A stretch of DNA of 64,000 nucleotides from Minisyncoccia bacterium. GTDB lineage: Bacteria > Patescibacteriota > Minisyncoccia > Phycocordibacterales > UBA9973. The stretch is taken from contig JBAQFO010000009.1 of assembly GCA_049287305.1 (NCBI GenBank), positions 26,259 to 90,258 of the forward strand, written 5' to 3'. A model generated the notes under the pieces. The model was not told the DNA's origin and searched no databases. It saw nothing but the letters and a program-made list of their open reading frames with translations. Positions 1 through 64,000 of the stretch are shown here, piece by piece. Numbering within the stretch: the first letter of the stretch is position 1; each line of letters begins with the position of its first letter. Made by a program: the position numbers and the translations under genes.

Positions 1-695
1 AAAGTTTTTCCAAGTATTACCCGTGCGAAATACTAAAAGATGTTTCGGTAGTCTTGGTCCATAGAGATACAGAACTTGTGCAACAATTCGGACCAAAGAT
101 TAAAAAGAAAACTCTGGAAGTCCTAAACAAGAAAGACATAGAAGTAATGCTCGGTAGCGCAGTTAAGGAAGTGGGTCCGGACTATATAATTATAAATGAA
201 AATGAAAAAATACTTTCAGACATGGTAATTTGGACTGCCGGAATCAAGCCGGCAGAAATCATTTTTGACGAACCGATTGCAAAATCCGGAAATGGACGCA
301 TATTGGTGAATGAGTTTTTGCAGCTACCCAGCCACAAAGAAGTTTTCGCACTAGGAGACATCGCGGCGTTTAAAGATAAAAAAACAAATGAATTTCTGCC
401 GGCGCTCGCTCAGGTCGCGGAAAAAGAATCCAAGGTTGTGGCTAAAAATATAAAATTTCTGATAAACAAAAAACCCATAGAAGAATTTTCCTACAGAAGC
501 TCGGGTATTTTGATGTCTTTGGGGCAGTGGATGGCTGTCGGTGAAATATTTAATTTCACCTTTTCGGGACATTTCGCTTGGTGGCTCTGGAGAACTGTTT
601 ATTTGATAAAATTTCTGTCTTGGAGAAAGAAAATAAGAGTCGCGATTGACTGGACAATGAACTTATTTTCTCCGCGCGACATTGCCGAATTATAA
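1..695 (+). CDS. Type II NADH dehydrogenase (NDH-2)-like FAD/NAD(P)-binding oxidoreductase, C-terminal part (N-terminus lies upstream of the window)
   Basis: The frame is open back to nt 3. An FALGDIAA motif and a hydrophobic C-terminal membrane-association segment are typical of the NDH-2 C-terminal half. Confidence 0.55.
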   Translation, partial: SFSKYYPCEILKDVSVVLVHRDTELVQQFGPKIKKKTLEVLNKKDIEVMLGSAVKEVGPDYIIINENEKILSDMVIWTAGIKPAEIIFDEPIAKSGNGRILVNEFLQLPSHKEVFALGDIAAFKDKKTNEFLPALAQVAEKESKVVAKNIKFLINKKPIEEFSYRSSGILMSLGQWMAVGEIFNFTFSGHFAWWLWRTVYLIKFLSWRKKIRVAIDWTMNLFSPRDIAEL

Positions 696-720
696 AGGTA
701 GCGCTGGAGACACGGCATAT

Positions 721-2412
721 TTAATTAACTTTATGGATGTGTTTTTGGTGCAGAACCGGTATGTATAGTTTCTCTATATATTCCTGTAGCATCCGCGAAG
801 TAGAAAATTTTTCAAGAATTAAATTTCTTACTTTCCACATTTTCCCCGCCCACAGAGAATCGACAGGATTTTTCAAATGTTCATAATAAAGAGGGATAAT
901 TTTCTTTTCAACCAAAGAAAAAATCTCTCCCCCTAACTCTTTTTCATTTATAACCCATCCGATATCTGGCGCGCTCACTTCGTAAACCCATCCGTCGCGG
1001 GTGGAAAGCGACAAAACACCATTCAGCCCCGCTTTCATTCCACTCGTCCCGCAGGCTTCAAATCCGACAACGGGAGTATTAAGCCAAATATCCACGCCAG
1101 AGGTCAGAACCCCGGCCAAGTCAGTGCTGTAGTTGGGTATAAAGGCAGCGTTATCTTCTAATTTTTCTTTTATAATTTTTTTTATTTTTGCGTCAAACAA
1201 GCTGTCCTCTTCCCTGGTAGGCCCAGAAAAAATTATCTTTATCGGTACCGGTGAATTTTTTGAGATTTCAAGAAGTTTCTCTATATTATCCAAGAACAAC
1301 AGCGGTTGCTTGTATTCCACTAGCCTCCTGGCCCATCCAAATATAATATCTTTTTCCCCCCAAACTTCTCCAGTTTTTTCTTTAATAAAAGTCAGAAGTT
1401 TTTTTTTATTTTCAAGATGACTATCCCAGATATTTTTAGCCGATGTGTTTGTAATTTTATCCCACCTTGGTATAAACACTCCATTGGTAACATATTCCAT
1501 AGGCTGGTCCGGCCAAACTTTTACAGCTTCTTGTTGATGCACTAGACTTACGGCATTTGACCTGTTTGAAAGCCTGAAAGAGAGAGTTGTCATTGAAAAC
1601 AAGCCAGGGTTTTCACTTATACCAAGATTTGCAATGTCTTTGCCTTCTAACCCTGCCTCCTGCGCGTATTTTTCCATAAAAATAGCGACCTTGTCGGATG
1701 AAAATTGTTCCTGTCCGGCGAGTACCAGTGTATGGTTGGAAAAAAGAATATGTTTTTTTGCGTATTCAAGAGCAGCTTCAAAATTTACCTGCTGATGCTC
1801 CATTTCATGTCGCACCAATTCCAAAGAAAGAAAAGCCGAATGTCCTTCATTTAAGTGATAAACCGAAGCATGATGTCCCATCTTCGCAAGCAGCCTGAAT
1901 CCACCTATACCTAGAAGAATCTCTTGTTTAAGTCTTATATCACGGTTCTCGTCATATAGATTCTCTGTAATTCCTCTATCCCTAGGGTCATTATCCGGAA
2001 TGTCTGTGTCCAGTAAATAAACCCTTGCGTCGTTTTCTTCCCATTGCCACGCTTTTGCTCTTACGGTCCTTCCTTCTATCGGGACTGATATTATTATTTC
2101 CTGACTATTCTTGTCCGTAATAATTTTTAACTTGTGTTTTTCTTCGTGTTTGTCTAGCGTGAGAATGCTCTGAGCTTTCTTATAGAAAAGTCCGACAGCT
2201 ACAAGCGGAAATTTTTGCATGGCCGCCTCCCTTATAAAATCTCCCGCCAAAACTCCCAAGCCTCCTGCGTAAGTAGGCAATGTGCTATCAAGCGCATACT
2301 CTGAGCAAAAATACGCTATCGGATTTTTTAAAAATGCCTCGTATTCCTTACTTTTTTTAAATTCAGGAAACCAATTCTCGCTATCTGTATTTTTCATAAA
2401 GTTATGACCCAC
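721..2412 (-). CDS. glgP: alpha-glucan (glycogen/maltodextrin) phosphorylase, GT35 family
   Basis: GGLGVLAGD motif near the N-terminus and a pyridoxal-phosphate lysine region EACGTSGMKAGLNGVLSLSTRDGW. At 563 aa it matches the short archaeal/Thermotoga-type alpha-glucan phosphorylase. Confidence 0.85.
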   Translation of the reverse strand: MGHNFMKNTDSENWFPEFKKSKEYEAFLKNPIAYFCSEYALDSTLPTYAGGLGVLAGDFIREAAMQKFPLVAVGLFYKKAQSILTLDKHEEKHKLKIITDKNSQEIIISVPIEGRTVRAKAWQWEENDARVYLLDTDIPDNDPRDRGITENLYDENRDIRLKQEILLGIGGFRLLAKMGHHASVYHLNEGHSAFLSLELVRHEMEHQQVNFEAALEYAKKHILFSNHTLVLAGQEQFSSDKVAIFMEKYAQEAGLEGKDIANLGISENPGLFSMTTLSFRLSNRSNAVSLVHQQEAVKVWPDQPMEYVTNGVFIPRWDKITNTSAKNIWDSHLENKKKLLTFIKEKTGEVWGEKDIIFGWARRLVEYKQPLLFLDNIEKLLEISKNSPVPIKIIFSGPTREEDSLFDAKIKKIIKEKLEDNAAFIPNYSTDLAGVLTSGVDIWLNTPVVGFEACGTSGMKAGLNGVLSLSTRDGWVYEVSAPDIGWVINEKELGGEIFSLVEKKIIPLYYEHLKNPVDSLWAGKMWKVRNLILEKFSTSRMLQEYIEKLYIPVLHQKHIHKVN

Positions 2413-3919
2413 GCTGTTCAGGCTGTCCCCCGCGAATTTTATAATATTTTGCTTTATATCTTTCTACTACTTCCTCTACCTCCTTGTGCGGTATTTCCAC
2501 ACGCAGCAGGTCAATAGCGTTCATGGTATCATAAATATCCAATTTATTTTCCAGTTTATACATTGCGTCACGCCAAAGAATGGCTTTCTCGTATTCATGC
2601 CTGTCTACTGCTTCCTTCTCTAGCTTTTTCATCATATCCATGAAAGCAAAATACACACCCTGCTCCCCTCCTCCTTTACCGACTGTTCTGTCTTTAAAGG
2701 GAATGCGCAATATATTTTTCTGTTCCTGCATCATTGACCTTATTTTCCCGGTACGCTGCCAATTAAAGGCTGTAGTGATAATTTTTTCATAATAATCCCT
2801 GCCCTGTTCCAAAGTTTTTTCCCTTACATCCAAAATGTGTCTTAAGGCATCCAGTAGACTGTATGCCCCATATTCTATCATTTCCAGGCTCCACCACGGC
2901 TTAGCAGATGCCCACCAAAAGTGGTCAGAGGCAAGCCCCATATCCATTTTCATTCGCACCATGGGGAAGCGAACCTGGGTTTTATCCATTCCGTAAACTT
3001 CATTTAAAACAAGTTCTGTGAATTGCCATTGCCATTTATGTATTATGTTTTCGGGGTCATTCCACGACAAAAACTGAATCCCGTGCTCAATGTCCTCTTT
3101 ACTGGATGCCCAAGTTGCCTTTGAAGGTTCTATCTCTTTTTTTTCCTTATAATATTTATCAACATCGGATATTTTTATCAATTCAAATTCTTTAGTATCA
3201 AAAATTTCGAAAAGCATCTTCTCCAGCCCTGGACGGTGGTGCCCAAAGGTTTCTGCGTCCATGGCAGTTACGATATAGTTGTCGGTTTTCATCTCATCTG
3301 TCATAGCTTCAAGCAGGGTGTCGCGAGACCTGACAACAGCGCTCATTATCAAATTACTCAATCGTCGGTTGCGAAAAAAGACTTTTAATCCTGTATTTTT
3401 TATTTTGTAAATTTGGCTGTAATCAACCTGCCCCACTTCTCCGCCGCACGAAATTTCATCTAAAATTATCCATTTGAAACCAAGTTTTTCTATTATCTTT
3501 CCCACTCTCTCGTCGTATGCCATTTCAGGCGAGAAAAAACCGTTCGGAGTATAATTTCCCAAAAAATGTTTCAGTGTTTCAGTGTTTAGCACTATCTGCC
3601 TTTCTATTTCCTCTTCGGAAATAAGGGGTAAAAGAGCGTGATATTTAGCTGAACCCGTTATTTCAATGCGACCCTCAGTTACCAGTTTTTTCAAATCGTC
3701 AATTATGTCTGTGTGTCCATATTTGTGCAATAACTCAAAAAGCGCGCCGTTGATATTTACCGACAAGCGCACTTTATCATTTTTTTTTATTCCATCAATA
3801 ATAGGCCGGTAACTTTGTGTGACAATAGCCTGAAGTATGTCCGGTTGCTGATTTGCTGGTTGATAGAAATGTAGGAAATTTGCCCATTTCATATTATAGT
3901 TTAAATTGGTTAATGGCAC
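2402..3919 (-). CDS. Glycoside hydrolase family 57 protein (alpha-amylase / branching-enzyme-like)
   Basis: N-terminal HFYQP ... LSVNINGALFELL signature of GH57; about 500 aa. Confidence 0.7.
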   Translation of the reverse strand: MPLTNLNYNMKWANFLHFYQPANQQPDILQAIVTQSYRPIIDGIKKNDKVRLSVNINGALFELLHKYGHTDIIDDLKKLVTEGRIEITGSAKYHALLPLISEEEIERQIVLNTETLKHFLGNYTPNGFFSPEMAYDERVGKIIEKLGFKWIILDEISCGGEVGQVDYSQIYKIKNTGLKVFFRNRRLSNLIMSAVVRSRDTLLEAMTDEMKTDNYIVTAMDAETFGHHRPGLEKMLFEIFDTKEFELIKISDVDKYYKEKKEIEPSKATWASSKEDIEHGIQFLSWNDPENIIHKWQWQFTELVLNEVYGMDKTQVRFPMVRMKMDMGLASDHFWWASAKPWWSLEMIEYGAYSLLDALRHILDVREKTLEQGRDYYEKIITTAFNWQRTGKIRSMMQEQKNILRIPFKDRTVGKGGGEQGVYFAFMDMMKKLEKEAVDRHEYEKAILWRDAMYKLENKLDIYDTMNAIDLLRVEIPHKEVEEVVERYKAKYYKIRGGQPEQRGS

Positions 3920-5396
3920 GTAAGAAAAGTTTTTCGTATTCCTTAGCTGATTTTTCCCAAGAAAAATTCTCCCTCATGGCCCTTTTTTGTATTTCTTGCC
4001 AAATTTTCGGATACTTATATGTCTCATACGCGCGCATAAACGTGCCCAAAAAGGCGTATTTGTCGTAGTTTTCAAACACAAAACCGGTCCCTTCATTTCC
4101 TTCCGACGTGTTGTCCTTGACACTGTCGGCCAAGCCACCTATTTTTCTCACTATTGGAACCACGCCATAGCGCATGGATTCCATCTGAGTTAGCCCGCAC
4201 GGTTCGAACCGTGAGGGAATAAGTATAGCGTCTGCTCCAGCATAAATAGTGTGCGGTAACAAACTGTCAAAGGAAAGATGTGTAGCTACATTCTTGTGTT
4301 TTTTATCAAGCTCACTGAAAAAACTGACAAAATGCGACTCACCTGTTCCAAGCACCACCAGTTGAAAATCAAAATTTAGAAGCAGCGGTTCAATAGTTTC
4401 AACTATAAGGTTAATACCTTTTTGTTCAGAAAGACGGCAAATAATGCACACAACAAAAGCTTCTTTTTTTTCAGGCAAATTAAATTTTTGCTGAAGTATT
4501 TTTTTATTTTTTATTTTTTCACTCAAATTTTCTTCATTGTATTTGAATTCGACGTAAGGATTTGTTTCCGGATTATAGTTGTCATAATTTATACCGTTTA
4601 AAATTCCAAAAAGCCGGGAGCGTCGCTCTTTCAAGAGCGGGTCAAGCAATTCTCCGTATTCCGGAGTAGTGATTTCCCTAGCATAACTTGGAGAAACAGT
4701 ATTTATTACATCAGCGTATCGTATCCCTCTCCGCATAAAATTCATTTTTAGTAAATGAGGGTCTGTGATAGAAGGAATAGGCGACTGGCCGTCATCGTAA
4801 TCAAGCTCGCTGGTATGTTTATGATCCAACATACCTTGATAGTAAATATTGTGGATAATAAATGTGGACGCAATTTTTGAAATGATGGGGTCTTTAGCAT
4901 ATTCGCATTTCATGTAGTTGGGTATCAGTCCTCCCTGCCAATCATTGGCAACTATAATATCGGGTTTCCATTCAGTAGATGTATGCCTTACGAATTCGAT
5001 AGTGCCTCTGGACAACAGGGCCCAGCGAGCGGGGTCGTCATCATATCCATAAACGCTCCCTCTTTTTTCATAATACTCTTCATTTTCTAAAAAATAATTA
5101 ATAAGCCCGGCTTTGTTTTTATATTTTTTTACATTGCAAATAATGTCTTCACTCCCCGGATTTGGAATCATAAGACCCTCTAAAACTAAGGTCATAGGGA
5201 ATTCGTCTTCATTGATTGAAGCATATTTGGGAGCCATCGTCCTTACGTCGTGTCCCAGCTCTCTGAGCGCTTTAGGCAAAGCATGCAAAACTTCACCCAG
5301 TCCTCCCACCTGCACAAAGGGCGCGATTTCAGAACCTGCAAATAGGATTTTAAGCGGACGTGATTTATTTAGTGAATTATTTAAAAATATTTTCAT
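3894..5396 (-). CDS. glgA: Glycogen/starch synthase (GT5)
   Basis: N-terminal KILFAGSEIAPFVQVGGLGEV motif (KxGGL-type ADP-glucose binding); 500 aa. Confidence 0.85.
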   Translation of the reverse strand: MKIFLNNSLNKSRPLKILFAGSEIAPFVQVGGLGEVLHALPKALRELGHDVRTMAPKYASINEDEFPMTLVLEGLMIPNPGSEDIICNVKKYKNKAGLINYFLENEEYYEKRGSVYGYDDDPARWALLSRGTIEFVRHTSTEWKPDIIVANDWQGGLIPNYMKCEYAKDPIISKIASTFIIHNIYYQGMLDHKHTSELDYDDGQSPIPSITDPHLLKMNFMRRGIRYADVINTVSPSYAREITTPEYGELLDPLLKERRSRLFGILNGINYDNYNPETNPYVEFKYNEENLSEKIKNKKILQQKFNLPEKKEAFVVCIICRLSEQKGINLIVETIEPLLLNFDFQLVVLGTGESHFVSFFSELDKKHKNVATHLSFDSLLPHTIYAGADAILIPSRFEPCGLTQMESMRYGVVPIVRKIGGLADSVKDNTSEGNEGTGFVFENYDKYAFLGTFMRAYETYKYPKIWQEIQKRAMRENFSWEKSAKEYEKLFLRAINQFKL

Positions 5397-5400
5397 AAAA

Positions 5401-5976
5401 TCACGCGTGTTCTATAACAATATCCGGAATGTTTTTATAATTCGGATTTTTAACGAAAAATGGACTGCCATTTCTCTTAACTATAAAGTAAGCAAAACCA
5501 CGTAATTTTTTTACTGGTCCATAATCTGCGTGTTTGGGCCATGCCGCCTCCTTGGCTTTCTCAAGATTAACCGGACTGTTGTCTACGCTTATTAGCCAGG
5601 ATTCTCCGGTGTTAACCATGAGGTGCCCGGCATTTTTTGGTATTTCTATGACGCTTCCAGCTTTTACAAAAACAGCCTTAACATACTCCACTTCATTGTC
5701 TACCAAGCCATTGTTTCCATCGGCCTTTCGCTCTTGCAGGAGAAGTATCCCTTCCCCCGACAATATTTCATAAGTTTCTATAAAATCATCCACGTGGTAG
5801 TGTCCGTAAGTTTTTATATATTCCTCACCCACTAGTCCACTTTGCCAAATAGTGATATTCTTCCGTTCGCTTCCTCCCCTTATCATAAAATAATGAACTG
5901 CCGGTCCGGCAGACGCCGGATCCATCAAAACCTCTGACATTTCTTTATGGGTTCTCTCAGCAAAAATATTATCCAT
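5401..5976 (-). CDS. Cupin-type glucose-6-phosphate isomerase (archaeal cPGI-like)
   Basis: 191 aa cupin with a TYGHYH metal-binding motif and downstream E/H residues. It sits between glgA and phosphohexomutase. Confidence 0.5.
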   Translation of the reverse strand: MDNIFAERTHKEMSEVLMDPASAGPAVHYFMIRGGSERKNITIWQSGLVGEEYIKTYGHYHVDDFIETYEILSGEGILLLQERKADGNNGLVDNEVEYVKAVFVKAGSVIEIPKNAGHLMVNTGESWLISVDNSPVNLEKAKEAAWPKHADYGPVKKLRGFAYFIVKRNGSPFFVKNPNYKNIPDIVIEHA

Positions 5977-6046
5977 ATTGTTTGATCTTTCTACTCTTTA
6001 ATAATAGCATTTATTGGGCCTTTGAGACAATTTACCTAATCCGGAG

Positions 6047-6454
6047 CTAATCCTTTGATTTTTTAATTCTTTCTCTTAAATTACTGCTGCTAAAGTTATG
6101 ATTCCTGCTGTTATAGACAACTTTCATATCCGGCAATCTATCTCTGGAATAATTTGGCTTATTTTCCCAGTCCGCACCCATGAAACGGATATCGGGGTTT
6201 ATTTTCTTTAAAAGATGGTATAAGTCAACTTCATCGCTATAGACCACTATCTCATCCACGTATTTACAGCCCTCCAGGCGTATTTTTCTTTCTTCCAGAG
6301 TTTCTATCGGCTTGTTTTTTTCCGGCCTGTCTACGCTGGGGTCATTTTGTAGACCCACTATTAAATAGTCGCACTGCTCCCTGCATTCTTTCAGCATGAG
6401 AACGTGGCCCGCATGCAATAAATCCATCGCCCCACATGTGAATCCTCTAATCAT
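6047..6454 (-). CDS. Cytidylyltransferase-like nucleotidyltransferase (TagD/RfaE-domain-II-like)
   Basis: N-terminal GxxDxxHxGH (HIGH) motif: FTCGAMDLLHAGHVLML; 135 aa. Confidence 0.6.
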   Translation of the reverse strand: MIRGFTCGAMDLLHAGHVLMLKECREQCDYLIVGLQNDPSVDRPEKNKPIETLEERKIRLEGCKYVDEIVVYSDEVDLYHLLKKINPDIRFMGADWENKPNYSRDRLPDMKVVYNSRNHNFSSSNLRERIKKSKD

Positions 6455-7827
6455 TAGTTTTGTGTTTTTATTAATTCTAAAAGTTCTTTGGTTTTTTGTT
6501 CTACCACGTCTTGTGATATGGCTTCCAAATTAAGACGTAGGAGAGGTTCGGTGTTGGACCCGCGTATGTTTGCTCTCCAATCCGAATATTCTATGGAAAT
6601 TCCATCAATATTGTCAATTTTTGCATCAAAATATTTTTCCTTTATTTTTTCCAAAATCGGCAACGTCAGTTCTCGAGATGGTAAGTTAAAATTGATTTCC
6701 CCTGAAACGGGATATTTGAGAAAATATTCATTGAAAAGCTCCGACACTTTCAACCCTCTCTCTGACACTATCTGGAGGACAAGCAGAAAAGGAACAAGCC
6801 CATTGTCAGTAGAGTAAAAGTCTTTGAAGTAATAATGCCCGCTAGTCTCCGATGCAAAGACAGCCCCTTGCATCAGCATTTCCGGATTAAAATATGCTCT
6901 TCCGGCTTTTATGCTCACAGTCTTGCCTCCAGCAGCTTTAACTTTATCCTCTATCGCCCACTTAAGCCTAAGGTCGTGAACTATCACAGCACCTGGATTT
7001 TTTTTGCAAAAATATTCCGACAAAAATGCACTCAGGTAGTAAGGAGGTATAAATCTGCCAGTTTCGTCAAATATAAAAAAGCGGTCAGCGTCGGCATCCC
7101 AGGCAGCGCCAATATCAACTTTTTCTCTTTTTATCATTGCTTCTGTCTCCTCACGGTTCTCTTTTAAAAGAGGGTCCGGGGCGCCTTTCGGGAAATCGCC
7201 GTTTGGTGTTTCGTTGAGAGCTATTATTTCTACCGGTAATTTCGCTTTCAAAATATTTTGAACCGCTATACCGTTCATTCCGTTAGCCAGCACCTTAAGA
7301 GGCCTGATTTTCCCCAAATCCACGAACGATACACATTTGTCCAAGTAATCATTAAAAATATCTTTTATGAAGATACTTCCCTTAACGAGAGAATTATATT
7401 CGTATCCTGTCCTTACTATATCCCTAATATCATAAATTCCGTTATCCCCCGACACGGGAACAGCGTTTTGCCGGACTAATTTTAATCCATTAAATTCTTT
7501 TGGGTTATGAGAAGCGGAAACAATGATTCCCCCATCGTAACCGTAGTTTGCAACCGCAAAATAAAGCATATCGGAAGTAATAACACCGATATCAATTACA
7601 TCTATCCCGTGATCTATTAATCCATTTTTTACGGCTTCAAACAAGACTGGACCGGATGTGCGCACGTCTCTTCCCAAAACAACTGTTTGTGGGTTTGTAA
7701 ATTTTGCGAACGCTTGCGCAATTTTATAAGTTATCGTGGGATTAATCTGTTCGGGGTAAATGCCCCGTATATCGTAAGCATGAAAAATTATAGGATCAAA
7801 AGTGTTGAAGTCAATTTTTTTTCGCAT
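6454..7827 (-). CDS. Phosphoglucomutase/phosphomannomutase (alpha-D-phosphohexomutase)
   Basis: SASHNP phosphoserine loop, GAWDADADR metal-binding loop and a sugar-binding ETSGH motif. Confidence 0.85.
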   Translation of the reverse strand: MRKKIDFNTFDPIIFHAYDIRGIYPEQINPTITYKIAQAFAKFTNPQTVVLGRDVRTSGPVLFEAVKNGLIDHGIDVIDIGVITSDMLYFAVANYGYDGGIIVSASHNPKEFNGLKLVRQNAVPVSGDNGIYDIRDIVRTGYEYNSLVKGSIFIKDIFNDYLDKCVSFVDLGKIRPLKVLANGMNGIAVQNILKAKLPVEIIALNETPNGDFPKGAPDPLLKENREETEAMIKREKVDIGAAWDADADRFFIFDETGRFIPPYYLSAFLSEYFCKKNPGAVIVHDLRLKWAIEDKVKAAGGKTVSIKAGRAYFNPEMLMQGAVFASETSGHYYFKDFYSTDNGLVPFLLVLQIVSERGLKVSELFNEYFLKYPVSGEINFNLPSRELTLPILEKIKEKYFDAKIDNIDGISIEYSDWRANIRGSNTEPLLRLNLEAISQDVVEQKTKELLELIKTQN

Positions 7828-8079
7828 TTTACTTATTTCAATAAAAATCTTACCTTAAAATAAATCTGAATGTGGGAACTAGGCGAATGTCCAGAAAGAA
7901 TTCTCCAAAATTCATCGCGATTATTGTGGGATTGGAGGCTCCAGGCGCTATTGGGCTTGAGATAGTGGACTTTTGCCATTGTCTGCTCGTGTTCTTGGTA
8001 AATTTGTCAAATCGTCCCCACGGTTTTTCTACTGTAAATGTTTTCATAATTTTCTTTCATTGTATCAAAAAAATCGCGT

Positions 8080-8847
8080 TTATTCAATCCACTCTTTTAT
8101 TATACGTTCTGTATCTTTGGGATTTTTAACCGCCATGGTTTCAAAGCCGGCTTCAAAAACCGAATAGTCGTTGCCGCCCGGGAATAAGCCGTCACCCAGG
8201 AAAAGCACGTCGGATTTTTGCAACCCTGCCTTATTAAGAAACCGCACCAGTCCTACGGCCTTATTGAATCCTTTCGGTAAAATATCAATGCTGGAAGTTC
8301 CATTTATTAGAATGGTAACTTCGGGCAGTTGCGATTCAAGCAAAGCTTTGATTTTTTCTCTTTTCCTTCGGTCAGGATCAAATTTTATTTTTATCTCTAT
8401 CGGAGCTTGCTGCCCGTTCGGAGTAAAAGTTATCTGCGTATCTCTGTCTTCAATAATTTTACCGACGGGGTTCGGCGGAATTTCATATTCCGGAGAACAA
8501 ATGACCTCCTCTAATAATTTGATCGCCCTTGCTTTAGATTCAGATGGAAGCGGTTCTTTGTCTGTCAGAATCCACCCTTTGTTCGCTTCATCGTAGTCAT
8601 ATCTCTGACTGCCACTTGTGGGCAGTAGAGTGAAATTGCGTATGAAGGGCATCATGAATTCATCGTTCAGAAAAGGCGGAAGAAACTGGGTCTTCATTTG
8701 TTCAAAGGTTCCTCCTGCGATAGCTATTACCATTTTTTGCTGAACAAGTTTTTTAATCAAACCCGCCATTGCTTCCGTTATCGGGGTCTTGCTTGCCGTA
8801 AGAGTTCCATCAACATCAAACGCGATGATTTTTTTATCCGGTAGCAT
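8080..8847 (-). CDS. HAD-superfamily hydrolase (Cof / PMM-like)
   Basis: N-terminal FDVDGTLT HAD motif I; a C-terminal GDGLFPGGND motif IV-like sequence. Confidence 0.6.
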   Translation of the reverse strand: MLPDKKIIAFDVDGTLTASKTPITEAMAGLIKKLVQQKMVIAIAGGTFEQMKTQFLPPFLNDEFMMPFIRNFTLLPTSGSQRYDYDEANKGWILTDKEPLPSESKARAIKLLEEVICSPEYEIPPNPVGKIIEDRDTQITFTPNGQQAPIEIKIKFDPDRRKREKIKALLESQLPEVTILINGTSSIDILPKGFNKAVGLVRFLNKAGLQKSDVLFLGDGLFPGGNDYSVFEAGFETMAVKNPKDTERIIKEWIE

Positions 8848-9434
8848 TATTTTTTCTTTTTCTTATGTTTCTTAACAGCCTCCTTCACGAGCAAGGACGA
8901 ACTCTTAACCTTGCCGCCACGTCCGACATTGTAAACCATCTTGATATTGAGTTTTTTATGTATCATCCTTTCTTTGTATAAAGAAGAATCTGGATTGTTC
9001 GCATCTTTTTCGTCGCGATCTCCTCCGTTAGCAAAAATATGCGGTTTTATTTTAATCAAACCCTGACACACGCTCATGTCTTTGGTGTTATGTTTATGGT
9101 CGCTAATTATCACCCTATCCACGGCTTCAAAGGCTTCAATTATTTCCTTCCTTTCACGTTCCGGCATAAAAACATACCCCTTTTTAACCCTAATCCAGTG
9201 GTCGTTGTTAATATATACAACGAGTTCATCTCCCAGTCTTTTTGCTTCGCTAAAGAGGCGAACGTGGCCTATGTGCACAGGGTCAAATCCCCCACTCACC
9301 ATTACTACTTTCTTGGCCTTGCCCATAGGCTTACCCTCGAGCATAGCCCTACGGGCGAGCGGGATGAGGGTTTTTTTGTCTGGAGACTTTTTTCCCATAG
9401 TTACCATAATTATATACTCTTTTACAATAAACAA
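8847..9434 (-). CDS. Cytidylyltransferase-family nucleotidyltransferase (HIGH motif)
   Basis: VVMVSGGFDPVHIGHVRLF motif and a Lys-rich C-terminal tail. The true start may be an internal Met. Confidence 0.55.
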   Translation of the reverse strand: MFIVKEYIIMVTMGKKSPDKKTLIPLARRAMLEGKPMGKAKKVVMVSGGFDPVHIGHVRLFSEAKRLGDELVVYINNDHWIRVKKGYVFMPERERKEIIEAFEAVDRVIISDHKHNTKDMSVCQGLIKIKPHIFANGGDRDEKDANNPDSSLYKERMIHKKLNIKMVYNVGRGGKVKSSSLLVKEAVKKHKKKKK

Positions 9435-9468
9435 AAATGGAGTCTCTCCTCCACTTTTGAACTTTCAC

Positions 9469-10143
9469 TTATTTAAGTAGAAATCTGAGTGTAGAAACCA
9501 CCCGAATTTTCTTGTATTCGGGAGAACCGGGGTCTTTTTCAGTAATGTCAAAAACTCCCTGATTACCTCTGGATATGCCTCCTATGGAAGAGCCGGAGTC
9601 TTTTGCAAACTGCTCCGCTGACTGGCGGGCATTTTTGATAGCTTCACCGAGCATTTCAGGTTTAACGCTGTTTATGTCAGAGAATTCAAATACGACAGAG
9701 TTCTGGTTCATAGCCACGCCTTGCTTTACCAGAAGCAACGTTTCCTTGGAAGCCGCTTTTACGGCATCAACCTTCTTAGTATAAACAGAAAGCTGGGTGT
9801 TGGAGTTGTATCGGAACAATGCGTCTTTGTATGTATCTTGGTATATATTTACCGGAGCCACGTTTATTTCTGATTCTTCAAATCCTTTTTGCACCAGGAA
9901 AGCCTTGATAGCTGTTATGTTTTTCTCAATATCGGCATATAAAGTGTCCACGTTGTTGGATTTTACTTCAAAGTTCAGAGACCATATTGCCGTATCTGCT
10001 TTTACTATTCTTTCCGAAAGGCCTTTTACCTCCACAAACGAACCCTGGTCCGAGAATCCTCTGGCAGCGACAAAAAATAGAACGGCAAAAACCAGCAAGA
10101 CTCCTCCGATAATCCATGCCCAGTTATTTTTTACGTTTTCCAT
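9469..10143 (-). CDS. SIMPL-domain (DUF541-like) secreted/membrane-anchored protein
   Basis: N-terminal TM helix after the Met at 10143. The ORF-track start at 10191 is a TTG, and the upstream portion is better explained by the small basic ORF. Overall SIMPL-like architecture. Confidence 0.5.
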   Translation of the reverse strand: MENVKNNWAWIIGGVLLVFAVLFFVAARGFSDQGSFVEVKGLSERIVKADTAIWSLNFEVKSNNVDTLYADIEKNITAIKAFLVQKGFEESEINVAPVNIYQDTYKDALFRYNSNTQLSVYTKKVDAVKAASKETLLLVKQGVAMNQNSVVFEFSDINSVKPEMLGEAIKNARQSAEQFAKDSGSSIGGISRGNQGVFDITEKDPGSPEYKKIRVVSTLRFLLK

Positions 10144-10150
10144 ATGATTA

Positions 10151-10282
10151 TTATTTAGCGTTCCTGCTTCTTCGGGTAGCCTTTTTAGCAAGCATCGTCC
10201 TCTTTACCGCCAAGCGCTTTTTGGTCTTGTGGGAACGTCTTGATTTCTTCTTTGGACTAAGTGTTGTGCCTCTTTTTGCCAT
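10151..10282 (-). CDS. Small, very basic 43-aa protein, possibly ribosomal protein bL32-like
   Basis: Translation is MAKRGTTLSPKKKSRRSHKTKKRLAVKRTMLAKKATRRSRNAK. The KKKSRRSH segment resembles the bL32 signature (K..S..RRSH). It is not in the ORF track because it is under 60 aa. Confidence 0.35.
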   Translation of the reverse strand: MAKRGTTLSPKKKSRRSHKTKKRLAVKRTMLAKKATRRSRNAK

Positions 10283-10346
10283 GTGATTGTCTTATGTTGT
10301 TATTTGATAATGTAAGGTTCAGTATAGCAGATAACGCTCTAAAATT

Positions 10347-11105
10347 CTAATACCACGCAAGCTCTACTACTCCTATCTCGGAATTAGCACTGTTCACAAT
10401 TTCTTTGAATTTCGCGATATCACTAAACCCACCCTCTGTCCGGAAGTGGTATGGATAAACTTTTGCCGGCTTGAATGCAAGCACCGCGTCCGCCGCCTCT
10501 TCTACTCCCATGGTATATGGTAGATTCATGGCAACGAAAGCCATATCAATATTCTGCAATCTTTTCATCTCTGGAATACCGCCGGTGTCTCCGGAAATGT
10601 AAACCCGTGTTCCGTCTTTTTCCACGACATAGCCATTACCCCGGCCCTTCGGATGGCGGCTATCGGATGTCTCCGGGAAATTATACATTGGAACAGCTTC
10701 TACGGAGAAACCTTTCTCTTCCGCCTTTTGGCCATTTTTCATAACGTATAGAGTGCCAGGCACGCTATCAGGCAGCATGTCAGCCACGGCTACCGGAGCG
10801 ATAATTATTGTTTTTTCTTTTGAAAGAGCCTTAAGCGCTTCTACGTCCAAATGGTCTCCGTGGATGTCAGTGAGTAAAATTATGTCCGGTTCAGGTTTAC
10901 TCGCAAATTTTTCCGCCCCGACAGGGTCCGTGTATACGGCCATTCCTCCCCAATTCAAAATCATGCTCGCATGCGATATCGGCACAACTTCTGGAGCAGT
11001 TGTTGCGATATTTGTATTATTATCAGGGACGTTCGTTTTGTTACTCATAAGCACGATAAAAATTATAACCGCCATTAATAGTATTAAAATTAAAATTTTC
11101 TTCAT
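10347..11105 (-). CDS. Metallo-beta-lactamase-fold hydrolase with an N-terminal signal/TM segment
   Basis: HGDHLD motif (HxHxDH) and further His/Asp ligands; hydrophobic N-terminus. Confidence 0.6.
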   Translation of the reverse strand: MKKILILILLMAVIIFIVLMSNKTNVPDNNTNIATTAPEVVPISHASMILNWGGMAVYTDPVGAEKFASKPEPDIILLTDIHGDHLDVEALKALSKEKTIIIAPVAVADMLPDSVPGTLYVMKNGQKAEEKGFSVEAVPMYNFPETSDSRHPKGRGNGYVVEKDGTRVYISGDTGGIPEMKRLQNIDMAFVAMNLPYTMGVEEAADAVLAFKPAKVYPYHFRTEGGFSDIAKFKEIVNSANSEIGVVELAWY

Positions 11106-11156
11106 ATGTTTACGATTAAGCTAGTAATTGATTACACAATATATTATACACCAACT

Positions 11157-12062
11157 TTATTCTCCGCCATATGCGTGTTTTAATTTATCAATATCCAGCT
11201 TATGCATTGTAAGCATTGCTTTCATTACCCTTTCAGTTTTCACGGGGTCCTTGTCTCTCATAAGCTCATTCAGCACCGAGGGCATAACCTGCCAGGATAC
11301 CCCGAACTTGTCTTCTACCCACCCACATTGCCCGCACACTCCCGATATTCCTATCCTATCCCAAAAATAAGTTACTTCTTCTTCGTTTTTGCAGTCAATT
11401 ATAAGTGACACCGCCGGGGTGAAATTAAACTTATGCGGGAGTCCACTATCCATAGCAATAAATTCTTGATGGGCTAAAGAGAACGTCCCATGCACCACCT
11501 TGTCTTTTGCGTCTACTCCACTTCCATCATAGAACGCAATTTCTTTTATACTTGCTTCTTCCCCTCTGTTTTTTAAAAGTCCAGTGTAGAAATCCATCGC
11601 AGTTTTTGCTTTTCCATATTTACTCCCGGAAAACATTAAGAGCGGAGTAATTTTCTGAGGGCGTTTTGCTAGAATCATCTGCCATGACACTCCGAACTTG
11701 TCATTCACCCAGGCATATTTTTCGGCAAAAGGATATTTGGCAAACTCCATAAGAACATTGCCCCCATCGGATAATTTTTCGTAAAGCGTGTCTATTTCTT
11801 CCTCTGTTTCGCATCCGATAAAAAAAGAAATAGAAGGTGTAAATTTGAAATACGGCCCGCCGTTTAAGGCTAAAAATTTCTGCCCTGCAATTTCAAAATC
11901 CACCGTCATGACGGAGCCCTGCTTTCTGCCCGAAGCTTCTGCTCCAGACTTTCCATAATAAGTGATATGACTTATCTTGCTTCGCTCAAAGAGTGACGCA
12001 TAAAATTCCGCCGCTTCCAAAGCTTTGTCGTCAAACCATAAACATGGTGTTATTTTTTGCAT
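11157..12062 (-). CDS. VOC-superfamily protein with two tandem PhnB-like domains (3-demethylubiquinone-9 3-methyltransferase-like)
   Basis: Internal duplication: ITPCLWFDD..KFGVSWQ and ITPLLMFSG..KFGVSWQ. Confidence 0.55.
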   Translation of the reverse strand: MQKITPCLWFDDKALEAAEFYASLFERSKISHITYYGKSGAEASGRKQGSVMTVDFEIAGQKFLALNGGPYFKFTPSISFFIGCETEEEIDTLYEKLSDGGNVLMEFAKYPFAEKYAWVNDKFGVSWQMILAKRPQKITPLLMFSGSKYGKAKTAMDFYTGLLKNRGEEASIKEIAFYDGSGVDAKDKVVHGTFSLAHQEFIAMDSGLPHKFNFTPAVSLIIDCKNEEEVTYFWDRIGISGVCGQCGWVEDKFGVSWQVMPSVLNELMRDKDPVKTERVMKAMLTMHKLDIDKLKHAYGGE

Positions 12063-12063
12063 T

Positions 12064-13131
12064 TTAGTTCTGAGTAACGGAGTAATCCAAACTCTGAGTG
12101 ATTGTCATTGTCTCGTAACTATAATGATAGTTGGTGGCAAATACGGCGCCGATAACGGCCAGGACCGCGAGGCCGTTAGTGAGAATGTCTCGGTGGTGAT
12201 TTTTATTTTTTATCACGATATAAAGCGTCAGCGCCATTGCAATAATTGAGAAAATCACGGACATAATTATGTTGGTTGTATTTCTTGGAGAAGCCAGAAG
12301 TTTCTGCCATAACGCTGGTGTTGCCATGGGTTCTGTTTTTAAATCGGTTTTTATAGCCTCAGTGATGTTGTTAGAAGGCTCTGGTTTTGCCTCAGGGTCA
12401 GCTGGCACAAACTCAGCCCCGAGAACAGAGAGATCATTATTTTTTGCCTGCCCTGCTCTCTCCGCTACGGCAACCTGATTTTTTGATTGTTCAGCTTTTG
12501 GACTTATAGCCTGCGAAGAAGACACGGTGAAAGCCGGGTTCGCGTATACTTGCGCCACAAAAATAGTTTTTCTGCCTTTGTAAATACCCTTCGCTATGCC
12601 TGTGCCCATTTCCGTATAATTCCCCTTCACTATGTTTGCTTTGTGAGTAGGACTGTTGAGCCAAGCTTGTGTCACGTCTTTAGAATCGTGAAAGTTCACT
12701 GCCAAATTTTCTCCCGCATATTGATATTTATATCCGGCAAGCTCAAGCCAATACCATGGAGTTATGCCTTCGGGGCTAGTGTGAGCAAAGTATCCCTTGG
12801 TAGCCATATCTTCCGCTTTCATTTCCGCCGCCTTGTTTAAAATAGGGCTCACTATGAGCTGTCCCAGATTCTGAGAAGCGCGTTCTTCATTCGTAAGTTC
12901 CCCCAAAACAGCCGGCAAAACAGCAGCCATATTCCCAACGAGATTTAGATTTCCGACAACGGGAATAAGAAAAGAAAAAATTTCAAAAAATAAGATGAGA
13001 ACAATAAGATTGCGAGTGCTGTAGTCACGCAGAATATGCGGACGGTGTTCGTTGCCCGCATGCGGAATAAAATGTTTTTTAAGCCAAGAAAACATCTGAA
13101 TATTATAACAACGAATGAGGAGAAAAGTCAA
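12064..13131 (-). CDS. CAP/SCP (PR-1-like, YkwD-like) domain protein with TM segments
   Basis: GYFAHTSPEG ... AGENLAVNF ... AWLNSPTHKANI motifs. Hydrophobic segments at the N- and C-termini. The true start may be internal. Confidence 0.55.
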   Translation of the reverse strand: MTFLLIRCYNIQMFSWLKKHFIPHAGNEHRPHILRDYSTRNLIVLILFFEIFSFLIPVVGNLNLVGNMAAVLPAVLGELTNEERASQNLGQLIVSPILNKAAEMKAEDMATKGYFAHTSPEGITPWYWLELAGYKYQYAGENLAVNFHDSKDVTQAWLNSPTHKANIVKGNYTEMGTGIAKGIYKGRKTIFVAQVYANPAFTVSSSQAISPKAEQSKNQVAVAERAGQAKNNDLSVLGAEFVPADPEAKPEPSNNITEAIKTDLKTEPMATPALWQKLLASPRNTTNIIMSVIFSIIAMALTLYIVIKNKNHHRDILTNGLAVLAVIGAVFATNYHYSYETMTITQSLDYSVTQN

Positions 13132-13186
13132 ATTTATTTGCTTATTCTCCGAATGACGTTGTTATATGGTAACCCATATAACAAAC

Positions 13187-13216
13187 AAAACCCCACCTGT
13201 CCAGGTGGGGTTTTGT
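13187..13216. terminator. Bidirectional rho-independent terminator hairpin
   Basis: aaaaccccacctgtccaggtggggtttt: a GC-rich stem with A/T runs on both sides, between convergent genes. Confidence 0.6.
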
Positions 13217-13243
13217 GATTTAATTTATAAGAGTTAATTTAGA

Positions 13244-16200
13244 TTATTTATTTAGCACTGCTCGAGTCAGAGGTCCTACGATTCCATCCCCTTTCAAGCC
13301 GTTAGCTAATTGGAATTTAACAACAGCCGCTTTGGTTAAAGGTCCGAACTTACCATCAACTACAAGGGGTCCATAGCCCGCGGTGTTTAGGAACTTCTGA
13401 AGTTCCATAACTTCTGCTGGCGCCACTACACCCTGCTTCAACAGAAGAGTGAAGACAAATTGAGGACCAGTTTCCGCACCGAGAACTTCCCCTGGAGCTG
13501 GATTAGACGGAGTTCGTGACCTACTACCTCCCCCACTTGAGCTAGGGCTGTTTATGTTGGCGGTTGTGTTGGCTGTGGTATTAAGCAAGTTGTAATTTCC
13601 CGCGTCTGCTCCTGATATTGCTATACCAACAACAGAAACAGGTATTGATGTTCCCACCGCATCGTTTGCAAACGAAGCCGAAGTATAAGTAGCGGTGAAT
13701 ATATCTCCAGCCACACGATTGTCAAAGAGGTCTACAGTGGCAACGGTAGTGTTGTCATATGTCTTGTCTATTCCCGTGGCTGTAACCGTTAAGTCTCTCG
13801 GAATAACATTTACCGTGCGTGTTACTTCCGTGGCAGCATTGGTTGCCGCGTCTGAAACATTGTATCGGACCGTGTAAGCACCCAATACACTAGTATCAAC
13901 AGGATTTGTAACTACAATTGAGCCCGTGAGGTCTCCATCAACGATATCTAAGGCTGTAGCCCCGGCATCAACATATACGGAGCCATATTGGACATCTACA
14001 GGACTTACACCAAGCATTGTAATGTCCGGAGCAGTCGTATCTTCAACGATTACATCAAAAGTTTCTGAAGTTGCCACGTTCCCGGCTGTGTCAGCCTTGT
14101 CACAAGTAACGAGAGTAGTTCCCAGCGCAAAGGTTGAACCAGAGACTGGAGAACATGTTGCAGAAGCTGTAGCATCTATGTTGTCTGTCGCATCAGGAGA
14201 CGTGTAATTTACAACTGCACCTAAACCTGAAGTAGCTTCTTCTGTTTCGTCAGAATGAGAATCAATAACTGGAGCAGTTCTGTCAAAAGTTACCGAACTA
14301 GCATCAGTCACAGCCGTAACTGTAGTGCCGGCATTTCCTACAATATCAGAGAAATCTATGGTAAATGCCACTGTTCCTTCCGTATCTCCTCCTGTCATTA
14401 TGTAAGTAGCGCTCCAAGCTGTTGGTCCGCCAGAAACAACGGCAACATTGCCACCGATGGTAACCACAGGAGTCTGAATATCTTCTGAAGAACTAAAAGC
14501 TAAAGTCACTGTGTCGCCGACTTTTGCATAAGCCGTATTCGCATTGTTGGAAGAAATGTTAACTGAAGTTAACGTTGGGTCTGTAGTGTCTATGGTGAAT
14601 GCGGAAGCCGCTAGTAAATTGCTCAAGTTCCCTGCCGCATCGGTCACTCTAACGGTGCAATTATATGTGCCATCCAAGAGTGAATCAAATGTTACTGTAT
14701 TGGAGCCTGCTGAAGCCGAAGCAGTTCCGCTAGAACATCCTCCGCCGTAAGTTATATCTCCGGCTTCATCCGAGCTGAAAGTATAATCAGGGGTATCATC
14801 CGTATCTAGCGGCGGCACCGGAGTAACTTCAGCAATTACTGGAGACACACTATCATAAGTAATTCCAAATTGAGTCGCTGCTGTGCTGTTATTTCCAGCA
14901 GTATCAATAGCAGAATTTATATCAATATCAACAGTCATCAAACCTTGTATCACAGGCACAACACCGAAGTTATAAACTGTTGCGCTTGCTGGAACAAAAC
15001 TACTTAAAATTCCATTCACTAAATCTATGTCCGCACCAGAAAATCCTGTTACGTCTTCAGAAAATGTTGCGGTGAAAGGCACTGGAGACGTATTGGTTGG
15101 GTCTGTTTCTGTAGAAGATATTGTGACATCTGGTGGAACTGTATCAATTGTAAAATCTGATACATCGAGAATATTACTTACATTTGTACTTACATCCGTA
15201 ACTGTAATTGTGCAGTTAGTATGCGGTCCATCTGAAAGTGAGTCAAAAGTAATTGTGTTAGGTCCTACAACAGCAGCTGATGCGGGTAATACGCAATCTC
15301 CGCCTACAGTAATAGCACCTGCTTCTCCTGAACTAAAAGTGTAATCAGGAGTTGAGTCGTTGTCGGGTGTTGGAACAGGAGTAACTTCTGAAATAACCGG
15401 AGCTACGCCATCGCTTGGAATAACTGGTCCAGCTACTGGAGCGGGATTCCCCGCTAAGTCTGTAACTGAGCCGGTGTAGTTTATAGCCGGAGTTTCGGAA
15501 GTTGCAAAAGGAACAGTTACCGTAAGCCTTACAACGCCCGGTGCAAATTCAAAAGCATCCGGTGCAGTAAGCGTGTAGCCTGTAACATTAAAGTCAGCGT
15601 TAGTGACCGTTGCGCCATTTAAATCTTCGCTAAAAGTAACATCAATAGTTGTGGTAGAGGTGGTTTCAGCAGAATCAAGAGTAGGTGCTTCCGCGTCTAT
15701 CGCTAAAGTGTTGGCAATCACATCGGTGTAAGCTACGTTTGAGTTTAAATTATTATCTTCAAGCACAACACTTACGGGAACGTTGCCCGCAGTCCTGTTC
15801 GTATCTCCCGCGACAACGGTGTAGGTAACGGAATAAGAATTGTTAGCATTATCAGTGAATCCGGCTACTGCTTCTCCGTTAATTGTTATAGCGTCTTCCA
15901 CGTATCCAATCTGGTCTGCTGTAATATTGAGAGTAATTACATCCCCGATCTTTGCTGTTCCATTATCGGGAGAAAAAGATACTAAAGAAATATCAGGCGG
16001 GGTTATGTCTACAACTGTTGAAGCATAAATAAATGCAGTCCCAGCTGAACTTGCTGAACAAGTAATTTTTATATCATCTTCAGAACAAGCGACATCTGCG
16101 TTGGCGTCTACTAATGGCGCAAGAGCCTCAACAACCGACTGCACAGTGTTACCGCCGGTTGCAAGATAATTGTAAGGAGTTCCGTTGATTGTAACTCTAA

Positions 16201-17167
16201 AAGTTTCTCCTGCGGTTACTGAAGCGGGGGTGAATGTTACCACTTGAGAAATAGCAGTTCTGTTTGTTGCTCCTGATGTCTGAGTAAATCCAACACCAGC
16301 AACTTTAGCTGTAAGAGTAATAACATTTGTAGCAACTCCAGAAGTAAAATCTTGTCCGGCATATCCTAATGAAGTTTGGATGGCTGTATTAAGTCCTGTA
16401 GCAATAAGATCATTAGTAGTATCAGTAACTAGAACTGTGTAATTTACCGCACCGACCGTAGGAAGCGTTGCAGTAAACACATCGCCTTCTTCAGGTGTGC
16501 CGCTGATAGTTATTGTATTAATTTGGGCTGTAGCATCGGTTCCGCCAGCTAAAGAAGTTACGCCTACGGTACCAACAGTTGAAGCATCTCCTCCTGAAGC
16601 TGTAATGTCACTTGTTACATCATTTGTAATAGTTACAGTAACAAAGCCCCCTTGAACAGCTCCGCTGGCTGACATATTTAATGCCTGAACTACGCTCGCG
16701 CGAGTTACGTTAATTGGGTTACTGCCATCGGCATTAGGATGAGAATTATGAACAACTGTAGCCAAAATGTCACTCCCGGTTTTCGTAATTACTATAGTAG
16801 CATTAGTGGAAGCTCCGTTATTTGAAGTTGATTGAACAACTTCAATAGAAAACGTATTGCCTGCTGACCCCGCAACATCTGCAGTAACAGTTATGTTAGT
16901 ATCAACAGTGATTGTAGCTGCTACTGTTCCAGAATTTGCTTGAGGTGTTGCTGTTACCGCAGCTTGATCATTTACTCCCGCGGGAACGTTTGCAACAGGT
17001 GTTGCTGTAACTGCATCTTGATCATTAACCGCGGTAAGATTTGCAACAGTTTCATTAGCAATAAAAGTGCTAGTTATCGCCGCTTCCAAATTTGTAATAA
17101 AAAAACCACCGACTATTAAAGCTAAAACCATTAGTCCAAAACGAAAAACGAAGGTCATTTTTTTCAT
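13244..17167 (-). CDS. Giant secreted surface protein (1307 aa), Thr/Val/Ala-rich Ig-like repeats with a C-terminal peptidoglycan-binding domain
   Basis: An N-terminal signal peptide. Internal duplicated modules (EVTPVPTPDNDSTPDYTFSSGEAGAITVGGDC / EVTPVPPLDTDDTPDYTFSSDEAGDITYGGGC). The C-terminal ~60 aa look like a PG_binding_1 fold (LxxFL...DGxFGxxTxxAVxxFQ). Confidence 0.8.
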   Translation of the reverse strand: MKKMTFVFRFGLMVLALIVGGFFITNLEAAITSTFIANETVANLTAVNDQDAVTATPVANVPAGVNDQAAVTATPQANSGTVAATITVDTNITVTADVAGSAGNTFSIEVVQSTSNNGASTNATIVITKTGSDILATVVHNSHPNADGSNPINVTRASVVQALNMSASGAVQGGFVTVTITNDVTSDITASGGDASTVGTVGVTSLAGGTDATAQINTITISGTPEEGDVFTATLPTVGAVNYTVLVTDTTNDLIATGLNTAIQTSLGYAGQDFTSGVATNVITLTAKVAGVGFTQTSGATNRTAISQVVTFTPASVTAGETFRVTINGTPYNYLATGGNTVQSVVEALAPLVDANADVACSEDDIKITCSASSAGTAFIYASTVVDITPPDISLVSFSPDNGTAKIGDVITLNITADQIGYVEDAITINGEAVAGFTDNANNSYSVTYTVVAGDTNRTAGNVPVSVVLEDNNLNSNVAYTDVIANTLAIDAEAPTLDSAETTSTTTIDVTFSEDLNGATVTNADFNVTGYTLTAPDAFEFAPGVVRLTVTVPFATSETPAINYTGSVTDLAGNPAPVAGPVIPSDGVAPVISEVTPVPTPDNDSTPDYTFSSGEAGAITVGGDCVLPASAAVVGPNTITFDSLSDGPHTNCTITVTDVSTNVSNILDVSDFTIDTVPPDVTISSTETDPTNTSPVPFTATFSEDVTGFSGADIDLVNGILSSFVPASATVYNFGVVPVIQGLMTVDIDINSAIDTAGNNSTAATQFGITYDSVSPVIAEVTPVPPLDTDDTPDYTFSSDEAGDITYGGGCSSGTASASAGSNTVTFDSLLDGTYNCTVRVTDAAGNLSNLLAASAFTIDTTDPTLTSVNISSNNANTAYAKVGDTVTLAFSSSEDIQTPVVTIGGNVAVVSGGPTAWSATYIMTGGDTEGTVAFTIDFSDIVGNAGTTVTAVTDASSVTFDRTAPVIDSHSDETEEATSGLGAVVNYTSPDATDNIDATASATCSPVSGSTFALGTTLVTCDKADTAGNVATSETFDVIVEDTTAPDITMLGVSPVDVQYGSVYVDAGATALDIVDGDLTGSIVVTNPVDTSVLGAYTVRYNVSDAATNAATEVTRTVNVIPRDLTVTATGIDKTYDNTTVATVDLFDNRVAGDIFTATYTSASFANDAVGTSIPVSVVGIAISGADAGNYNLLNTTANTTANINSPSSSGGGSRSRTPSNPAPGEVLGAETGPQFVFTLLLKQGVVAPAEVMELQKFLNTAGYGPLVVDGKFGPLTKAAVVKFQLANGLKGDGIVGPLTRAVLNK

Positions 17168-17394
17168 ATTTATTTTTACTAATTTAATAAAAGTATCGTT
17201 TAAAAAGCATTCCTGCTTATTAAGAAAAACGTAGTTATAATACCTGAGATTAAGTTAACCCCGAGTTAATGTCAATAAAAAAGGTGTATAAAAAGTGGAT
17301 AAAACATAATGCTAAGGCAAAACCATTCGCCTTTTTAGCCAAGTTTTAAAAGGACATTTAGGACATCCTTTTGGAACCCCTTATTTTTCCACTT

Positions 17395-17823
17395 CTATTG
17401 TGGTTTGAAAACCATATTTTCCAGCTTGAAAGTTGCATACCCAAGCAGCCCCAGCTGGACGACAGGAGTTAGCCCTATGTTTAAAAACGGAATTAAAGGC
17501 ATCAAATCTTTGTATACCCACCTGTCTGTGGATAAGGCATAGAACTCTATAATTATTGAAATAATCACTCCTAAAACAACAATAAGCCAATCATATTTCT
17601 TAAGCTTGGAACGGAGAATGAAAGGCAGGGTTATGAAAACAATATAAACAGCATCCGATAGCGTCGCCCGAAGCAAGATAAACTGGCTTATTTCTCCCCC
17701 TTTATAGCTTTCATATAAAACCGAATGCAAATTCTCCCAAATCACGTTCATCACAAAAGCAGCTATAAATATAAAAATAATTCTTCTAAAGGTATTACTT
17801 GCCACCACAACATTATAACTCAA
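17395..17823 (-). CDS. Hypothetical polytopic membrane protein
   Basis: 142 aa with 4 predicted hydrophobic helices. Confidence 0.35.
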   Translation of the reverse strand: MSYNVVVASNTFRRIIFIFIAAFVMNVIWENLHSVLYESYKGGEISQFILLRATLSDAVYIVFITLPFILRSKLKKYDWLIVVLGVIISIIIEFYALSTDRWVYKDLMPLIPFLNIGLTPVVQLGLLGYATFKLENMVFKPQ

Positions 17824-17911
17824 ATTTTCAGTAATATAATCCTTTCTCGCTCGGCATAGTATATAGCAATGCTGTCGAAGGCATTTTTATAAACATTATC
17901 TTAAAAAACAA

Positions 17912-18292
17912 ATGAAAACTTCAAAAATTATTGTCGAGCTAGTATTGTTACTAATTCTCTTGGTAGCTGTTAACGCAAGCGCATCTGAAGTCACAGGTAG
18001 CTTGTCTTCCGGAGTAGCTGCCACCGGAGGAAGTATCGGAGGGTCTGTAGGAGGAAGCACCATCGGTGGCACAGTAGGAAGCAGTAGCGGAAGCAGCAGT
18101 AGTGGTGGAGGTGGTTCGGTTTTGGGAGCATCTACCGGAGGCAGTGGAGGCGAAGTTTTGGGCGCGTCAACTTCCCCGTTCTTTCCCGCAACAGGACTTG
18201 GTTCTAATTACGATTCAGCCATCGCGGGATTAATCCTATTCGTCGCAACTTTGGCTATGTATGGATTTTATCGCGCCACGAAAAACGCCTAG
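17912..18292 (+). CDS. Gly/Ser-rich secreted protein with a C-terminal cell-wall-sorting-like signal (probable sortase substrate)
   Basis: A signal peptide, a GGS-rich low-complexity body, then FPATG followed by a hydrophobic helix and a basic tail (YRATKNA). Immediately upstream of the sortase gene. Confidence 0.55.
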   Translation: MKTSKIIVELVLLLILLVAVNASASEVTGSLSSGVAATGGSIGGSVGGSTIGGTVGSSSGSSSSGGGGSVLGASTGGSGGEVLGASTSPFFPATGLGSNYDSAIAGLILFVATLAMYGFYRATKNA

Positions 18293-18299
18293 CAGAATT

Positions 18300-18863
18300 A
18301 TGCGTTTCGGAGTTTTGTTGTTAGCTTTTCTTTCCCTTCTGCTTGGAATGTATTTCATCGTGGGTAATTTTTATTTTAACGAAAGCTCTTTCCCGGCCAA
18401 CATATTTGTTCCCCCTCCGATATCAAACTTTCCTGTCAGGATTATTATTCCAAACCTGAAAATAGATAGTGTGGTGAAACCGGTGGGTCTGACAAAACAA
18501 AAATCCATGGACGTCCCTAAGGGACCAATGGAAACAGGATGGTATAGTCTTGGCCCGCGACCGGGAGACATTGGGAGCTCCGTGATAGCGGGACACAGAG
18601 GTTTCCGCACAGGGCCCGCTGTTTTTGATAATTTACATAAAATTAAAGTCGGGGACGAAGTTCACGTGGAAGATGACAAAGGTGTAAACTATGTTTTCGT
18701 CGTTCGCGAAATACGAACATATGGCGCAAAGGAAAATATCCCGGAGGTCTGGAACAAAAACGATATTGCTCACCTCAACCTCATAACCTGTTCGGGAAAG
18801 TGGAATCCTGTGACCCGAACATCAGACGAACGGCTGGTTGTGTTTACCGACCTCGTGAATTAA
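18300..18863 (+). CDS. Sortase-family transpeptidase
   Basis: N-terminal TM anchor, catalytic His (VIAGHR), Cys (NLITCSG) and a downstream Arg. The start is taken at the internal ATG at 18300 rather than the overlapping ORF-track start. Confidence 0.75.
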   Translation: MRFGVLLLAFLSLLLGMYFIVGNFYFNESSFPANIFVPPPISNFPVRIIIPNLKIDSVVKPVGLTKQKSMDVPKGPMETGWYSLGPRPGDIGSSVIAGHRGFRTGPAVFDNLHKIKVGDEVHVEDDKGVNYVFVVREIRTYGAKENIPEVWNKNDIAHLNLITCSGKWNPVTRTSDERLVVFTDLVN

Positions 18864-18866
18864 AAA

Positions 18867-19652
18867 TTACCTGAGATAAGTATCTATATTTTTCTTGTGC
18901 TCTTCGTATGTTTTCGTGCAGTGAATTTTCCTGTTTCTGTCGTGAAGGTAAAACAAGCATTCGGTCTTTTGCGGATTATAAGCCGCCGAAATAGCGTCAA
19001 TTCCCGGGTTTGATATCGGACCGGGAGGCAGTCCTTCGTGCATATAAGTATTGTAAGAAGATTTTATTTTTTTATCAGCAGAACTTACTTGCCCCCACCA
19101 TCCATCTTCCTCGGTTCCTTTGACGTATTGGAGAGTGGCATCTATTTGAAGCTTCATCCCGTTAAAAAGGCGATTCCAAATAATGCCAGATATTAGATTC
19201 ATATCGTTCTTGCCTGCCGCTTCTCTCTGAATGAGAGAAGCTATCTTGAGAACCGTATCTTCGTTTGTTATTTTTGAAGATTTGGATTTTTTAATTTTGC
19301 CTACTTGGGTTTTAAATTCCTCGGCCATTGTCGCGCCAACTGTCACCGGTTTTGCATCTTTATATATCAGATATGTTTTCGGGAAATAATGTCCCTCAAT
19401 TTTCACGCTATTCATAAACTCTTTTTTCTCCGTGTCGTCCCAATCAAGTTTGTCCCCCACCACTTCCGCCACTTGTTCCCGACGAAGCCCTTCCTCCACC
19501 CGAACTATTGTTATGTAAGGATTCGCCAAATTTACATAAAAAGAAAGCTGTCTTAAAACCGCCGGGTCAAATTTATAATAGAAAAATACGGACAAAATTA
19601 TAGAAATCAGGAAAAGTGGCAATAGTAGAATGTATTTTTTGAGGTGTTTCAT
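18867..19652 (-). CDS. mltG: Endolytic murein transglycosylase MltG (YceG family)
   Basis: N-terminal TM segment and a SYNTYMHEGLPPGPISNPG motif characteristic of MltG. Confidence 0.8.
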   Translation of the reverse strand: MKHLKKYILLLPLFLISIILSVFFYYKFDPAVLRQLSFYVNLANPYITIVRVEEGLRREQVAEVVGDKLDWDDTEKKEFMNSVKIEGHYFPKTYLIYKDAKPVTVGATMAEEFKTQVGKIKKSKSSKITNEDTVLKIASLIQREAAGKNDMNLISGIIWNRLFNGMKLQIDATLQYVKGTEEDGWWGQVSSADKKIKSSYNTYMHEGLPPGPISNPGIDAISAAYNPQKTECLFYLHDRNRKIHCTKTYEEHKKNIDTYLR

Positions 19653-19806
19653 ATAAACAATAATAAGATTATATCATTTCCAACATGTATTAAGAAGTTA
19701 TTTGTAATAAAAAATATAGATATTAAAGTTGGGAAAAGAAAAGTCACCCGGCACAGAAGTGTCAGGTGACTCTTCTCTGCTACGGGTGACGGATGACTAC
19801 CAAAAC

Positions 19807-20475
19807 TCACATGATGAAGTGGATTCCCCCGACGATTCGGGGTTCCCGCTTTTCCATGTGCAGAAGCGGGAGAGAGAATTTCACGGCTGGCATTACGGTG
19901 ACCTTACCCTTCTTCGTGGGCAGGCCGACCTCGTAACGAAGGGAGAACCCCTGTTCCCCCTTGAAGATGCCGGTGTCATACATCAGCCAGCCCCCGTGGA
20001 AGAACTTTCCGCTCGTCAGCTTGCCATTTGTGGCGAAACCGACACGGAGAAGTGTTCCCGCGTCACCGGTGCTGTTGGTGGGCAGAATGGGACTGAGCAT
20101 GAAAAACAGCTCAGCGTCCTTCCCGACGGCGACGAAGCCGCGCATGTCCACCTGCACCAAGTTGGCGGTGCTCCCGCCGGCGTGCCTGATGTAGAACACC
20201 TTCAGGGCGGTGTTTTTCCCCTTCCATCCAGCGGCGATGTCCGCCTCTCGTCCTTTGTTCTCGCCGGCCGAGCCCCAAACGCCGAGGCTGAGCCCATGAG
20301 CGAAGGCCTGGTCGACGGACAGGTAGAGGATGGGCTCTTCGCTCGCCCGGTCGCCGTTGTCCACGACGAAGCTGGACCAACCACCGAAGGTGATGCTGGT
20401 CTGAGCGGTAGCGGGGGTGAAGGACGCCAGCACGAGAGCGAGGGTGAGGGCAACCAAAACCATTCTGTGTTTCAT
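19807..20475 (-). CDS. Secreted beta-strand-rich protein (possible beta-barrel/porin-like), encoded in a ~60% GC island
   Basis: Signal peptide MKHRMVLVALTLALVLASFTPATAQ, then an alternating hydrophobic pattern. Local GC is far above the surroundings. An RBS and the TTGCGACAC motif lie upstream, and a terminator hairpin lies downstream at ~19745-19790. Confidence 0.5.
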   Translation of the reverse strand: MKHRMVLVALTLALVLASFTPATAQTSITFGGWSSFVVDNGDRASEEPILYLSVDQAFAHGLSLGVWGSAGENKGREADIAAGWKGKNTALKVFYIRHAGGSTANLVQVDMRGFVAVGKDAELFFMLSPILPTNSTGDAGTLLRVGFATNGKLTSGKFFHGGWLMYDTGIFKGEQGFSLRYEVGLPTKKGKVTVMPAVKFSLPLLHMEKREPRIVGGIHFIM

Positions 20476-20515
20476 GATTTCTCCTTACGCTGTTTGTGTT
20501 TGTTGTTGGTGTATT

Positions 20516-20566
20516 TTTTGCGACACGATAACTAAGAACACTTTTCCAAGCTATGGTGTCGCAAAA
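20516..20566. promoter_or_regulatory. Perfect 11-bp inverted repeat TTTTGCGACAC-N29-GTGTCGCAAAA upstream of the GC-rich gene
   Basis: Seen directly in the sequence. The same TTGCGACAC half-site recurs upstream of the second GC-rich secreted gene at 24763-24771. Confidence 0.35.
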
Positions 20567-20699
20567 AATAAATTATTTAAAAGATCGTATATTATTTCTA
20601 ATATACGTATATCACATTTATAGAGAAAAGTCAAGAGGACTCTGAACATTATCTTCCCCTTTGGAGCTACCGACCGAGGGGGACGAAGTGTGAAAAATT

Positions 20700-21062
20700 C
20701 TATTGCTTGAGAGACAGTTGTACTTGAAAGTCTTTAAAAGTGGAGTCTTCTATAATATCAGTTGTGACCATAGGTTGAAGTTGTTCTTTTAATTGTGCCA
20801 ACAAGGCTCTAGTGGCTTCATGTCCGCCTAAGTATGTGACAATGTCTTTTGAAATCATGAAACCAGCACCTCCCGTCCTAGCAAGATTACCGGCGCACAT
20901 GACTGCGTTTGAAGCTGTTAAAAGTTCTTCAGGAATTTGAGCGTCGATCCAATTTTGGATTACTTGTTGTTGCAAAAGAACTTCTTTCCGAAGTCGATTA
21001 AGCTTTCTTACATCTTCTATCCCTACTGAAGGAGGAGTCTCAAAAGTATTTTCCTTGGGCAT
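20700..21062 (-). CDS. Hypothetical protein
   Basis: 120-aa ORF with no recognisable motif. Confidence 0.35.
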   Translation of the reverse strand: MPKENTFETPPSVGIEDVRKLNRLRKEVLLQQQVIQNWIDAQIPEELLTASNAVMCAGNLARTGGAGFMISKDIVTYLGGHEATRALLAQLKEQLQPMVTTDIIEDSTFKDFQVQLSLKQ

Positions 21063-21125
21063 ATACTTAAGTATACTGGATCAATTTTGTTTGTCTATCG
21101 TTTAATAATGCTACCTCCGGAGTCT

Positions 21126-21596
21126 TTAAGTGGTTGCTTCGGAAAGAATGTCGTTTACCATAAGAGAAAATTCAAGCGCATCCTCTACACATGCAGAAGG
21201 AGCCTTAGACTCTATAAACTCTCCGGCCATTACGTAATTACCTACCAAATTGGTTGCGAACATTGTGTATCTGGCAACCGAAGTCATCCCCCAGTTCCAT
21301 CGACCGGAAGGATAAACTCCTTCCATCACAGCCTCGGCGCCAAGCTGGGAATACTTTTTTCGAACCGCGACAAGATTCTTACCTTTTCTGGCGTCGTATG
21401 TGGACGCAAGAATTTCATCGCTTTCTGTATCGTATACCAAAATTCCTGCGATTTCCTTATCTTCTAACTTAAATTTTTCAAAGAGCTTTTGAAGCTCTTG
21501 AACTTTTCTATCAGTGACCTCGAAGCTGACTACTGTTTGCATATTCTTAATATTCGTTAATAAATTGATAATGGCGACTTTCAATAAGTTTTTCAA
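21126..21596 (-). CDS. Hypothetical protein
   Basis: 156-aa ORF; the start may be the internal Met (MQTVV). Confidence 0.35.
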   Translation of the reverse strand: MKNLLKVAIINLLTNIKNMQTVVSFEVTDRKVQELQKLFEKFKLEDKEIAGILVYDTESDEILASTYDARKGKNLVAVRKKYSQLGAEAVMEGVYPSGRWNWGMTSVARYTMFATNLVGNYVMAGEFIESKAPSACVEDALEFSLMVNDILSEATT

Positions 21597-21655
21597 AAAG
21601 TAAAGAAAGTGTCAATCAAACTGTTCGGAAACTACTCTGCGATAGAAAAGTTTAT

Positions 21656-21949
21656 TTATACACCTAATTGAGTAATGAAATTGCTTACAAATCCCTGGGG
21701 GAATGTTTTCAATCGTTCATGAAAAGAAGAGAGTGACGGCACTTCAGAAAAAGAGTTTTCGCAATATTTTAAAGCCTCCCGAAAAGAAAATCCTCCAAGC
21801 CTTTGGATAGAAGCCACAGTAAGGATGAAGCTATCTGAATATGTTTTTGGTCTTCCCCCTTCGAGATTATTTTCTGGCAACGCATGCGAACGAATGAATT
21901 CTTTGGCCAACTTATGCAATTTTTTCGGCTTGATTACTATTTTTCTCAT
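21656..21949 (-). pseudogene. IS4/IS5-family transposase N-terminal fragment (IS remnant)
   Basis: GRPKTYSDSFILTVASIQRLGGFSFREA resembles the conserved N-terminal region of IS5/IS1182-type DDE transposases. Only 97 aa are present and the DDE domain is absent. Confidence 0.4.
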
Positions 21950-21972
21950 GTGCTGTATTTATTGGACAAAGT

Positions 21973-22380
21973 TCAATTAGCTTTGACAGCCTTAGCTTCA
22001 ACCATTGTTTTAAACCCGCCATAGGCGAACCGCTTCATATCGAATGGCATGGGCTGATTTTCATATTTCTTCTTGTTTTCAGGGCTGTCCATTTCTTTCA
22101 TAACTTTTTTATTAACTTCATCGCGGTGCTTGCGAGACTTGTATACAATCCAAGAGAAAACGACGGTTTCATCCTTTTTCAACCTAGAGAGTTTCACGAA
22201 TCCCTGTCCCATTCCCTTCTTTACTTTCAAATCATCTCCCACGCATTCAAAATATTCCAATGCGCCGTATTTTTTCCAAGTATTCGCTCCCCACTCTGCC
22301 ATCTTCTTGTAAGCGGCAATATCCTTCTTTTTAATAGGGATAACAAATCCGTCAACATATTTTTTACTGTTTGTTTTCAT
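21973..22380 (-). CDS. DUF1428-family protein (YbaA-like)
   Basis: N-terminal KYVDGFVIPIKKKDIAAYKKMA ... GALEYFECVGDD matches the DUF1428 pattern. Confidence 0.6.
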   Translation of the reverse strand: MKTNSKKYVDGFVIPIKKKDIAAYKKMAEWGANTWKKYGALEYFECVGDDLKVKKGMGQGFVKLSRLKKDETVVFSWIVYKSRKHRDEVNKKVMKEMDSPENKKKYENQPMPFDMKRFAYGGFKTMVEAKAVKAN

Positions 22381-22480
22381 ATATTTATATAGACGATTTA
22401 TCTTTTAATATATTACTAATATTAACAGATAATTTAACATTTAACATGGATTCCGAATTTGCCTCGCTTGCAGGCTATGA

Positions 22481-23866
22481 TTGGCATGGAGTAAGTTAGA
22501 ATGGCCATTGTGTTACAATAAAAAAATGTGGTTAAACACAAAAACACCTTGCGCATCGTCGTTTACTTTCGGTTTATATAAAGTTGATACTCTTCGTTCA
22601 ATCATCACCTTTACCTACCATGTGGAATTTCAAAGCGGGAGAGTGAAGACTTTTACTGACCGACTCTTCTTCCCAGACGTGGCGCCAGAGATGTGGGAGA
22701 AGGTTCCTAAGACGGTGCTAGAGCCAACGCTTCAAGCTCTTCTAATAATGCTCGGTATTAACTACTGGTGCGTCTTTCCCACAAAGAACATTCGCATTGA
22801 AGGGTTTACTCTCACCCGTGCGCAGGCACACTTTTGGGACTCACTCTACTTGAATGGACTTGGAGAATTTTTCTACGACATGCAAATGGATTTCAATAAT
22901 CTCATCACGTTTCCGTTTGACGATTCTCTCCCCGTGCCTACCCCCGCGCGTTTAGTTCGCGCAATTGACCAGCCTGGACGGGCGCTTCTACTAAATGGTG
23001 CGGGGAAAGATTCTATCCTTTCTGCGGAAATGTTAAAGGCCTCGGAAAGGCCGTTTGATTTTTTCGCTTTTGCCCCAACGCCTGCCCACAAGCGCATCGC
23101 CAAGCTTGTGGGCGCGAAAACAATAAGAGTCAGCCGTCGCCGCGACCCACGCGTTGAAAGAATTATGGTATGGTCTAGGATATCAAATGCTTACCCATCG
23201 GTCTCAACCTTCACCTTCATCGCCACATTACTTGCGGAACTTCTCGGCTACAATTCAATCGTTTTCTCCAACGAAAAGAGTGCTGATTTCGGCAATCTCA
23301 CTTACCTCGGCCTGCCAGTGAACCATCAATGGTGTAAATCTTCCACTGCAGAAAAGATGGTCAATGACTACATCCAGTCCTTTATAACCCCCGACATAGC
23401 AACCTCCTCACTATTGCGAGAATTCAGCGAACTTGAGATTGTGCGGCGCTTTGTGCACTATCCAAAATACCTCCGCCATGTCACGAGCTGTAATATGTAT
23501 TTTTGGCTCCCTCCCCTAATGCAGCATCTGTCGCGGACGTCGTACTGGTGCGAGCGATGCCCGAAATGCGTGTTCCTCTTCGCATCCTTCGCGGCATTTT
23601 TGCCGAAAAAAGAAGTGGTGGACATGTTCGGCTCCGACCTTTATGCTAAAAAGCGCCTTCTACCACTTGTGAGACGCATCCTTGGCATTGAAGGCTTTAA
23701 ACCGCTAGATTGTGTCGGCGAACCCGAAGAAATGATTCTTGCCATGCATTATTCGGCACAACGCGGAGAATATGCCAGCGAGCCGGCGATGGAACTTTTT
23801 CTAGAACATTTTCCGTCAAACCACGGTTTTGATGAAATCGCGCGAAGAGTCTTCACTCAAAAGTAA
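22481..23866 (+). CDS. Hypothetical protein, possibly PP-loop ATP-pyrophosphatase-like, GC-rich (~50%)
   Basis: NGAGKDS resembles the SGGxDS PP-loop. A C-terminal CERCPKC cysteine cluster. Elevated GC relative to the flanks. Confidence 0.4.
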   Translation: MAWSKLEWPLCYNKKMWLNTKTPCASSFTFGLYKVDTLRSIITFTYHVEFQSGRVKTFTDRLFFPDVAPEMWEKVPKTVLEPTLQALLIMLGINYWCVFPTKNIRIEGFTLTRAQAHFWDSLYLNGLGEFFYDMQMDFNNLITFPFDDSLPVPTPARLVRAIDQPGRALLLNGAGKDSILSAEMLKASERPFDFFAFAPTPAHKRIAKLVGAKTIRVSRRRDPRVERIMVWSRISNAYPSVSTFTFIATLLAELLGYNSIVFSNEKSADFGNLTYLGLPVNHQWCKSSTAEKMVNDYIQSFITPDIATSSLLREFSELEIVRRFVHYPKYLRHVTSCNMYFWLPPLMQHLSRTSYWCERCPKCVFLFASFAAFLPKKEVVDMFGSDLYAKKRLLPLVRRILGIEGFKPLDCVGEPEEMILAMHYSAQRGEYASEPAMELFLEHFPSNHGFDEIARRVFTQK

Positions 23867-23895
23867 AACACCCTTTTAGGGTGCTGAACTTTTTG
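23861..23895. repeat. 35-bp terminator-like element, copy 1 (direct repeat of 24970-25004)
   Basis: aagtaaaacacccttttagggtgctgaactttttg, containing the hairpin caccc-ttt-agggtg. An identical copy lies next to the tRNA-Asn 3' end. Confidence 0.7.
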
Positions 23896-24163
23896 AGGGT
23901 AAAGGTAAATTATGCATAAATTCTAGAAAATCTTCAACGTTATATCCCGTGAGCCTTCTAAACTCCTCAGCACCTTCTTTAGCTTTTTTTGCAGCACCTT
24001 CGGGATCATTACCTGGCGTAATACTATAGTGAGAATATTGACCCAACGCTTTGTCTATAGCCTCTCCCATTGCTTTTCGATCTGGCCACCACTGACCGGC
24101 CGCAAAGCCCACCCATTTTCGAAAAGTTCCTTCTTTACTCTCAGTTTTCCTTTCTCCCTCCAT
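23876..24163 (-). CDS. Hypothetical protein
   Basis: 95-aa ORF inside the 1.1 kb segment bounded by the 35-bp direct repeats. Confidence 0.3.
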   Translation of the reverse strand: MEGERKTESKEGTFRKWVGFAAGQWWPDRKAMGEAIDKALGQYSHYSITPGNDPEGAAKKAKEGAEEFRRLTGYNVEDFLEFMHNLPLPSKSSAP

Positions 24164-24372
24164 GTGTAAAGTTTAATATTTTTTGGATAAGTATGCAAAC
24201 CAACCAACCTTGCTCCAAACTTGGAATGAAGTTCGAAAGACAATATTAGAAGAAAAACTTATTTAAAAGAAAAGCCACCCGCAGAGTTGCCACGGGGGCT
24301 TCTCTTTGGGCGGCAGATGTGTCGCGTTTTTGTTTTAGGTCTCGCGGTTAGACCGCAGCTCTCGCTCCCGTC

Positions 24373-24732
24373 CTAGTCGCCCCCGTACCAGTTGTGACCG
24401 CTGCCGTTCGGTTGTAAACCGAACTTGGAATCCACTGCTCTGTCTATGTCTTCTGCAGTGTAAGAGTCCGGAACGTAGAAGACGGGCTGACCTTCTACCG
24501 TCAGAACCTTCACCTTGAAAAGCGAAGGGGTCGGCTTTGCCGTTGTTGTAGCTACCGGACCTTTTGTCAGAGACTGCTGCTTCTCGACGGGGTTGGTTTT
24601 TGCACCCAGCAGGTTTGCGCTCATCAGGTGATTGATAATGCATTTTCCGGAATACAAATGCGAGAAAAGGTCGCCGACGATGATGACGAGTGCAATAACC
24701 ATCACTGCTCGTAAAGGACTTATGCGTTTCAT
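24373..24732 (-). CDS. Small secreted protein, GC-rich (~55-60%)
   Basis: N-terminal hydrophobic signal/anchor, an RBS aggagaa, and the TTGCGACAC motif 31-39 nt upstream of the ATG. Confidence 0.45.
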   Translation of the reverse strand: MKRISPLRAVMVIALVIIVGDLFSHLYSGKCIINHLMSANLLGAKTNPVEKQQSLTKGPVATTTAKPTPSLFKVKVLTVEGQPVFYVPDSYTAEDIDRAVDSKFGLQPNGSGHNWYGGD

Positions 24733-24969
24733 GACGTTCTCCTAGTGTTGCGGGTCTGGTTCGTGTCGCAACGCACGTTGGTTGATTTGTCGGTTGGGCA
24801 AAGAGGTGGTAAGCAATAAAAACTGCTTTCTGACTTGGACGCCTAAATGTTCAAAAAACGCTTAGGTATCCAAGCCAAAATTTTTTCAAAGAGCGGTATT
24901 AATTCGGCTTAAAATTACCATGCTTTTATAGATTTGTAAATAGCGATGGCGGAGCTCTCTCGGCTAAAA

Positions 24970-25004
24970 AAGTAAAACACCCTTTTAGGGTGCTGAACTT
25001 TTTG
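24970..25004. repeat. 35-bp terminator-like element, copy 2 (terminator of tRNA-Asn on the minus strand)
   Basis: Identical to 23861-23895. On the minus strand the hairpin is followed by a T-run, directly downstream of the tRNA 3' end. Confidence 0.7.
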
Positions 25005-25054
25005 TAAAAAACATTGCTCCGGGGGTAGGGATCGAACCTACGACCAATCGCTTA

Positions 25055-25608
25055 CATGTTGTCTCCTATTACTAGAAGCATGGACTATATCATATCCATA
25101 TTCTGAAAATTCAGAACTTAGGACCAAGGCGCTTCGTCCGACCTTGCGTCGGACTACTCCACTAAGTGGATAGTCTCTACACCTTTTCTGACTTTGCGTC
25201 AGAACTTGGCTCGGGATTACCCCGCAAAAGGGTTTCCCCGAATTCACCTCGTTTTTCAATCTACTTTTCAATAGAAAGCTGCGTAATGCCTGCCTCGACT
25301 TCTCGATGGCAATTTGCACAAAGTAGAACACACTTATCAAGTTCAAGTCGTGTTTTTTCCCACGATCTTGTGTAGCCTTTATCTCCAATGCCGAAACTTT
25401 TTTCTGACCTATTGATATGGTGAAGCTCTAAAGCTCCAGCGCATTTCTTATAGCCACAAATTTGGCAGTGTCCACCTTTGTATTCGATAGACATGGATTT
25501 AACTTTTTTTCTTCTTTTGGCTACGGCTTTGATAAGCGCCTCTCTTCTGTCGACATACTTTCTGGTGTCTGGCATATATAACCATTATACCAAAAAAGTC
25601 TTTGTCTC
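25055..25608 (-). mobile_element. Group I intron (IC3-like, Azoarcus/cyanobacterial tRNA-intron type) carrying an HNH ORF
   Basis: The intron core contains AAGGTGTAGAGACTA (R/P7 element, near-identical to the Azoarcus tRNA-Ile intron) and GATATAGTCC (S/P7' element). The last intron nucleotide is G and the last exon-1 nucleotide is U. Confidence 0.65.
25261..25575 (-). CDS. HNH homing endonuclease encoded within the tRNA intron
   Basis: CQICGYKKC ... LELHHINRSEKSF ... CVLLCANCHRE: an HNH motif with Zn-binding cysteines. The ORF starts 30 nt inside the intron. Confidence 0.7.
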   Translation of the reverse strand: MPDTRKYVDRREALIKAVAKRRKKVKSMSIEYKGGHCQICGYKKCAGALELHHINRSEKSFGIGDKGYTRSWEKTRLELDKCVLLCANCHREVEAGITQLSIEK

Positions 25609-25710
25609 ACAGGCGACCGCTCTACCGCTGAGCTACCCCGGAGCGATGTTTTTTACTCTTTAAATTTTATAAAGAACTTTTGATATCTTAGCAGAAAAGA
25701 TAGAAAAAAC

Positions 25711-25738
25711 AAAACGCCCTTATGGGGCGTTTTGTTTG
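25711..25738. terminator. Bidirectional terminator hairpin
   Basis: aaaacgcccttatggggcgtttt. Confidence 0.55.
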
Positions 25739-25752
25739 GGAACTAAGTATTT

Positions 25753-26715
25753 TTACCTGCTCCCACTGCCGCTATTTGACCCACTGTCGTCGTCATTATC
25801 ATCACTATCGTCATCACTACTATCGTCCTTTCCGGAATCATCGTCTGCATCCGAGTCATCGCCAGAATCATCTTCTATATCGCTATCATCATCCGAATCC
25901 TCAACCTTGTCTTCATCGTCCTCTGTTTCTATTTTGAGAACAGCCCCTATCTTTTCTGCTGTTAAAGTTGGAAACTTAACTAAAATAGCGGCAATTATTC
26001 CTTCTTTGGTATTGGCAGAAGTGGCGAAAGTTGTTTTTTCGTCATTTACCTCCACCTCAACAATAGTTTTGTCAGATAGGATTTTTGCTTCGGCTTCTTC
26101 AATTCCCTTTTTTAAACTATCCCAAGAACCACTATCTTCTGTTTTTGTTTTTATTTCAATTTCTCCGTTTTTTACCTCAATGCGCATTCGTCCTTCTTCC
26201 GTTCGGACTTCAATTTTAGATTTATTTTCTCCCTGGTCCTTTATTTCTATTTTTTCGGGACCTTGGTCAAATTTTATCCTAAGCTTATCGTCAGAAACTT
26301 CCACCCTGGCGTCCGCGGGCAACTTATCCAAATACGCGCTAAGTTCTGCGGCCAATGTTGCTAAGCGAGCGTCTTCTACTTCGCCTCCTTCATCAATATC
26401 AGTGAGGAGGTCAAGGGCGTATTCTATGCCCATTTTTACATCTTCATCCTTCGCATCTCCGTCGTCCAAAACTTCATCTGTTTCGTCGGAAACATCATTG
26501 TCTTCTACCTCAAGTTCTTTTACCTCTTTTAGCCTCTCTTCCGCAAAACGGACGCGAAGCTCATTCTTATTTTCTTCGCTGGTAAATGACAATCTTGCGT
26601 TTTCTACCGCCCTATCAAGACCAAACAAAGCATCTCCGGGACGCGCATCATCAGACACAACGGCAGTGCCCCCTACTCCGAGAGCCAATGCCAAAACAAT
26701 AAATAGTCCTATCAT
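25753..26715 (-). CDS. Membrane-anchored acidic (D/E-rich) repeat protein
   Basis: The start is taken at MIGLFIVLALALG (TM anchor). Structured KIEIK/RIEVK repeats are followed by a poly-acidic tail. The antisense (+) ORF is a Ser-rich mirror and is judged spurious. Confidence 0.45.
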   Translation of the reverse strand: MIGLFIVLALALGVGGTAVVSDDARPGDALFGLDRAVENARLSFTSEENKNELRVRFAEERLKEVKELEVEDNDVSDETDEVLDDGDAKDEDVKMGIEYALDLLTDIDEGGEVEDARLATLAAELSAYLDKLPADARVEVSDDKLRIKFDQGPEKIEIKDQGENKSKIEVRTEEGRMRIEVKNGEIEIKTKTEDSGSWDSLKKGIEEAEAKILSDKTIVEVEVNDEKTTFATSANTKEGIIAAILVKFPTLTAEKIGAVLKIETEDDEDKVEDSDDDSDIEDDSGDDSDADDDSGKDDSSDDDSDDNDDDSGSNSGSGSR

Positions 26716-27164
26716 ATATATTTTTATTAAATTAATTTCTAATCCTCTAATTATACCACCATCAACTGACACAACAAGCCCTTAGTGGCACACACCACGC
26801 CTCAACAGAAAAGAAGCCGGGAGGATGAATTAAATCACCGCCGACTTCTTATCCGCGAGATGCGGAAATTCTACTACCATTGCCTCTTCCGCCACTTTGA
26901 AAGGCGCGCAGACGAGGCTTCCATTGATGATGTCGTAGTCGTGGATGATGAATCCTTTCGGTTCCGTCTCCACGACCGACTCAAACTTGGGGAAAATACT
27001 CTCACCGCAATGTATGCACTTCATACGAGTCTCCTCATCCCTGGAACATCTTTTGAATAATTATATCTTATTTGCCTCTAATGCCCTAGCCAAAGAGACG
27101 AGACTTCCCCGGACACAAGGTATATAATTAGTTCATTACAATATTTAATGTTTTCTAATTTATT

Positions 27165-27530
27165 ATGACAAATGAAAAAAAGTTTGAATGGGTTTTAAGA
27201 ATCGGAGTAGCGGGAGAATTTTTAGGGCATGGCGTTTTTGCCGTCCTTGGAAAGGCGGATTGGATAAAGTGGACAGAGCAGCTGACCGGCTTTGACACTG
27301 CCACCGCCACGATTTTCATGACCATTGTGGGAGTAGTGGATATTTTATTAGCGCTCCTTATTCTTTGGAAGCCCGTAAAACCTCTCCTTTTATGGATGGC
27401 TTTCTGGGGATTCTGGACCGCATTGGTTCGTCCACTTGTAGGTTTGCCAATTTGGGATTTCGTTGAAAGAGCAGCGAACTGGGCTGCTCCCCTTGCTCTT
27501 TACTTTTTCTACAAGAGCAAAGGCAGATAG
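27165..27530 (+). CDS. Hypothetical small membrane protein (4 TM)
   Basis: 121 aa; the hydrophobicity pattern is the only support. Confidence 0.4.
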   Translation: MTNEKKFEWVLRIGVAGEFLGHGVFAVLGKADWIKWTEQLTGFDTATATIFMTIVGVVDILLALLILWKPVKPLLLWMAFWGFWTALVRPLVGLPIWDFVERAANWAAPLALYFFYKSKGR

Positions 27531-27582
27531 TTGCTTACCCTATACTGTTTTTTAATTTTTAAAAATTAAAAAAAATTGTGTT

Positions 27583-28617
27583 CTAGATTATTTTGAAGAA
27601 AAGACGAATTACGGGAAACAAAATGTAATCCCAAATTTGCGGCTTGAAACTCAGAGGGTCAAATAAAGTTGATTCATTTTTCCATCCTTCAATTATTCCT
27701 CGGAGCTTATCCACTGCTTTTTTTTCTTTAAAGAGTATCCCCACTTCGGAATTTAATTCAAAAGACAGAAAATCTAAATTATGGGACCCTAAAATTGCTT
27801 CCTCTTGGTCCACAATCATTGCTTTAGCATGGTTCATGCGGGGCAAGAGAAAAAAGTTAACGCCTAGCTTGGAAAGCTTAAACATAAAAAAGTAAGCCAC
27901 CCGGTCAGGAATGAAATGATTGCCTCTTTGAGGCACTAGCACTTCCACTCGGACCCCGCGGAGAACGGCCTGGTGGAGAATAGCGATAAACCAGTGTTTC
28001 GGCATAAAATATGGAGTAATTAAAACGATGCTGCTCTTGGCTTCATTGACTGTTTTTTTGTAAATTTTTTTCAGAGAATACCGCTGGCTTATCGGAAAAT
28101 TTTCTATCAGCCAAGTGCGTGTCTTGTTCAAAAATATTCTTCTATTCTGCGCAAGGATAAGCGGGTCTTTGCCGCCACAGTCAGCATATACTTTGGCGAA
28201 AGATGAAATAATAGCTAGCACGAGTTTTTTCCCTTTTACCTCCACTGCCAGGTCGTCCCACATACGAGCTACTTGGTGAAAATTAACTCCGCCGATAAAA
28301 GCCAGGCTTTCGTCCACTACAAGGATTTTTCTGTGAATCCTGTGCCTGAATCTGCTGAAGAAATGCACCTCAGTCCCGCTCTGCCGGAGGTCGGCAACGG
28401 CTTCCTTGCTAAGGAGAGAACTGCCGAAAGAGTCCAGCACTACCCTAACCCTTAGCCCTTTTTCCGATTTCTTTTTTAACAAGGTAATAAAATCAAAACG
28501 GCGCATGTCGTCATTGAAAATATACATCTCTAAATATACGGATTCTTTCGCGTCTTTTATTGCTCCATACATAGCTTGCCACGTGGAGTAAGAACTGGCA
28601 AAAAATTTATAACGCAT
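27583..28617 (-). CDS. Phospholipase D / cardiolipin synthase-family protein
   Basis: Two HKD motifs: HRKILVVDESLAFIGGVNF and HAKAMIVDQEEAILGSHNLD. Confidence 0.75.
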   Translation of the reverse strand: MRYKFFASSYSTWQAMYGAIKDAKESVYLEMYIFNDDMRRFDFITLLKKKSEKGLRVRVVLDSFGSSLLSKEAVADLRQSGTEVHFFSRFRHRIHRKILVVDESLAFIGGVNFHQVARMWDDLAVEVKGKKLVLAIISSFAKVYADCGGKDPLILAQNRRIFLNKTRTWLIENFPISQRYSLKKIYKKTVNEAKSSIVLITPYFMPKHWFIAILHQAVLRGVRVEVLVPQRGNHFIPDRVAYFFMFKLSKLGVNFFLLPRMNHAKAMIVDQEEAILGSHNLDFLSFELNSEVGILFKEKKAVDKLRGIIEGWKNESTLFDPLSFKPQIWDYILFPVIRLFFKII

Positions 28618-29060
28618 TCGGTTATTGTAGCAGTAAATGAAGGGGAGTAAAGCTGTACAGGAGTCTCTCCCTCGACTAAAATTTTTTCGTCAAAAAATTT
28701 TGTCTGGGCACCAGCTCGCAAAATTTCCAGCTGGAAATTTATTGCTCCGCTGTTCTCGTCCTGACGCAAGCAAAGCAGTTTGCTTGCTTACGGTCCACGC
28801 AGCAAAAAAGGCCATTTTTCGATGACCTTTTTTCTACTCGTGGACTTAGTATATCAAAGTTGGAACCAATTAGAAAGCTGGGTTTTTCAGGCGTGTGAAG
28901 CGATTAAACGAAACTTGATGTTTAAAAATAACCCTGTTTATGCTCAGTAAAAGATTCTGTTGGTATCACAAGATAGGAATTAAACTTTAGGTACTCTTAC
29001 TATTCCTTACAGATATACACAGACTTACTACTTTTCTCAATTCTATGGTAGACTTTCAAT

Positions 29061-30260
29061 ATGAGTAATACATTTTTAAATCCTTTTAGACCAGGTGCGG
29101 GTCAACCTCCTCCATATTTAGCAGGGCGTGAGAAAGAAAAAGAAGCCTTTGAAAAATTGCTTGCACAAGATGTTGTCATTAAAAATATGATTTTAACAGG
29201 ATTAAGAGGAACAGGCAAAACAGCTCTACTAGAAACTTTGAAACCTGTCGCACTTGCTAATAAATGGCTTTGGGCTGGAGCTGACCTTTCAGAATCAGCA
29301 AGCGTGTCAGAGAATGCGATTGCAATTAGATTGTTGACCGACCTTTCGGTTGTAACATCTCAATTATTAAAAGGAACAAAGGAGAAAGCTGGTTTTTCTT
29401 CAGGAGAAGAAAAAGTTTCTATAGATTATGCAAGTTTGGTTCAATATTATACAAGTCAACCTGGACTTGTTTCTGATAAATTAAAAGCAACGTTAGAATA
29501 TATTTGGTCTTACATAAAGGATGCACCAAGTATAAAAGGAATTGTTTTTGCTTATGACGAAGCTCAAAACATGAGTGATAGTGCAAAAGATAAAGAATAT
29601 CCTCTGTCTGTATTATTAGAAGTTTTTCAATCATTACAAAGAAAAAACTATCCTTTCCTTTTAGTGCTTGTTGGTCTTCCAACTTTATTTCCAAAATTAG
29701 TTGATGCAAGAACATATTCAGAAAGAATGTTTAACGTTATTGAATTAAAAAGTTTATCTCCTTCTGATAGTAAAGATGCAATAGTTAAACCGACCCAAAA
29801 ATCTGGCTGCCCTGTTACATTTGATGATAATTCAGTTACTTTGATAACAAAAGAATCAGGAGGATATCCTTATTTTATACAATTTGTTTGTAGGGAAACT
29901 TTCGATAGCTGGATAGCACAAATAGCACAAAATATTGAAAAGCCAAGTGTTCCACTCACAGAAATAGTAGCTAAATTGGATACAGAGTTTTTTGCTGCAA
30001 GATGGAATCGTGCATCAGACCGCGAAAGAGAACTTCTGTCTGTAATAGCATCACTCGAAAATTGTCAGGAAGAATTTACTATAAAAGAAGTAGCCGAACA
30101 ATCAAAAAAGGTTTCAGAAAAACCTATAACGGATAACCAAATTAACCAAATGTTTGTAAATTTAGCAAGTGATGGTTTTATATATCGAACTAGATATGGT
30201 AAATATACATTTGGTATTCCACTTTTAGGTGAATATATCAAACGACAGGAGATACTTTAG
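29061..30260 (+). CDS. AAA+ ATPase of the archaeal-ATPase (PF01637-like) family
   Basis: N-terminal NPFRPGAGQPPPYLAGREKE signature and a Walker A GLRGTGKT. Confidence 0.6.
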   Translation: MSNTFLNPFRPGAGQPPPYLAGREKEKEAFEKLLAQDVVIKNMILTGLRGTGKTALLETLKPVALANKWLWAGADLSESASVSENAIAIRLLTDLSVVTSQLLKGTKEKAGFSSGEEKVSIDYASLVQYYTSQPGLVSDKLKATLEYIWSYIKDAPSIKGIVFAYDEAQNMSDSAKDKEYPLSVLLEVFQSLQRKNYPFLLVLVGLPTLFPKLVDARTYSERMFNVIELKSLSPSDSKDAIVKPTQKSGCPVTFDDNSVTLITKESGGYPYFIQFVCRETFDSWIAQIAQNIEKPSVPLTEIVAKLDTEFFAARWNRASDRERELLSVIASLENCQEEFTIKEVAEQSKKVSEKPITDNQINQMFVNLASDGFIYRTRYGKYTFGIPLLGEYIKRQEIL

Positions 30261-30402
30261 CCTGCTAAACAGGCTGATAACAGTCAAGAAAGGTTCAAGA
30301 TACATAGCGTTTTAAACGCATGGAAAACGTTAGAATTGCCACTGCTGAACAGCGTAATAACAGCGAGAGGTTCTATGCTGATAAACAGCATAAATAACAG
30401 CA
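30261..30402. repeat. Iteron-like degenerate direct repeats (GCTGAtAACAGc, five or more copies)
   Basis: gctaaacaggctgataacag / gctgaacagcgtaataacagcg / gctgataaacagcataaataacagca, seen directly downstream of the ATPase gene. Confidence 0.4.
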
Positions 30403-30624
30403 CACTCATCCTTCTTGACATGTTTGATAAATAGACCAAATAATGTAATAATTTTGCTATAACTTAATAAAAGTAGCCTAAACCTTTAGAAATAGAGGCA
30501 TGGTGAATAGACCCGTGAAGGTTAAAGAACTCCTAGTCAGAGTTCGCCTTCACGGGCTGTATGTGGAAACACATATATCTGATTAGGAGCTTTTTGCGTT
30601 TTAACCCTATTAACAAAAAATTAT

Positions 30625-31647
30625 ATGAAAAAATATCTAGTTGGTTTACTATTTCTAATAATTATTACTCCCTCTATTGCTCTAGCTTCTTGGTGGAATC
30701 CTTTTAGCTGGTTTCGTAAAAATCCTATTGATGCACCAACGGTTACTACGCCAGTTGTTCAACCAACAATAGCTACCCCCACAACTCCTCCAGTAGTTGA
30801 GAAAAAAAATGAGATTCCCAAACCAGTAATTAAATCAACTCCAAAGCCTCAGACCGTAACTTCTTCTAATAATTTACAAAGTGTCCAGGAAGCTGTTAAG
30901 CAAATTGATTTTCACATTAAAGATTATCAAAAGTTTACACCGTTCTTAGAGGAGAAAATCACTTTAGTAAACACATACAAAGACAAATATCTCAAAAAAA
31001 CAACAGACATAGACGAATCAAGCGGTGCTTTGTATTTGGCTACCTCTCTTAAACTCACACTTAATTTTCAGCAATTGATTGATGCCATGAAATTAAAGAT
31101 TGCTGAATTGCAAAAAGCCCGAACAGAAATTCTTACTAAAAATACTGTTGATAAATCAGTTTGGAGTGAAAGCAAGAATCAGGAATATTTGCAATTCTCA
31201 ACAAATACAGCAAATACTTATAAAGTTGTGAGCAAAGAGTGGAGTGACAATATGACCGATATTCTAGAATTTTTAAAGCTAATTTCCCCTCAAGGTTTTT
31301 CGAAATCTTCAGGTTCAGTCGGACAGCGTGACCCATACGTTCAGGAACAATTGGATTATTACGATAAGCTCGAAGAGGTCAGAGCGCAAGTTAAGGCAGA
31401 AATTGAAAGTGGAGGAGGCTATGCCTCGGATAGTAACGTTTATTCTATCGCTTCAAAGAGGTTAAAAGATATGGGTGTCAAACCTCCAATATCTCCATAT
31501 GGTGGCTATATAAACCCTACAGGTGGGTATACTTCGGTTATGTGCCATTCTCTCGGTAGTGGCTTTGATTGCTATGGTTCTGACGGCGCAAGAATACAAA
31601 GTAACCAGATTCCAGGCAGTAGTAGCTTCCAAATTAATTCGTGGTAG
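30625..31647 (+). CDS. Hypothetical secreted protein
   Basis: Signal peptide MKKYLVGLLFLIIITPSIALA; no recognisable domain. Confidence 0.45.
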   Translation: MKKYLVGLLFLIIITPSIALASWWNPFSWFRKNPIDAPTVTTPVVQPTIATPTTPPVVEKKNEIPKPVIKSTPKPQTVTSSNNLQSVQEAVKQIDFHIKDYQKFTPFLEEKITLVNTYKDKYLKKTTDIDESSGALYLATSLKLTLNFQQLIDAMKLKIAELQKARTEILTKNTVDKSVWSESKNQEYLQFSTNTANTYKVVSKEWSDNMTDILEFLKLISPQGFSKSSGSVGQRDPYVQEQLDYYDKLEEVRAQVKAEIESGGGYASDSNVYSIASKRLKDMGVKPPISPYGGYINPTGGYTSVMCHSLGSGFDCYGSDGARIQSNQIPGSSSFQINSW

Positions 31648-31680
31648 AATCTAGATTGATTAATTGATTCTTATCAAAAC

Positions 31681-31932
31681 ATGCAAGGAGGATATAGAGA
31701 AAATGCAGGAAGAAAAAAAGGGTTTAGTGCAGTTGAAGCTGAGAAAGCAAGAGAGTTTATAGTTGAACAAGTGAATGCCTCTTTAGAGCCAATAGTTTCG
31801 AGTCTTATTGATAGAGCAAAAAAGGGTGATATAAGAGCTACTCAAATTTTATTTGATAGAGCTTATGGAAGACCCCTTACTCCAATAGAGAATGTAGGAG
31901 AAACCCCCATGATGATTATGATAGATAGATAA
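31681..31932 (+). CDS. Small hypothetical protein (island cargo)
   Basis: 83-aa ORF; the next ORF follows closely. Confidence 0.3.
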   Translation: MQGGYRENAGRKKGFSAVEAEKAREFIVEQVNASLEPIVSSLIDRAKKGDIRATQILFDRAYGRPLTPIENVGETPMMIMIDR

Positions 31933-31941
31933 AAAAGGTTT

Positions 31942-32262
31942 ATGAATGATGATTCGAAGAAGAAAATTTTGGAAGAGTGGAATTCTAAAAAACTCGAGAA
32001 GCAATTCCCATGGCAACGACTTGTTTTTGATAATTTCAATGAGCTTTATCGGTTTTTAAAAGAACAATCAAGTGAACAAGGTAAGCAAAATAGGAAAAAT
32101 AAATTAGACAGGTTTGAGGAAGCTAATATCCGTTTCCCTAAGTCTTTCATGGGAATGGGGAATGTAAAACATAGAAAGAAAGAAGGAAAAAATTTAATTA
32201 CAACTTCACTTATGTTTTTACAAAGAATCAGGGCATTAAAAAAGATTGACAAAGAAAATTAG
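31942..32262 (+). CDS. Small hypothetical protein (island cargo)
   Basis: 106-aa basic ORF. Confidence 0.3.
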   Translation: MNDDSKKKILEEWNSKKLEKQFPWQRLVFDNFNELYRFLKEQSSEQGKQNRKNKLDRFEEANIRFPKSFMGMGNVKHRKKEGKNLITTSLMFLQRIRALKKIDKEN

Positions 32263-32568
32263 AGTAATATAATGAGAATACAATTAAATACTAATGGTTC
32301 TCGAGTCTTCGACCTAAACAGCTATCTACAGAAAATAACCTAGGGTAAGTAATTAGGTAAGGCGATAAGACAGAGCAGGTATAAGACCAATTTGGCAACC
32401 GTATATCAACGTAGAAAGCATTTTGCTTCCTTTGTTGGTAGAGACGGTCGAACTACTACAAACGAGGCACTAAATGTGTCTCGTTTTCTCTTTTATTTGT
32501 AGGAAATCATGGTGAAATGTCCATTTATTTGAGGGACAGGTCAACACCATGAACCTGCCTTCAGATAA

Positions 32569-32862
32569 GTGGATTTTTGTTTCTTAATCTCTAACTTAAA
32601 TTATATGCGAAGTATAGAAGCAAACTATAAAAAGATTCAAGCTCGCAATCCAAATCTTGGGACACATCCTTGCTTGGTTCAAGCGGTTAGATATAAAAAG
32701 TTTTCAAGGAAATCTTTAGTTAAAGCTTTTAACGATTTGATGCCTGAAAGTGAATATGCACAGGACGAGAAAAAAGAGCTAATTGACTATCTAGAGAATC
32801 AAACGAACCTAGCTGAGGAGGGCGAAATTAGGGCTAAAAATGCCTCAGGAACAGCCAAATAA
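32569..32862 (+). CDS. Small hypothetical protein (island cargo)
   Basis: 97-aa ORF. Confidence 0.25.
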   Translation: MDFCFLISNLNYMRSIEANYKKIQARNPNLGTHPCLVQAVRYKKFSRKSLVKAFNDLMPESEYAQDEKKELIDYLENQTNLAEEGEIRAKNASGTAK

Positions 32863-33009
32863 CAGCATGATAAGCATTGAGCGGTGTAAAGAAATACTAG
32901 GCGAGAAAATGTCAGATTCTGAAGTTGAAAGACTTAGGGAAGCTCTTTACGCTATGGTCGAATCAATAATGGATAATTATTTTGAAGGATTTAATGGTAA
33001 AATAGATAT

Positions 33010-34782
33010 ATGCAAAAAGCAGTCATTTATTGCCGAGTATCCTCTATTAAGCAAAGCACAGAAGGACACGGACTAGATTCGCAGGAGCATCGTTGTAGAG
33101 AGTATGCAAAACAAAAGGGCTATGAAGTTGTAAAAGTCTTCAGAGATAGTTTCACAGGCGGTGGAGACTTTCTAAATAGACCAGCAATGTCTTCTTTGCT
33201 TGGTTATCTCGATAAAGAACCTGCAACGAACTTTGTAGTTGTCTTTGACGATTTAAAAAGACTTGCTCGCGATACTGTTTTTCATCTCAAATTAAGAAGG
33301 GAATTTACTGCTAGAGGAGCAAAAGTAGAATGCTTAAACTTTACTTTTGAAGAAACTCCCGAAGGACAATTTATTGAAACCATTTTGGCTTCACAGGGAG
33401 AGCTAGAAAGAAAACAAAATCAAAGACAAGTAATTCAGAAAATGAAAGCCCGTCTTGAAAATGGATATTGGACTTTAGTTGCTCCTGTCGGGTATAGAAT
33501 GATAAAAAATCCTATTCATGGAAAAATACTAACAAGAGTTGAACCAGAAGCTAGTATTGCAAAGGAAGCCCTTGAAGGATTTGCCAGTGGAAGATTTGAA
33601 AATCAGGTTGAAGTCCAAAGTTTCTTACAATCTAAAAAGTTTCGTGGGATTACAAAATACAATTTAAGTTTGGTTAAAAGATTACTTACAAGGTCAGTAT
33701 ATGCTGGCTTTGTAGAATATGAAAAGTGGAATGTAAGTAGAAGGGTTGGTCATCATGAGCCGATAATTAGTTCTGATACATTTCAACAGATTCAGGATAA
33801 ACTAAATGGAAAAATAAAAATCTACTCAAGAAAAGACAATAACAAGGAATTTCCTTTGAGGGGTTTTATTTTATGTTTAGACTGTTGTAAACCCATGACA
33901 GCAAGTTGGACTACTGGCAGAAGTGCTAAACATCCTTATTATCATTGTAAAACAAGAGGATGTCAGCTTAAGGGTAAAAGTATAAAGAGAAAGGAAATGG
34001 AGGATAGATTTGAGGATATACTACGCTCCATAAAGCCTAAAGCGAAGACCTTGAATCTTACAAAAGAAATTCTACTTGATATTTGGAATAAGAGACTTGC
34101 CGATGTAGATAACCTTAAAAAGAATCATGAAAATAATTTAGATGAAGTTCGTGCAAAGATAAGAATGTTTTTAGACAGATTATCTCAAACTAAAAATCCT
34201 AGCTTGATAAAAACTTACGAAAAGGAAATTGAAAAACTCACAAATGAGGAGCAAGTTTTAGAAAATCAGAGCCAAGTCATGCGAGGTACCAAGCCAGATT
34301 TTGGAACCGCCCTTGATATTACTTTTGATTTTCTAAAAAATCCTTATGCTTATTGGGCAAAAGATGATTTGAAGTCAAAGCATTTAGTTTTGAAATTGGT
34401 TTTTTCCGATAGATTAACTTATGAAAGAGGAGTAGGGTTTCGAACCGCTAATCTAGCTTTACCATTAAGGGTATTTGAGTTAAACGAACTAGGTGATTCT
34501 TCTGATGTGGTGTCATTATATCATTTGCTCGAACTTTTTTTGAGCGAGAATGAATCGTCCCGCCACTGCCTCGCAAAGCCTCGGCAACCCCGAAAGAAAA
34601 ACACTCCTTGCATTTCTGATTTGGCGGGGGTGAAATTTCTTTTGGAAAAGGAAAGGGTGTTTTTCTTTCGGGGTTCTGCCTTCCAAGTATTCAGGCAGGT
34701 GGCGGAACAATGCGGACGAAGTTTTGCAAAAACTATTTTTTGGGGAAAGGATTTTGCAAAACTTCGGCTCATTTGTTTTTGA
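33010..34782 (+). CDS. Large serine recombinase (resolvase catalytic domain + recombinase domain + zinc ribbon)
   Basis: AVIYCRVSSIKQ catalytic-serine motif, a VFDDLKRLARD motif and a CLDCCKPMT...YYHCKTRGC zinc ribbon. The last ~90 codons read into inverted repeat IR1-L, so the true stop is uncertain. Confidence 0.8.
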   Translation: MQKAVIYCRVSSIKQSTEGHGLDSQEHRCREYAKQKGYEVVKVFRDSFTGGGDFLNRPAMSSLLGYLDKEPATNFVVVFDDLKRLARDTVFHLKLRREFTARGAKVECLNFTFEETPEGQFIETILASQGELERKQNQRQVIQKMKARLENGYWTLVAPVGYRMIKNPIHGKILTRVEPEASIAKEALEGFASGRFENQVEVQSFLQSKKFRGITKYNLSLVKRLLTRSVYAGFVEYEKWNVSRRVGHHEPIISSDTFQQIQDKLNGKIKIYSRKDNNKEFPLRGFILCLDCCKPMTASWTTGRSAKHPYYHCKTRGCQLKGKSIKRKEMEDRFEDILRSIKPKAKTLNLTKEILLDIWNKRLADVDNLKKNHENNLDEVRAKIRMFLDRLSQTKNPSLIKTYEKEIEKLTNEEQVLENQSQVMRGTKPDFGTALDITFDFLKNPYAYWAKDDLKSKHLVLKLVFSDRLTYERGVGFRTANLALPLRVFELNELGDSSDVVSLYHLLELFLSENESSRHCLAKPRQPRKKNTPCISDLAGVKFLLEKERVFFFRGSAFQVFRQVAEQCGRSFAKTIFWGKDFAKLRLICF

Positions 34783-34872
34783 ATTCGGAAGTCGCAAATG
34801 GAAAAGGAGGGGTTTGGGGAGGAATTTTCCATTTGCTCCTCTTTTTGTTTTGGCGAAATTCGGGGCGGACAA
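34507..34872. repeat. IR1-L: 366-bp inverted repeat, ~96% identical to 38536-38901
   Basis: A direct comparison of this segment with the reverse complement of 38536-38901 shows about 15 mismatches over 366 bp. It also contains an internal 20-bp palindrome pair (ccccgaaagaaaaacac / gtgtttttctttcgggg). Confidence 0.85.
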
Positions 34873-34899
34873 TGCGAAAAAAGTACAAAAGAAACAATT

Positions 34900-35052
34900 T
34901 TACTTTTTTCGCAAATCTGCCCAAAGTGCCATTGCCACTAAGACCAAGAATATTACCACTTCCAACCAGTTTTGTTTCTGGACAGCTTCAACAACAGCTG
35001 AGCCAAAAAGAATTACTATTACCGCTAAACTTGTGAATTTTAGGTCTTTCAT
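34900..35052 (-). CDS. Small single-TM protein
   Basis: About 50 aa from the Met of MKDLKFTSLAVIVILFG. It is the last gene of the 7-gene minus-strand operon. Confidence 0.3.
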   Translation of the reverse strand: MKDLKFTSLAVIVILFGSAVVEAVQKQNWLEVVIFLVLVAMALWADLRKK

Positions 35053-35057
35053 GTGAT

Positions 35058-35233
35058 TATTGATTGCGTTTCTGCAATGCCAGCATGCCATAAGCTATGA
35101 TTGCTCCGGAAACTGTAGCCGTGAGAGTGATTTGCGGAAGATTAATCGGCATCTGTAGAATCCAGTATCCTAGCAAACCGACTGCGGATATAATCACAAA
35201 CTCAAGAACAAAGTACTGTAAGAATTTTTTCAT
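35058..35233 (-). CDS. Small two-TM protein (58 aa; not in the ORF track)
   Basis: Translation is MKKFLQYFVLEFVIISAVGLLGYWILQMPINLPQITLTATVSGAIIAYGMLALQKRNQ. It is hydrophobic and co-directional with the operon. Confidence 0.3.
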
Positions 35234-35270
35234 AAGATGATTATAACTAATTTATTTTTTGGCGACGACA

Positions 35271-35846
35271 TTAAACTAAATGATACCACTTTCGCTCTGA
35301 TATTTTTCTTAATTTATCTACTGCTGGTGTATTGTACAGGTATTCAGTACTTTTCGAAATATCCGTAAGAATCCCTACTGTAATTTGTTCGTTTGGATTT
35401 GGAACTTGCACAAGCTGTGCAAGTTGTTGTTGAGTTAATCCTTGTGGTAAATTCTGTGCCGTTGCTGTTGAGATAGGCACCGCCTCAAATCTTTGATTTA
35501 ATTTTTGACTAGAACGTTCAGCTATTAAAAAATCGATATACGTTGCTTGCGAGTAAAATCTGCTAATCATGTCAATTTCAGTTTCTTTCAAATCCTTGAT
35601 AAAAAGATGTATGTTGTCGTTCCAACTGTTGGTTGGCAGTAATTTTGATGACAAGGAGTACCCGCGTGTACCATGCTCCGAATTTCTGATCTGTTGCTCC
35701 GCGTAGCGGATTTCTTGAAGTATTAAACTAGCCGCATCTCTCCTTTTGTCCACTCTTGCTTTTATATAAAGGTAAATAGCTAAAAAGCCAACAACAAATG
35801 TTACCACCCCGATATTGTCATTTAAGAATTGAAAAATAATCATCAT
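35271..35846 (-). CDS. Hypothetical protein with an N-terminal TM anchor
   Basis: 191 aa. Its start is 2 nt after the upstream gene, so it is probably translationally coupled. Confidence 0.4.
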   Translation of the reverse strand: MMIIFQFLNDNIGVVTFVVGFLAIYLYIKARVDKRRDAASLILQEIRYAEQQIRNSEHGTRGYSLSSKLLPTNSWNDNIHLFIKDLKETEIDMISRFYSQATYIDFLIAERSSQKLNQRFEAVPISTATAQNLPQGLTQQQLAQLVQVPNPNEQITVGILTDISKSTEYLYNTPAVDKLRKISERKWYHLV

Positions 35847-35848
35847 AA

Positions 35849-36775
35849 TTACTCTGTTCTTAACTCCTTTTGCCTAATCCACTTCGGACCATCAGGAGTT
35901 AGTACTAAAACATCAATTGGGCCACCTACGCCCGGCATGTCACCCGGGTCAGCTTGAATGCCGTCTGAAAAACGTTGAATCGCTGATGTTGTCTGTATCG
36001 CAAGCACAGAAAAATCGATTGCGTCTTGGAGGGGCATTGAGCCCCAGTTGATAGCATATTCAAGACTATTCAATTGTTTTTCAATTTCGGCTTGACCTTT
36101 TGATTTGATAGCTTCGTTTACAAATGGTGTATTAAAAATTCGCGGGTCCCATCCTTTGACAATTCGAGACACAACGTCAGTCTGCCCAATCCAATTGGCG
36201 CCGTACTCCATTCCACGTTGGTTGCTGTCGCGCCTTTTTACATTCTCGCCAGGGACATAAACATTATAAACTTCGTGCGAGCCGTCGATGTTATAGCCAG
36301 CAACAAACAAAACTAGCCCGTCTATACCTCCAGCACCATCCTTTATATTTCCCGCTTTGTCCTTGATTTTGAACTTGACATTGTATTGTTCCTTTTTGAT
36401 CTCCACAATTTCAAACCCTTGCTTTGTAAAATTATCTTTTATTTGATCCGGCAACTTATCTAGTTGTTCTTGCCAATTTAATTTTTTATCAAATAGAAAA
36501 TGTAATTTGTCCGCAACTTCTTTGACTGAAAGTTTATCAACCTCCACTTCTCTCTTAAACTGCTCAATAAACTTGCTGATATTTTTTGGTATTCCATTCT
36601 CTTGCAAAAATGCAAGTCCGGTAGTTGCAACGCCGATTCGATTATTAATTAAAAATAGTTTTGATGCAGAATCAGAGCCAATTCTAGAAACACCTTTTTG
36701 GTTGCGATAAGATTGACGGCTATCTGCCGCTAATATCATGCCCTCTGGAGTTGTTGTATTTATTGCTAAGCTCAT
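35849..36775 (-). CDS. Proteasome beta-subunit-like Ntn hydrolase (T1 family; HslV/Anbu-like), orphan
   Basis: MSLAIN|TTTPEGMILAADSRQS aligns with the Thermoplasma beta propeptide and TTTVGI...ATERR region (Thr1, Asp17). SKLFLINNRIGVATTGLA aligns with KKLFQIDTYTGMTIAGL (Lys33). GGIDGLVLFVAGYNIDG...VYVPG aligns with LLVGGID...SIDAAGG. The C-terminal AIDFSVLAIQTTSA...GGPIDVLVLTPDG aligns with VDLVIRAISAA...SGGMIDVAVITRKDG. Confidence 0.55.
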   Translation of the reverse strand: MSLAINTTTPEGMILAADSRQSYRNQKGVSRIGSDSASKLFLINNRIGVATTGLAFLQENGIPKNISKFIEQFKREVEVDKLSVKEVADKLHFLFDKKLNWQEQLDKLPDQIKDNFTKQGFEIVEIKKEQYNVKFKIKDKAGNIKDGAGGIDGLVLFVAGYNIDGSHEVYNVYVPGENVKRRDSNQRGMEYGANWIGQTDVVSRIVKGWDPRIFNTPFVNEAIKSKGQAEIEKQLNSLEYAINWGSMPLQDAIDFSVLAIQTTSAIQRFSDGIQADPGDMPGVGGPIDVLVLTPDGPKWIRQKELRTE

Positions 36776-36785
36776 AATTTAAAAA

Positions 36786-37385
36786 TTATTTTTCCCACAC
36801 GATATGCCCATTTATACCATGTTTTTCGTAAGTTTCCAAGACATCAGCACAAAATTTTATCAACTCTTCGTTCTTTTCACTTTTGGCTAATTCATAAAGA
36901 CGGATAAACATTTTCTTTCCCGTTTCGGTTTGCTTCAAATTCTTTTTGATAAAATTATGTTGTGCGCATAATGTCTGGCCGTTCTCAATCGTAGCTTCGC
37001 CGCCAAAATCTTTTGGCTTTATATGGTCAATGTGTAATTCAACGCCGTCTTTTTTGCCTCTACCGCAAATGACGCATTTGTATCCGTCTCTTTTAAGAAT
37101 TGCTTCTTTTTGTGAGGCTGTAAAATCCTCCAACTCTCTTTTATACGCTTTAGCCGGGTCATATTTATAAACTCCTTTAGAAATTTTGATCAAAAAGCCG
37201 CTTTGAGCTAGGTGGCGAATGGCTCTATCAGGGTCACGAAAAACATTTCCGGTCCTTTTCGTGTAAGTTGATACTACCCAATCAACAACTTCCGGATGTT
37301 TTATATCTCGGTTTGGATTTTTCTTAAAGAACTCAACGATGAGGTCTTTTTGAACATTATTATTTTTCTTGATGTCTTTTTTCAT
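36786..37385 (-). CDS. HNH nuclease (candidate restriction endonuclease of the R-M unit)
   Basis: CVICGRGKKDGVELHIDHIKPKDFGG...NGQTLCAQHN HNH motif with an N-terminal winged-helix-like region. It lies directly downstream of the methyltransferase. Confidence 0.6.
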   Translation of the reverse strand: MKKDIKKNNNVQKDLIVEFFKKNPNRDIKHPEVVDWVVSTYTKRTGNVFRDPDRAIRHLAQSGFLIKISKGVYKYDPAKAYKRELEDFTASQKEAILKRDGYKCVICGRGKKDGVELHIDHIKPKDFGGEATIENGQTLCAQHNFIKKNLKQTETGKKMFIRLYELAKSEKNEELIKFCADVLETYEKHGINGHIVWEK

Positions 37386-37390
37386 ATTTT

Positions 37391-38218
37391 TTACATTAAA
37401 CTTGATTGATTTACTTTTGCTTCATTGCGTAAGCGGTCTATCGCTATGTCGCAATACTTTTCATCAATATCAATTCCGATTCCTTTTCTGCCATGCAAAT
37501 AAGAGGCAATCAGCGTTGAACCGCTACCCAAAAATGGATCTAAAACAGTATCGCCAACAAAACTAAATAATTTTATACATCGTCTCGGTAATTCAATGGG
37601 AAATGGCGCAGGATGTCCGCCCGCACCTTTTTTACTTTGGCCGTTGAATGTCCAAACTCCATTTGTCCAATCCATGAATTCTTTTTTTGTAATATCATTT
37701 ACCCTACTTGCACCAGTTTTCTTCCAACTGTCTTTATACAAAACTAAAATCAATTCAACCGGAGCGATAACATACGGGGCGGAGGCGGACATAAACGAAC
37801 CCCAAGCGGTACGACGAGATATATTTCCCTCGTTCCAAATAATTGTTGAGTGATATTTCCAGCCAATGTCTTTTGCAATTTTTGTAATATCCGCACCAAC
37901 TGATTTTTGCCCACCTTTATTTTTATCAAGTGGAATGTTAAGCAAAAATCGCCCTTCATTTTTTGATAATTCAAAACATTTTTTGATCCATTTTTGAGTA
38001 AATTCCAAATAATCTTCGTACGTTAAATCGTCAGCGTGAGAATTGTAATGAATATCAACATTGTAAGGTGGCGAGGTAACAATCAAATCAATTGAATTAT
38101 TTGGAATTGCAGAAATTTTCAAAATGTCATCTTTGTATATCAAAATATTCTCCGCTTCAAAATGTGGAGCGTTAGTCTTTTTTTCTTTTGTATTTTTTGC
38201 GGTTATGGTATTTAACAT
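37391..38218 (-). CDS. DNA methyltransferase (beta-class N4-cytosine/N6-adenine)
   Basis: Motif IV SPPY (LIVTSPPYNV) precedes motif I (VLDPFLGSGST), which is the beta-class order. Confidence 0.8.
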   Translation of the reverse strand: MLNTITAKNTKEKKTNAPHFEAENILIYKDDILKISAIPNNSIDLIVTSPPYNVDIHYNSHADDLTYEDYLEFTQKWIKKCFELSKNEGRFLLNIPLDKNKGGQKSVGADITKIAKDIGWKYHSTIIWNEGNISRRTAWGSFMSASAPYVIAPVELILVLYKDSWKKTGASRVNDITKKEFMDWTNGVWTFNGQSKKGAGGHPAPFPIELPRRCIKLFSFVGDTVLDPFLGSGSTLIASYLHGRKGIGIDIDEKYCDIAIDRLRNEAKVNQSSLM

Positions 38219-38222
38219 ATTT

Positions 38223-38423
38223 TTATTTAAACAATTCTGCCGTAGAAACGCCGAGTGCTTTTGCTATCTTATCTAGTGTATCAACAGTAGGGTTTGGACT
38301 TTCACCAGTCTCTATTTTAACGACAGTATTCAAAGCAATATCAGCATCTTTCGAGAGGCGATCTTGGGAAATGCCTTTTTTCTGTCTTAATTTGCGGATG
38401 TTTTCGCTAACGGTATTTGCCAT
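38223..38423 (-). CDS. HTH XRE-family regulator (R-M controller C-protein-like)
   Basis: 66-aa helix-turn-helix protein (IRKLRQKKGISQDRLSKDADIALNTVVKIETGE). It is the first gene of the operon, 4 nt upstream of the methyltransferase. Confidence 0.65.
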   Translation of the reverse strand: MANTVSENIRKLRQKKGISQDRLSKDADIALNTVVKIETGESPNPTVDTLDKIAKALGVSTAELFK

Positions 38424-38535
38424 AATGTTTTGACTTTGATAAACTACTATAATACACTACTTATGATATACTTATCTCAACTGGTGTAATTCAATGATAG
38501 CAAAAACTATGAAAACAATCAATCTTAATCTTAAC

Positions 38536-38901
38536 TTGTCCGCCCCGAATTCCCCCAAAACAAAAAGAGGAGCAAATGGAAAATTCCTCCCCAAACCCCT
38601 CCTTTTCCATTTGCGACATCCGAATTCAAAAAAGATTAGCCGAGTGTTTTGCCAAATCCTTTCCCCAAAAAATAGTTTTGCCAAAACTTCGTCCGCATTG
38701 TTCCGCCACCTGCCTGAATACTTGGAAGGCAGAACCCCGAAAGAAAAACACCCTTTCCTTTTCCAAAAGAAATTTCACCCCCGCCAAATCAAGAAAGCAA
38801 GGAGTGTTTTTCTTTCGGGGTTGCCGAGGCTCTGCGAGGCAGTGGCGGGACGATTCATTCTCGCTCAAAAAAAGTTCGAGCAAATGATATAATGACACCA
38901 C
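38536..38901. repeat. IR1-R: 366-bp inverted repeat partner of 34507-34872
   Basis: See IR1-L. It abuts IR2-L, so the junction reads ...gacacca|ccaaacg. Confidence 0.85.
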
Positions 38902-39029
38902 CAAACGAAACTTGTTCGGAATTAAGAAAGCGGAGCGATTTTGCGGTAGCCAAAATCGCGCTATCATTTTTTTCAAAACCCTTTCCGCCTACGGCGGAAG
39001 CCGTGAATTCCCAAAGCTCCCCCCAATTG
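38898..39029. repeat. IR2-L: ~132-bp inverted repeat partner of 40441-40575
   Basis: The reverse complement of 40441-40575 matches with only a few mismatches. The outer end begins ccacca. Confidence 0.8.
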
Positions 39030-39034
39030 AAATC

Positions 39035-40639
39035 ATGAAAGACCTCAAACCAAAATATTTTCTCTACGCTCGTAAGAGTACAGAAGACGATGACCACCAA
39101 ATAATGTCTATTGAGGCACAGCTTTTTGAATTACATGAATACGCGCGTAGAGAAAATCTTGAAATTCTTGAGGAATTTCAAGAGTCGAAAAGCGCAAAGA
39201 AACCGGGTCGTGAACTATTTAACGAAATGATGGCCCGCATTGAGAAAATGGACGGCGTAGGTATCCTCGCGTGGCATCCTGACCGTCTTGCTCGCAATAG
39301 TGTTGACGGCGGGCGCATCATTTACGCAGTAGACACGACCAAAATAGTTTCTTTGCGTTTTCCGACATTTTGGTTTGAGCCAACTCCGCAAGGGAAATTT
39401 ATGTTGCAGGTGGCGTTCGGACAGAGTAAATATTATTCCGACAATCTTGTTGAGAATATTACTCGTGGTATCCGCCAAAAAGTCCGTCGAGGCGAGTGGT
39501 TGGTGCGCGCTCCCTTTGGCTATGTGAATAATCCGAAAACGAGAAATATTGAACCTCACCCGACTAAATCTCGCATTGTAGTAAAAGCGTTTGAAGAATA
39601 CGCCAAAGGGACGCACACCCTCGGCACTATCGCCGACTTTTTGGCGGATCACGGCGTGAGTACGAAGGGAACGCCACCTGCCAAAGCTTCCGTCGCTCGT
39701 ATGCTCTCCAATCGTGTCTATCTCGGTTTTACTTTTCACAAAGGCGAGTATTACGACGGAAGCTTTGCGCCAATTATTTCTCCGACACTGTTTGAAGCAG
39801 TCCAAAAAATGCTTGCGAAAAAATCTCGTCCTCGCGTGCAAAAAGTGCCAAACCATTTTCCCTTTGCACAATTTGCTCGGTGCGGAGAGTGCGGAAGTAT
39901 GATTACGGCTCAATATGCGACAAATCGTTTTGGCACAAAATATACTTACTATCGCTGTACCAAAAAGAAAGGTGTTTGTCGTCAGCCGTATCTATCTTCT
40001 TCCGCACTCATTTCGCAAGCAAAAAATCTGCTTCAATCAGTGTCGCTTCCTCTTTCAGAAATTGAGAACATGGAAAAACAAATTGACCTATGGGACAAAG
40101 AATCAATTTCAGAAAGAGGAAGTGCTGCCCAAAATCTTAAAACCAAACTTTCCGAAACGAAGGAGAAGCTGGACAAGCTCGTTTCCATTTATCTTGACGG
40201 CGATATTGAACGCGAGATTTACTTACAGCGAAAAGACCTTCTCCTTCGTCAGAAAGCAAAGTTTGAGGAAAGTTTTAAAGATTTTGGACAACAGAGAAAA
40301 AATTGGGTCGAACCCTTGCGGAGTTTCGTTTTGTCTTTGAGAGAAGCCGTTATTTTGGAAAAAAGCGAAAACTATTTCGCATGGAAAGAGTTTTTCCAAA
40401 AAATCGGCTCGAACCCTATTCTCAAAGACAAAACGCTTTCATGCAATTGGGGGGAGCTTTGGGAATTCACGGCTTCCGCCGTAGGCGGAAAGGGTTTTGA
40501 AAAAATTGACAGCGCGATTTTGGCTCCCGCAAAATCGCTCCGTTTTCTTAATTCCGACAATGTTTCGTTTGGTGGACCGTACAGGACTCGAACCTGCCAC
40601 CCCCTCATTGCAAATGAGGTGCTCTACCAGATGAGCTAA
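39035..40639 (+). CDS. Large serine recombinase (second copy, divergent from the first)
   Basis: YARKSTEDD catalytic-serine region, a WHPDRLARN motif, and a zinc ribbon CGECGS...YYRCTKKKGVC followed by coiled-coil-like sequence. The ORF reads through IR2-R and into the tRNA-Ala complement, so the real stop is uncertain. The ATG at 39035 is chosen as the start. Confidence 0.75.
   Translation: MKDLKPKYFLYARKSTEDDDHQIMSIEAQLFELHEYARRENLEILEEFQESKSAKKPGRELFNEMMARIEKMDGVGILAWHPDRLARNSVDGGRIIYAVDTTKIVSLRFPTFWFEPTPQGKFMLQVAFGQSKYYSDNLVENITRGIRQKVRRGEWLVRAPFGYVNNPKTRNIEPHPTKSRIVVKAFEEYAKGTHTLGTIADFLADHGVSTKGTPPAKASVARMLSNRVYLGFTFHKGEYYDGSFAPIISPTLFEAVQKMLAKKSRPRVQKVPNHFPFAQFARCGECGSMITAQYATNRFGTKYTYYRCTKKKGVCRQPYLSSSALISQAKNLLQSVSLPLSEIENMEKQIDLWDKESISERGSAAQNLKTKLSETKEKLDKLVSIYLDGDIEREIYLQRKDLLLRQKAKFEESFKDFGQQRKNWVEPLRSFVLSLREAVILEKSENYFAWKEFFQKIGSNPILKDKTLSCNWGELWEFTASAVGGKGFEKIDSAILAPAKSLRFLNSDNVSFGGPYRTRTCHPLIANEVLYQMS
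40441..40575. repeat. IR2-R: inverted repeat whose outer 6 bp are the CCACCA 3' terminus of tRNA-Ala
   Basis: Seen in sequence: ...gtttcgtttggtgg|accgtacagg, where the reverse complement of tggtgg is the discriminator A plus CCA of the tRNA. Confidence 0.8.
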
Positions 40640-40645
40640 CGGCCC
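40570..40645 (-). tRNA. tRNA-Ala(UGC), CCA encoded
   Basis: GGGCCGT-TA-GCTC-ATCTGGTA-GAGC-A-CCTCA-TTTGCAA-TGAGG-GGGTG-GCAGG-TTCGAGT-CCTGT-ACGGTCC-A-CCA. The G3:U70 Ala identity pair is present. Confidence 0.85.
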
Positions 40646-40653
40646 AATATTTG

Positions 40654-40890
40654 CTATACTAGCACCTTTTTTAAAAACTTTCTACCTGCTGCTGACTTTA
40701 AATACAATTCTCTTTCTCTAGCTGTCTTAAAGTCATTAATCTCTTCTTTGTAGACAAGTTCCAACTCTTTCGTTTTACTTGTCGTTTTCGTATGACCGCT
40801 TTTATGTTCTTGTAACCTTCTTTTTATATCATTCGTAAATCCTTTATAAACTTTATTATTTTTATCTTTTAACACATAAACTGTGTACAT
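40654..40890 (-). CDS. GIY-YIG nuclease-domain protein (YhbQ/UPF0213-like)
   Basis: MYTVYVLKDKNNKVYKGFTNDIKRRLQEH: GIY...YIG plus Arg and Glu, in a 78-aa protein. Confidence 0.65.
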   Translation of the reverse strand: MYTVYVLKDKNNKVYKGFTNDIKRRLQEHKSGHTKTTSKTKELELVYKEEINDFKTARERELYLKSAAGRKFLKKVLV

Positions 40891-40911
40891 AATAAATAAT
40901 TTTTACTAGAT

Positions 40912-40958
40912 GAGCCCCGCCCGACTGAATGGCTTCAGCCGTTCGGGCGGGTAACGGC
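40912..40958. repeat. Structured palindromic ~47-bp element, copy 1 (inverted copy at 57759-57806)
   Basis: gagccccgcccgactgaatggcttcagccgttcgggcgggtaacggc. It shares gagccccgcccgactgaa ... cgttcgggc.ggtaa with the second copy. Confidence 0.5.
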
Positions 40959-41070
40959 CCATAACAAAGATATTCTATATTATTTCCCCAATAATGCAAA
41001 TACTGCCATAAAAAAATTCTTTGACAATGAAGGGGAAAAGGATTAGATTACCTAAAGGAGGTGTTGTCAA

Positions 41071-41397
41071 GTGAAAAACCTGAACAGGCTGCTCGGTGAG
41101 CTCGCCCATCAGGGCGTGATCAGCAACACCGTAGGGTTGTTCTTACGAGAGTTCTTTGAGGACATGCACCTCAAAGACGACATACGGGAGGAAGAGATCA
41201 CCTATCTCCTTAGAGATATGTCGGCGTGGGACTTTGATATATCGTCCTGCTCAACCGACTTCCTCTCTGGGAGATTCTACCAGCAGATTCCCTCTATGCT
41301 CGCCAAGGGGGCATTCAACAAGAACATCTCATCCGCAGATCTGGATAAGATGTCGTATATCTTCTGTCGCGTGCATGGGGCGATTGATACAAACTAA
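41071..41397 (+). CDS. Hypothetical protein, GC-rich (~50%), GTG start
   Basis: 108-aa ORF with a clear terminator (gggaggcccttttcactaaggcctccc) at 41400-41428. Its composition differs from the flanks. Confidence 0.4.
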   Translation: MKNLNRLLGELAHQGVISNTVGLFLREFFEDMHLKDDIREEEITYLLRDMSAWDFDISSCSTDFLSGRFYQQIPSMLAKGAFNKNISSADLDKMSYIFCRVHGAIDTN

Positions 41398-41450
41398 CGG
41401 GAGGCCCTTTTCACTAAGGCCTCCCAGTTTTGTTTTTTATTTAATTTTGT

Positions 41451-41735
41451 TTACTGAGGAGAAGATTCTGAAGATATTTCCGTTAACACTCTCTGGGCTA
41501 ATCCTTTTGCCCATTTCATCTCTTGAACTTCATGGTCAGGGTCTCTGAGGCCTCGAAGGGTATCTTGGTCCCAGCCTTCTTTTACTTTTTTTCGAAAGTC
41601 AGCATTTTGCATTAACGCAATTGCCCTCCTTTTCACTTCAGGCTTAAGGGTTTCCATTCCGTTTAAAACACTTACCGCATCTTCCGTAATCCTAGAATAC
41701 AAATCCTTCATTCCTGCTTCCATGCTTTTATTCAT
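41451..41735 (-). CDS. Hypothetical protein
   Basis: 94-aa ORF. Confidence 0.3.
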   Translation of the reverse strand: MNKSMEAGMKDLYSRITEDAVSVLNGMETLKPEVKRRAIALMQNADFRKKVKEGWDQDTLRGLRDPDHEVQEMKWAKGLAQRVLTEISSESSPQ

Positions 41736-42015
41736 AAAATTTTTTCTAATTAATTCTAATAATTCAGACCCACCTTTACATTATACCATACTTAGTATAA
41801 AAATGCAAGTAGTTAACTGCCCTTCTTTTTTACCCTTAAATTATACACTAAAATAGCACACAAAACAAAACCCCGCCTTGCGGCGGGGTTTTGCGGCACT
41901 TATGTTGTTTACGATAAATGTGAGAACACCTCACACTCACAAGACGAGTATAGCATATATCAAATAAAAAAGCAAGCCCCACAGAAAAATCCTCTCTTTC
42001 GAGAGGATTTTTCAT

Positions 42016-42360
42016 GTTTCGCCCTGTGTTTTATAAGCCGAATTCTGTGACCTTGACCGAAGCCAAGGTGATAGCGATTTGTCTAGGCCTGCGATTACTC
42101 GCAAGCTCAAGCGATTCTCCTCGGCCTAAGCCGAGGCACGATCTTGCACAGAGGTAAGGATTTAGCCGTTTCACCCTGATGTTTCCATCAGATTACCCCT
42201 AACGGGGCCCTAGCCTTTCGGCGTCGGCGTCTCTGCTCGCACCTATGTATTGCTACACACGGGGGTTACCCGCTACCATTCCCACCCTTTGCAGGGCTCG
42301 CTGTGTTCGGACTTTCCTCACTCCGACGTAAATCGGAGCGTAGCTATCAAAATACAGGAC
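42016..42360 (-). ncRNA. rnpB: RNase P RNA (bacterial type A, compact)
   Basis: On the minus strand: GGAAAGTCCG (P4 region), GGGTAACCCCCG (P10/11-like), ACAGAATTCGGCTTATAAAAC (P4 3' strand through the P1 region). The P1 helix pairs CCUGUAUUUU with AAAACACAGG. No ORF spans the region. A terminator hairpin lies at 41988-42010. Confidence 0.8.
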
Positions 42361-42384
42361 TGGAAACAATAATACTACAAATAT

Positions 42385-42843
42385 TTAATATGTAAATACC
42401 GCCACATTCCCCGGCTTTAAGTTATTCTTTTCGGAAAATCCCGCAACAACTTCTAGAACATATTTAGCATCAATTCCCGGGTCAAAAGATTCAGGATAAG
42501 ATCCGGGAGTAGCGTTATCTTTTACGTAAACCACTTTCAAATCTTCCCCTATCCAAATTATATCAATCGGGAAATTCATATCCTTCATCCAGAAAGGATA
42601 GCGTCCAGGATTTTCAAAAACAAAAAGCATACCTTCGTCTTCTCCCAGACCCTCCCGACCACTTAGTCCTTTTTGCAGCTTTTCGTTACTTAAAGCGACG
42701 TCTACAACAACGGCTTTCTCCGCAAGAGTTACCATTTTTATATTGGCTGGCCGATATGTTCTGGTTGTGTAATTAATTACAAAAAATCCTATTACAAAAA
42801 TAATGACTAAAAAAACAATAGCCCAAATGTTCTTTTTTATCAT
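42385..42843 (-). CDS. DUF192 (COG1430) family protein with an N-terminal TM anchor
   Basis: GMLFVFENPGRYPFWMKDMNFPIDIIWI...KVVYV pattern typical of DUF192. Confidence 0.6.
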   Translation of the reverse strand: MIKKNIWAIVFLVIIFVIGFFVINYTTRTYRPANIKMVTLAEKAVVVDVALSNEKLQKGLSGREGLGEDEGMLFVFENPGRYPFWMKDMNFPIDIIWIGEDLKVVYVKDNATPGSYPESFDPGIDAKYVLEVVAGFSEKNNLKPGNVAVFTY

Positions 42844-44261
42844 AGTTTCTTGGGGTCTCCATTCCAGCCAAATATTTTTCCAAGGTCATCAGCGGTTTGT
42901 CTTTTGCGCGATAGCTTCACTTCCCCGTTTTGGCACACCACTAGCGCCGGCTTGGAAATCAGGCAGTGGTTGTTACTCAAGGTGTATTGGTAGCTTCCCG
43001 TATCGTAGACAACCACATACAAATCAGACATGTCTTCTGTCATTTTCGGCAACATGACGTAATTTCCTGAAGCAGTGTATCTGTCGTCCCCATCGCAGGT
43101 AGAACCGGCAAGCCAAACCTTCTGCAACCGCTTGGCGTTAAGGTAGTTGGCCGAAGTAATGTGCCATTTGCGTCTAACTACTGACCAGGTGTCGGTGAGG
43201 TTAGTGATGAAACTTCCATCTATGAAATACCACTTCGTGTCAGCTTTTTTGGCAATATGTTTTTCTTCCAGAACTTTAAAAATGGATATCTGAGACGGGG
43301 CGGTAAAGTAGCTCCCCCATTCGCACACCAGGTTCGGGTGCTTGATGCCGAGTCTTTCGCTCTCCTTTTTAGCGGTTTTTATCATTAAATTCACCAGATT
43401 CTTCACGGAGATAAGTTTCTTTCTTTTCTCATAAGGCACCGCCATTCCTCCGCCAAAATTTATGGTATCTAATCCCGGGTTGGTTTCTCGCAGTTTGGCG
43501 TATAACGGAAACGCGCGCTTGAGAGGCTTGATAAAGCCGTCTATTTTTTCATTCTGGGTGGAGATGTGGTAGTGCAACATGGACAAGTTGCGGATTTTCC
43601 CAATTTTCAAAAGGTCGGCTTCGTCAAAGCCAAAGTGGTTATATTTTTTATCCCAATGCGCATCCACTTTGACATCTAGGTTGACCCGCACGCCCACCTC
43701 TCCCTTAAACTTCTTTAGCTTTTCCATTTCTTCCGCGTTTTCAATAATAGGAATGACTATGAGGCCTTTACTACGAAGCTCTTCTATTAGGCTTATGTAT
43801 TGGTCAGTCTTAGGACCATTGCAGGTAACCCTAAGTTTCCTGTTGAACTTTTCCTGTTCCAACATCCTCTTTACCAAAAAGAGTTCATTGGCGGAAGATA
43901 CTTCAATGTTCGCGCCTTCGGCAATAGCAGTAAGGACAAAGTCTCTGTTCTGGTTGGACTTCATCACATAGTGGTAAAAAAACTTTCCTCTGTAATTTAA
44001 AATTTTAATGTAGGCATTGAAGTATTCCATCAGGTCGCGAACGCGATGTTCCAAAATGTAAGGGAAGAAAACCTCAACTGAAGTTCCGTATTTACGGACA
44101 ATGTCCATGATATTGTATTGGTAGTAGCCTTCCTTCACCACTAATTCTCCATTAGGATTAACATCAAAATGCTGAGTGTTGAACTCATCCATTCCGAGCC
44201 GCCAAAAGTTGCGAAAGTTTTTTGTTGGTTTTTTTCTTTTTTTAGTTTTTTTCTTGACCAT
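42840..44261 (-). CDS. PLP-dependent decarboxylase of the Orn/DAP/Arg family (arginine decarboxylase-like)
   Basis: Fold-III decarboxylase layout: an N-terminal barrel with a YVMKSN-like Lys region, a HYHISTQ motif and a GGGMAVPY Gly-rich loop; 473 aa. Confidence 0.65.
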   Translation of the reverse strand: MVKKKTKKRKKPTKNFRNFWRLGMDEFNTQHFDVNPNGELVVKEGYYQYNIMDIVRKYGTSVEVFFPYILEHRVRDLMEYFNAYIKILNYRGKFFYHYVMKSNQNRDFVLTAIAEGANIEVSSANELFLVKRMLEQEKFNRKLRVTCNGPKTDQYISLIEELRSKGLIVIPIIENAEEMEKLKKFKGEVGVRVNLDVKVDAHWDKKYNHFGFDEADLLKIGKIRNLSMLHYHISTQNEKIDGFIKPLKRAFPLYAKLRETNPGLDTINFGGGMAVPYEKRKKLISVKNLVNLMIKTAKKESERLGIKHPNLVCEWGSYFTAPSQISIFKVLEEKHIAKKADTKWYFIDGSFITNLTDTWSVVRRKWHITSANYLNAKRLQKVWLAGSTCDGDDRYTASGNYVMLPKMTEDMSDLYVVVYDTGSYQYTLSNNHCLISKPALVVCQNGEVKLSRKRQTADDLGKIFGWNGDPKKL

Positions 44262-44307
44262 CTTATTAAAAACTAGTATAGCAATATTGTAGAAAAATGC
44301 AATAAAT

Positions 44308-45618
44308 TTAGGCCAGATACCCCTTCAGGAAGGTTTCTTTAAATTCGTAAAAATTATCATCCAGTATGGATTGCCTGATTTTTTTTACCAAGTTAACTAT
44401 GAAATGCAAATTATGAATAGACGCAAGCGTCCCAGCCAGCATTTCTTTGCCGTGGAATAAGTGGGCGATGTAGCTTCTTGTAAAATTCTTACACGAGTAA
44501 CATTCGCAATCTTCTTCTATGGGTAAATGGTCGTTTCGGAATTTTGTATTCATTATTATTATCTTTCCTTGTTTGGTATAAATGGTCCCATTCCTACCGA
44601 GACGAGTGGGCAGAACGCAGTCAAAAAGGTCCACCCCATTTTCCACTCCCATAAACAAATCTTCCGGCTCCCCAATGCCGAGCAAATGGCGTGGCTTGCC
44701 TTCAGGCAAAACCTCATTCACCCACCGAACCGCCGTAGACATATCTTCCTTGGCAAAAGAACCTCCTATGCCAAAGCCGTCAAAATCAAGCCCCCCAATG
44801 AATGCCGCTGATTTTTTCCGCAAATTTTCATCCCGCCCGCCCTGCACAATGCCAAATAAAGCCGGAGTATTTTTGCTGAGCGGGTTGTGAGCCTGAGCGG
44901 GCAGGGTGTCCGAAGGACGAGCGAAGGCGAATCCCTGAGGCTGGCTCGCTGGGCCAGCCGAAGAAAGCAAAGCAAAAGATACTCCGGCTTCTAAAAGTTT
45001 CTTGTGCTCCACTAGACATCGCTCCGCCCATCGGTGGGTTCGCTCTAATGCTTCTTCTTGATATCTTGAATCTTCGGAAGGGCTGGTGCATTCGTCAAAG
45101 GCAAAGATAATATCCGCGCCCAAGTTGTGCTGAATCTGAATAGATTTCTCAGGAGTAATATAATGAACTGAGCCGTCCAAATGCGATTTAAAAGATACTC
45201 CGTCTTGCCCTATTTTTGCCAGACGTGGAGCATCACTGTCATCAAAACGTTCCGGAATCATGAGTGAAGGGTCTGTGATTCGAACAACCTTGGAGATATC
45301 TTTGCCGTAAGCCGCCCCTAAAGAAAACACTTGGAACCCTCCGGAGTCCGTCATCGTAGGACCTGGCCAATTCATAAATTTTCCTATGCCTCCGGCGTCA
45401 CGGACTATTTCGTCTCCAGGCTGAAGGTAAAGATGGTAAGTATTTCCAAGGACGACTTCCGTTCCAGCGTCACGAACTTGTTCAGGGTTTAAAGATTTAA
45501 TCGTAGCCTTTGTCCCTACCGCCACAAAAGCTGGGGTATGGATATCTCCGTGCGCGGTTTTTATCATACCCACGCGACCTAAACTATTTTTTAATTTTTT
45601 CTCAATCTTGAATTCCAC
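44308..45618 (-). CDS. tgt: Queuine tRNA-ribosyltransferase (tRNA-guanine transglycosylase)
   Basis: VLGNTYHL motif, a catalytic Asp region and a C-terminal Zn site CECYSCKNFTRSYIAHLF. Confidence 0.85.
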   Translation of the reverse strand: MEFKIEKKLKNSLGRVGMIKTAHGDIHTPAFVAVGTKATIKSLNPEQVRDAGTEVVLGNTYHLYLQPGDEIVRDAGGIGKFMNWPGPTMTDSGGFQVFSLGAAYGKDISKVVRITDPSLMIPERFDDSDAPRLAKIGQDGVSFKSHLDGSVHYITPEKSIQIQHNLGADIIFAFDECTSPSEDSRYQEEALERTHRWAERCLVEHKKLLEAGVSFALLSSAGPASQPQGFAFARPSDTLPAQAHNPLSKNTPALFGIVQGGRDENLRKKSAAFIGGLDFDGFGIGGSFAKEDMSTAVRWVNEVLPEGKPRHLLGIGEPEDLFMGVENGVDLFDCVLPTRLGRNGTIYTKQGKIIIMNTKFRNDHLPIEEDCECYSCKNFTRSYIAHLFHGKEMLAGTLASIHNLHFIVNLVKKIRQSILDDNFYEFKETFLKGYLA

Positions 45619-45623
45619 AGTAA

Positions 45624-45905
45624 TTAAAATAATTCAGAATGACTGCCAATGTCAACCAACATTAAAACCAGCTTATCTTTTTCGATTTTGTAGACTAAAA
45701 GCAAATCACCTTTTATATGACACTCGCGAAGACCGGAAGATTCGCCCTGTAACTTATGATCTTTATGTAAAATTGGCAAACTTTTACCTTCAGAGAGTAA
45801 TGCAACTATAAATCGCAAATCTTGGAGAACTGATTGCTTTATTCCTGATTTTTTAATTTTTTTATAGGATTTCTCGAACGATTTAGTTGTTATTAACAAA
45901 TACAT
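45624..45905 (-). CDS. Type II toxin, YafQ/RelE family
   Basis: HIKGDLLLVYKIEKDKLVLMLVDIGSHSELF: conserved YafQ C-terminus; 93 aa. Confidence 0.7.
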   Translation of the reverse strand: MYLLITTKSFEKSYKKIKKSGIKQSVLQDLRFIVALLSEGKSLPILHKDHKLQGESSGLRECHIKGDLLLVYKIEKDKLVLMLVDIGSHSELF

Positions 45906-46169
45906 TTATTTCGAAGAATCTAGATGGTCAAAAAGCTCTTTTGTACTCTTGTACGCCTTACCATGTTTTAACGCATATGCAATTTCTTTTTTCCATCGTG
46001 CCGCCAAGGCTGCCTTGTTTTTCGTAGGTGTAAATGGCAGGCCTTTTTCCTCTATAACCTGGTGTAAAAATATCTTTACCGCGCTCGACATATCAAGCCC
46101 AAGAGAAGACAGGGTCTTATTGGCTTTATTTTTTATATCCTCGTCAATTCTTATGTTTAAAGTAGTCAT
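45906..46169 (-). CDS. Type II antitoxin, DinJ/RelB family
   Basis: MTTLNIRIDEDIKNKANKTLSSLGLDMSSAVKIFL matches the DinJ N-terminal ribbon-helix-helix region. The gene directly precedes the toxin gene. Confidence 0.7.
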   Translation of the reverse strand: MTTLNIRIDEDIKNKANKTLSSLGLDMSSAVKIFLHQVIEEKGLPFTPTKNKAALAARWKKEIAYALKHGKAYKSTKELFDHLDSSK

Positions 46170-46242
46170 ACTACTAGTATATACAATGTAATTACAATGT
46201 CAATACAACTTATCCTCTTCTAAAGCTTGAGGGAATAGTGTT

Positions 46243-49200
46243 TTAAGGTGCTACTTCTGGCGCTGGCATAGGATCTGAAATCGTAGTCGTATCGGTAACC
46301 GACGCGGTATCAGTTGTTGTGGTTGTATCAGCAGGCGCGGGGTCGGAAGCGGTTACAGCTGGATCTGTTGTGGTGGTCGTTGTATCAGTAGTGGCTGCTT
46401 GCCCTGAGCTTGTCGAAGAGTCTGTGGTTGTATCCGACGTAGACACAGGGGCTGCATCGCCTGTAGTGCTACTGCCGAGGGAGTCAGTAGATGAAGGAGT
46501 TGAAGTAGTGACATCTGTTGTCGTAGAGGTAGTCGAAGATCCTGAGCTTGCCGAAGGATTTCCCGCATTTATAAGCAAAGCATCAAGCTGTCCCCGAGTA
46601 ATGCACGTCTCTCCGGCATCATCTCCCACGCAAAGCTCTTTGGTGCGAACTCTGTTCGCAAAGAAATCACCTATGCCATTACCTGCACTCGCGAACCACT
46701 CCGAAACTTTTGCAAATATCTTGGAGAGAATAGACCCTTCGCCCCTATCAACAAGTTCTCCATCCTGCGTCTCATGCACATAGTCTAGGTCTAGGCTGTC
46801 GTTCAGGTCTTTTATTATCAATTCCATATCTATAACCAGAGTCTTGCCTGTCTCCGAATTTGCAGAATCAAATACCCAGTAGTTGTTTATGTTTTCGTGT
46901 GGAGATAACAAAGTCGCATTTCCCGCTGCGTCCATTACTCTTAATTCTCCCGCCGTGCTATACAGAGAAATTCCATTAGTCAAAGTTCCCGCCGGCGCCG
47001 TGCCGTCAAATATATCCAAATGGTTACTCCCTTCAGTTGTAGCTCTAACGGCTGTGCCAGCGATTTTAACATTGCCGCTTCCACCTCCACCTAAAGCAGC
47101 TGGCATCAGAACAATATGCCCACCAGTCCCAGTAGTATATGTAGACAACCTTAAATAGGTATCAGTTGCCCCAGTTCCTACTGTTCTTATGTCGCCATAA
47201 CCACCACTAAAATTTAGTATTCCGGCGCTTGCTCCGGTATTTGCACCTAGATTTATCGCAGAACCACCAATAGTGATTCTAGCGCCCGAAAAGGTAATAT
47301 CACTGTAACGTACTTCCATAAGAGTAGTGGTCCCGGAGGGATCATCAATTTTCAAAGCACTTCCAATTCCTCCCCCTGTAGTCCCTGCCCTAATATATAA
47401 ACCGGAAGTTGTATCCGTATCGCTTGTGGCGATAAGGCTAAGCATGTGCCTGTTTGTAATAGTTGCATTTGTGCCAGCAATAGGAGCGCCCACAATACCT
47501 ACAGTTGAAGCTCTGGTCAAAGTGCTTGCGCCCGCAAAAGCGTAAGTCGGAGCTGTAATTTGGACAGCTCTTTGGGTCGCCAATGCGCCAGTTGCGAATT
47601 GAACAGTGCGCGCAAGATTGAAGTTTATATCTGAAGCTTCAGTTGATGCGGTTAAGGTTGTATGCGCGCCACCGGTAAAACCTAACCCCGTCGGGCTCCC
47701 TGACGTGGAAACTGGCTGGTCTATATCGAAAAGTGCATCAGGAGTAGTGTCTCTGATACCTACATTCCCGCCCTGCAGGACTGTCAATGCAGCGAACGGT
47801 GATGCCGCATTATAAACATCAATATTAAAATCTTTTGCTGTTCCCGTGCGAAATGCCCAATATCCTTGTCCTCCCGCAATTGAGTATGTTCCAGTAAATG
47901 CGTTTCCGCTAAAAACCGTATCACTTAACGGGCCATTAAAATATGCTGAACCGTCCGGCCTGACGACGGCTTGTGCCGTTCCCGAACTGTTTTGCCATTG
48001 TTGAAGGTCAGCCGTCTGTGATAGCTTGCCTTGTATCACCAAACCTTTCTGCGTGGTTGCCGAAGTTGCGAATAAGTTGTCTGCGAGCGCATCGGCTGTG
48101 GTTGCAGTACCAAAAAGAGATTTCGCCACACTTATAGTCCCCGCCACACTTCCCTCTGCTCCTGTGCCCACTTGGAGAATACCAGAGCCACCATACGACA
48201 GGCTGACGCTATTTGTTGCTTGTGAAGTTCCAAAAAGTTGAGTGAATCCAGTCTTCAAATCAGCATATGCGTTACTGGTGTGGTCGAGTACCTGAAGAAT
48301 GCCGTTTGCTGAATAGTAAAGCCGACCACGATAGGTGGCAGTATCACTACCAAAATAAACACCATTACTGCCTGTAGCGAGAGAGGTTCCTGCGTAAAAG
48401 TTTGCGGCCTGAAGTGTCCCCGCCACGCTTCCCGCCGCTCCAGTTCCAACACCAATTACTCCGGCGGAAATGCGGGAAAGGCCGGTGTCGGAAGCACCAG
48501 AAGCATCTGATGAAGAAGCCCACCCGAAAGTTCCAACAGAACCTAAGTTAGCTCTAATGTTATATACATCAAAATATATGTATGGGGCATATGCAGCCAC
48601 ATCACTATACGACAAGCCCAATCCAACATTAGTGCCAGAACCAGATAATGTTATTGCGCTTCCCCCAGTATTAGAACCATCCCTGAAAGACATTCTTGTT
48701 GAGCCAGATTTTTGAAAATCAAGATATTTAGATCCGGTACTTGCAGCGGTTGCAGTATAATTTAATACAGCTCCTGTAAATGCAACTCCAGCACCATTCC
48801 AAGTTTGAGTTAGAGAAAGTGCAGGTGCGCTAGTAGTAACGGTTCCGCTTACTATATCGGCATTTGCAAGTTTAAGCGTCCCCGCATAGCTTCCTGCCGC
48901 GCCGGTGCCGACGCCAATTACTCCGGCAGAGATGCGAGAAAATGCAGTATCCAACGCGGCAGGGGTTGTGCTAGGCCAAAAACCTAGTGGCCTGGTCGCA
49001 CTTACCCCAACTCCGTAACCATCTAAGTTTGTTACAGAAGCGACAATTCCTCCACCCTGGAGTTGCAAGAAATCGGTGCTAGTTGGGCCTATCGTTAGGG
49101 AAGCATCAGTGCGAGCAATCGTATCGGCTGCGGCGTTAATAAAAATAGGGGCAACGCCTGTGCTTTTCTGCCACTCTTGCAAATTAGCGGTCTGCGATGC

Positions 49201-49905
49201 CTTCCCCTGAATTACCAATCCTTTCTGGGTCGTTGCTGTCGTAGCAAAATAATTATCAGCCAATGCATCTGCGGTCGTTAAGGTGCCAGCTTTTACCGAT
49301 GTCGGAGTAATTGCTCCGAGGGTCAGGGTAATCGCCGGAGTGGATGTAGCTGTGGCCACAGAACCGGAAACTCCATTGGCAGTTACCACGGAAACAGAAG
49401 TTACCGTCCCGGTGCCCAATGTTTCTATCTTATCGTAAATGGCGTTCTTGCTTGGCGCATGAGTCGTGTCGGCATTCCAGCCAACGCCGTAGACAGTGTC
49501 GCTGATATTCGCAGCGGTAAGAGGTGCCACAACATCACACAGTGCGTCCGTTGGAGCACATTCCGGATTTAAGGTCTCACCCGGGTCATAATTAGCCCCA
49601 TCCCATACGGCAAAAACTGCCTGTGAAAAAAACAACACAAATGCCAAAGACGAAAACGCAACAACAAATGATTTGCGCCAAGAGAAGTTGGGGGAATATT
49701 TAATGAAATCAAATTTGAATTTATGAAAGTTAAACAACTTAAAAAGTTTTCGTTTAGTTACTCCCTTTTTAAATATTTTTATCGTTCTATAACCTGATTT
49801 TTTATATTTTTTAAAATATCTGACCACGTTTAACAAACGAGACGAAATGTATCGTTGGCTATGTTTAAATATACGCCGCAGATTCTTTTTTAAAGAAAAT
49901 TTCAT
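46243..49905 (-). CDS. Giant Gly/Thr/Ala-rich surface protein (1220 aa) with an S/T/D-rich C-terminal tail
   Basis: A basic N-terminal extension followed by a hydrophobic signal/anchor. Repeated ISRISAGVIGVGTGAAGS modules. Elevated local GC driven by Gly/Ala/Thr codons. Confidence 0.65.
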   Translation of the reverse strand: MKFSLKKNLRRIFKHSQRYISSRLLNVVRYFKKYKKSGYRTIKIFKKGVTKRKLFKLFNFHKFKFDFIKYSPNFSWRKSFVVAFSSLAFVLFFSQAVFAVWDGANYDPGETLNPECAPTDALCDVVAPLTAANISDTVYGVGWNADTTHAPSKNAIYDKIETLGTGTVTSVSVVTANGVSGSVATATSTPAITLTLGAITPTSVKAGTLTTADALADNYFATTATTQKGLVIQGKASQTANLQEWQKSTGVAPIFINAAADTIARTDASLTIGPTSTDFLQLQGGGIVASVTNLDGYGVGVSATRPLGFWPSTTPAALDTAFSRISAGVIGVGTGAAGSYAGTLKLANADIVSGTVTTSAPALSLTQTWNGAGVAFTGAVLNYTATAASTGSKYLDFQKSGSTRMSFRDGSNTGGSAITLSGSGTNVGLGLSYSDVAAYAPYIYFDVYNIRANLGSVGTFGWASSSDASGASDTGLSRISAGVIGVGTGAAGSVAGTLQAANFYAGTSLATGSNGVYFGSDTATYRGRLYYSANGILQVLDHTSNAYADLKTGFTQLFGTSQATNSVSLSYGGSGILQVGTGAEGSVAGTISVAKSLFGTATTADALADNLFATSATTQKGLVIQGKLSQTADLQQWQNSSGTAQAVVRPDGSAYFNGPLSDTVFSGNAFTGTYSIAGGQGYWAFRTGTAKDFNIDVYNAASPFAALTVLQGGNVGIRDTTPDALFDIDQPVSTSGSPTGLGFTGGAHTTLTASTEASDINFNLARTVQFATGALATQRAVQITAPTYAFAGASTLTRASTVGIVGAPIAGTNATITNRHMLSLIATSDTDTTSGLYIRAGTTGGGIGSALKIDDPSGTTTLMEVRYSDITFSGARITIGGSAINLGANTGASAGILNFSGGYGDIRTVGTGATDTYLRLSTYTTGTGGHIVLMPAALGGGGSGNVKIAGTAVRATTEGSNHLDIFDGTAPAGTLTNGISLYSTAGELRVMDAAGNATLLSPHENINNYWVFDSANSETGKTLVIDMELIIKDLNDSLDLDYVHETQDGELVDRGEGSILSKIFAKVSEWFASAGNGIGDFFANRVRTKELCVGDDAGETCITRGQLDALLINAGNPSASSGSSTTSTTTDVTTSTPSSTDSLGSSTTGDAAPVSTSDTTTDSSTSSGQAATTDTTTTTTDPAVTASDPAPADTTTTTDTASVTDTTTISDPMPAPEVAP

Positions 49906-49929
49906 TCTATCTTGTGTTATATATAACTG

Positions 49930-50295
49930 CTACCTTTGAACTTTATCTATCAACATCCCGAGCAGCCTCTTCACGCTCGCCTGAGCCTCGGCTTCTGTTT
50001 TAGAACCCACAAATTTCTGCCATTCGGCCATTATTTGTTCATCTTTCAGCCCTCGAACGGAATTTTCCAAGGAAAGCCGAGTCTCAAAATTCACCTCGCC
50101 ATCCGCTTGTAGCACTTCGGTAATAAACAAAGAAGTAAACCCAAGCACCCGCTCATTCAGCTCTGTTTTAGCGCTACGGGATTGAACTTCTTCTAATTCC
50201 TGGGAAAGGAAGAAATAATTTAACCCAAAGAACACGCAACCGACCAAAAGAACGCCGACGACTATAATATATGGAACCCTGTTATTGCTTTGCAT
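49930..50295 (-). CDS. Hypothetical membrane-anchored protein
   Basis: 121 aa with an N-terminal TM segment. Confidence 0.35.
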   Translation of the reverse strand: MQSNNRVPYIIVVGVLLVGCVFFGLNYFFLSQELEEVQSRSAKTELNERVLGFTSLFITEVLQADGEVNFETRLSLENSVRGLKDEQIMAEWQKFVGSKTEAEAQASVKRLLGMLIDKVQR

Positions 50296-52323
50296 TTATT
50301 TATTTGATAATTTAGATAATTTATCTCGCAGATTAGTTCGATATAAATTATACACTAATAATAATAACACAACAATGAGAAGTCCGGTTTGCCAATCAGC
50401 TCCTTTGAGCCATGAAACGCCTGATTTTAACTCTATGTTTTGATGCACTCCCGCGCCTTCGGCTACGATGAATACCTTCCCCTCGTAGGAGTTATAGCCT
50501 GGCGCTTCCACATGGAAATAGTATGAACCTTCCGGCACGAGGAAAGAATACGTGCCCCGGATGTCGGTGATTTGCGGATTGTCTTGGCTGTATTCTTTTG
50601 CATTCCAAAGTTCATATGCTTTAGAAGAAGGATTTAAGCGATACAGAGAAATAATTGCCGAAGGGATGCGTGTTTCTTTCCCGTCTCGTTTTTCAAAGAC
50701 ATACCCTTCGGGGTCTATAACGGTTACCATACTCATTCTCCTTGAACCGAGAACAGGGTCAATATAATCTATCACTGTTATTATCTCGTATTCGCCGGGA
50801 ACCACGGGTGTTGTAATGTCTGCCGTATAGATGCCGTCACGGTCGGTGTCTTCGTATTTAAAAGAAGAGAGTACTAAGTTTTTTTCAACCGGAATAGCAT
50901 CTGAAGTTTTTTCAACCAAGCCATCCATTGAAAATAGCGCTGAGGCTGTCAGAAGTGAACGCGGAGTCAAGCCCGTAACCACCTTGGGAGCGGTAGATTT
51001 GAAAACTACATATCCTGTCACGTTTCGCGCGTCGCCCATAGGCTTAACCACAAGCTTCATTGTCGTCCCGGGAAGCAAAGAAATTCTCTGCATCACATCT
51101 CCTCTCTCTCCCACGGATAAATCCACATTTAAATCCACAAGCTCCCCCGCCGCGCGAGCAAACACGAACTCGGTCGGCAAATTTTGCTTGGCAGAAAGAG
51201 AAAAATTAGAAATTGGCAGTCCCGGAATTAGAGCAATATTGCCTAGACCCACGGTGTTTGGAAGAATTTTTTCTCCCGAAGAAAGTCCCGGAATATCCAA
51301 GGCCACTCCTGAAATATTTTCTATATCGGATATTTCTTCCAAGCCCACTTTTTTTATCGTTTCATCCAAAATATCCGTCAGCCCCGGCACATTCAAGTTC
51401 ACGCCGGCAAGTTTGCTAATGTCGTTAAACCTTTCCACTCCCACCGCTTGGAGAGTCTTCTCCAATTCCGGAAACTTCCCTGCCAGGATGCGAATTTCAT
51501 AAGGTAGCGGCGCAAACACGAAAGAATTTATGGTTTGCTCTGGTAAAATGTTCCACCCTCCCTTCAAAGACAGAGGAGCTAGTTTTGGCACGCTAACTAT
51601 CGGAACAGGTAGCGGAGTATTTTTCCCGCCGAAAAAGAACGACAGAAGGTCGGCTGCTCTATTTAGAATATTCGGAAGATTGTTGAGAACGACAGGAACA
51701 GGATTTACTATCGGTGAAATAATAGGTGGAAGAAATGCCGGCAACGTCGGCAAGATAGGAGGCAGGGCAGACGAATTCCTTGCGATGCTTCCACTTGAAG
51801 CTCCCGCAACTTCACCGGAAGCGCGAACACTTGCTGGTCTCCAGTCTGTCTTTACTTTGAAATCAGACGAAGCGCAGGACAGTCCATTTACGCAATTAAA
51901 ACTTATCTGGCTCGCACTTGAGTCCACTGTCGCGTAACCTAGAAACTCCCCGCTTGTATTTATAGTCACGCCGGTGAAATCTATCCAGCCGAGGTTTGAG
52001 CTCCAGGCATGGCCGGAGAGTATGCCTCCGCTCGTATTTGAAACACCGGCGGTAGTCGGATTTAAATTTATCCAGCCAAAATTTGAACTCCATGCATAGC
52101 CGGTAATGGCGCTATCGGTAACCGCCACACCGCAATTGTCACAGCCGAAATTTATCCAGCCCAGATTTTCTGCCCATGCATATTTATGGGTGGAATCAAT
52201 AGTGCCATTGGTCTCGGAAGCGAAGACTTTGCCGTTTAAAATAACCATTGAAAACGCAAAAACAGCCAAGGCAATCAGCCAGTGGTAAAAGAATGTCCTT
52301 AAAAATATTTTTGTATTTATCAT
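50296..52323 (-). CDS. Large secreted repeat protein with N-terminal (Y/H)AWSxNxGWI(N/D)F repeats and a C-terminal TM anchor
   Basis: A signal peptide, 3 or more GWINF-type repeats, a carboxypeptidase-regulatory-like beta domain near the C-terminus, and the anchor LLIVVLLLLVYNLY. Confidence 0.55.
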   Translation of the reverse strand: MINTKIFLRTFFYHWLIALAVFAFSMVILNGKVFASETNGTIDSTHKYAWAENLGWINFGCDNCGVAVTDSAITGYAWSSNFGWINLNPTTAGVSNTSGGILSGHAWSSNLGWIDFTGVTINTSGEFLGYATVDSSASQISFNCVNGLSCASSDFKVKTDWRPASVRASGEVAGASSGSIARNSSALPPILPTLPAFLPPIISPIVNPVPVVLNNLPNILNRAADLLSFFFGGKNTPLPVPIVSVPKLAPLSLKGGWNILPEQTINSFVFAPLPYEIRILAGKFPELEKTLQAVGVERFNDISKLAGVNLNVPGLTDILDETIKKVGLEEISDIENISGVALDIPGLSSGEKILPNTVGLGNIALIPGLPISNFSLSAKQNLPTEFVFARAAGELVDLNVDLSVGERGDVMQRISLLPGTTMKLVVKPMGDARNVTGYVVFKSTAPKVVTGLTPRSLLTASALFSMDGLVEKTSDAIPVEKNLVLSSFKYEDTDRDGIYTADITTPVVPGEYEIITVIDYIDPVLGSRRMSMVTVIDPEGYVFEKRDGKETRIPSAIISLYRLNPSSKAYELWNAKEYSQDNPQITDIRGTYSFLVPEGSYYFHVEAPGYNSYEGKVFIVAEGAGVHQNIELKSGVSWLKGADWQTGLLIVVLLLLVYNLYRTNLRDKLSKLSNK

Positions 52324-52381
52324 TTGTTAACTATCGCCAGTCCGAATACTAAAAAGCAATAGTTGCAACATACCTATTATA

Positions 52382-53215
52382 CTAATCTTTTTTAACTTGA
52401 ACAAATTTTAGTTCTTGCATATTCACCGGACTTGCGAAAAGAACTTTTGTAAAAGAGTCCCTGGGGTCAGAAATGGTCGCCTCGGCTACGGCAACCACGT
52501 AAGAATTAATGCCGGGAAGTATCGCTTGGTCCCCAGGATTTATAGTGATATCTCTTGGGAAAATCATTTCAAAATTTCCTCCACCGCGCCCGACTAATTC
52601 GGAAGATATTACCTTGTCGGCTACTCCTTCACTCCCGACTTCACTTGAAGAGTTTCTAAGAATATTCGCAAATGTTCTCTCTCCCGCACTGGAAAATAAA
52701 ATTATCGTAGAAGCCTGTGTTGACGTGGCGCCAACCTTGCCAATAGGGACTTCTCCAAAGGCAAACACCATATCCCCGTTTTTTATTCCGAGGTCTTCTC
52801 CAACGTCTACAAGCAACGTGTCATAAGCGCTTTGATTGGGTTTGGATAGCACAGTCGCAAGCGTCATGCGGGCTTCTTCTTTTTTGCGTCCTAAAATTTC
52901 TTTTAACATCACATTCTCGGAATCCACCGCTTCGTGATTTAAAATTTTTACGTTAGCCTCATCAAGCCTAGCACGCAAGTCTTCGTTTTCATTTAAAAGC
53001 ATCTGTTTGGAATAAAAATATGCCCCGAAATTTCCAAGGCGTGTTCCTACATTATTCCCCCCGACTATAACCGGACGAAAAACTTTTTGTCCCACGTAAG
53101 AAAATCCGTTCCAAATCCCATTGCGGAAATAGAAAAAAACAACCAGAAACAAAACACAAAAAAGTGCTATTAGGAATTTTTTCTTTTTAGCTTTTCTATC
53201 TAGGAGGTAGCTCAT
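52382..53215 (-). CDS. mreC: Rod shape-determining protein MreC
   Basis: An N-terminal TM segment, a coiled-coil segment, a C-terminal beta domain, and a position immediately downstream of mreB. Confidence 0.7.
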   Translation of the reverse strand: MSYLLDRKAKKKKFLIALFCVLFLVVFFYFRNGIWNGFSYVGQKVFRPVIVGGNNVGTRLGNFGAYFYSKQMLLNENEDLRARLDEANVKILNHEAVDSENVMLKEILGRKKEEARMTLATVLSKPNQSAYDTLLVDVGEDLGIKNGDMVFAFGEVPIGKVGATSTQASTIILFSSAGERTFANILRNSSSEVGSEGVADKVISSELVGRGGGNFEMIFPRDITINPGDQAILPGINSYVVAVAEATISDPRDSFTKVLFASPVNMQELKFVQVKKD

Positions 53216-53332
53216 CCCGTTAGAAGCAGATCGCGGTCACTAAACCGTTATTATGCTCAATATTTATTAGTATTAATATTTTTTTCATCAACACATTCAT
53301 ATATCAAACTGCGACCACGGCTTCTAGCGGGA

Positions 53333-54385
53333 TCATCGTGGAGGTAATTCGTCCTGATTCCCTATCAAAACTTCTTTATAAAATGCGACGTCGTCTAAAA
53401 TAACCCCCGTGCCGCGAGCCACAGCCGAGAGCGGGTCCTCTACCACATAAATAGGAATTTTTAAAACATTTTGTAAAAGCTCAGCCAACCCGGGCAAAAG
53501 AGCTCCGCCTCCGGACAACGTAATTCCCCGATGCATTATATCCGACAATATTTCAGGCGGGGTAGTTTCCAACATATCTTTTACTCCTTCAACGAGCCCT
53601 TTTACGGAAAGCGAAAGCGCTTCACGAATATCCGAATCCGTCACCACAACTTCTCTAGGAAGTCCCGTAAGGAGGTCTCGCCCATGCACTTCTGTTTCCA
53701 TATATTCTCCTGGAATCGCGGAACCGATAGCTATCTTTACCATTTCAGCCGTTCTTTCTCCGACAAGAATTTTAAATTCATCTCGCATGTATGAGATGAT
53801 GTCATTATTCAATCTGTCTCCCGCAATTTTTAAATTTTTAGATTTCACGATGCCCCCGAGTGAAATAACCGCTATGTCCGTAGTGCCTCCTCCTATGTCT
53901 ATTATCATAGAGCCCACGGGGTCCTTGATAGGCAAGCGAATGCCGATAGCCGCTGCCATGGGCTCTTCCACGAGAAAGACTTCCCTGGCGCCCGCGGAAC
54001 GCGCGGCATCATATACTGCCCGAGTCTCCACATTAGTCGTTCCCGTAGGAACTCCGACCACGACTCTCGGTCGCGCCAGCTTTTTGGAAATTTTATCGGC
54101 TTTGTTTATGAGATAAGAAAGCATTTCCTCGGTAACTTCAAAGTCCGAAATAACTCCGTCCACAAGCGGTCGGATAGCTTTTATGTGTCCGGGTGTGCGT
54201 CCGAGCATCTCTTTCGCTTTCATTCCAACGGCGAGAATTTGATTTGTTTTTATATTCACCGCTACCACCGAAGGTTCGTTAATGACAATGCCGTGACCTT
54301 TTAAATACACCAAAGTATTGGAAGTGCCTAAGTCTATGCCAATGTCATTTGAAATTAATTTGTAAATTTTGTCTAAAATTCTCAT
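53333..54385 (-). CDS. mreB: Rod shape-determining actin homolog MreB
   Basis: GIDLGTSNT and DIGGGTTD actin-fold phosphate loops; 350 aa. Confidence 0.9.
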   Translation of the reverse strand: MRILDKIYKLISNDIGIDLGTSNTLVYLKGHGIVINEPSVVAVNIKTNQILAVGMKAKEMLGRTPGHIKAIRPLVDGVISDFEVTEEMLSYLINKADKISKKLARPRVVVGVPTGTTNVETRAVYDAARSAGAREVFLVEEPMAAAIGIRLPIKDPVGSMIIDIGGGTTDIAVISLGGIVKSKNLKIAGDRLNNDIISYMRDEFKILVGERTAEMVKIAIGSAIPGEYMETEVHGRDLLTGLPREVVVTDSDIREALSLSVKGLVEGVKDMLETTPPEILSDIMHRGITLSGGGALLPGLAELLQNVLKIPIYVVEDPLSAVARGTGVILDDVAFYKEVLIGNQDELPPR

Positions 54386-54390
54386 TAGCT

Positions 54391-55680
54391 TTATAGAGTT
54401 GAGCTCCCTAGCTTACTAGTTTCTAAAATTTTTAATAAATCCGGGAGAGTTACGATCTGACCTTTTTCCTCGGTACGTTTCTTAAGCTCAATACCGTTTT
54501 CCTTTAAGCTTCGCGCCGACACCACCGCCCGATACGGCATACCAAGTAGGTCTGCATCGCCGAATTTTTCTCCCGCAGACAGCCCCTCTCTGTCGTCAAA
54601 CAAAACTTCAACCCCAGCTTTTTCCAAACTTTCATAAATTTTATTCGCCTCAGCCAAAACAGCTTCGTCGTCTCCGAGCGCAAGCAAGTGGATAGTAAAC
54701 GGGGCTATAGACTCAGGCCATACTATCCCCTTATCGTCAGACAAAGCTTCAACTACGGTGCCCATAAGGCGTCCCAGGCCGATTCCATAGCATCCCATAA
54801 AAATAGGGTGCTTTTCGCCTTTTTCGTCGGTATAAGTAAGGTCAAAAGGTTCGGAAAAGCGGGTTTTTAAGTCAAAAATATTTCCCACCTCAATTGCTTT
54901 CTTTTCTACAAGTTTCTCTTTGGTGAGATTAAGGCTTGCCAGCACCTCATCGTTATAAACTTCGTGATTCACCGCAACGGTAGTAGCTTCGTCAATATAT
55001 ATTGTGTCTTCTCCCGCCGGAGTAACGGTCTGAAATTCGTGGGAATACTTGGAAAAGGTTCCGCCCGAAGCGAAGGTAAGATAAGTAATGTGTCCAATTC
55101 CTGCTCTGTCAAAAATATTCTTATAAACGCCTTTCATTTTTTCGTAAAATTTCTCAAAATCTTCCGGAGACGCGTGAAAAGAATACATATCTTTCATTAG
55201 AAACTCGCGCCCGCGAAGGATACCCGACTTGGCGCGAAGTTCGTTTCGAAATTTGGTTTGAAATTGATAAACAGCCAAAGGAAGGTCTTTGTATGAAGAA
55301 ACGAAATTAGTAAGCATGTTTACTAGCGGCTCTTCGTGAGAAAACCCGAGTCCGAGTTCGGTGTCATTTTTTAATTTTGTCTTGAACCAATTATCCACCA
55401 CGTCATCCTCCCAGCGGTTGGTTTTCTTCCAGAGTTCGGTATTTTGAAGCGCCGTCATGGAAACTTCCTGCCCGCCCACGTTGTTCATTTCTTCGCGAAT
55501 AATATTTTCAATTTTCTTTATTACCCGGAGCCCCAGCGGTAAATACATGAATACACCCGCCATTTCTTTATGCACAAACCCTCCCCTGATTAAGAGTTCG
55601 GCATTTTTAGAGACTTCGTCGGATGGAGCTTCACGCCTTGTTTTAGTAAAAAGTTGAGATTGCCTTATGCCTTTGGTCAT
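54391..55680 (-). CDS. proS: Proline--tRNA ligase (short form, apparently without a large editing insertion)
   Basis: N-terminal LIRGGFVHKEMAGVFMYLPLGLRVIKKIENIIREEM and class II aaRS motifs; 429 aa. Confidence 0.8.
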   Translation of the reverse strand: MTKGIRQSQLFTKTRREAPSDEVSKNAELLIRGGFVHKEMAGVFMYLPLGLRVIKKIENIIREEMNNVGGQEVSMTALQNTELWKKTNRWEDDVVDNWFKTKLKNDTELGLGFSHEEPLVNMLTNFVSSYKDLPLAVYQFQTKFRNELRAKSGILRGREFLMKDMYSFHASPEDFEKFYEKMKGVYKNIFDRAGIGHITYLTFASGGTFSKYSHEFQTVTPAGEDTIYIDEATTVAVNHEVYNDEVLASLNLTKEKLVEKKAIEVGNIFDLKTRFSEPFDLTYTDEKGEKHPIFMGCYGIGLGRLMGTVVEALSDDKGIVWPESIAPFTIHLLALGDDEAVLAEANKIYESLEKAGVEVLFDDREGLSAGEKFGDADLLGMPYRAVVSARSLKENGIELKKRTEEKGQIVTLPDLLKILETSKLGSSTL

Positions 55681-55775
55681 ACTGCCATACTACCCGAAAA
55701 AAACCTTTTGGTCAAAGTAAGCCTGATTTATATGTAAAATTTGCCAAAGACCGGACTTTCTGCTATATTGTTCCT

Positions 55776-56513
55776 ATGCAAAAAGCAAAAAGCGCGAGCG
55801 GAAACAAGGCGGATAATGACACGATTGTGGAGCAAATGTTCCAGGCCGGAGCCCAATATGGCTACAGCAAAACACGACGTCACCCTTCTGTATCCAAGTA
55901 TATTTACACCACAAAAAACAAAGGTGATATTATAAACCTTGAAAAAACAAGCGAGCTTTTGGACGAGGCTCTTCTCTTCATAAAGAACTTGGGAGCCCAG
56001 AACAAAACCGTCCTTTTCGTCGGAACCAAGCCGGAAGCAAAAATAGCTACCAAGACCGTTGCCGAATCTTTAAATATGCCTTACGTTGCGGAAAGATGGA
56101 TCGGAGGAACTCTTTCCAATTTCACCGAAATCAAAAAGAGAATCGCTGAACTTGAAAATTACCAAAAAGACAGCGTCGGAGGCGGATTGGACAAATATAC
56201 CAAGAAGGAAAGAGTAGTTATGGCAAAAAAAATGGAGAAGCTTGCCCGATATTACACAGGGTTACTCGGACTCAAAAAAGCTCCGGACGCTTTGTTTATA
56301 ATAGACGCCAAGAGTGAACACATCGCCGCCACCGAAGGGAGAAAATCTGGAATTCCGGTTTTAGCACTAGTAAACTCAGACTCAAACATCAAAGGAATTG
56401 ACTACCCTATTGTGGCCAATGATTCCGCTATTCCATCAATTAAATTTTTCGCATCCGCGATAGCCGAGGCCTACAAAGAAGGCCAGATAGGAGCGACCGC
56501 TAAAACATCTTAA
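55776..56513 (+). CDS. rpsB: 30S ribosomal protein S2
   Basis: MFQAGAQYGYSKTRRHPSVSKYIY ... ERWIGGTLSNF conserved S2 blocks. Confidence 0.9.
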   Translation: MQKAKSASGNKADNDTIVEQMFQAGAQYGYSKTRRHPSVSKYIYTTKNKGDIINLEKTSELLDEALLFIKNLGAQNKTVLFVGTKPEAKIATKTVAESLNMPYVAERWIGGTLSNFTEIKKRIAELENYQKDSVGGGLDKYTKKERVVMAKKMEKLARYYTGLLGLKKAPDALFIIDAKSEHIAATEGRKSGIPVLALVNSDSNIKGIDYPIVANDSAIPSIKFFASAIAEAYKEGQIGATAKTS

Positions 56514-56564
56514 TAATTATAATTCTTAGCAAGCCTGTCTGCCAGCAGGTAGGTAAAAGAGCCT

Positions 56565-57344
56565 ATGTCAACACAAATAACAACTGAACAAATTAAGGAG
56601 TTAAGAGATAGCACCGGTATTTCCGTAATGCAATGCAAACGAGCACTGGAAGAAGCCGAAGGCGACATGAATAAGGCTCTGGCGATACTTAAGAAAACAA
56701 GCTCCGCCATCGCTCTTAAAAAAGGCGACCGAGAAGTTAAAGACGGAAGAGTCGCGGTTAAAATGGAAGGCAAAAAAGCCGTTTTAGTTGCCCTCTTGTG
56801 CGAAACAGATTTCGTGGCAAGAAATGAGGACTTCACTACCCTTTTGGAGCGCCTAGTAGACAAAGCTTTCCAGAATGGGGTGGAAAAAATGAAAGCCGAG
56901 GCAAAGGATATGATAGACCCCGTAATCCAAAAAACAGGAGAAAACATCCAGCTCGGAGAGGCGTCCGAAATAACGGGAGACGTATTGGAAAATTACGTGC
57001 ACAACAATAAAATAGCAATCATCGTGTCCTTGGACGGAGGAGACTCGGAACTGGCGAAGGATATTGCCATGCATATAGCCGCCATGAAACCCGAATACAT
57101 CTACGGAAACGAAGTAAGCGAAGAGGCGCGAAAAACAATGGAGGAAGTTTTTCAAAAAGAAGTTGCTTCCATAGACAAACCGGAAGATATCAAGAAAAAG
57201 ATGTTGGAAGGTAAAATGGCGACTTACTTCAAAGAAAAAACTTTGGTAGACCAGGCGTTTATCAAGGACGGCGACATCACGGTGGGCAAGCTTCTGGAAA
57301 ACAAAAAAGCGAAAATCAAAGAAGTAAAACGTTATTCTATATAA
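56565..57344 (+). CDS. tsf: Translation elongation factor Ts
   Basis: IKELRDSTGISVMQCKRALEEAEGDMNKA UBA-like N-terminus and LLCETDFVARNEDF motif. It lies directly after rpsB. Confidence 0.85.
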   Translation: MSTQITTEQIKELRDSTGISVMQCKRALEEAEGDMNKALAILKKTSSAIALKKGDREVKDGRVAVKMEGKKAVLVALLCETDFVARNEDFTTLLERLVDKAFQNGVEKMKAEAKDMIDPVIQKTGENIQLGEASEITGDVLENYVHNNKIAIIVSLDGGDSELAKDIAMHIAAMKPEYIYGNEVSEEARKTMEEVFQKEVASIDKPEDIKKKMLEGKMATYFKEKTLVDQAFIKDGDITVGKLLENKKAKIKEVKRYSI

Positions 57345-57347
57345 GAT

Positions 57348-57752
57348 ATGATATATTTTATTTTAAGTTTGTTTTTTGTTTCTCTTCTTGGAATCATATT
57401 TATGATTGGGAGAAAGGTTCTGATGATACAAAATGGGCAAATCCCCGAATACCCGGAAGGCGGAACGGATGGAGAATACTGGGAAGAATTTAAATACGGA
57501 GCGGTAAAAGGATTGAGAAAATTAGGTTACGCAATGCTTGTGGGAATAATAAGATTATACGTAAAGCTGGTAAATTTTCTTAAAACTACTTACGAACAAG
57601 TTGTGGCGAAAATCCACTCAATGTATGTTAGGAAGTCGGAAGAAGGTGTTGTGGAAGCCAGAGAGGTCAGTAAGTTCCTTAAGATGGTTGGAGAATACAA
57701 GAGAAAATTGCGCAGAATAAAAGAGAAAGTAAAGAAAGAAGAAGATTTGTAG
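57348..57752 (+). CDS. Hypothetical membrane protein
   Basis: 134 aa with an N-terminal TM segment and a Lys/Glu-rich C-terminus. Confidence 0.35.
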   Translation: MIYFILSLFFVSLLGIIFMIGRKVLMIQNGQIPEYPEGGTDGEYWEEFKYGAVKGLRKLGYAMLVGIIRLYVKLVNFLKTTYEQVVAKIHSMYVRKSEEGVVEAREVSKFLKMVGEYKRKLRRIKEKVKKEEDL

Positions 57753-57758
57753 AAGATG

Positions 57759-57806
57759 CCGCCTTACCTGCCCGAACGACTAGCTCGTTCAGTCGGGCGG
57801 GGCTCA
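57759..57806. repeat. Structured palindromic element, copy 2 (inverted relative to 40912-40958)
   Basis: gccgccttacctgcccgaacgactagctcgttcagtcgggcggggctc. Its reverse complement shares the gagccccgcccgactgaa...cgttcgggc core. Confidence 0.5.
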
Positions 57807-57876
57807 GTTTCCACCAGAGGCGGATAAAGTCCGAGCAAAGCAATGAGGGAGTTCATTTAGAAAAAGAAATAATATT

Positions 57877-57952
57877 GCCGCCTTAGCTCAGTTGGTAGAG
57901 CAACGCTTTTGTAAAGCGAAGGTCCTCGGTTCGAATCCGAGAGGCGGCTCCA
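57877..57952 (+). tRNA. tRNA-Thr(UGU), CCA encoded
   Basis: GCCGCCT-TA-GCTC-AGTTGGTA-GAGC-A-ACGCT-TTTGTAA-AGCGA-AGGTC-CTCGG-TTCGAAT-CCGAG-AGGCGGC-T-CCA. There is one 27:43 mismatch, and the anticodon assignment depends on loop register. Confidence 0.75.
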
Positions 57953-57991
57953 TATATCAAAAAACATTATTGAGCAGATAGATTATACTCT

Positions 57992-58672
57992 TTATTCTGC
58001 GCTTTCTGGTTCTTGAATTCCTTGGAGCTTGAAAGATTTTTCCACCAACGCCGATAGTTCGTCAAAGCCGTGAAATCCGTTCAAGGCATCTCCGTCTATA
58101 ACCAGCGCCGGCAGAGCGGTATCTTTTATTTTGTAAATCTGAATCATCGCCTTGACCGCCGACAGGTCAGTGCTGTAGTCAAAAGAGTAGACCCGCAGTT
58201 CCGGATACTCCGAACGAAGTTTGGATAACACCAGGCTCTCCTCCCTGCAAAGGGTGCAATTTTCCGCGGTAGTATAGAAGTAAAGAATGAATGCGGATTT
58301 AATTCCGCATCGCTCGGATATTCTCTTCGCCAGAAGATAATCTTTGATTTGAAGCAGTGAGTAATATTTTTTCAAATAAGAAACCTCCGCGTCGGAACCC
58401 AGGTTATTCTCGCTCCACTCAAGCTTGCTTCCAAGCTCCCCGAGTTCGCGCGAAAATACGGAATCTGAAATATTCTTGCAGGAAAGTTCGGAAAGCAAAG
58501 AAAATTGTGTTTCCGAAGAAAGAATATCTATAGCTATTTGGTCTTGGATATTCTGCAACTGGTTTATTTTTTTATCGCCAAAATAATTACTCACGTAGCT
58601 CGCTGTAAAGAACAGCCCCATGGTAATCAGAAACACAATCAAATATTTTTTCCAATCAATATTGTTATTCAT
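57992..58672 (-). CDS. Membrane-anchored CxxC protein (thioredoxin/DsbA-like, tentative)
   Basis: An N-terminal TM segment and a CTLC motif; no stronger homology was recognised. Confidence 0.35.
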   Translation of the reverse strand: MNNNIDWKKYLIVFLITMGLFFTASYVSNYFGDKKINQLQNIQDQIAIDILSSETQFSLLSELSCKNISDSVFSRELGELGSKLEWSENNLGSDAEVSYLKKYYSLLQIKDYLLAKRISERCGIKSAFILYFYTTAENCTLCREESLVLSKLRSEYPELRVYSFDYSTDLSAVKAMIQIYKIKDTALPALVIDGDALNGFHGFDELSALVEKSFKLQGIQEPESAE

Positions 58673-58676
58673 ATGT

Positions 58677-59921
58677 TTACCTCCAAGACGGCTTCCTTGC
58701 TAAAAGGGTATTGTAAAGCCCCTGCAAAAACCACACGGGAGCAATAATCCCAAAGACCGGAAAGAAATACAGGATATGCACGGAAAAAAGATTTTTTTCT
58801 TTTGTCATTTTTCGCCCAAAAATTATCGCGAAAATCACGAGTGCGTAGATAAGCCCGATTATAAACAAGGCTGATTGGGTGTTTATAAAAAACGGGTCAA
58901 GGTTGAAGCTTTTAACATTAAATTCAAAGCCTATTGTCTTAAACTCCAGAATCTTTGAGTATATAAAACTTCCGATATTATAGACAATCTTGCCGAAAAG
59001 GTAGCTGACGGAAAACATGGAAATAACCCCCATGGGTAGGGTAAAGGTGGCAAAGTTGCCGTATTTTTTATTGAATAAAACCTCCCGATAATCAATGGTG
59101 TTGTTGATAAAACCGTAAATCCATCGTAGTCTCTGGCGATAAAGTTTCCGCACCGTAGTGGGAGTATTGGTATACACATAGGCGTCGTTACAATGCTCTA
59201 TTTTATAGTGATTTTTCTGCATGCGGTAAGCTATTTCCATATCTTCGGTGCTGTGTCCGTGCCTATAGGGCCCCAGGTTGTCAAAAACTTTTTTACGGAA
59301 AACAGTCAACGGTCCGGGCGTAACGTTAATTGCCCCAATCATTCCAAGCATTTTTTTGAAATAAACTCCCATGTGGTATTCGGCTTTTTGCGCAAGCTGA
59401 ATGAAATTTTTAGGGTCATATACCGTAACAGACGGAGCCACCGCCATTGCGTGTTCGTCATTTTCAAAATAACTCATAATGCGGACGAGCGCTTCTGGGT
59501 GAGCTACCGAATCCGCGTCCAGACATCCGAAAAAATCCGTTTCTATGTTTTCCAAGCCCAAATTTAAGGCGGTGTGTTTTCCTCCGTTTTTCTTGCTGAA
59601 TATTTTTACATTCTTGTATTTCTCAAACTTTTTTATCTCTTTCAGTGTCCCGTCCGTGGATCCGTCATCTATAAGAAAAATACTAATTTTGTCTTGGGGA
59701 TAATTTAAATTAAGAACGGAATTCACTGTCTTGCCCACTGTTTTTTCTTCGTTCCAGCAAGGCACGGCTATGGTTACTGCCGGGTAATTTTCCAGCTTGA
59801 TGTTCCCGATTCTGGTGATAATTTTCTTTCTGTTTTCAATGAAGGTAACCAGAAAAAACACCTGCACATACGCAGACAAAAACACCAATATGTAAAGTAT
59901 AACGTCGCCAAATAAAGCCAT
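58677..59921 (-). CDS. Family-2 glycosyltransferase, processive type (cellulose/chitin/PgaC-like synthase)
   Basis: DDGSTD, DADS and QRLRW (QxxRW) motifs plus flanking TM helices. The start is placed at the internal Met of MALFGDVILY. Confidence 0.75.
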   Translation of the reverse strand: MALFGDVILYILVFLSAYVQVFFLVTFIENRKKIITRIGNIKLENYPAVTIAVPCWNEEKTVGKTVNSVLNLNYPQDKISIFLIDDGSTDGTLKEIKKFEKYKNVKIFSKKNGGKHTALNLGLENIETDFFGCLDADSVAHPEALVRIMSYFENDEHAMAVAPSVTVYDPKNFIQLAQKAEYHMGVYFKKMLGMIGAINVTPGPLTVFRKKVFDNLGPYRHGHSTEDMEIAYRMQKNHYKIEHCNDAYVYTNTPTTVRKLYRQRLRWIYGFINNTIDYREVLFNKKYGNFATFTLPMGVISMFSVSYLFGKIVYNIGSFIYSKILEFKTIGFEFNVKSFNLDPFFINTQSALFIIGLIYALVIFAIIFGRKMTKEKNLFSVHILYFFPVFGIIAPVWFLQGLYNTLLARKPSWR

Positions 59922-60014
59922 ATAGCTTATATTTAATATATCATTTTTGAGGTTTAATGCAACAGAAAACCCCCGAAATATAGGGGGTTTTCTAAAAAAA
60001 CACATAAACCCTTA

Positions 60015-60308
60015 TTACATGGTCTTCCCTCCTCCTTCTGTGGCGCACGCTGCGCATGCTGCTTTGCACTCCTTACACTTTTTACAGCAACATCCAAAAA
60101 TCTTTATTACCGCGGCAAGTCCAACTAGAATATAAACAATCGCCTCAATCGCTGGCCAAGTGCCGAGAAGCATATTAACAACATTCAAATCTCGGTTCAT
60201 TAACATCCCCACGCCCACCAATCCCCAATTCAAACCCCCGACAATTAATAAAATTTTTGAAACCAACTTAACCGCGCAACCTCCCCCACATTTTGAAGTG
60301 CAACACAT
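60015..60308 (-). CDS. DUF378-like small membrane protein with a Cys-rich C-terminus
   Basis: KILLIVGGLNWGLVGV ... IVYILVGLAA pattern and a CCCKKCKECKAACAAC tail. The start is uncertain. Confidence 0.45.
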   Translation of the reverse strand: MCCTSKCGGGCAVKLVSKILLIVGGLNWGLVGVGMLMNRDLNVVNMLLGTWPAIEAIVYILVGLAAVIKIFGCCCKKCKECKAACAACATEGGGKTM

Positions 60309-60392
60309 ATATATAATTTTTTATTGTGTCCCGCTTTTACGGAAACAGTTAATAATGTTAATTCTTATATTATATCATACCCTCTTTAAAAT

Positions 60393-61127
60393 ATGCTACA
60401 ATGGCTGTATTACAAATTATGCATAGAAACCATGGAAAATAACAACATAAAACCAATAGCGGGGGCGATTATCATAGCTGGAGTTCTCATAGCCGGGGCA
60501 ATTTTACTCAAGGATAGCTCAGGATCCGGGGTTAGCGCCCCCATTTCCAAACAAGTTGGTCTTAGCGTGAAAAAGTTTAACGCTTGTCTTGAAAGTGGAA
60601 AATTTAAAGATAAAGTTCAGGCAGACGTAGATGACGGAGTAGTGGCTGGAGTAAGCGGAACCCCCTCCTCTTTTATTTTGAAAGATGGACAGACGGTATC
60701 TTTTACCACAGAGGACGGCAAAGAATATGATTCTATCCCCGGCGCTCAACCCTATGAAATAGTAATGAAAAACATAAATCGGATATTGGGAAGCGAAGTA
60801 GAATCAAAAGAAACAAAAATCAGACCGGTGTCTGCCGAAGACCATGTCGTCGGAGACCTAAACACTGCAAAGCTAGTCGTAGTAGAATATTCAGACCTTG
60901 AGTGTCCTTTCTGTAAATCATTCCACGCCACAATGCACCAGGTTGTGGAAAAGAGCAACGGAGATGTAGCTTGGGTATACAGACACTACCCTATTCCCCA
61001 GCTTCATCCGAAGGCCTTACGGGCCGCTGAAGCCACAGAATGCGCTTGGGAACAAGGAGGCAATAAAGCTTTCTGGAAATACGCGGACAAAGTATTTGAA
61101 ATCGGACTACAGACAAACACATTTTAG
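60393..61127 (+). CDS. DsbA-like thioredoxin-fold oxidoreductase, membrane-anchored
   Basis: CPFC active site (VVEYSDLECPFCKSFH) and an N-terminal TM segment. The alternative start is MENNN at 60432. Confidence 0.7.
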   Translation: MLQWLYYKLCIETMENNNIKPIAGAIIIAGVLIAGAILLKDSSGSGVSAPISKQVGLSVKKFNACLESGKFKDKVQADVDDGVVAGVSGTPSSFILKDGQTVSFTTEDGKEYDSIPGAQPYEIVMKNINRILGSEVESKETKIRPVSAEDHVVGDLNTAKLVVVEYSDLECPFCKSFHATMHQVVEKSNGDVAWVYRHYPIPQLHPKALRAAEATECAWEQGGNKAFWKYADKVFEIGLQTNTF

Positions 61128-61143
61128 TCGCAGTCATACAAAC

Positions 61144-61168
61144 AAAAACCCGCGATAAGCGGGTTTTT
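61144..61168. terminator. Bidirectional terminator between the DsbA-like gene and rpoD
   Basis: aaaaacccgcgataagcgggttttt. Confidence 0.6.
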
Positions 61169-61180
61169 GTTTGTCTCTGA

Positions 61181-62413
61181 TTAATCAAAGTAGTTTTTAA
61201 GCCTTGAGATTTTTTCGTGCTGACGGAGCTTTTCATGAACCTTGGCTTCAATCTGGCGAATTCGCTCGCGAGTAACACCGAACTCTTCTCCCACCCTCTC
61301 AAGGGTGTGCTGGATGCCGTCCAGGAGCCCGTAGCGCATTTCCAAAATTTTTCTTTCTTTTGGATTTAACTCATCCAACACTTCTCGAATCTGGTCTCCC
61401 AGTATTCTCCTGGAAGATTCCTGGTCGGGGCGCAATATCTTGTCGTCGGGAATAAAATTCTCCAAAGTTGATTTATCGTCATCGTCCCCCACTGGCTGCT
61501 CAAGTGAGACTGTCTCCTGGGAAATATTTTCAATCACATGGATTTTTTCAACCGGAATTCCCATTTCGGTGGCAATTTCTTCGGCAAGAGGCTCCCGGCC
61601 CAAGTCCTGGGAAAGTCTGCGGTGGGTTTGTTTGTATTTGGAAATAGTTTCCACCATGTGGACAGGAATACGGATTGTGCGGGACTGGTCGGCAAGCGCG
61701 CGAGTTATGGACTGGCGAATCCACCAAGTGGCGTAAGTTGAAAATTTATAACCCTTGGTCCAGTCAAATTTCTCCACCGCCTTAAACAGCCCGAGGTTTC
61801 CCTCCTGAATAAGGTCAAGCAGGGTAAGGTTCGCGGAGCGGCCCACATATTTCTTGGCGATAGACACCACTAATCGTAGGTTTGCCCGAGCCAGTAAATT
61901 CTTTGCTTCCAGGTCTCCTTTTTCTATTCTCTTGGCCAAATCTTTTTCGTCTCCGGCGTGAATAAGGGGATATTGCCCAATTTCTTTTAGATACATCTGG
62001 ATAGAGTCGTGCATCGTGCCCTTGTTTAAGTCCTTGTCGTTTAAATCTAGGTCAAGGTTGAGCAAGTTTCCTCCCTCAAGGACATCAATTCCGGCTACCC
62101 CGAACTTTTCGTAAAGTTCATCTAAAAATAAAATATTGTTTTCAATGTCAGGAAACGTTTTCAATATCTCGTCATAAGTAATGAACCCGCGCTTCCGGCC
62201 TTTTTCTATGATGCTATTGGCCAGCACTTCCAGCGCTCCGGCCTTTTTCTCGGCGCTGGATAGTTTCTTGGCTTTAACCTTTTTGTCGGCTTTTTTTGTT
62301 TCCTTTTTTACTTTCTTAACCGCTTTTTTTACCTTTTTAACGGGTTTTTTCTTTTTCACCGCTTTCTTTTTTGAAACTACTTTTTTATTTTTCTTTTTTG
62401 CGTTTTTTTTCAT
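61181..62413 (-). CDS. rpoD: RNA polymerase sigma-70 factor (RpoD-like) with a Lys-rich N-terminal extension
   Basis: Regions 2-4 ([13 protein letters not shown], region 4 HTH). It lies downstream of dnaG, the classic operon order. Confidence 0.9.
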
Positions 62414-62419
62414 AAATTT

Positions 62420-64000
62420 TTATTTTTTTAAGCGACCGTTTTTAATATCTTGTATTCTGCTGTTCAGAGCCTGACATTCTTTTAAAATTTGAGCCGACTT
62501 GGGGCTATCTTTGTCTTTTTCCGCCAGGGAAAGCTCTTTCATTTTCTGCACCAGCTCTTCTTTTAAATATTCTTCTTCCAGATTATTTAGCATTTCCCCC
62601 ATATCTCTTTCTATATTGGAATCACTGCCGTAGAAAACCTCTGCTTCAAAAATCAAATCCCCTTCATTTTCTTTAGCTTTTTGAAGCAATTCTTCCGGCG
62701 AATTTTTGATTATTTCAGCCAGTTTGTTTATAAATTTTTCTGCATCAATACTTGGTTCCGGTAGACTTTTCTGCCAGAGAATCACTCCTAACAGCTTGCG
62801 CAGGATGTAATCTTTCCTATAAATAGTTTTCAGAGCTTCATTGGCTTGTTTTATTTCCTCTTTCTCGCTAAATAGCTCGTGTTCAATTTTTTTCAAATCC
62901 TCTTCCAGAGCCACGAGCGGAATCCCCGATTGTTCGCTTATCTTTTTAATAAAATGGGCTTTTTCTATCCTGCTTTCCAAGGCATCTACAAAAGGAAGAA
63001 TTTTTTCTTTTATTTCTCTCCCCGCCTTCCTGGTATCTTCCCCAGCGCTTCTTATGGTTTTTCCTAAAAGGAATTCTATGATGTGTTTGGAGTTTTTAAT
63101 TGCTTCTTTCCATTTGTCAGCCCCCTCTTTGGAAATCAAATCAGCGGGGTCCACTCCTTCGGGTATTTCCACAACTTTTACATCCATTCCGAGAGATAGT
63201 GCAATCTTCCCGGCCCGAATAGTGGCGCTCGCTCCGGCCTTATCGGCGTCAAAAGCAAGCACCATATTCTGAGAAAGGCGTCGGACTAGTCCCAGATTAG
63301 AAACGACGTTTTCCTTGGAAACAGTGGAATCCGAAAGGGCTGTCCCCGAAGTGGCTACCGTGTTTCTGTAGCCTGCTTGGTGGGACAAGATTAAATCCAT
63401 CTGGCCCTCAACTAAAATAGAAAAATTGTTTTTCCGAATAGCTTCCTTGGCTTTGTCTATGCCGTAAAGCACCGCATTCTTGCTAAAAACAGGGGTCTCT
63501 GGGCTGTTTAGGTATTTGGCGGATTTGCCATCGTCCGTAAAAATTCTTCCCGAAAAAGCGACAACGCGCCCGCTTGAGTCTGCTATCGGAAACATTATCC
63601 TTCCACGAAATCTGTCATACATCCCCTTGCCCTTATCTTCCGGACTCTTAGCAAGTCCGGCTCTTTCTGTTTCTTTGTCGGTAAAATTTTTAGATTTTAA
63701 ATATTCATAAAGCAGTCGCCAATCTAGTTTTGCATATCCAATCCTGAAATCTTTTATGCTTTTCTCGTTAAGCCCGCGAGCTTTTAAATAATCCAGAATT
63801 TCCTTATTGTCTTTTAGATTATTTTCAAAATACCTTGTCGCCTCTTCCATCGCCCGAAACAATTTTTCCTTCTCGCTTTCGGCTTCTTTCATAGCCGGCG
63901 TGTAAACTTCAAGTGGGATACCCGCCCTGCCCGCCAAAAGTTTTAAGGCTCCTTTGAAATCCAGGCCTTCAAACTCTTCCACAAAAGTAAAAATATCTCC
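62420..64000 (-). CDS. dnaG: DNA primase DnaG, N-terminus beyond the window end
   Basis: TOPRIM domain LVEGQMDLILSHQAGYRNTVATSGTAL. The reading frame is open to the window edge. Confidence 0.85.
   Translation of the reverse strand, partial: GDIFTFVEEFEGLDFKGALKLLAGRAGIPLEVYTPAMKEAESEKEKLFRAMEEATRYFENNLKDNKEILDYLKARGLNEKSIKDFRIGYAKLDWRLLYEYLKSKNFTDKETERAGLAKSPEDKGKGMYDRFRGRIMFPIADSSGRVVAFSGRIFTDDGKSAKYLNSPETPVFSKNAVLYGIDKAKEAIRKNNFSILVEGQMDLILSHQAGYRNTVATSGTALSDSTVSKENVVSNLGLVRRLSQNMVLAFDADKAGASATIRAGKIALSLGMDVKVVEIPEGVDPADLISKEGADKWKEAIKNSKHIIEFLLGKTIRSAGEDTRKAGREIKEKILPFVDALESRIEKAHFIKKISEQSGIPLVALEEDLKKIEHELFSEKEEIKQANEALKTIYRKDYILRKLLGVILWQKSLPEPSIDAEKFINKLAEIIKNSPEELLQKAKENEGDLIFEAEVFYGSDSNIERDMGEMLNNLEEEYLKEELVQKMKELSLAEKDKDSPKSAQILKECQALNSRIQDIKNGRLKK

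Follow-up and report, generated by a model that had tools for sequence, protein, structure and literature searches.

A predicted outer-membrane-type β-barrel gene forms a self-contained transcription unit in a Minisyncoccia (CPR) genome

Introduction

Porin-type β-barrels are normally confined to bacterial outer membranes, and the barrels of these membranes typically end in a C-terminal aromatic residue. The protein described here has a signal peptide and a predicted 12-strand barrel structure resembling the KdgM/NanC porins, but it belongs to a subfamily without the terminal aromatic residue. It is encoded in a 64-kb stretch of a Minisyncoccia (CPR/Patescibacteria) genome, the whole of which is referred to as the window. 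A sequence-only reading had described a patchwork of GC-rich foreign genes against a background of approximately 37% GC, whereas the GC content measured in the window was 41.6%. We found that the ‘patchwork’ is four unrelated things; one of its members, a 461-aa protein, is a native MurL, and a single foreign patchwork was not supported. The region probably consists of several independent small accessory units among native CPR genes rather than one foreign island.

Results

Composition of the barrel gene

The compositional anomaly claimed for the first patch (19729–20480) was upheld by sliding GC, GC3, and tetranucleotide z-scores. Positions 19751–20500 amount to 59% GC, rising to 66% in the richest 200-nt window. 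The barrel ORF (19807–20475, minus strand; 222 aa) contains 60.4% GC with a GC3 of 78.9%, where native codon usage predicts 47.8% and 44.9%, respectively. Its GC3 is approximately 4.7 S.D. over the mean of the window ORFs (0.404, S.D. 0.081), and its tetranucleotide z-score of 5.7 is the strongest deviation in the window. C-ending codons are favored (TTC 14 to 1, GAC 8 to 0, ATC 8 to 1, and ACC 11 to 0), and the G-ending codons AAG, CAG, and CTG are likewise enriched, as in a GC-rich genome. The results support the barrel gene being compositionally foreign. As to the other patches, that at 24250–24790 was confirmed as moderate and that at 41071–41400 at the codon level, whereas the one at 22481–23866 was mostly not confirmed.

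The barrel protein and its relatives

The barrel protein carries the signal peptide MKHRMVLVALTLALVLASFTPATA. AlphaFold2 with the family alignment gave a model with a pLDDT of 90.7 and 12 long strands, for which the best PDB match in Foldseek was KdgM (4pr7; E 2.8e-5, TM 0.60/0.76); FapF, NanC, and OmpG were further top matches, and the matches in a viral structure library were phage-encoded outer-membrane barrels. The structure model and the fold matches thus upheld the earlier suggestion of a β-rich, barrel-like secreted protein with a signal peptide, unexpected in a CPR cell. The protein stays below every Pfam threshold, and a profile–profile comparison linked it to Gcw_chp with 62% probability, the proteobacterial Gcw_chp proteins being only remote relatives. 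Searching 1.84 billion representatives yielded 25 relatives. Those that could be placed were all on CPR contigs, belonging to four ‘Candidatus Saccharibacteria’ MAGs, to Parcubacteria GW2011_GWD2_38_11, and to one Paceibacterota MAG, and every relative with an examined genomic context was on a contig that was CPR-labeled or had CPR-like neighbors; Lysobacter and one proteobacterium gave distant matches only. We consider it fairly likely that the protein, an exported barrel with a KdgM/NanC-like fold, belongs to a rare family found mostly on CPR contigs, which diverges from the rest of the Gcw_chp superfamily of outer-membrane barrels as a branch of its own.

In a neighbor-joining tree of 27 sequences, the four copies from low-GC genomes formed one clade with approximately 45% mutual identity and GC3 values of 0.65–0.79, and the sister clade came from contigs of 54–55% GC with CPR-like neighbors and a gene GC3 of 0.80. 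The GC content of the gene was at least that of its flanks at 12 of 13 loci of the family. Since GC3 stays high across the low-GC-genome clade, codon selection or repeated transfer from unsampled donors is needed. No donor with a close barrel copy (>50% identity) was found, and the source lineage is therefore a deduction from the 27-sequence tree.

The transcription unit and its leader

The barrel gene is a self-contained unit with a promoter, a leader hairpin, a strong ribosome-binding site, and a terminator. The putative σ70-type promoter, from which transcription would start, is located at 20606–20634 (minus strand; TTGACT at 20634–20629, a 17-nt spacer, and TG-n-TATACG at 20611–20606). A scan for consensus promoters omitted it, its −10 element ending in G, and its position and sequence are kept in the Hainich groundwater contig L001 and in L015, the protein of which is 47% identical; promoter, leader, and ORF align with L015 as a single block. 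The consensus Shine-Dalgarno sequence AAGGAGA (20480–20486, minus strand) is found 4 nt ahead of the ATG. AGGAG-type ribosome-binding sites had been noted earlier, and we found them at both the barrel gene and the 119-aa gene described below; AAGGAG is present in 9/15 leaders of barrel-family or GC-rich units versus 6/57 other window genes. The unit ends in an intrinsic terminator (19731–19770, minus strand; stem GTCACCTG...CGGGTGAC, then TTTTCTTTT) that is conserved in L001; its 17-nt tail and that of the 119-aa gene's terminator share 94% identity (repeat family D1). Neither flanking repeats nor a mobility gene was found at the barrel unit.

The leader contains an RNA hairpin (20512–20570, minus strand) with a 13-bp outer stem, bulged inner stems, and a 5-nt loop. 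The outer stem is the TTGCGACAC/GTGTCGCAA palindrome, previously described as an 11-bp pair; the palindrome is present but longer, with 13 perfect base pairs (TTTTTTGCGACAC, 20514–20526 paired with 20556–20568) that form part of 27-nt arms with 85% complementarity, the 5-nt loop lying between them. The fold of the 140-nt leader (20476–20615) has an energy of −37.2 kcal/mol (z −6.4). Across three orthologues, the 23 pairs of the hairpin are 97% paired, three of them differ in both partners, and two positions keep a G·U pair, while a shifted pairing register gave 45–59%; the covariation count, which comes from three sequences, was matched by 21 of 500 shuffles. The stem sequence is GCGACGC in L001 and GTGACGC in L015, and comparable long leader hairpins occur in L015, L016, L011, and L019 (z −5.7 to −8.1), extending to subfamilies other than that of the window. 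Because of the three compensatory changes and the conserved G·U pairs, the palindrome is better regarded as RNA than as an operator. The proposal that it is an operator retained from the donor was not supported, as its position is within the transcribed leader, past an AT-rich promoter, and its pairing is kept but its sequence is not.

The 9-mer GTGTCGCAA occurs exactly three times in the window (20518–20526, minus; 20556–20564, plus; 24763–24771, plus), with an expected count of 0.34 and three copies being reached in one of 100 shuffles. Two of the copies are not independent, because they are the arms of one palindrome, and the chance of any 9-mer being common to two 120-nt leaders is approximately 0.05 by our own rough reckoning. 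The third copy, TTGCGACAC in the sense of the 119-aa gene, covers the 5′ arm of a 6-bp stem and part of the loop, and thus has no role equivalent to that in the barrel leader; it is probably due to chance. The 9-mer is upstream of both secreted genes, as had been reported, but a shared donor operator is not supported. Similarly, the reported GTGTCGC at 24319 exists but is weak, there being eight copies in the window versus 3.2 expected.

The orthologous locus and the age of the gene

In L001, which comes from a different sample, the barrel gene lies between DUF1428 and YceG, with DUF1428 as its immediate upstream neighbor. Gene and flanks are equally diverged from those of the window (85–86% nucleotide identity), and for the barrel gene dN/dS was 0.12 and dS 0.58, showing that it is under purifying selection. 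Since the locus is the same, gene and flanks are equally diverged, and dS is 0.58, the acquisition was not very recent; the barrel was already present before the two lineages split, and the earlier proposal of a recent acquisition was not supported. The adjacent DUF1428 fragment had a dS of 1.09, a value from 69 codons only. The synonymous differences between window and L001 tend towards AT in whichever genome has the lower GC content, by 24 to 17.

The native DUF1428 gene of the window (21973–22380, minus strand; PF07237, E 8e-32) is separated from the barrel unit by a 1,346-bp indel relative to L001 (20649–21994), as blastn aligned L001 1–208 with window 22202–21995 and L001 250–1255 with window 20648–19632. 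The indel contains three small ORFs, of 120 aa, 156 aa, and 97 aa, and no repeats were found flanking it. The 97-aa ORF (21656–21949, minus strand) had been called an IS transposase fragment, which is weakly supported: it matched the N-terminus of an IS5 model (E 3.9e-4) but nothing in Pfam. Other mobile-element debris near the units includes GIY-YIG and HNH genes and a serine recombinase, and a sortase gene is a close neighbor.

The MurL gene

The 461-aa protein encoded at 22481–23866 (plus strand), described earlier as a PP-loop-like foreign protein, belongs to the MurL (UDP-MurNAc-L-Ala-L-Glu epimerase) family (NF041275, E 2e-66). It has 803 homologues; the best 120 listed are 72–80% identical and carry PF26298/PF26299, and the six of these 120 with a named organism belong to Kaiserbacteria, Paceibacterota, Pacebacteria, Parcubacteria, or are unclassified. 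Such identity to hundreds of CPR proteins indicates that MurL is native. Its ORF has 47.5% GC and a GC3 of 0.515 (z 1.4), which native ORFs at 42840–44261 (0.53) and 61181–62413 (0.51) match or nearly match, and only positions 22901–23150 reach 55.6%.

A repeat-bounded insert and a fourth unit

The perfect 37-nt direct repeat AAAAGTAAAACACCCTTTTAGGGTGCTGAACTTTTTG has two copies only in the window (chance expectation 0). The left copy (23859–23895, plus strand) overlaps the MurL stop codon and holds a terminator hairpin, and the right copy (24968–25004, plus strand) is 11 nt from the 3′ end of an intron-split tRNA-Asn. The segment that they bound contains a 95-aa ORF of native-like composition (23876–24163, minus strand; GC3 0.30) and the gene of a 119-aa protein whose N-terminus is a hydrophobic anchor or signal (24373–24732, minus strand; 50.8% GC, GC3 0.59, z 2.3). 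The 119-aa protein matched only itself among 5.8 billion clusters and has no Pfam, NCBIfam, or PHROG family. Its unit has a putative promoter (24912–24940, minus strand; TTTACA at 24940–24935, a 17-nt spacer, and TG-n-TAATTT at 24917–24912), a long structured leader (fold z −3.5), and an intrinsic terminator (24270–24296, minus strand). The Logan contig L027 equals window 23866–24997 and ends inside both repeat copies, while L026 keeps the order tRNA, 119-aa gene, 95-aa ORF, and MurL. The two genes seem to have come in as a 1.07-kb insert that duplicated the 37-nt terminator-containing sequence between MurL and tRNA-Asn, a reading we favor.

The fourth patch (41021–41440, plus strand) is a self-contained unit with a TTGACA-17-TAGATT promoter, AAGGAGG, a 108-aa ORF (41071–41397; 49.8% GC, GC3 0.69 versus 0.43 expected), and a terminator. 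No family or viral relative of this ORF was found. A shift to high GC3 was also observed in a 102-aa and a 170-aa gene of contig L013, which are unrelated to the barrel.

Discussion

We suggest, with a probability of roughly 0.6, that the barrel unit (19731–20634, minus strand) is a portable unit from a higher-GC CPR lineage with an RNA hairpin leader, and that the insert beside MurL is independent of it. As a complete transcription unit, it would most likely have been acquired whole, before the lineage of the window and that of the Hainich groundwater diverged.

The possibility exists that the donor was instead a high-GC organism such as the host of an episymbiont, and that the gene came recently with its operator or promoter, TTGCGACAC being a repressor site common to both secreted genes. 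The strong GC, GC3, and tetranucleotide anomaly, the exact 9-mer upstream of both genes with its excess over expectation, and the fact that double-membrane bacteria are the usual setting of outer-membrane barrels, with a remotely related proteobacterial Gcw_chp, would agree with this. It is nevertheless improbable, since the nearest barrel relatives are all on CPR-labeled or CPR-like contigs, the AT-rich promoter and leader are conserved among CPR copies, the gene predates the split, and MurL is native. A repressor site would also have half-sites 42 bp apart, downstream of the promoter; in the 119-aa leader the 9-mer is half stem and half loop, and each G·U pair would leave an A·C mismatch in the opposite strand of the DNA. 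A somewhat better, though still unlikely, alternative is that the genes are old residents of low-GC CPR genomes kept GC-rich by selection, through high-expression codons or avoidance of AU-rich RNase sites. The uniformly high GC3 of the low-GC-genome clade, the C-ending codon bias, the lower dS of the barrel than of DUF1428, the GC content at or above that of the flanks at most loci, and the signs of high expression (promoters matching the consensus, strong terminators and Shine-Dalgarno sequences, and hairpins in the leaders) favor it. However, G-ending codons are enriched too, the DUF1428 comparison is short, and the copy in the lower-GC genome has the lower GC3, as amelioration expects; moreover, the unrelated 108-aa, 119-aa, and two L013 genes are similarly shifted, two of them within repeat-flanked inserts.

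The units match the definition of phage ‘morons’ in their promoter–gene–terminator architecture and composition contrast, such genes often encode outer-membrane barrels, as the viral structure matches recall, and the IS5-like remnant and the nuclease and recombinase genes are nearby. Yet delivery by a CPR phage, or a prophage remnant, is quite doubtful, as the barrel, the 119-aa, and the 108-aa proteins have no PHROG family, IMG/VR scans gave no relatives, and the neighbors are housekeeping genes, with no phage structural genes among the ORFs examined around the units. Least probable by far is an artefact in which fragments of a high-GC, double-membrane contaminant were mis-joined into a CPR contig or bin. 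The GC steps are abrupt, a contig boundary in the NCBI version of this genome falls inside MurL (23119–23122), and L027 is a repeat-bounded 1.1-kb unit with a 23-nt terminal overlap, which a separate circular molecule would fit too. Against this, both barrel junctions were found at 100% identity in L002 and L003 and at 86% identity, with the same neighbors, in the independent sample L001, so that a chimera is excluded there; L002 and L003, together with L026, are the NCBI and Logan contigs that show the junctions at 100% identity, and L026 preserves the gene order across the insert. The MurL frame is continuous and homologous along its full length, and family members are found beside CPR-type neighbors on further CPR contigs.

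For the favored reading, acquisition of the unit from a higher-GC CPR lineage, we infer where the unit came from and in which direction it moved, what its hairpin does, and that the barrel acts as a pore at a given site. Since its acquisition, the barrel would have been retained by purifying selection, with its codons drifting slowly towards the AT-richer composition of the host genome. The TTGCGACAC/GTGTCGCAA stem may act in mRNA stability or processing, as an RNase III-type site or a protective structure, and not in repressor binding. The barrel may act as a small channel, placed either at the surface of the cell or where it contacts a host cell. The main interest of the locus is that it points to a family of outer-membrane-type barrels within bacteria that are thought to be single-membraned.

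Composition and integrity of the barrel locus

The GC content of the window was 41.6% (200-nt windows: mean 0.416, S.D. 0.061), so the background of about 37% assumed in the sequence-only reading was too low. The most deviant region within the window by tetranucleotide composition (700-nt profile, z 5.7) was that of the barrel gene, an ORF of 222 aa at 19807–20475 on the minus strand. Positions 19751–20500 had a GC content of 59% with a peak of 66%, and the ORF itself had 60.4% (0.58, 0.44, and 0.79 at the first, second, and third codon positions, respectively). To obtain the expected composition, codons were assigned to the amino-acid sequence at the frequencies seen in 19 large native ORFs, which gave 47.8% GC and a GC3 of 0.449 as against the observed 0.789. 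Thus, the GC excess sits in synonymous sites. The amino-acid content alone explained approximately 6 GC points, and both composition and codon usage were off the genomic background beyond this effect. The codon choice was like that of a GC-rich genome, with C-ending and G-ending codons both enriched.

Two other GC-rich stretches were explained by the features that they contain. Positions 42051–42350 (55% GC) belong to a class A RNase P RNA (42018–42359, minus strand; 105 bits, just over the gathering score), and positions 17951–18250 to an ORF at 17912–18292 (plus strand) for a Gly/Ser-rich secreted protein of 126 aa with a C-terminal hydrophobic anchor. The latter ORF is directly upstream of the sortase gene, and its product is likely a sortase substrate.

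The 222-aa protein and the 119-aa product of a second GC-rich ORF (orf119) are annotated in NCBI from a “Minisyncoccia bacterium” MAG, Minisyncoccota being the CPR/Patescibacteria phylum within Bacillati. The neighbours of the barrel gene code for YceG, a sortase (1 kb away), a 1307-aa surface protein with a peptidoglycan-binding domain, DUF1428, and MurL. The few CPR organisms with a described cell wall are monoderm (PMC8871954).

The junctions of the barrel gene were found at 100% identity in an NCBI contig (L002) and a Logan contig (L003). They recur in an independent contig from Hainich groundwater (L001), where the orthologue is flanked immediately by DUF1428 and YceG, with 86.2% identity to the window over the barrel unit and the start of YceG and 85.1% over DUF1428. 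The barrel unit, consisting of promoter, leader hairpin, Shine–Dalgarno sequence, ORF, and terminator, spans 19731–20634. Since the junctions are repeated in all three contigs, a chimeric join, raised earlier as a possible source of the patches, is excluded for the barrel gene.

The two blocks aligned with L001 are separated by an indel of 1,346 bp (20649–21994) that contains three small ORFs, one of them with a weak match to the N-terminal part of an IS5 transposase. Residues 15–77 of this 97-aa ORF matched positions 21–88 of the 289-position model (E 3.9e-4). There was no Pfam match and there were no terminal repeats, so that a DDE domain together with terminal inverted repeats was not found. 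The transposase fragment proposed at this site is therefore to be seen, judging from the sequence match, as an IS5 remnant at most.

The 222-aa protein is predicted to be a porin-type barrel

Apart from the 222-aa protein itself, a word-indexed homology search retrieved nothing but the L001 orthologue (89% identity). An exhaustive phmmer search against 1.84 billion representatives gave 25 relatives, seven of them at E ≤ 1e-10, which makes the distribution of the family patchy. In the comparison with the L001 orthologue, dN was 0.068 and dS 0.575 (dN/dS 0.12), and the adjacent DUF1428 fragment had a similar dN (0.062). These substitution rates indicate that the 222-aa protein is functional and was already there before the lineages of the window and L001 split.

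The N-terminus of the protein is that of a typical Sec signal (MKHR, a hydrophobic core, and ATA followed by Q). Single-sequence AlphaFold2 gave an unusable model (pLDDT 38). With a family alignment of 20 sequences, the pLDDT was 90.7 and the pTM 0.80, and the model had 12 long strands, predicting a closed antiparallel 12-strand barrel after the signal peptide. The best Foldseek match in the PDB was KdgM (4pr7; E 2.8e-5; TM 0.60 query-normalised and 0.76 target-normalised), with FapF, an oligogalacturonate porin, NanC, and OmpG among the further leading matches. The listed PDB matches with a TM of about 0.5 or more were porin or outer-membrane barrels; the full list also had BamA, autotransporter, and protease barrels. 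Matches in the viral structure library were phage-encoded outer-membrane proteins. Manual reading of the sequence on the strand map showed alternating hydrophobic and polar residues in the strands and a charged lumen, as in a membrane barrel.

No Pfam family was matched by the window protein even at E ≤ 1, and the gathering score of Gcw_chp (PF09694; 24 bits) was not reached. Ten of 20 relatives matched PF09694 at E ≤ 1 (best E 4.4e-8), and the relative P0141 scored 29.2 bits, which is above the gathering score. When the alignment of the window subfamily was compared by hhalign with a Lysobacter and a proteobacterial Gcw_chp protein, both of which score 92 bits to the Pfam model, the probability was 62% (E 7.6e-5, 116 columns). 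Transitive phmmer links towards Gcw_chp ran through P0132 (1.4e-10) and P0141 (1.6e-4).

The C-terminal aromatic beta-signal is absent from the window protein, which ends in GGIHFIM, and from its subfamily, the members of which end in M, K, L, R, or L. Several other relatives, including those of loci L019, L020, L021, and L022, have F, W, or Y as their last residue, as classical outer-membrane proteins do. The beta-rich protein with a signal peptide described from the sequence alone is borne out by the modelled barrel and the Sec signal. In three relatives (P0134, P0140, and P0143; 403–487 aa), the barrel is fused to an N-terminal extension of approximately 170–270 aa with hydrophobic, apparently membrane-spanning segments, for which no Pfam family was matched.

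The barrel gene has a covarying leader hairpin

Upstream of the barrel ORF, on the minus strand, there is first a putative promoter at 20634–20606 (TTGACT, a 17-nt spacer, and TG-n-TATACG). This is followed by a small hairpin, a long hairpin at 20570–20512, a CA-rich tract, and AAGGAGA in front of the ORF. L001 and also locus L015, the protein of which is only 47% identical, could be aligned over the whole stretch that begins with the −35 element and runs up to the ORF. In this three-sequence alignment, a structure of 23 pairs was 97% paired, and pairing fell to 45–59% when the register was slid. Three pairs were changed on both sides (U-A to C-G, C-G to U-A, and A-U to G-C), one U-A pair was changed to U-G, and G·U pairs were conserved at two positions. 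Because the G·U pairs are A·C mismatches on the opposite strand, the structure is read in the mRNA sense. The folding energy of the 140-nt leader was −37.2 kcal/mol (z −6.4). Similar long bulged hairpins were found in the family leaders of L015, L016, L011, and L019 (z −5.7 to −8.1), and the fold of the L013 leader was weaker (z −1.9). Hairpin sequences differ from subfamily to subfamily; the leaders of L016 and L011 suggest a further compensatory pair (GUCUCC/GGAGAC vs GCUUCC/GGAGGC). Rfam, searched with gathering and E-value thresholds, contained no family for the hairpin, the lone match being a meaningless one to a plant miRNA (E 0.13).

Known stabilising or processing leader hairpins include the stem-loops of the E. 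coli ompA 5′UTR and, in the early mRNAs of phages, RNase III sites. The barrel leader resembles them: its stem is long and bulged (about 23 pairs), it is placed after the promoter and before the ribosome-binding site of a gene for a surface protein, and pairing is conserved while the sequence drifts. It differs in that there is no sequence or Rfam match, and in that the hairpin is not terminal but begins an estimated 15–30 nt from the putative 5′ end. With more than 20 bp, a stem in this position has the form of RNase III sites or stabilising leaders, and by this analogy the hairpin may have such a role.

The 9-mer GTGTCGCAA had been proposed to be an operator shared by the two secreted GC-rich genes and retained from the donor. 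Three copies were present in the window as compared with 0.34 expected, and two of these are the arms of a single inverted repeat with 13 perfect pairs within 27-nt arms (85% complementary). The palindrome at the barrel gene is thus real, and longer than had been claimed. It is not a repressor operator of the donor: the repeat lies approximately 35–95 nt downstream of the putative −10 element, the half-site has another sequence in L001 and L015, which retain the pairing, and the conserved G·U pairs fit RNA only. The 9-mer as a shared regulatory site was likewise rejected, as its sequence is not conserved in the orthologues and its structural role is another one in the orf119 leader, where it spans one arm of a 6-bp stem and part of the loop. 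Since the stem sequence is unconserved even among true orthologues, we regard the shared 9-mer as a coincidence; we put the probability that two 120-nt leaders share any 9-mer at about 0.05.

Another candidate motif, AAATMMACYRAC, occurred only in the two leaders, from which it had been derived, so that the test was circular. The k-mer enrichment in leaders consisted only of a strong Shine–Dalgarno signal, and a scan of IMG/VR for the shared leader pattern gave no match. ATCAACCAACnTGC and AGGAGAACGTCATGA are common to the orf119 leader and the leader of an unrelated GC-rich 170-aa gene in L013. AAGGAG was present upstream of 9/15 GC-rich or barrel-family units and of only 6/57 other ORFs of the window; the accessory units therefore have unusually strong translation signals.

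Distribution and origin of the barrel family

A pattern scan of GTDB species representatives detected nine family loci: four in MAGs titled “uncultured Candidatus Saccharibacteria”, one each in Parcubacteria GW2011_GWD2_38_11, a Candidatus Paceibacterota MAG, and an unnamed bin, and two weak matches in Lysobacter and a proteobacterium. With the close-subfamily alignment there was no match in the GTDB genomes. A scan of JGI metagenomes gave one partial locus. Pattern scans could not be based on alignments A1 and A3 because of their divergence. The neighbours were CPR-like at L004/L013, L008, L009/L010, L011, L015, and L016, several of which come from 0.1-µm groundwater fractions. The family was found on at least 10 contigs that are labelled as CPR or have CPR-like neighbours. 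No neighbour gene was conserved across the family loci; each copy is therefore a stand-alone gene. There was no barrel gene near MurL in a related CPR contig of 54% GC (L028), and the borders of the barrel unit in the window had no direct-repeat scars or mobility genes. No earlier description turned up in the literature searched, with Gcw_chp and CPR porins or beta-barrels as its subjects.

The GC content of the gene was at least that of its flanks in 12 of 13 family loci. The values for gene and flank were 60% and 42% in the window, 58% and 35% in L001, 53% and 36% in L013, 56.5% and 44% in L015, 56% and 46% in L020, and 63.5% and 54% in L016; at the remaining loci the difference was 4–8 points. 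In a neighbour-joining tree, the copies from low-GC genomes (window, L001, L015, and L013; about 45% mutual identity) formed one clade, the sister of which was L011 + L016, from contigs of 54–55% GC and with a GC3 of 0.80. Synonymous third-position differences between the window and L001 were 24 from GC to AT, in the direction of the lower-GC genome, and 17 the opposite way; this is compatible with slow amelioration.

Taken together, the tree, the codon choice, and the 24:17 bias favour the reading that the whole unit was transferred from CPR lineages of higher GC content, possibly more than once. That selection kept the GC-rich codons, instead of transfer having brought them in, is a live alternative. 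An origin as phage moron was also considered. Morons of lambdoid phages are self-contained promoter–gene–terminator insertions with deviant composition, and the barrel unit has its own promoter and terminator, a deviant composition, and a cargo of the surface or outer-membrane type. It is not located in a prophage, scans of IMG/VR for the family gave no match, and nothing relevant was matched in PHROGs; we therefore rank the moron reading low, and transfer between CPR lineages remains the one that we favour.

Other GC-rich genes of the window

Of the GC-rich patches interpreted as foreign genes, the barrel gene was a clear outlier, and orf119 and orf108 were weaker ones; the 461-aa ORF did not stand out. 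The latter (22481–23866, plus strand), considered PP-loop-like and foreign in the sequence-only reading, had a GC3 of 0.515 (z 1.4), close to those of the native ORFs at 42840–44261 and 61181–62413 (0.53 and 0.51), and its codon usage did not deviate from the background. It matched the NCBIfam model MurL (NF041275) with E 2e-66 and 224 bits, as against the Xanthomonadales equivalog cut-off of 700. Among 803 homologues, the best 120 were 72–80% identical and all had PF26298/PF26299, as does the record of the same gene product in L002 and in another NCBI contig, L026. The named sources of these 120 were Kaiserbacteria, Paceibacterota, Pacebacteria, Parcubacteria, or unclassified. By sequence, the protein is a MurL family member with a putative MurL-type epimerase role, and the gene is native and to be struck from the foreign list. 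Contigs 5 and 6 of GCA_049303715.1 end and begin inside MurL at 23119–23122 with a 4-nt overlap; the window assembly is continuous there and the MurL frame is intact.

The ORF of 119 aa (24373–24732, minus strand) had a GC3 of 0.59 vs 0.44 expected (z 2.3), a deviation beyond the amino-acid effect. No relative was found, and there was no Pfam, NCBIfam, or PHROG family and no match in IMG/VR. Together with a 95-aa ORF, it occupies a 1,072-bp segment bounded by perfect direct repeats of 37 nt (23859–23895 and 24968–25004), the only two copies in the window and the scar expected of an insertion. The repeat contains a terminator hairpin; its left copy extends over the MurL stop codon and its right copy lies next to tRNA-Asn(GUU). 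L026 has the same gene order at the insert, and the Logan contig L027 corresponds to 23866–24997, ending inside both repeat copies. The terminal overlap of L027 is 23 nt, which a circular form could also explain. As the MurL neighbourhood of L028 has no synteny with the window, no empty site was found there. The arrangement indicates a recent insertion or small mobilisable unit with no connection to the barrel. Cis-mobilisable elements that lack an integrase are known as small islands at tRNA 3′ flanks. The 1.07-kb insert is like them in its perfect 37-nt repeats, one of which abuts tRNA-Asn. It differs in that the element has no recombinase gene and in that the repeat is a terminator hairpin and not part of the tRNA.

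The tRNA-Asn(GUU) itself (25016–25642, minus strand) is split in its anticodon loop by a 554-nt group I intron (RF00028, 25062–25321) with an ORF for a 104-aa HNH endonuclease (25261–25575); the standard tRNA scan missed this tRNA. A case comparable to the orf119 insert was found in L013 (36% GC, CPR-like), where three genes (102, 222, and 170 aa) each form a GC3-rich single-gene unit, with such regions at 8389–9080 and 14499–15131; the 102-aa unit is flanked by hairpin-containing 31-nt direct repeats, TAAGTAGCAAGGRCTGTCCTTGCTATCCCCA.

The orf108 unit (41021–41440, plus strand) is likewise self-contained and consists of a consensus promoter (TTGACA-17-TAGATT), AAGGAGG, the 108-aa ORF (41071–41397), and a terminator. 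Its GC3 was 0.69 vs 0.43 expected, again beyond the amino-acid effect, and no relatives were found in the libraries queried, including IMG/VR and PHROGs. The unit adjoins a GIY-YIG ORF (40654–40890), tRNA-Ala, and the gene for a large serine recombinase (575 aa, 38912–40639, within 38898–40645). The recombinase gene is bracketed by 132-nt inverted repeats (38898–39029 and 40444–40575; 95% complementary) and abuts tRNA-Ala (40570–40645), and looks like an invertible or mobile module. A LOOT RNA was found at 30475–30587 on the plus strand (RF03000, 69.5 bits).

Discussion

CPR/Patescibacteria are generally regarded as single-membrane cells; those that have been described lack an outer membrane and are attached to host cells. 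To our knowledge, an outer membrane is not known in the organism studied here. The best structural matches of the barrel model, the KdgM/NanC porins (4pr7, 4fqe, and 2wjr), are enterobacterial outer-membrane proteins that need BAM for their assembly. The window protein is like them in its 12 strands, similar size, and polar lumen pattern, and differs in that sequence identity is 12–16% and there is no sequence-family match. With Gcw_chp (PF09694/TIGR02001), predicted proteobacterial outer-membrane barrels, it has in common a length of approximately 220–250 aa, a signal peptide, an all-beta barrel, and an E-x-D-Y-x-x-G-W block. Unlike Gcw_chp, the window subfamily has no C-terminal aromatic residue and its genes have a conserved leader hairpin, and the window branch is mostly found on contigs of CPR, which have been described as organisms with a single membrane (PMC8871954).

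The original observation of a GC-rich patchwork was confirmed in part, and its interpretation as foreign DNA was supported in part. That a CPR genome acquires small accessory genes horizontally is the ordinary part of the findings. Not ordinary are a conserved, selectively kept family of porin-type barrels in bacteria described as single-membrane, a portable expression cassette with a covarying leader hairpin, and GC-rich codons that persist in AT-rich genomes. We infer export, pore formation, and location of the barrel protein, as well as the role of the hairpin. To the following reading we give a probability of roughly one in five: CPR would keep an exported porin-type barrel family of their own that acts outside the cytoplasmic membrane, possibly inserted into the outer membrane of a Gram-negative host as a nutrient conduit at the attachment site, or possibly in a hitherto unrecognised outer lipid layer of the CPR cell itself. 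The family would spread between CPR lineages as promoter–hairpin–gene–terminator cassettes, with the hairpin as shared post-transcriptional control.

A barrel at work at the host interface would be a concrete candidate for how ultra-small episymbionts tap their hosts; one located in the CPR envelope would challenge the single-membrane picture of these cells. The leader hairpin and the lasting GC-rich codons are relevant to how genes are expressed and exchanged in a phylum that has hardly any genetics.

Follow-up and report, generated by a model that had tools for sequence, protein, structure and literature searches.

The window (the whole stretch of DNA analysed, 64,000 nt of a single contig) carries on its minus strand, at 25017-25642, a tRNA-Asn(GUU) gene whose anticodon loop is split, after position 35 and before position 36, by an insert of 554 nt. 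The host is a bacterium of Patescibacteria type, Paceibacteria- or Nomurabacteria-like. Support for reading this insert as a group I intron with an HNH homing-endonuclease gene comes from a covariance-model match, covariation among homologues, matches to protein families, and splicing assays published for related introns. As an explanation of the locus as a whole, we consider it very probable that the tRNA-Asn(GUU) gene harbours a mobile, self-splicing group I intron at 35/36 whose P1 loop holds the HNH homing gene. Group I introns at this position of tRNA-Asn(GUU) have already been described in Patescibacteria (Nakagawa et al., mSystems 2026; PMC13011429; preprint 10.1101/2025.07.03.662931), and copies bearing an HNH gene are among those published in 2025-2026.

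The Split tRNA-Asn Gene

The gene, its insert, and the flanking signals were located as follows:

25609..25642 (-): tRNA-Asn(GUU) exon 1, comprising the acceptor 5' strand, D arm, anticodon stem 5' strand, and C32 U33 G34 U35 (ARAGORN on spliced and unspliced sequence; sequence read)
25609 (-): U35, the -1 U of the 5' splice site
25055..25608 (-): predicted group I intron, 554 nt, with G+1 at 25608 and omega-G at 25055 (Rfam RF00028, covariation over 66 homologues, minimum free energy (MFE) fold)
25017..25054 (-): tRNA-Asn exon 2, comprising U36 A37 A38, anticodon stem 3' strand, variable loop, T arm, acceptor 3' strand, and G73 (sequence read; ARAGORN)
24976..24994 (-): terminator-like hairpin and T run, just downstream of the tRNA gene
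25737-25707 (-): second terminator-like hairpin, at the end of the upstream DUF5667 gene

Exon 1 reads TCCGGGGTAGCTCAGCGGTAGAGCGGTCGCCTGT (25609-25642, minus strand) and exon 2 reads TAAGCGATTGGTCGTAGGTTCGATCCCTACCCCCGGAG (25017-25054, minus strand). No CCA is encoded after exon 2, the next bases being CAA. The first-pass annotation of this DNA had placed the two halves at exactly these coordinates, about 554 nt apart, and had proposed that they join into a canonical Asn loop; as checks it named a tRNA search with intron detection, group I covariance models, a fold of P1-P9, and a search of related loci for an intron-less allele. When the exons were spliced in silico, ARAGORN called a tRNA-Asn(gtt) of 73 bases with a normal cloverleaf and the loop CUGUUAA. 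When introns were allowed, the unspliced DNA was called as Asn(gtt) i(35,554). At default settings, the tRNA-Asn gene was missed by ARAGORN in the window. A normal tRNA-Thr(UGU) gene was found elsewhere in the window (57877-57952). Because terminator-like hairpins end both the tRNA gene and the upstream DUF5667 gene, the tRNA appears to form its own transcription unit.

Splice Sites and Ribozyme Fold

The Rfam model RF00028 (Intron_gpI) matched 25062-25321(-) with 54.8 bits (gathering threshold 50; E = 3.5e-11 for the whole window). As previously annotated, the insert follows an exon U (U35) and ends in a G (G25055). Its conserved elements, AAGGTGTAGAGACTA at 25185-25171 and GATATAGTCC at 25091-25082, contain both strands of P7. 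The predicted ribozyme elements were:

25279..25283 (-): internal guide sequence, 3' strand of P1, C-GCAG (GCAGC in 66/66 homologues)
25260..25275 (-): P2 hairpin with a GAAA loop (25275-25270 pairs with 25265-25260), holding the stop codon of the open reading frame (ORF)
25181..25251 (-): P3 5' strand (25251-25245) and P4-P6 domain, with P4 25241-36/25216-11, P5 25233-30/25222-19, P6 25210-08/25183-81, and P6a 25204-198/25192-186 with a GCAA-type loop (covariation, MFE fold)
25171..25177 (-): P7 5' strand, with G25177, bulged A25176, and GACUA 25175-25171, forming the guanosine-binding helix with 25087-25082
25136..25170 (-): P7.1 (25170-66/25162-58) and P7.2 (25154-48/25142-36), two hairpins between P7 and P3'
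25082..25131 (-): P3 3' strand 25131-25125, P8 25124-21/25097-94, P8a 25116-11/25106-01, J8/7, and P7 3' strand 25087-25082
25055..25081 (-): P9.0 25081-80/25057-56 (two nt before omega-G), P9 25078-73/25068-63 with a GUAA loop, and omega-G 25055

We scored a hand-drawn P2-P9 structure with a P3/P7 pseudoknot on the 66 aligned homologues, using slid partners and 500 shuffles as controls. The fold was paired in 93.2% of cells versus 35-45% for the slid controls, compensatory changes were present at 52 of the 69 pairs, and none of the 500 shuffles was as good. An MFE fold independently recovered 10 helices (z = -5.1). Across the P3-P8 core, including the P3/P7 pseudoknot and the P4-P6 domain, helices were 86-100% paired over the 66 homologues. 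P2 was paired in 98.5% of cells, with compensatory changes in 6/6 pairs. The helices of the P3 5' strand and P4-P6 region were 88-97% paired each, showed compensatory changes, and were reproduced by the MFE fold. P7, which crosses P3 as a pseudoknot, was 99.7% paired and essentially invariant (65 sequences). Pairing reached 96.5% for P7.1 (4/5 pairs compensatory) and 87.7% for P7.2 (7/7), while P3 (92%), P8 (95%), and P8a (86%) all had compensatory changes. P9 was about 91% paired. P9.0 was 100% paired and both of its pairs covaried (AU:36/GC:29 and UA:45/CG:13/UG:7), which fixes the 3' splice site right after G25055.

In P1, the guide GCAG (25282-25279) pairs with exon C32-U35 (CUGU), including a U35·G wobble, and the preceding C pairs with intron G+1. 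Among homologues, the +1/-1 pair beside the guide covaries (G-C, A-U, C-G); the 4 bp of P1 that involve the exon cannot covary because the anticodon loop is fixed. Another candidate guide, GCAGGC at 25293-25288 inside the ORF, would form 6 bp with the exon and was rejected, as it occurred in only about 8 of the 66 homologues, whereas GCAGC (25282-25278) was universal. No convincing P10 was detected: across homologues, the bases 5' of the guide had no consistent complementarity to, or covariation with, exon 2.

The HNH Gene and Its Putative Promoter

Within the intron, the following two features precede and overlap the guide:

25584..25592 (-): TGGTATAAT, an extended -10-like box, 8 nt upstream of the HNH ATG
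25261..25575 (-): HNH endonuclease ORF, 104 aa, in the P1 loop (L1); stop codon TAG at 25263-25261

The ORF and its length were as first annotated, but with its ATG at intron nt 34 it begins 33 nt rather than 30 nt inside the intron. The final 22 nt of the ORF (25282-25261) are shared with the internal guide and P2. Comparison with PHROG matched HNH families down to E = 3e-28 (PHROG 2255). The Pfam HNH model scored 19.8 bits, under its cut-off of 21.4, and several close homologues had a precomputed PF01844 hit. A CxxC...HH...CxNCH motif was invariant among homologues; residues C37, C40, H52, H53, C86, N88, C89, and H90, all invariant or nearly so, fit a beta-beta-alpha-metal motif. An AF2 model (pLDDT 83) was HNH-like with one long basic helix. 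The top Foldseek hits were HNH nucleases with weak E-values (0.06 or higher), and a sequence search of the PDB gave marginal hits, the best (E = 0.014) being the HNH domain of a group II intron maturase. The ORF was intact in essentially all ORF-bearing copies, and dN/dS was approximately 0.10 over 228 pairs, indicating purifying selection.

In 52 of 63 homologous introns, a perfect TATAAT, mostly as TGnTATAAT, preceded the ATG by 5-9 nt, amid bases that otherwise varied. The same -10 architecture was seen at six other long ORF starts in the window. This conserved extended -10 box so close to the ATG suggests an internal promoter giving a leaderless HNH mRNA. A simple sigma-70 scan gave no promoter here because it depends on finding a -35 hexamer.

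Distribution, Empty Sites, and Variants

Homologues of the HNH protein fell into 2758 protein clusters, and 366 species-representative genomes contained an HNH relative. Loci were analysed in the best 80 of these 366 genomes, nearly all of them Patescibacteria MAGs. At 73 of the 80 best loci, the tRNA call at the homologous site was split by an intron, and the ORF lay within that call. Most of these calls were labelled Asn by ARAGORN, with some mislabelled Thr or His. The exon-1 ...CTGT and exon-2 TAA... boundaries were confirmed directly in the 66 aligned loci. The closest locus among the best 80 came from a 'Candidatus Nomurabacteria' MAG, with 90% aa identity in the HNH protein.

Intron-less alleles were abundant. 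The junction was uninterrupted on at least 120 metagenome contigs, 116 of which yielded an intron-less tRNA-Asn call, and no HNH relative was detected within the DNA fetched. The intron-less allele reads ...GGTCGCCTGTTAAGCGATTGGTC..., with GGTAGAGCGGTCGCCTGTTAAGCGATTGGTCGTAGG at the junction, and the window exons are identical to those of many such alleles. One intron-less locus (L134) is syntenic with three intron-containing ones (L004, L009, and L019), all having the same upstream PLD-like gene.

The position of the HNH gene varied within the family: it was inside L1, or free-standing upstream or downstream of an ORF-less intron. For example, in loci L040, L069, and L073, it was located just outside a tRNA-Asn gene holding an ORF-less intron of the same family. 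P7.1/P7.2 were absent in 5 of the 66 homologues, and the HNH gene occurred with both core types. Contigs from viral collections carried a related intron one base later in the tRNA-Asn gene (36/37), adjoining a related HNH gene; the guide of this intron is GACA, complementary to UGUU.

From circumstantial evidence, namely the abundant empty sites, the syntenic empty site, the free-standing copies, and the relatives on viral-collection contigs, we infer that the HNH protein nicks or cuts intron-less tRNA-Asn genes.

Alternative Readings

The locus might instead be a dead gene in which insertion of the intron or nuclease disabled splicing, with a second, intact tRNA-Asn gene elsewhere doing the work. 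The inspected DNA covers 64 kb of the genome, and some 320 nt of coding sequence lie between the guide and the 5' strand of P1, both of which leave room for this. Nevertheless, we consider it very improbable: all conserved core elements and helices are intact in the window copy, its exons match those of many intron-less alleles, the same arrangement is found in at least 70 genomes under purifying selection, and in published complete genomes the intron-bearing gene is typically the sole copy for its anticodon (PMC13011429). Splice sites two bases upstream (33/34), with tRNA-Thr(UGU) as the product, are harder still to credit and come close to being discounted. ARAGORN does call Thr(tgt) i(33) at approximately 17 of the 80 related loci, tFind calls some homologues in this way, and the ambiguity also appears in PMC13011429. 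For the window, however, ARAGORN calls Asn; a shifted intron would have A instead of G as its last base; P9.0 covariation sets the 3' splice site after G25055; the guide pairs CUGU with the wobble at U35; a normal tRNA-Thr(UGU) gene is already present; and sequenced spliced homologues gave the 35/36 junction (PMC13011429).

The first-pass annotation had proposed that the ribozyme is of subgroup IC3, to which the Azoarcus tRNA-Ile and cyanobacterial tRNA-Leu introns belong. In the Michel-Westhof scheme, the hallmark of IA is P7.1/P7.2 between P7 and P3', and IC3 has no extra helices there. The J6/7-P7 15-mer behind that proposal is indeed common to IC3 tRNA introns (its counterpart in an IC3 tRNA-Ile2 intron is AAGGTGTAGAGACT; PMC13011429 Table S5), and five relatives at the same site (L040, L044, L057, L060, and L069) have no P7.1/P7.2 and look IC3-like. 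The resemblance stands for the 15-mer, but the subgroup probably does not: the window copy and 61 of its 66 relatives have P2 and covarying P7.1 and P7.2. In the published survey, subgroup covariance models put 25 of the 28 introns at 35/36 into IA and left IC without any tRNA intron from Patescibacteria, and P7.1 is also drawn there in a tRNA-Asn intron (PMC13011429). Membership in IC3 is accordingly quite unlikely, and P2 with the covarying P7.1/P7.2 points to an IA-like intron. It is also unlikely, if slightly less so, that the intron splices while its HNH protein has lost its homing role or has a further one (as a maturase helping the ribozyme fold, as a host-beneficial nuclease, or in defence) and that the intron is essentially fixed and vertically inherited. 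A dN/dS of about 0.1 across species-level divergence is more constraint than expected of a decaying homing gene, the ORF is kept intact, and 104 aa leave little room for a separate DNA-recognition domain beyond the long basic helix. Against these points stand the many intron-less alleles with an identical target sequence, one of them in syntenic context, the existence of ORF-less introns of the same family, and the fact that an assayed homologue splices without protein. Free-standing copies beside the same tRNA gene and relatives in viral collections are typical of mobile nuclease genes. Moreover, we know of no HNH maturase of a group I intron.

Proposed Mechanism and Significance

For the mobile, self-splicing intron that we favour, the following course is proposed by comparison with homologues. 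Exon C32-U35 and intron G+1 would pair with the guide C-GCAG approximately 320 nt downstream, forming P1 with its U35·G wobble. The core (P3-P8, P3/P7 pseudoknot, P4-P6, P7.1/P7.2, P9.0, and P9) would bind free guanosine in P7 and direct a cut after U35. G25055, placed by P9.0, would then replace the free guanosine, and ligation of the exons would restore the CUGUUAA loop. The P1 loop would meanwhile carry the gene for a 104-aa, presumably zinc-binding HNH protein, with the 3' end of the gene doubling as guide and P2. If the gene is transcribed from the internal extended -10 promoter as a leaderless mRNA, translation may be limited to transcripts without the 5' exon, which would keep ribosomes off splicing precursors. 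A cut or nick by the HNH protein in an intron-less tRNA-Asn gene could then be repaired by copying the intron in (homing).

We further propose, tentatively and as somewhat short of probable, that the HNH gene is actively mobile rather than a rare relic and that a leaderless mRNA insulates its expression from splicing. On this reading, the free-standing and L1 copies would be stages in the association of the gene with the intron, the gene occurs with two different ribozyme cores, and it may be exchanged with phages. Given the 366 species-level genomes that have the gene, tRNA introns bearing a homing gene would then be widespread in Patescibacteria, against the 'low prevalence, limited transfer' conclusion in print. 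The HNH gene is possibly far commoner than reported (366 species genomes versus four published copies). Other details that are possibly new are the conserved -10 box with its putative leaderless mRNA, the free-standing HNH genes beside ORF-less introns, and the viral-collection intron.

The element would illustrate how a very small genome can rely on a ribozyme for one of its essential tRNA genes. Such elements also account for the apparent absence of tRNA-Asn from these genomes in the output of standard tRNA finders, which skews completeness estimates, a point already published. With 104 aa, the predicted nuclease ranks with the smallest HNH enzymes carried by introns, and its predicted target, the tRNA-Asn anticodon arm, is defined and highly conserved. 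The overlap of ORF and ribozyme, together with the putative leaderless expression, may be an economical way of reconciling translation with RNA folding, which otherwise conflict. With over 2700 protein clusters and with ORF-less, ORF-bearing, and free-standing forms, the family offers material for studying how nuclease genes invade introns.

Comparison with Known Systems

This class of introns was first catalogued by tFind (10.1101/2020.01.27.920355). In vitro, homologues at 35/36 of tRNA-Asn splice themselves at precise junctions, and mutating omega-G to C prevents the exons from being ligated (PMC13011429). The same study found HNH genes in four such introns from complete genomes and concluded that mobility was limited and prevalence low; it makes no mention of an internal promoter, leaderless expression, free-standing nuclease genes, or viral copies (PMC13011429). 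Its introns share with that of the window the host gene, the site, the splice-site rules, the GCAGC guide, the P2 GNRA loop, P7.1, and an HNH gene whose 3' end overlaps the guide and P2. The window HNH protein is identical at 63 of 104 aa to the published GCA_023898525.1 copy, with the same C-terminal overlap, and the window ribozyme is identical at 144 of 231 positions to an intron shown to self-splice (PMC13011429). The suggestion that the locus might supply a new minimal ribozyme plus nuclease is therefore superseded, the same combination of intron and HNH gene being on record there. The window element is another member of this group, and nothing essential sets it apart from the published introns.

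The IC3 introns of Azoarcus tRNA-Ile(CAU) and cyanobacterial tRNA-Leu(UAA) are likewise small bacterial ribozymes in a tRNA anticodon loop, with a short P1 made of loop nucleotides. The J6/7-P7 segment of the Azoarcus intron is near-identical to that of the window intron. However, these introns interrupt other tRNAs at other positions (33/34, 34/35) and have no P7.1/P7.2, and the classic examples are without a nuclease gene, whereas the window intron has one. The Synechocystis tRNA-fMet intron (I-Ssp6803I) is also a bacterial tRNA group I intron with a homing endonuclease gene, but its nuclease is of the PD-(D/E)XK type, its site is 33/34, and its host is a cyanobacterium.

Among phage introns, IA members with P7.1/P7.2 and HNH nucleases include the Twort orf142 introns (I-TwoI) and that of SPO1 (I-HmuI). 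The HNH homing nucleases of these introns nick DNA, and their genes lie in peripheral loops and have their own promoters; the T4 td intron has an intron-internal promoter for its nuclease gene. These introns interrupt protein-coding phage genes, and their nucleases have about 170 aa or more. The window intron resembles them in its IA-type peripheral helices and in an HNH gene that sits in a peripheral loop with a putative promoter of its own, but its host gene is a cellular tRNA gene and its protein has 104 aa. A free-standing homing endonuclease gene beside an ORF-less intron, termed 'collaborative homing', was reportedly described by Zeng, Bonocora and Shub in 2009 for cyanophage psbA. The layout of loci L040, L069, and L073 is of this kind, whereas in the window the HNH gene lies inside the intron.

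Split tRNA-Asn gene and intron fold

The tRNA-Asn(GUU) gene consists of two exons separated by 554 nt:

25642-25609, minus strand, tRNA-Asn exon 1, TCCGGGGTAGCTCAGCGGTAGAGCGGTCGCCTGT
25054-25017, minus strand, tRNA-Asn exon 2, TAAGCGATTGGTCGTAGGTTCGATCCCTACCCCCGGAG

Joining them gives a tRNA of 72 nt in which the acceptor stem (U1-A72) has 7 bp and the anticodon stem 5 bp; the D and T arms are normal, the anticodon loop reads CUGUUAA, and G73 is the discriminator. ARAGORN called the spliced sequence tRNA-Asn(gtt) and, with long introns allowed, the unspliced DNA Asn(gtt) i(35,554); run with default settings on the whole window, it reported only tRNA-Ala and tRNA-Thr and missed tRNA-Asn. The insert starts after U35, and its last base is G25055. 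The first-pass annotation, made from sequence alone, was correct to the base in placing two tRNA halves about 554 nt apart on the minus strand, and the canonical Asn loop upon joining, an exon U before the insert and a G at its end were likewise borne out. The gene upstream of the tRNA (25753-26772, minus strand) encodes a DUF5667 protein with an Asp/Ser-rich acidic tail of roughly 60 residues.

The same annotation had called the insert a group I intron and proposed a covariance model search and folding as checks. The Rfam model RF00028 matched 25062-25321 (minus strand) with 54.8 bits, above the gathering score of 50, and this was the sole Rfam intron match within the window. The true P1 lies outside the Rfam alignment because the 5' splice site is 320 nt upstream, and the structure was therefore built by comparison. 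We tested the hand-drawn structure, with P7 entered as a pseudoknot, on an alignment of the ribozyme part of 66 homologous introns (A1). Standard pairs occupied 93.2% of cells, compared with 35-45% when partners were slid by 1-3 columns; two-sided changes were present in 52 of 69 pairs, and none of 500 shuffles reached the observed values. Covariation was detected in P2, P4, P5, P6, P6a, P8, P8a, P9, and P9.0; P3 was paired in 92%, and P7 was essentially invariant. In P9.0, the two nucleotides after P7 pair with the two before the terminal G, and the pairs switch between A-U/U-A, G-C/U-A, and A-U/C-G, which fixes the 3' splice site at G25055. A plain minimum free energy (MFE) fold of 25055-25285 (minus strand) independently recovered ten of these helices (z = -5.1). 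The Rfam match and the sequence comparison indicate that the 554-nt insert is a group I intron. The closing pair of P5 (A1 columns 55/96, window 25233/25219) was G·U in 18, A-U in four, and A/C in 44 sequences, an alternation that resembles an isosteric exchange of G·U and A+·C wobbles.

The sequence GCAGC (25282-25278 in the window) was present in 66 of 66 copies; its GCAG is complementary to exon C32-U35, U35·G wobble included, and the base before this guide covaries with intron nucleotide 1 (G-C, A-U, C-G). GCAGGC further upstream, a tempting 6-bp match, was rejected as the guide, not being conserved among homologues. No convincing P10 was found in the compared introns.

Subgroup assignment

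An IC3 label had been proposed at first pass. In its favor, the J6/7-P7 sequence AAGGTGTAGAGACTA (25185-25171) is shared with IC3 tRNA introns; a tRNA-Ile2 example of that subgroup reads AAGGTGTAGAGACT (Nakagawa et al., mSystems 2026, PMC13011429, Table S5). However, the intron has P2 plus two extra hairpins between P7 and P3' (25170-25158 and 25154-25136), both of which covary in A1 (96.5% and 87.7% paired), and these features indicate that the predicted ribozyme arrangement is IA. Five relatives at the same site (L040, L044, L057, L060, and L069) lack P7.1/P7.2 and differ in P3/P6 (A1 columns 260-340) but have an identical guide and P2; the HNH ORF is present in three of the five. Two core types therefore have a common site, guide, P2, and nuclease gene, the second appearing to be IC3-like.

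HNH ORF and its probable expression

The intron ORF is located in the P1 loop:

25575-25261, minus strand, HNH ORF, 104 aa

The Pfam HNH model scored 19.8 bits, just short of the cut-off of 21.4, and PHROG HNH families matched down to E = 3e-28. Residues C37, C40, H52, H53, C86, N88, C89, and H90 were invariant or nearly so. The AlphaFold model (pLDDT 83) comprised a 29-residue N-terminal helix followed by a beta-beta-alpha unit; its best structural neighbors, with weak E-values, were all HNH nucleases (Cap5, Cas9 HNH, Gme HNH, and T4 endonuclease VII). The PHROG matches, the invariant residues and the HNH-like model uphold the original reading of the ORF as an HNH gene. The median pairwise dN/dS among homologues was 0.10, indicating selection for a functional protein. 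The last codons (…T-Q-L-S-I-E-K-stop) double as guide and P2, with the stop codon within the 3' strand of P2; Q99 and L100 were almost invariant, as expected for a doubly constrained sequence.

No Shine-Dalgarno sequence was seen before the HNH ATG, and most genes in the window lack one. A putative promoter element precedes the ORF, and its consensus recurs at other gene starts:

25584-25592, minus strand, extended -10-like box TGGTATAAT, intron nucleotides 17-25, ending 8 nt before the HNH ATG
13095, 22526, 28617, 29061, 33010, and 55776, six other long ORF starts 5-8 nt after TGnTAnnnT

The pattern TGnTAnnnT-N5-8-start occurred 34 times in the window, seven of them exactly at long-ORF starts, that of the HNH ORF included. 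Of 63 ORF-bearing relatives, 52 had a perfect TATAAT, mostly TGn-extended, whose end lay 5-9 nt upstream of the ATG, and the bases around it varied freely. Leaderless gene starts look like a normal architecture in the source genome, and these patterns suggest that a host-type promoter inside the intron would produce a leaderless HNH mRNA. A leaderless start requires a 5'-terminal AUG, so the ORF inside the pre-tRNA or excised intron would go untranslated, and P1/P2 of splicing precursors would be spared unfolding by ribosomes.

Distribution and putative mobility

Searching proteins with the intron ORF as query yielded 2758 homologues, and 366 genomes carried a relative when one genome per species was scanned. 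Of 80 loci fetched from these, 73 gave a tRNA call split at the homologous site by an intron that contains the ORF, four were cut by contig ends, and three had the ORF just outside the tRNA gene. ARAGORN labelled the 73 mostly Asn, with some mislabelled Thr or His; this 2-nt ambiguity is documented (PMC13011429). Some 23 of the 80 contigs stop no more than about 500 nt from the element, and in several the contig end coincides with the 3' end of the tRNA. Assemblies may have broken where the intron is polymorphic for presence or absence, or the element may behave as a repeat shared between genomes.

Intron-less alleles, suggested at first pass as the homing site, were found: the uninterrupted junction TCGCCTGTTAAGCGATTGGTC was present in at least 120 metagenome contigs, of which 116 were called as intron-less tRNA-Asn, with no HNH relative within the DNA fetched. 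A PLD-like gene homologous to window 27583-28617 lies immediately upstream in both an intron-less locus (L134) and three intron-bearing ones (L004, L009, and L019); these are therefore orthologous loci in two states.

Other arrangements were observed in related genomes and in viral-collection contigs, the latter carrying HNH relatives with 42-62% identity:

L040, 2995-3606, locus with a free-standing HNH gene immediately upstream of tRNA-Asn with an ORF-less intron (190 nt)
L069, 2211-2845, locus with a free-standing HNH gene immediately downstream of tRNA-Asn with an ORF-less intron (269 nt)
L073, 3001-3679, locus with a free-standing HNH gene immediately upstream of tRNA-Asn with an ORF-less intron (186 nt)
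L265 and L266, 2480-3261, locus with a tRNA-Asn(GUU) gene that has a 239-nt relative of the intron at 36/37, IMG/VR contigs (79 and 240 kb)

The C-terminus of the free-standing proteins no longer matches the guide, and the arrangement may represent a step partway through invasion by the nuclease gene, or else 'collaborative homing'. In both IMG/VR contigs, the tRNA-Asn gene lies in a cluster of tRNA genes and is followed after some 200 nt by a related HNH gene with 47% identity; the intron is inserted one base later, and its guide has become GACA, which can pair with UGUU.

Other features of the window

Within 38898-40645, a large serine recombinase gene (38912-40639, plus strand; Resolvase, Recombinase, and Zn-ribbon domains) lies between inverted repeats of 132 nt (38898-39029 and 40444-40575, 95% complementary) and abuts tRNA-Ala (40570-40645, minus strand). 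This 1.6-kb recombinase segment is 96% identical to that of a related genome (L012), although the PLD genes of the two share only 66% identity; the difference suggests an element that moved recently or can invert. The region 33010-38218 contains a second large serine recombinase (33010-34782), another HNH nuclease (36786-37385) and an N6/N4 DNA methylase (37391-38218), and it probably represents a mobile or restriction-modification island beside the tRNA-Ala locus. LOOT RNA (RF03000), a structured RNA of unknown function, matched 30475-30587 (plus strand) with 69.5 bits (gathering 46.4). Class A RNase P RNA (42018-42359, minus strand) was barely over gathering (105.4 versus 100), with several helices shortened.

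Comparison with published introns

The novelty implied at first pass did not hold, as the class is already published; apart from this and the subgroup label, the central interpretation is supported. K. P. Williams' tFind preprint (2020, 10.1101/2020.01.27.920355) was the first to enlarge the list of tRNA intron classes, and its class 'Asn.4Ug' is cited by Nakagawa et al. (PMC13011429; preprint July 2025), who reported, from complete Patescibacteria genomes, 15 tRNA-Asn(GUU) genes interrupted at 35/36 by group I introns. They classed these introns as IA and found HNH nucleases encoded by four; their in vitro assays and sequencing demonstrated precise self-splicing of such introns. Their article does not discuss an intron-internal promoter or leaderless HNH expression. 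These, together with the ORF/ribozyme overlap, free-standing forms, viral-collection copies, and a nuclease gene prevalence apparently far above the reported 4/333, are what our sequence comparisons would add. The window ribozyme is identical to the assayed intron at 144 of 231 positions. A Paceibacteria intron (Table S3 of PMC13011429) carries this ORF too, likewise starting as TGATATACT-N7-ATG and overlapping guide and P2, and its HNH protein is identical to ours at 63 of 104 residues. Sharing gene, site, ORF and ribozyme family, the window element is therefore a further member of the published class.

Follow-up and report, generated by a model that had tools for sequence, protein, structure and literature searches.

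In the invertible segments served by Hin and Gin, small serine recombinases (~190 aa with a C-terminal HTH) act on ~26-bp sites, and both orientations coexist. In IS607-family elements, the small serine recombinase carries its DNA-binding domain at the N terminus, and terminal inverted repeats are lacking. The yeast 2-micron plasmid (FLP/FRT) is a free, autonomously replicating circle in which two inverted repeats contain the target sites of a tyrosine recombinase. As an established rule, the overhangs generated by serine recombinases must pair. For large serine recombinases (LSRs), the outer (zinc-ribbon domain) motif lies ~5 bp nearer the center in attB than in attP half-sites (PMC11722253). 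Of 937 Tycheposons of Prochlorococcus, 910 rely on a tyrosine recombinase, and replication genes are present in many (bioRxiv 10.1101/2020.12.28.424599). Finally, the integrase of pTN3, a tRNA-targeting element of the Thermococcales, appears to drive chromosomal inversions between tRNA-related sites (PMC5495485).

Here we analyze a 64-kb stretch of DNA (hereafter the window) in which positions 34511-40575 would, with a probability that we place at roughly 0.7, constitute one integrated mobile element of 6,065 bp, inserted by Rec2, the large serine integrase that it encodes, and retaining a second attP, namely J2, in its interior. The element consists of two modules, an integrase module bracketed by inverted repeat IR2 (Y) and a cargo module bracketed by inverted repeat IR1 (X). 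The features named in the original prediction are real and lie where it placed them, and the tie that it drew between this architecture, a large serine recombinase and the end of a tRNA gene is borne out.

The Rec2 element shares with elements of the phiC31, Bxb1, SPbeta (SprA) and A118 type the domain architecture of its integrase, a short crossover core, an element arm whose outer motif lies 5-6 bp further out than that of the target arm, and its appearance as an insertion relative to an empty site. Unlike these large serine integrase elements, it keeps a second, inverted attP copy inside when integrated, its integrase and cargo are bracketed by long, concertedly evolving inverted repeats, its integrase ORF lacks a native stop codon, and neither phage nor conjugation genes were found in Rec2 elements. 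Like Tycheposons, the Rec2 element is small, carries cargo including defence or niche genes, targets tRNA or tmRNA genes and forms arrays; unlike Tycheposons, it encodes a serine integrase, resides in a different host phylum and has no replication genes among 55 family cargo proteins. The term "inverted repeat" occurs in the Tycheposon paper solely in a reference-list entry, and no such layout is described there (bioRxiv 10.1101/2020.12.28.424599). A literature search found no description of this integrase/cargo repeat layout, in agreement with the earlier judgment that it is not a standard described architecture.

Results

Table 1. Features of the Rec2 element and its surroundings (window positions).
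Feature	Position	Strand	Remarks
Older conventional LSR element	28844-34510	plus	context only, outside the repeat system; Rec1 at right end
Rec1 ORF, large serine recombinase	33010-34782	plus	590 aa; native part to ~34510
J1 core GTGG	34507-34510		attL of Rec2 element (Rec1 3' end, then x)
IR1-L (X)	34507-34872	plus	from repeat comparison; starts with x half-site
Cargo segment	34873-38535	minus (all genes)	3,663 nt between IR1 arms; Pfam and PADLOC matches
Two small ORFs	34900-35052, 35057-35233	minus	
191-aa protein	35271-35846	minus	
308-aa protein	35849-36775	minus	
HNH endonuclease	36786-37385	minus	matches REase_II, E = 6e-6
Type II methyltransferase	37391-38218	minus	MTase_II, E = 1e-95
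XRE-HTH	38223-38423	minus	matches Control_protein, E = 1e-11
IR1-R (X')	38536-38901	minus	inverted copy of IR1-L
J2	38862-38927	minus	internal inverted copy of circle junction y-x, attP-like; family-wide conservation
Extended -10-like element TGATATAAT	38885-38893	plus	within x', pointing over core toward Rec2
IR2-L (Y')	38898-39041	plus	entire Rec2 leader including its ATG
Terminator-like hairpin	38935-38959	plus	in Y'
Rec2, large serine integrase	39035-40639	plus	534 aa; ends within tRNA-Ala antisense
IR2-R (Y)	40436-40575	plus	last ~45 Rec2 codons, including hairpin 40514-40538; weak coding signature
tRNA-Ala(tgc)	40570-40645	minus	integration target, B'-type half-site
J3 core GTGG	40572-40575		attR (y, then tRNA 3' end)

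The original prediction had proposed a search of related genomes for an empty tRNA-Ala site. Such a site was found by sequence comparison in loci L088-L090, from which both modules are absent and in which the 3' end of a Rec1 homolog directly adjoins tRNA-Ala (...GATGTGG followed immediately by ACCGTACAGG); positions 34511-40575 therefore represent one insertion. The empty site belongs to a different species (79% nucleotide identity) and not to a sister strain, a point that weighs against our reading. Window 32601-34510 aligns with L088 5564-7501 and window 40572-40655 with L088 7498-7580. Homology breaks at the J1 core and restarts at 40572, and the occupied site differs from L088-L090 by one 6,065-bp insertion with GTGG at each junction. 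At the level of sequence, the comparison demonstrates the insertion and the logic of its junctions and places the crossover within the 4-nt GTGG. Rec2 would have inserted the element at the 3' end of tRNA-Ala by a crossover inside GTGG, the other side of its target being the 3' end of Rec1, which serves as integrase to the older, conventional element that occupied that tRNA beforehand.

Both recombinase ORFs continue into the adjoining repeat, as had been noted and as the ORF coordinates confirm. The Rec1 tail (34511-34782) is read-through into IR1-L; Rec1 homologs are ~519 aa and cover only 85% of the ORF, and those of L088 terminate inside tRNA-Ala antisense. This in-frame run into IR1-L is a by-product of the later insertion. 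The Rec1 element has an attL of its own, namely a GTGG core at 28840-28843 followed by a P'-type arm (28844-28887) that is 90.6% identical to L088 894-925, there 3' of another LSR. Its GC content is low (0.34-0.38), and no inverted repeats were found in it or in the Rec1 family, which shares the same target. The description of two interlocked recombinases does not survive, given that L088-L090, the separate attL (28840-28887) and the repeat-free family all place Rec1 outside the repeat system. Tandem arrays occur in the window (Rec1 element plus Rec2 element) and in L091.

The IR1 arms are 95.9% identical over 366/367 nt with one 1-nt indel (blastn E=3e-170), and a repeat-finding program splits IR1 into pieces of 256 and 97 nt. 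The IR2 arms (38898-39029 and 40444-40575) are 94.7% identical over 132 nt (blastn E=4e-56). Both repeats hold up as first reported; past a 4-nt indel, IR2 extends to 38898-39041 and 40436-40575, taking in the Rec2 start codon. IR1-R and IR2-L overlap by 4 nt (CCAC, 38898-38901), IR2-R shares its outermost 6 nt with the 3' end of tRNA-Ala (CCACCA), and ccacca also begins IR2-L. No further copies of IR1 or IR2 occur in the 64-kb window. IR1-L is strongly structured (-142 kcal/mol, z = -6.7).

Repeat arms are 97-100% identical within a locus versus 80-93% between related loci (orthologous arms differ by 7-20%), and arm identity peaks beside the core. With arms alike within a locus and orthologous arms diverged between loci, the alignments demonstrate concerted evolution. 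We infer that gene conversion between sites with a common half-site maintains the likeness of the long repeats and has probably also lengthened them. Conservative serine recombination can neither create nor homogenise inverted duplications; this point stands against our best explanation, which does not account for the origin of the repeats.

J1 reads gatGTGGTGtcat and J3 reads tttGGTGGaccg, while the reverse complement of J2, tttGGTGGTGtcat, corresponds to the left half of J3 joined to the right half of J1. J2, with its CCAC core at 38898-38901, x' to the left and y' to the right, is an inverted copy of the y-x junction predicted in the excised circle and would therefore be a second attP inside the integrated element. 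The x half-site, comprising the first ~36 nt of IR1-L after the core (TGTCATTATATCATTTGCTCGAACTTTTTT), is conserved. Its CGAA motif lies further from the core than that of the tRNA, by 6 nt in 48 of 62 loci and by 5 nt in 7 of 62; in these alignments x displays P-type and the tRNA B-type geometry, whereas y may be of either type. Read on one strand, the integrase module carries CCAC at its left end and GTGG at its right end. Because the central dinucleotides of its two ends have opposite polarity, a serine recombinase could invert between them but not excise the module.

J2 is joined to a tRNA 3' end in three or four loci. The integrase is flanked by tRNA-Leu(caa) and tRNA-Leu(gag) in L035 and by two tRNA-Ala genes in L011, and tRNA-Ala lies upstream of the integrase in L013 and L038. 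The presence of a tRNA there suggests that the inner site can recombine.

Rec1 and Rec2 both contain Resolvase, Recombinase and Zn_ribbon_recom domains (PF00239, PF07508 and PF13408, above cut-offs in each) and share only 24% identity. The nearest solved structure to Rec2 is the SPbeta integrase (E = 6e-8), and its identity to phage enzymes is at most 31%. Membership in the IS607 family was considered and rejected on the grounds of an N-terminal catalytic domain, C-terminal domains of the large serine type and long inverted repeats.

The extended -10-like element upstream of Rec2 falls below the threshold of a two-hexamer promoter scan and resembles the consensus only, and a TAnnAT stands at the corresponding position of the family alignment. 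In our reading, x' at J2 would carry the integrase promoter and probably also an operator for autoregulation. The hairpin in Y' recurs at an equal distance from the core in 61 of 83 distinct family arms, versus 3% of shuffles. No recombination directionality factor was identified, and apart from an XRE-HTH in 21 of 52 loci no second gene is conserved.

Cargo genes were called on contig L087, which is 100% identical to the window. With a methyltransferase, an endonuclease and a controller, the cargo of the window is a predicted type II restriction-modification system; across the family, cargo is heterogeneous.

A survey of 164 loci of the Rec2 family, which is widespread throughout the ultra-small Patescibacteria and apparently undescribed, detected IR2 in 122, the integrase gene being bracketed by repeats of 115-145 nt. 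In about 86 loci, the left-hand flank is x and the right-hand flank is the 3' end of a tRNA or tmRNA. The x half-site always accompanies the integrase module, and the same x begins IR1. IR1 is present in ~34 of the 48 loci with enough upstream sequence (~70%), enclosing a variable cargo of 1.1-7.7 kb and adjoining IR2 at the core in every case. Counting against our explanation, 14 loci show no second copy of X or x in the 3.5-10 kb that lie upstream; cargo may reach beyond 10 kb, attL may frequently be lost, or the model may be incomplete. No Rec2 relatives were found in the viral contigs searched.

The layout also occurs on contigs of 516 and 637 kb. Mis-joining during assembly, named at the outset as a possible source of the repeats, would accord with the breaks that short-read assemblies do show at them. 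This origin can be practically discounted, since over 100 independent assemblies, produced by different projects, share the architecture, among them the complete chromosome CP060229.1 (locus L079), and since the arms in the window differ at 7 and 15 positions, unlike the product of a duplication artefact.

The repeats might also mark two adjacent invertons, with Rec2 (or Rec1) flipping both the restriction-modification cassette and its own gene to yield phase variation. Long near-identical inverted repeats surround both segments, the recombinase gene lies within one of them in the manner of hin, concerted evolution implies interaction between arms, many assemblies break at the repeats, and in L013 the integrase module is reversed relative to tRNA-Ala and X. 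L013, however, can also be interpreted as a tandem array combined with a J2-tRNA event, and assembly breaks are to be expected wherever a repeat exceeds the assembler's k-mer. Orientation is nearly invariant, with ~86 standard loci versus one of the L013 type and two or three with a tRNA on both sides. Shared cargo lies in the same orientation in six of six locus pairs, including pairs 8-15% diverged, and the first cargo gene is almost always divergent from the integrase. Because the cargo regulator and its upstream region both lie inside the segment, a flip would not switch the cargo. The canonical rules for large serine integrases, moreover, permit attP x attB and not these site pairs.

As in Hin and Gin segments, the Rec2 gene sits inside a segment bounded by inverted repeats; unlike them, Rec2 has 534 aa and domains of the large serine type, its repeats measure 130-430 nt (132-366 in the window), and orientation is nearly fixed. 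We consider paired invertons distinctly unlikely, and the nested invertons of the original prediction are not supported, the segments being adjacent. Free phase-variable inversion is not supported, and we infer that inversion in situ is rare and not a running phase switch.

The integrase module does resemble an insertion sequence, having terminal repeats, a promoter-like element on the left and an ORF that enters the repeat on the right. It could be imagined as an IS-like transposon of the serine-recombinase type, ending in inverted repeats of 132 nt, that came by chance to lie beside an unrelated repeat-flanked restriction-modification cassette. The 14 loci with a module but no IR1 would fit such an arrangement, as would near-identical modules next to different cargo. 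This part of the original prediction, the likeness to an insertion sequence, stands. The proposed independence of the two parts does not: both are missing from the empty site, the module ends (CCAC left, GTGG right) allow inversion and not excision, x is constant with the module and also starts IR1, and wherever IR1 occurs it adjoins IR2 at the core. We judge a chance association to be very improbable.

Discussion

The reading as a single Rec2-inserted element could be extended, tentatively and with much more doubt than confidence, to a family of two-attP "flip-flop" mobile elements whose free form is a small circle, similar to the 2-micron plasmid and run by a large serine integrase. The predicted circle would resemble the 2-micron plasmid in having two unique segments split by a ~0.5-kb inverted repeat, each copy of which would hold a recombinase target site, with the enzyme gene in one segment. 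Unlike the 2-micron plasmid, the Rec2 element employs a serine enzyme and is integrated at a tRNA gene; no replication origin or gene was found, and none of the 164 loci represents an excised circle, in which x would flank a single module pair on either side. The absence of such a circle also counts against the reading as a single Rec2-inserted element.

Were the flip-flop reading true, the internal attP kept after integration would free the integrase from the need for a directionality factor, and the enzyme could flip either its own gene or the cargo. Cargo cassettes could be swapped between elements in a natural recombinase-mediated cassette exchange, and recombination with other tRNA genes could invert stretches of the host chromosome. 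The integrases of L035 and L011, caught between two tRNA genes, recall that of pTN3, which, unlike Rec2, belongs to the archaeal tyrosine recombinases. Under the flip-flop reading, the stop-less ORF would also leave the enzyme with a C-terminal tail that changes from state to state. The Rec2 ORF continues past the crossover point into the sequence that follows, and such read-through of the core is found in 117 of 122 family ORFs.

A single insertion beside tRNA-Ala

An empty tRNA-Ala site in related genomes, which the original prediction had proposed to look for, is found in three metagenome contigs (L088-L090), where a homolog of the recombinase Rec1 lies directly against tRNA-Ala (...GATGTGG/ACCGTACAGG, the slash marking the junction). 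Window positions 32601-34510 and 40572-40655 align to contiguous sequence in these contigs, so that the 6,065 bp at 34511-40575 constitute extra DNA with the tetranucleotide GTGG at each junction. As read from these alignments, the region represents a single insertion. Rec1 and Rec2 each belong to the large serine recombinases (LSRs), with a mutual identity of only 24%. Homologs of Rec1 comprise approximately 519 amino acids, and their match to the 590-aa ORF of the window stops at the start of IR1-L. The two recombinases had been proposed to be interlocked; Rec1 is instead a bystander, since its homolog abuts tRNA-Ala without the insertion and its element possesses its own left junction. A tRNA remnant at the Rec1 3' end was rejected, as neither ARAGORN nor Infernal detects one, and the T-loop-like motif located there is better read as an attachment half-site.

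Both pairs of inverted repeats, together with the CCACCA overlap between IR2 and the 3' end of tRNA-Ala, were recovered as first described. IR2 extends further over a 4-nt indel to 144/140 nt and then takes in the Rec2 ATG. Designating the Rec1 3' end as a, the start of IR1 as x, the end of IR2 as y and the tRNA 3' end as t, the window reads a/x ... x'/y' ... y/t, with junctions termed J1, J2 and J3. The reverse complement of J2 is y/x, precisely the joint expected from excision by recombination of a/x with y/t. The sequence following the tRNA-Ala discriminator changes upon insertion from CAT (L088 7498-7501) to CCA (window 40570-40575), and the element thus supplies an encoded CCA end.

Coordinates of features at the tRNA-Ala locus
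Feature	Position	Strand	Size	Remarks
Rec1 element	28844-34510		5,667 bp	separate LSR element; low GC; without inverted repeats
Rec1	33010-34782	plus
J1 (a/x), core	34507-34510
IR1-L	34507-34872		366 nt	95.9% identity to IR1-R
191-aa protein	35271-35846	minus	191 aa	matches no family; co-oriented with restriction-modification genes
308-aa protein	35849-36775	minus	308 aa	weak proteasome/Ntn-hydrolase-like N-terminus; co-oriented with restriction-modification genes
Type II methyltransferase		minus		cargo
HNH endonuclease		minus		cargo
Two small ORFs		minus		cargo
XRE-type HTH gene	38223-38423	minus	66 aa	cargo; divergent from integrase
IR1-R	38536-38901		366 nt
J2 (x'/y')	38862-38927
IR2-L	38898-39029		132 nt	94.7% identity to IR2-R
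Rec2	39035-40639	plus
IR2-R	40444-40575		132 nt
tRNA-Ala(tgc)	40570-40645	minus
J3 (y/t), core	40572-40575

Attachment-site geometry and the integrase gene

Throughout the Rec2 family the x half-site is conserved as the core, approximately 16 nt, TTTGC(G/T)CGAAC and a T-run. The T-loop TCGAAC in the tRNA arm lies nearer the core than the motif in x, by 6 nt in 48 of 62 loci and by 5 nt in 7 of 62. [quoted passage not shown] On the y side GTTTC is conserved close to the core, and TCnGAA, more weakly, at a greater distance. The a side exhibits no conservation across the family; it seems to be the tRNA half that guides target recognition.

The integrase ORF remains open through the right IR2 arm (Y) and past the core in 117/122 loci, stopping at varying positions in the flank. 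Mismatches at the three codon positions distribute 27/27/46% in Y versus 22/15/63% in the gene body, a weak coding signature. The ORFs of the Rec1 and Rec2 families both lack a stop of their own and end in tRNA antisense (window 40514-40639; L088 6001-7560). A terminator-like hairpin in Rec2 (40514-40538) precedes the stop by approximately 100 nt, and the transcripts might consequently be non-stop.

The left IR2 arm (Y') constitutes the entire Rec2 leader. Within x', a few bases from the core, a -10-like TAnnAT points into Y' (TGATATAAT at 38885-38893 in the window), and x' is a putative integrase promoter and operator. Among 83 distinct arms, 61 form a hairpin at a distance of 30-42 nt from the core, the sequences being unrelated, compared with 3% of shuffles; that of the window is terminator-like on both strands. 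This per-sequence count replaces a consensus structure, none of which was predicted for the Rec2 leader from 42 loci, the alignment being too poor in the hairpin region.

Distribution, layout and targets of the family

Relatives of Rec2 number in the thousands; they span many Patescibacteria lineages, two collections having more than 550 each, and wherever named they all belong to Patescibacteria (Paceibacteria, Nomurabacteria and others). Our survey covered 164 loci with 57-99% amino-acid identity. IR2 is found in 122 of these, most others being cut by contig ends; its median length is 126 nt and its arms have a median identity of 99%. In about 86 loci the conserved x flanks IR2 on its left, and a tRNA or tmRNA gene on the opposite strand presents its 3' end on the right. 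IR1 is present in about 34 of the 48 loci with enough upstream sequence, its right arm overlapping IR2-L at the core; the IR1 arms span 120-426 nt, are 97-100% identical and enclose 1.1-7.7 kb, and past their first 35-45 nt or so (x) the sequence varies from element to element. One locus resides on a complete chromosome (CP060229.1), indicating that the layout is no assembly artefact.

The target tRNAs are Ala, Glu, Ser, Leu, Lys, Val, Arg, Pro, Met and Tyr, and enzymes at least 93% identical differ in the neighbouring tRNA (Ala variants, Leu, Val) or adjoin a tmRNA-like 3' end. The family of stop-less Rec2 ORFs also integrates beside tmRNA genes.

Fourteen loci lack a second copy of X (the IR1 arm) or x within 3.5-10 kb, and a Hamming scan for a distant second x in 'solo' loci yielded nothing above controls. 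A relaxed repeat search rescued 8 loci in which the left arm was cut by the contig start or x had been lost. In two loci the left IR1 arm is missing its outer 33 nt or so, comprising the core and x half-site (L146 4121-4331, L147 2426-2636); by sequence, each looks like an immobilised copy. Viral contigs queried with one protein and with a 17-sequence profile returned zero relatives, and no excised circle was seen among the 164 loci. Locus L091, with x on both sides, was considered as a free circle and rejected because its two X types differ; it is a tandem array of two family members whose joint is y_old/x_new.

Probable use of the internal site

The integrase module of L035 (9780-11604) is enclosed by tRNA-Leu(caa) and tRNA-Leu(gag), and that of L011 (183-2000) by two tRNA-Ala tgc genes, in both cases with the tRNA 3' ends facing the module. 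Modules trapped in this manner imply chromosomal rearrangement via the internal site. Two further loci, L013 and L038, carry tRNA-Ala on the inner, upstream side. The tRNA joins precisely at the core in L035 and L013, a sign that J2 recombined with a second tRNA in a site-specific manner. X lies on the far side in L013; this locus may represent a flipped isomer or belong to an array.

Concerted evolution and nearly fixed orientation

Arms are 97-100% identical within a locus, versus 80-93% for orthologous arms of related loci, and identity peaks beside the core; some copying process therefore keeps the arms of a locus alike. The window arms (95-96% identical) are the most diverged of all IR1-bearing loci, suggesting an old copy. 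Divergence of IR1 and IR2 as a common age clock was rejected upon a weak correlation (rho = 0.34, p = 0.10).

Free flipping, as in the invertons of the original prediction, is unsupported, since orientation is nearly fixed across the family and shared cargo is never inverted (0/6 locus pairs, including pairs 8-15% diverged). In almost all loci the first cargo gene and the integrase are divergently oriented. An apparent strand difference in cargo between L045 and L112 was rejected as due to ORF calling only. The window methyltransferase has an exact-protein match only in one 3.7-kb contig, L087 from a public short-read assembly (Logan SRR28062879), which is 100% identical to window 34843-38581; both of its ends lie inside IR1 arms, and it thus carries no orientation information. 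In many related contigs, too, a contig boundary falls at the repeats, and Rec2-family elements are a systematic cause of Patescibacteria assembly breaks at these loci.

Recombination of the conservative serine type does not produce inverted duplications, nor does it keep their copies alike. In our working view the essential features would be three sites with common half-sites, of which J2 would be kept because it would carry the integrase promoter and operator, and gene conversion between sites sharing a half would spread and maintain the flanking identity. A 2-micron-like element with two attP sites, capable of cassette exchange and chromosome inversion, would be a rather unlikely reading. 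The nearest concepts are ordinary LSR integrative elements and tycheposons, with the 2-micron plasmid and Hin-type switches near by analogy only, and full-text searches returned no description of this layout.

The value of large serine integrases as tools lies in their strict one-way action on no more than two short sites. The Rec2 family departs from this textbook layout by keeping a second, inverted attP inside the integrated element, by bracketing integrase and cargo with concertedly evolving repeats, by an ORF without its own stop codon, and by inserting, with near-identical enzymes, next to a wide range of tRNA and tmRNA genes. For annotation, recombinase ORFs that extend into a tRNA gene prove to be real features, not errors. 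Patescibacteria possess tiny genomes and few known mobile elements. The tRNA-flanked loci suggest that the internal site is active; if so, these elements would give rise to chromosomal inversions and to traffic of gene cassettes in Patescibacteria.

Cargo

The segment between the IR1 arms of the window comprises 3,663 nt and codes on the minus strand. Cargo across the family is mixed, including methyltransferases, restriction systems, AdoMet synthetase, GTP cyclohydrolase II, a class II tRNA synthetase, transporters and defence-like ATPases; searches of it revealed neither replication nor transfer genes. In 21/52 loci with unrelated cargo, the window included, an XRE-HTH gene divergent from the integrase starts 226-497 nt from the core. 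Its constant place suggests a possible role as backbone regulator or as directionality factor, not as the controller protein of a restriction system. An Rfam search of both strands of 32-42 kb returned the tRNA and weak chance-level matches only, and IR1 is not a known RNA. A structured stretch at 41859-41984 (minus strand) gives sub-threshold matches to several leader and sRNA families, the best being the rnk leader (38 bits versus a threshold of 55).

The older Rec1 element

The attL of the Rec1 element (28840-28887) comprises a GTGG core (28840-28843) followed by the arm ACTTAGTATATCAAAGTTGGAACC..., which is 90.6% identical to sequence after another integrase gene in L088 and bears a GGAACC motif 5 nt further out than in the tRNA. 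Given this separate left junction, tRNA-Ala holds a tandem array, with an ordinary LSR element first and the repeat-bearing one behind it. At 28789-28798, 42 nt to the left of the attL core, a 10-nt stretch (TACGGTCCAC) repeats the tRNA-Ala 3' end in inverted orientation; chance alone would give about 0.1 matches of this kind in the window.

Two related loci carry an IS110-family transposase element inside an IR1-type X (L001 11800-13141, L002 2693-4034), with an insertion point that corresponds to the interval between window 34808 and 34810 and lies downstream of a Rec1 homolog that is fused to X. In L007, where Rec2 is 99% identical, a homolog (9863-10918) of the gene at window 27583-28617 adjoins the tRNA-Ala 5' end, whereas in the window this gene is situated at the 3' side, to the left of the Rec1 element; tRNA-Ala is thus inverted relative to that gene between the two genomes.
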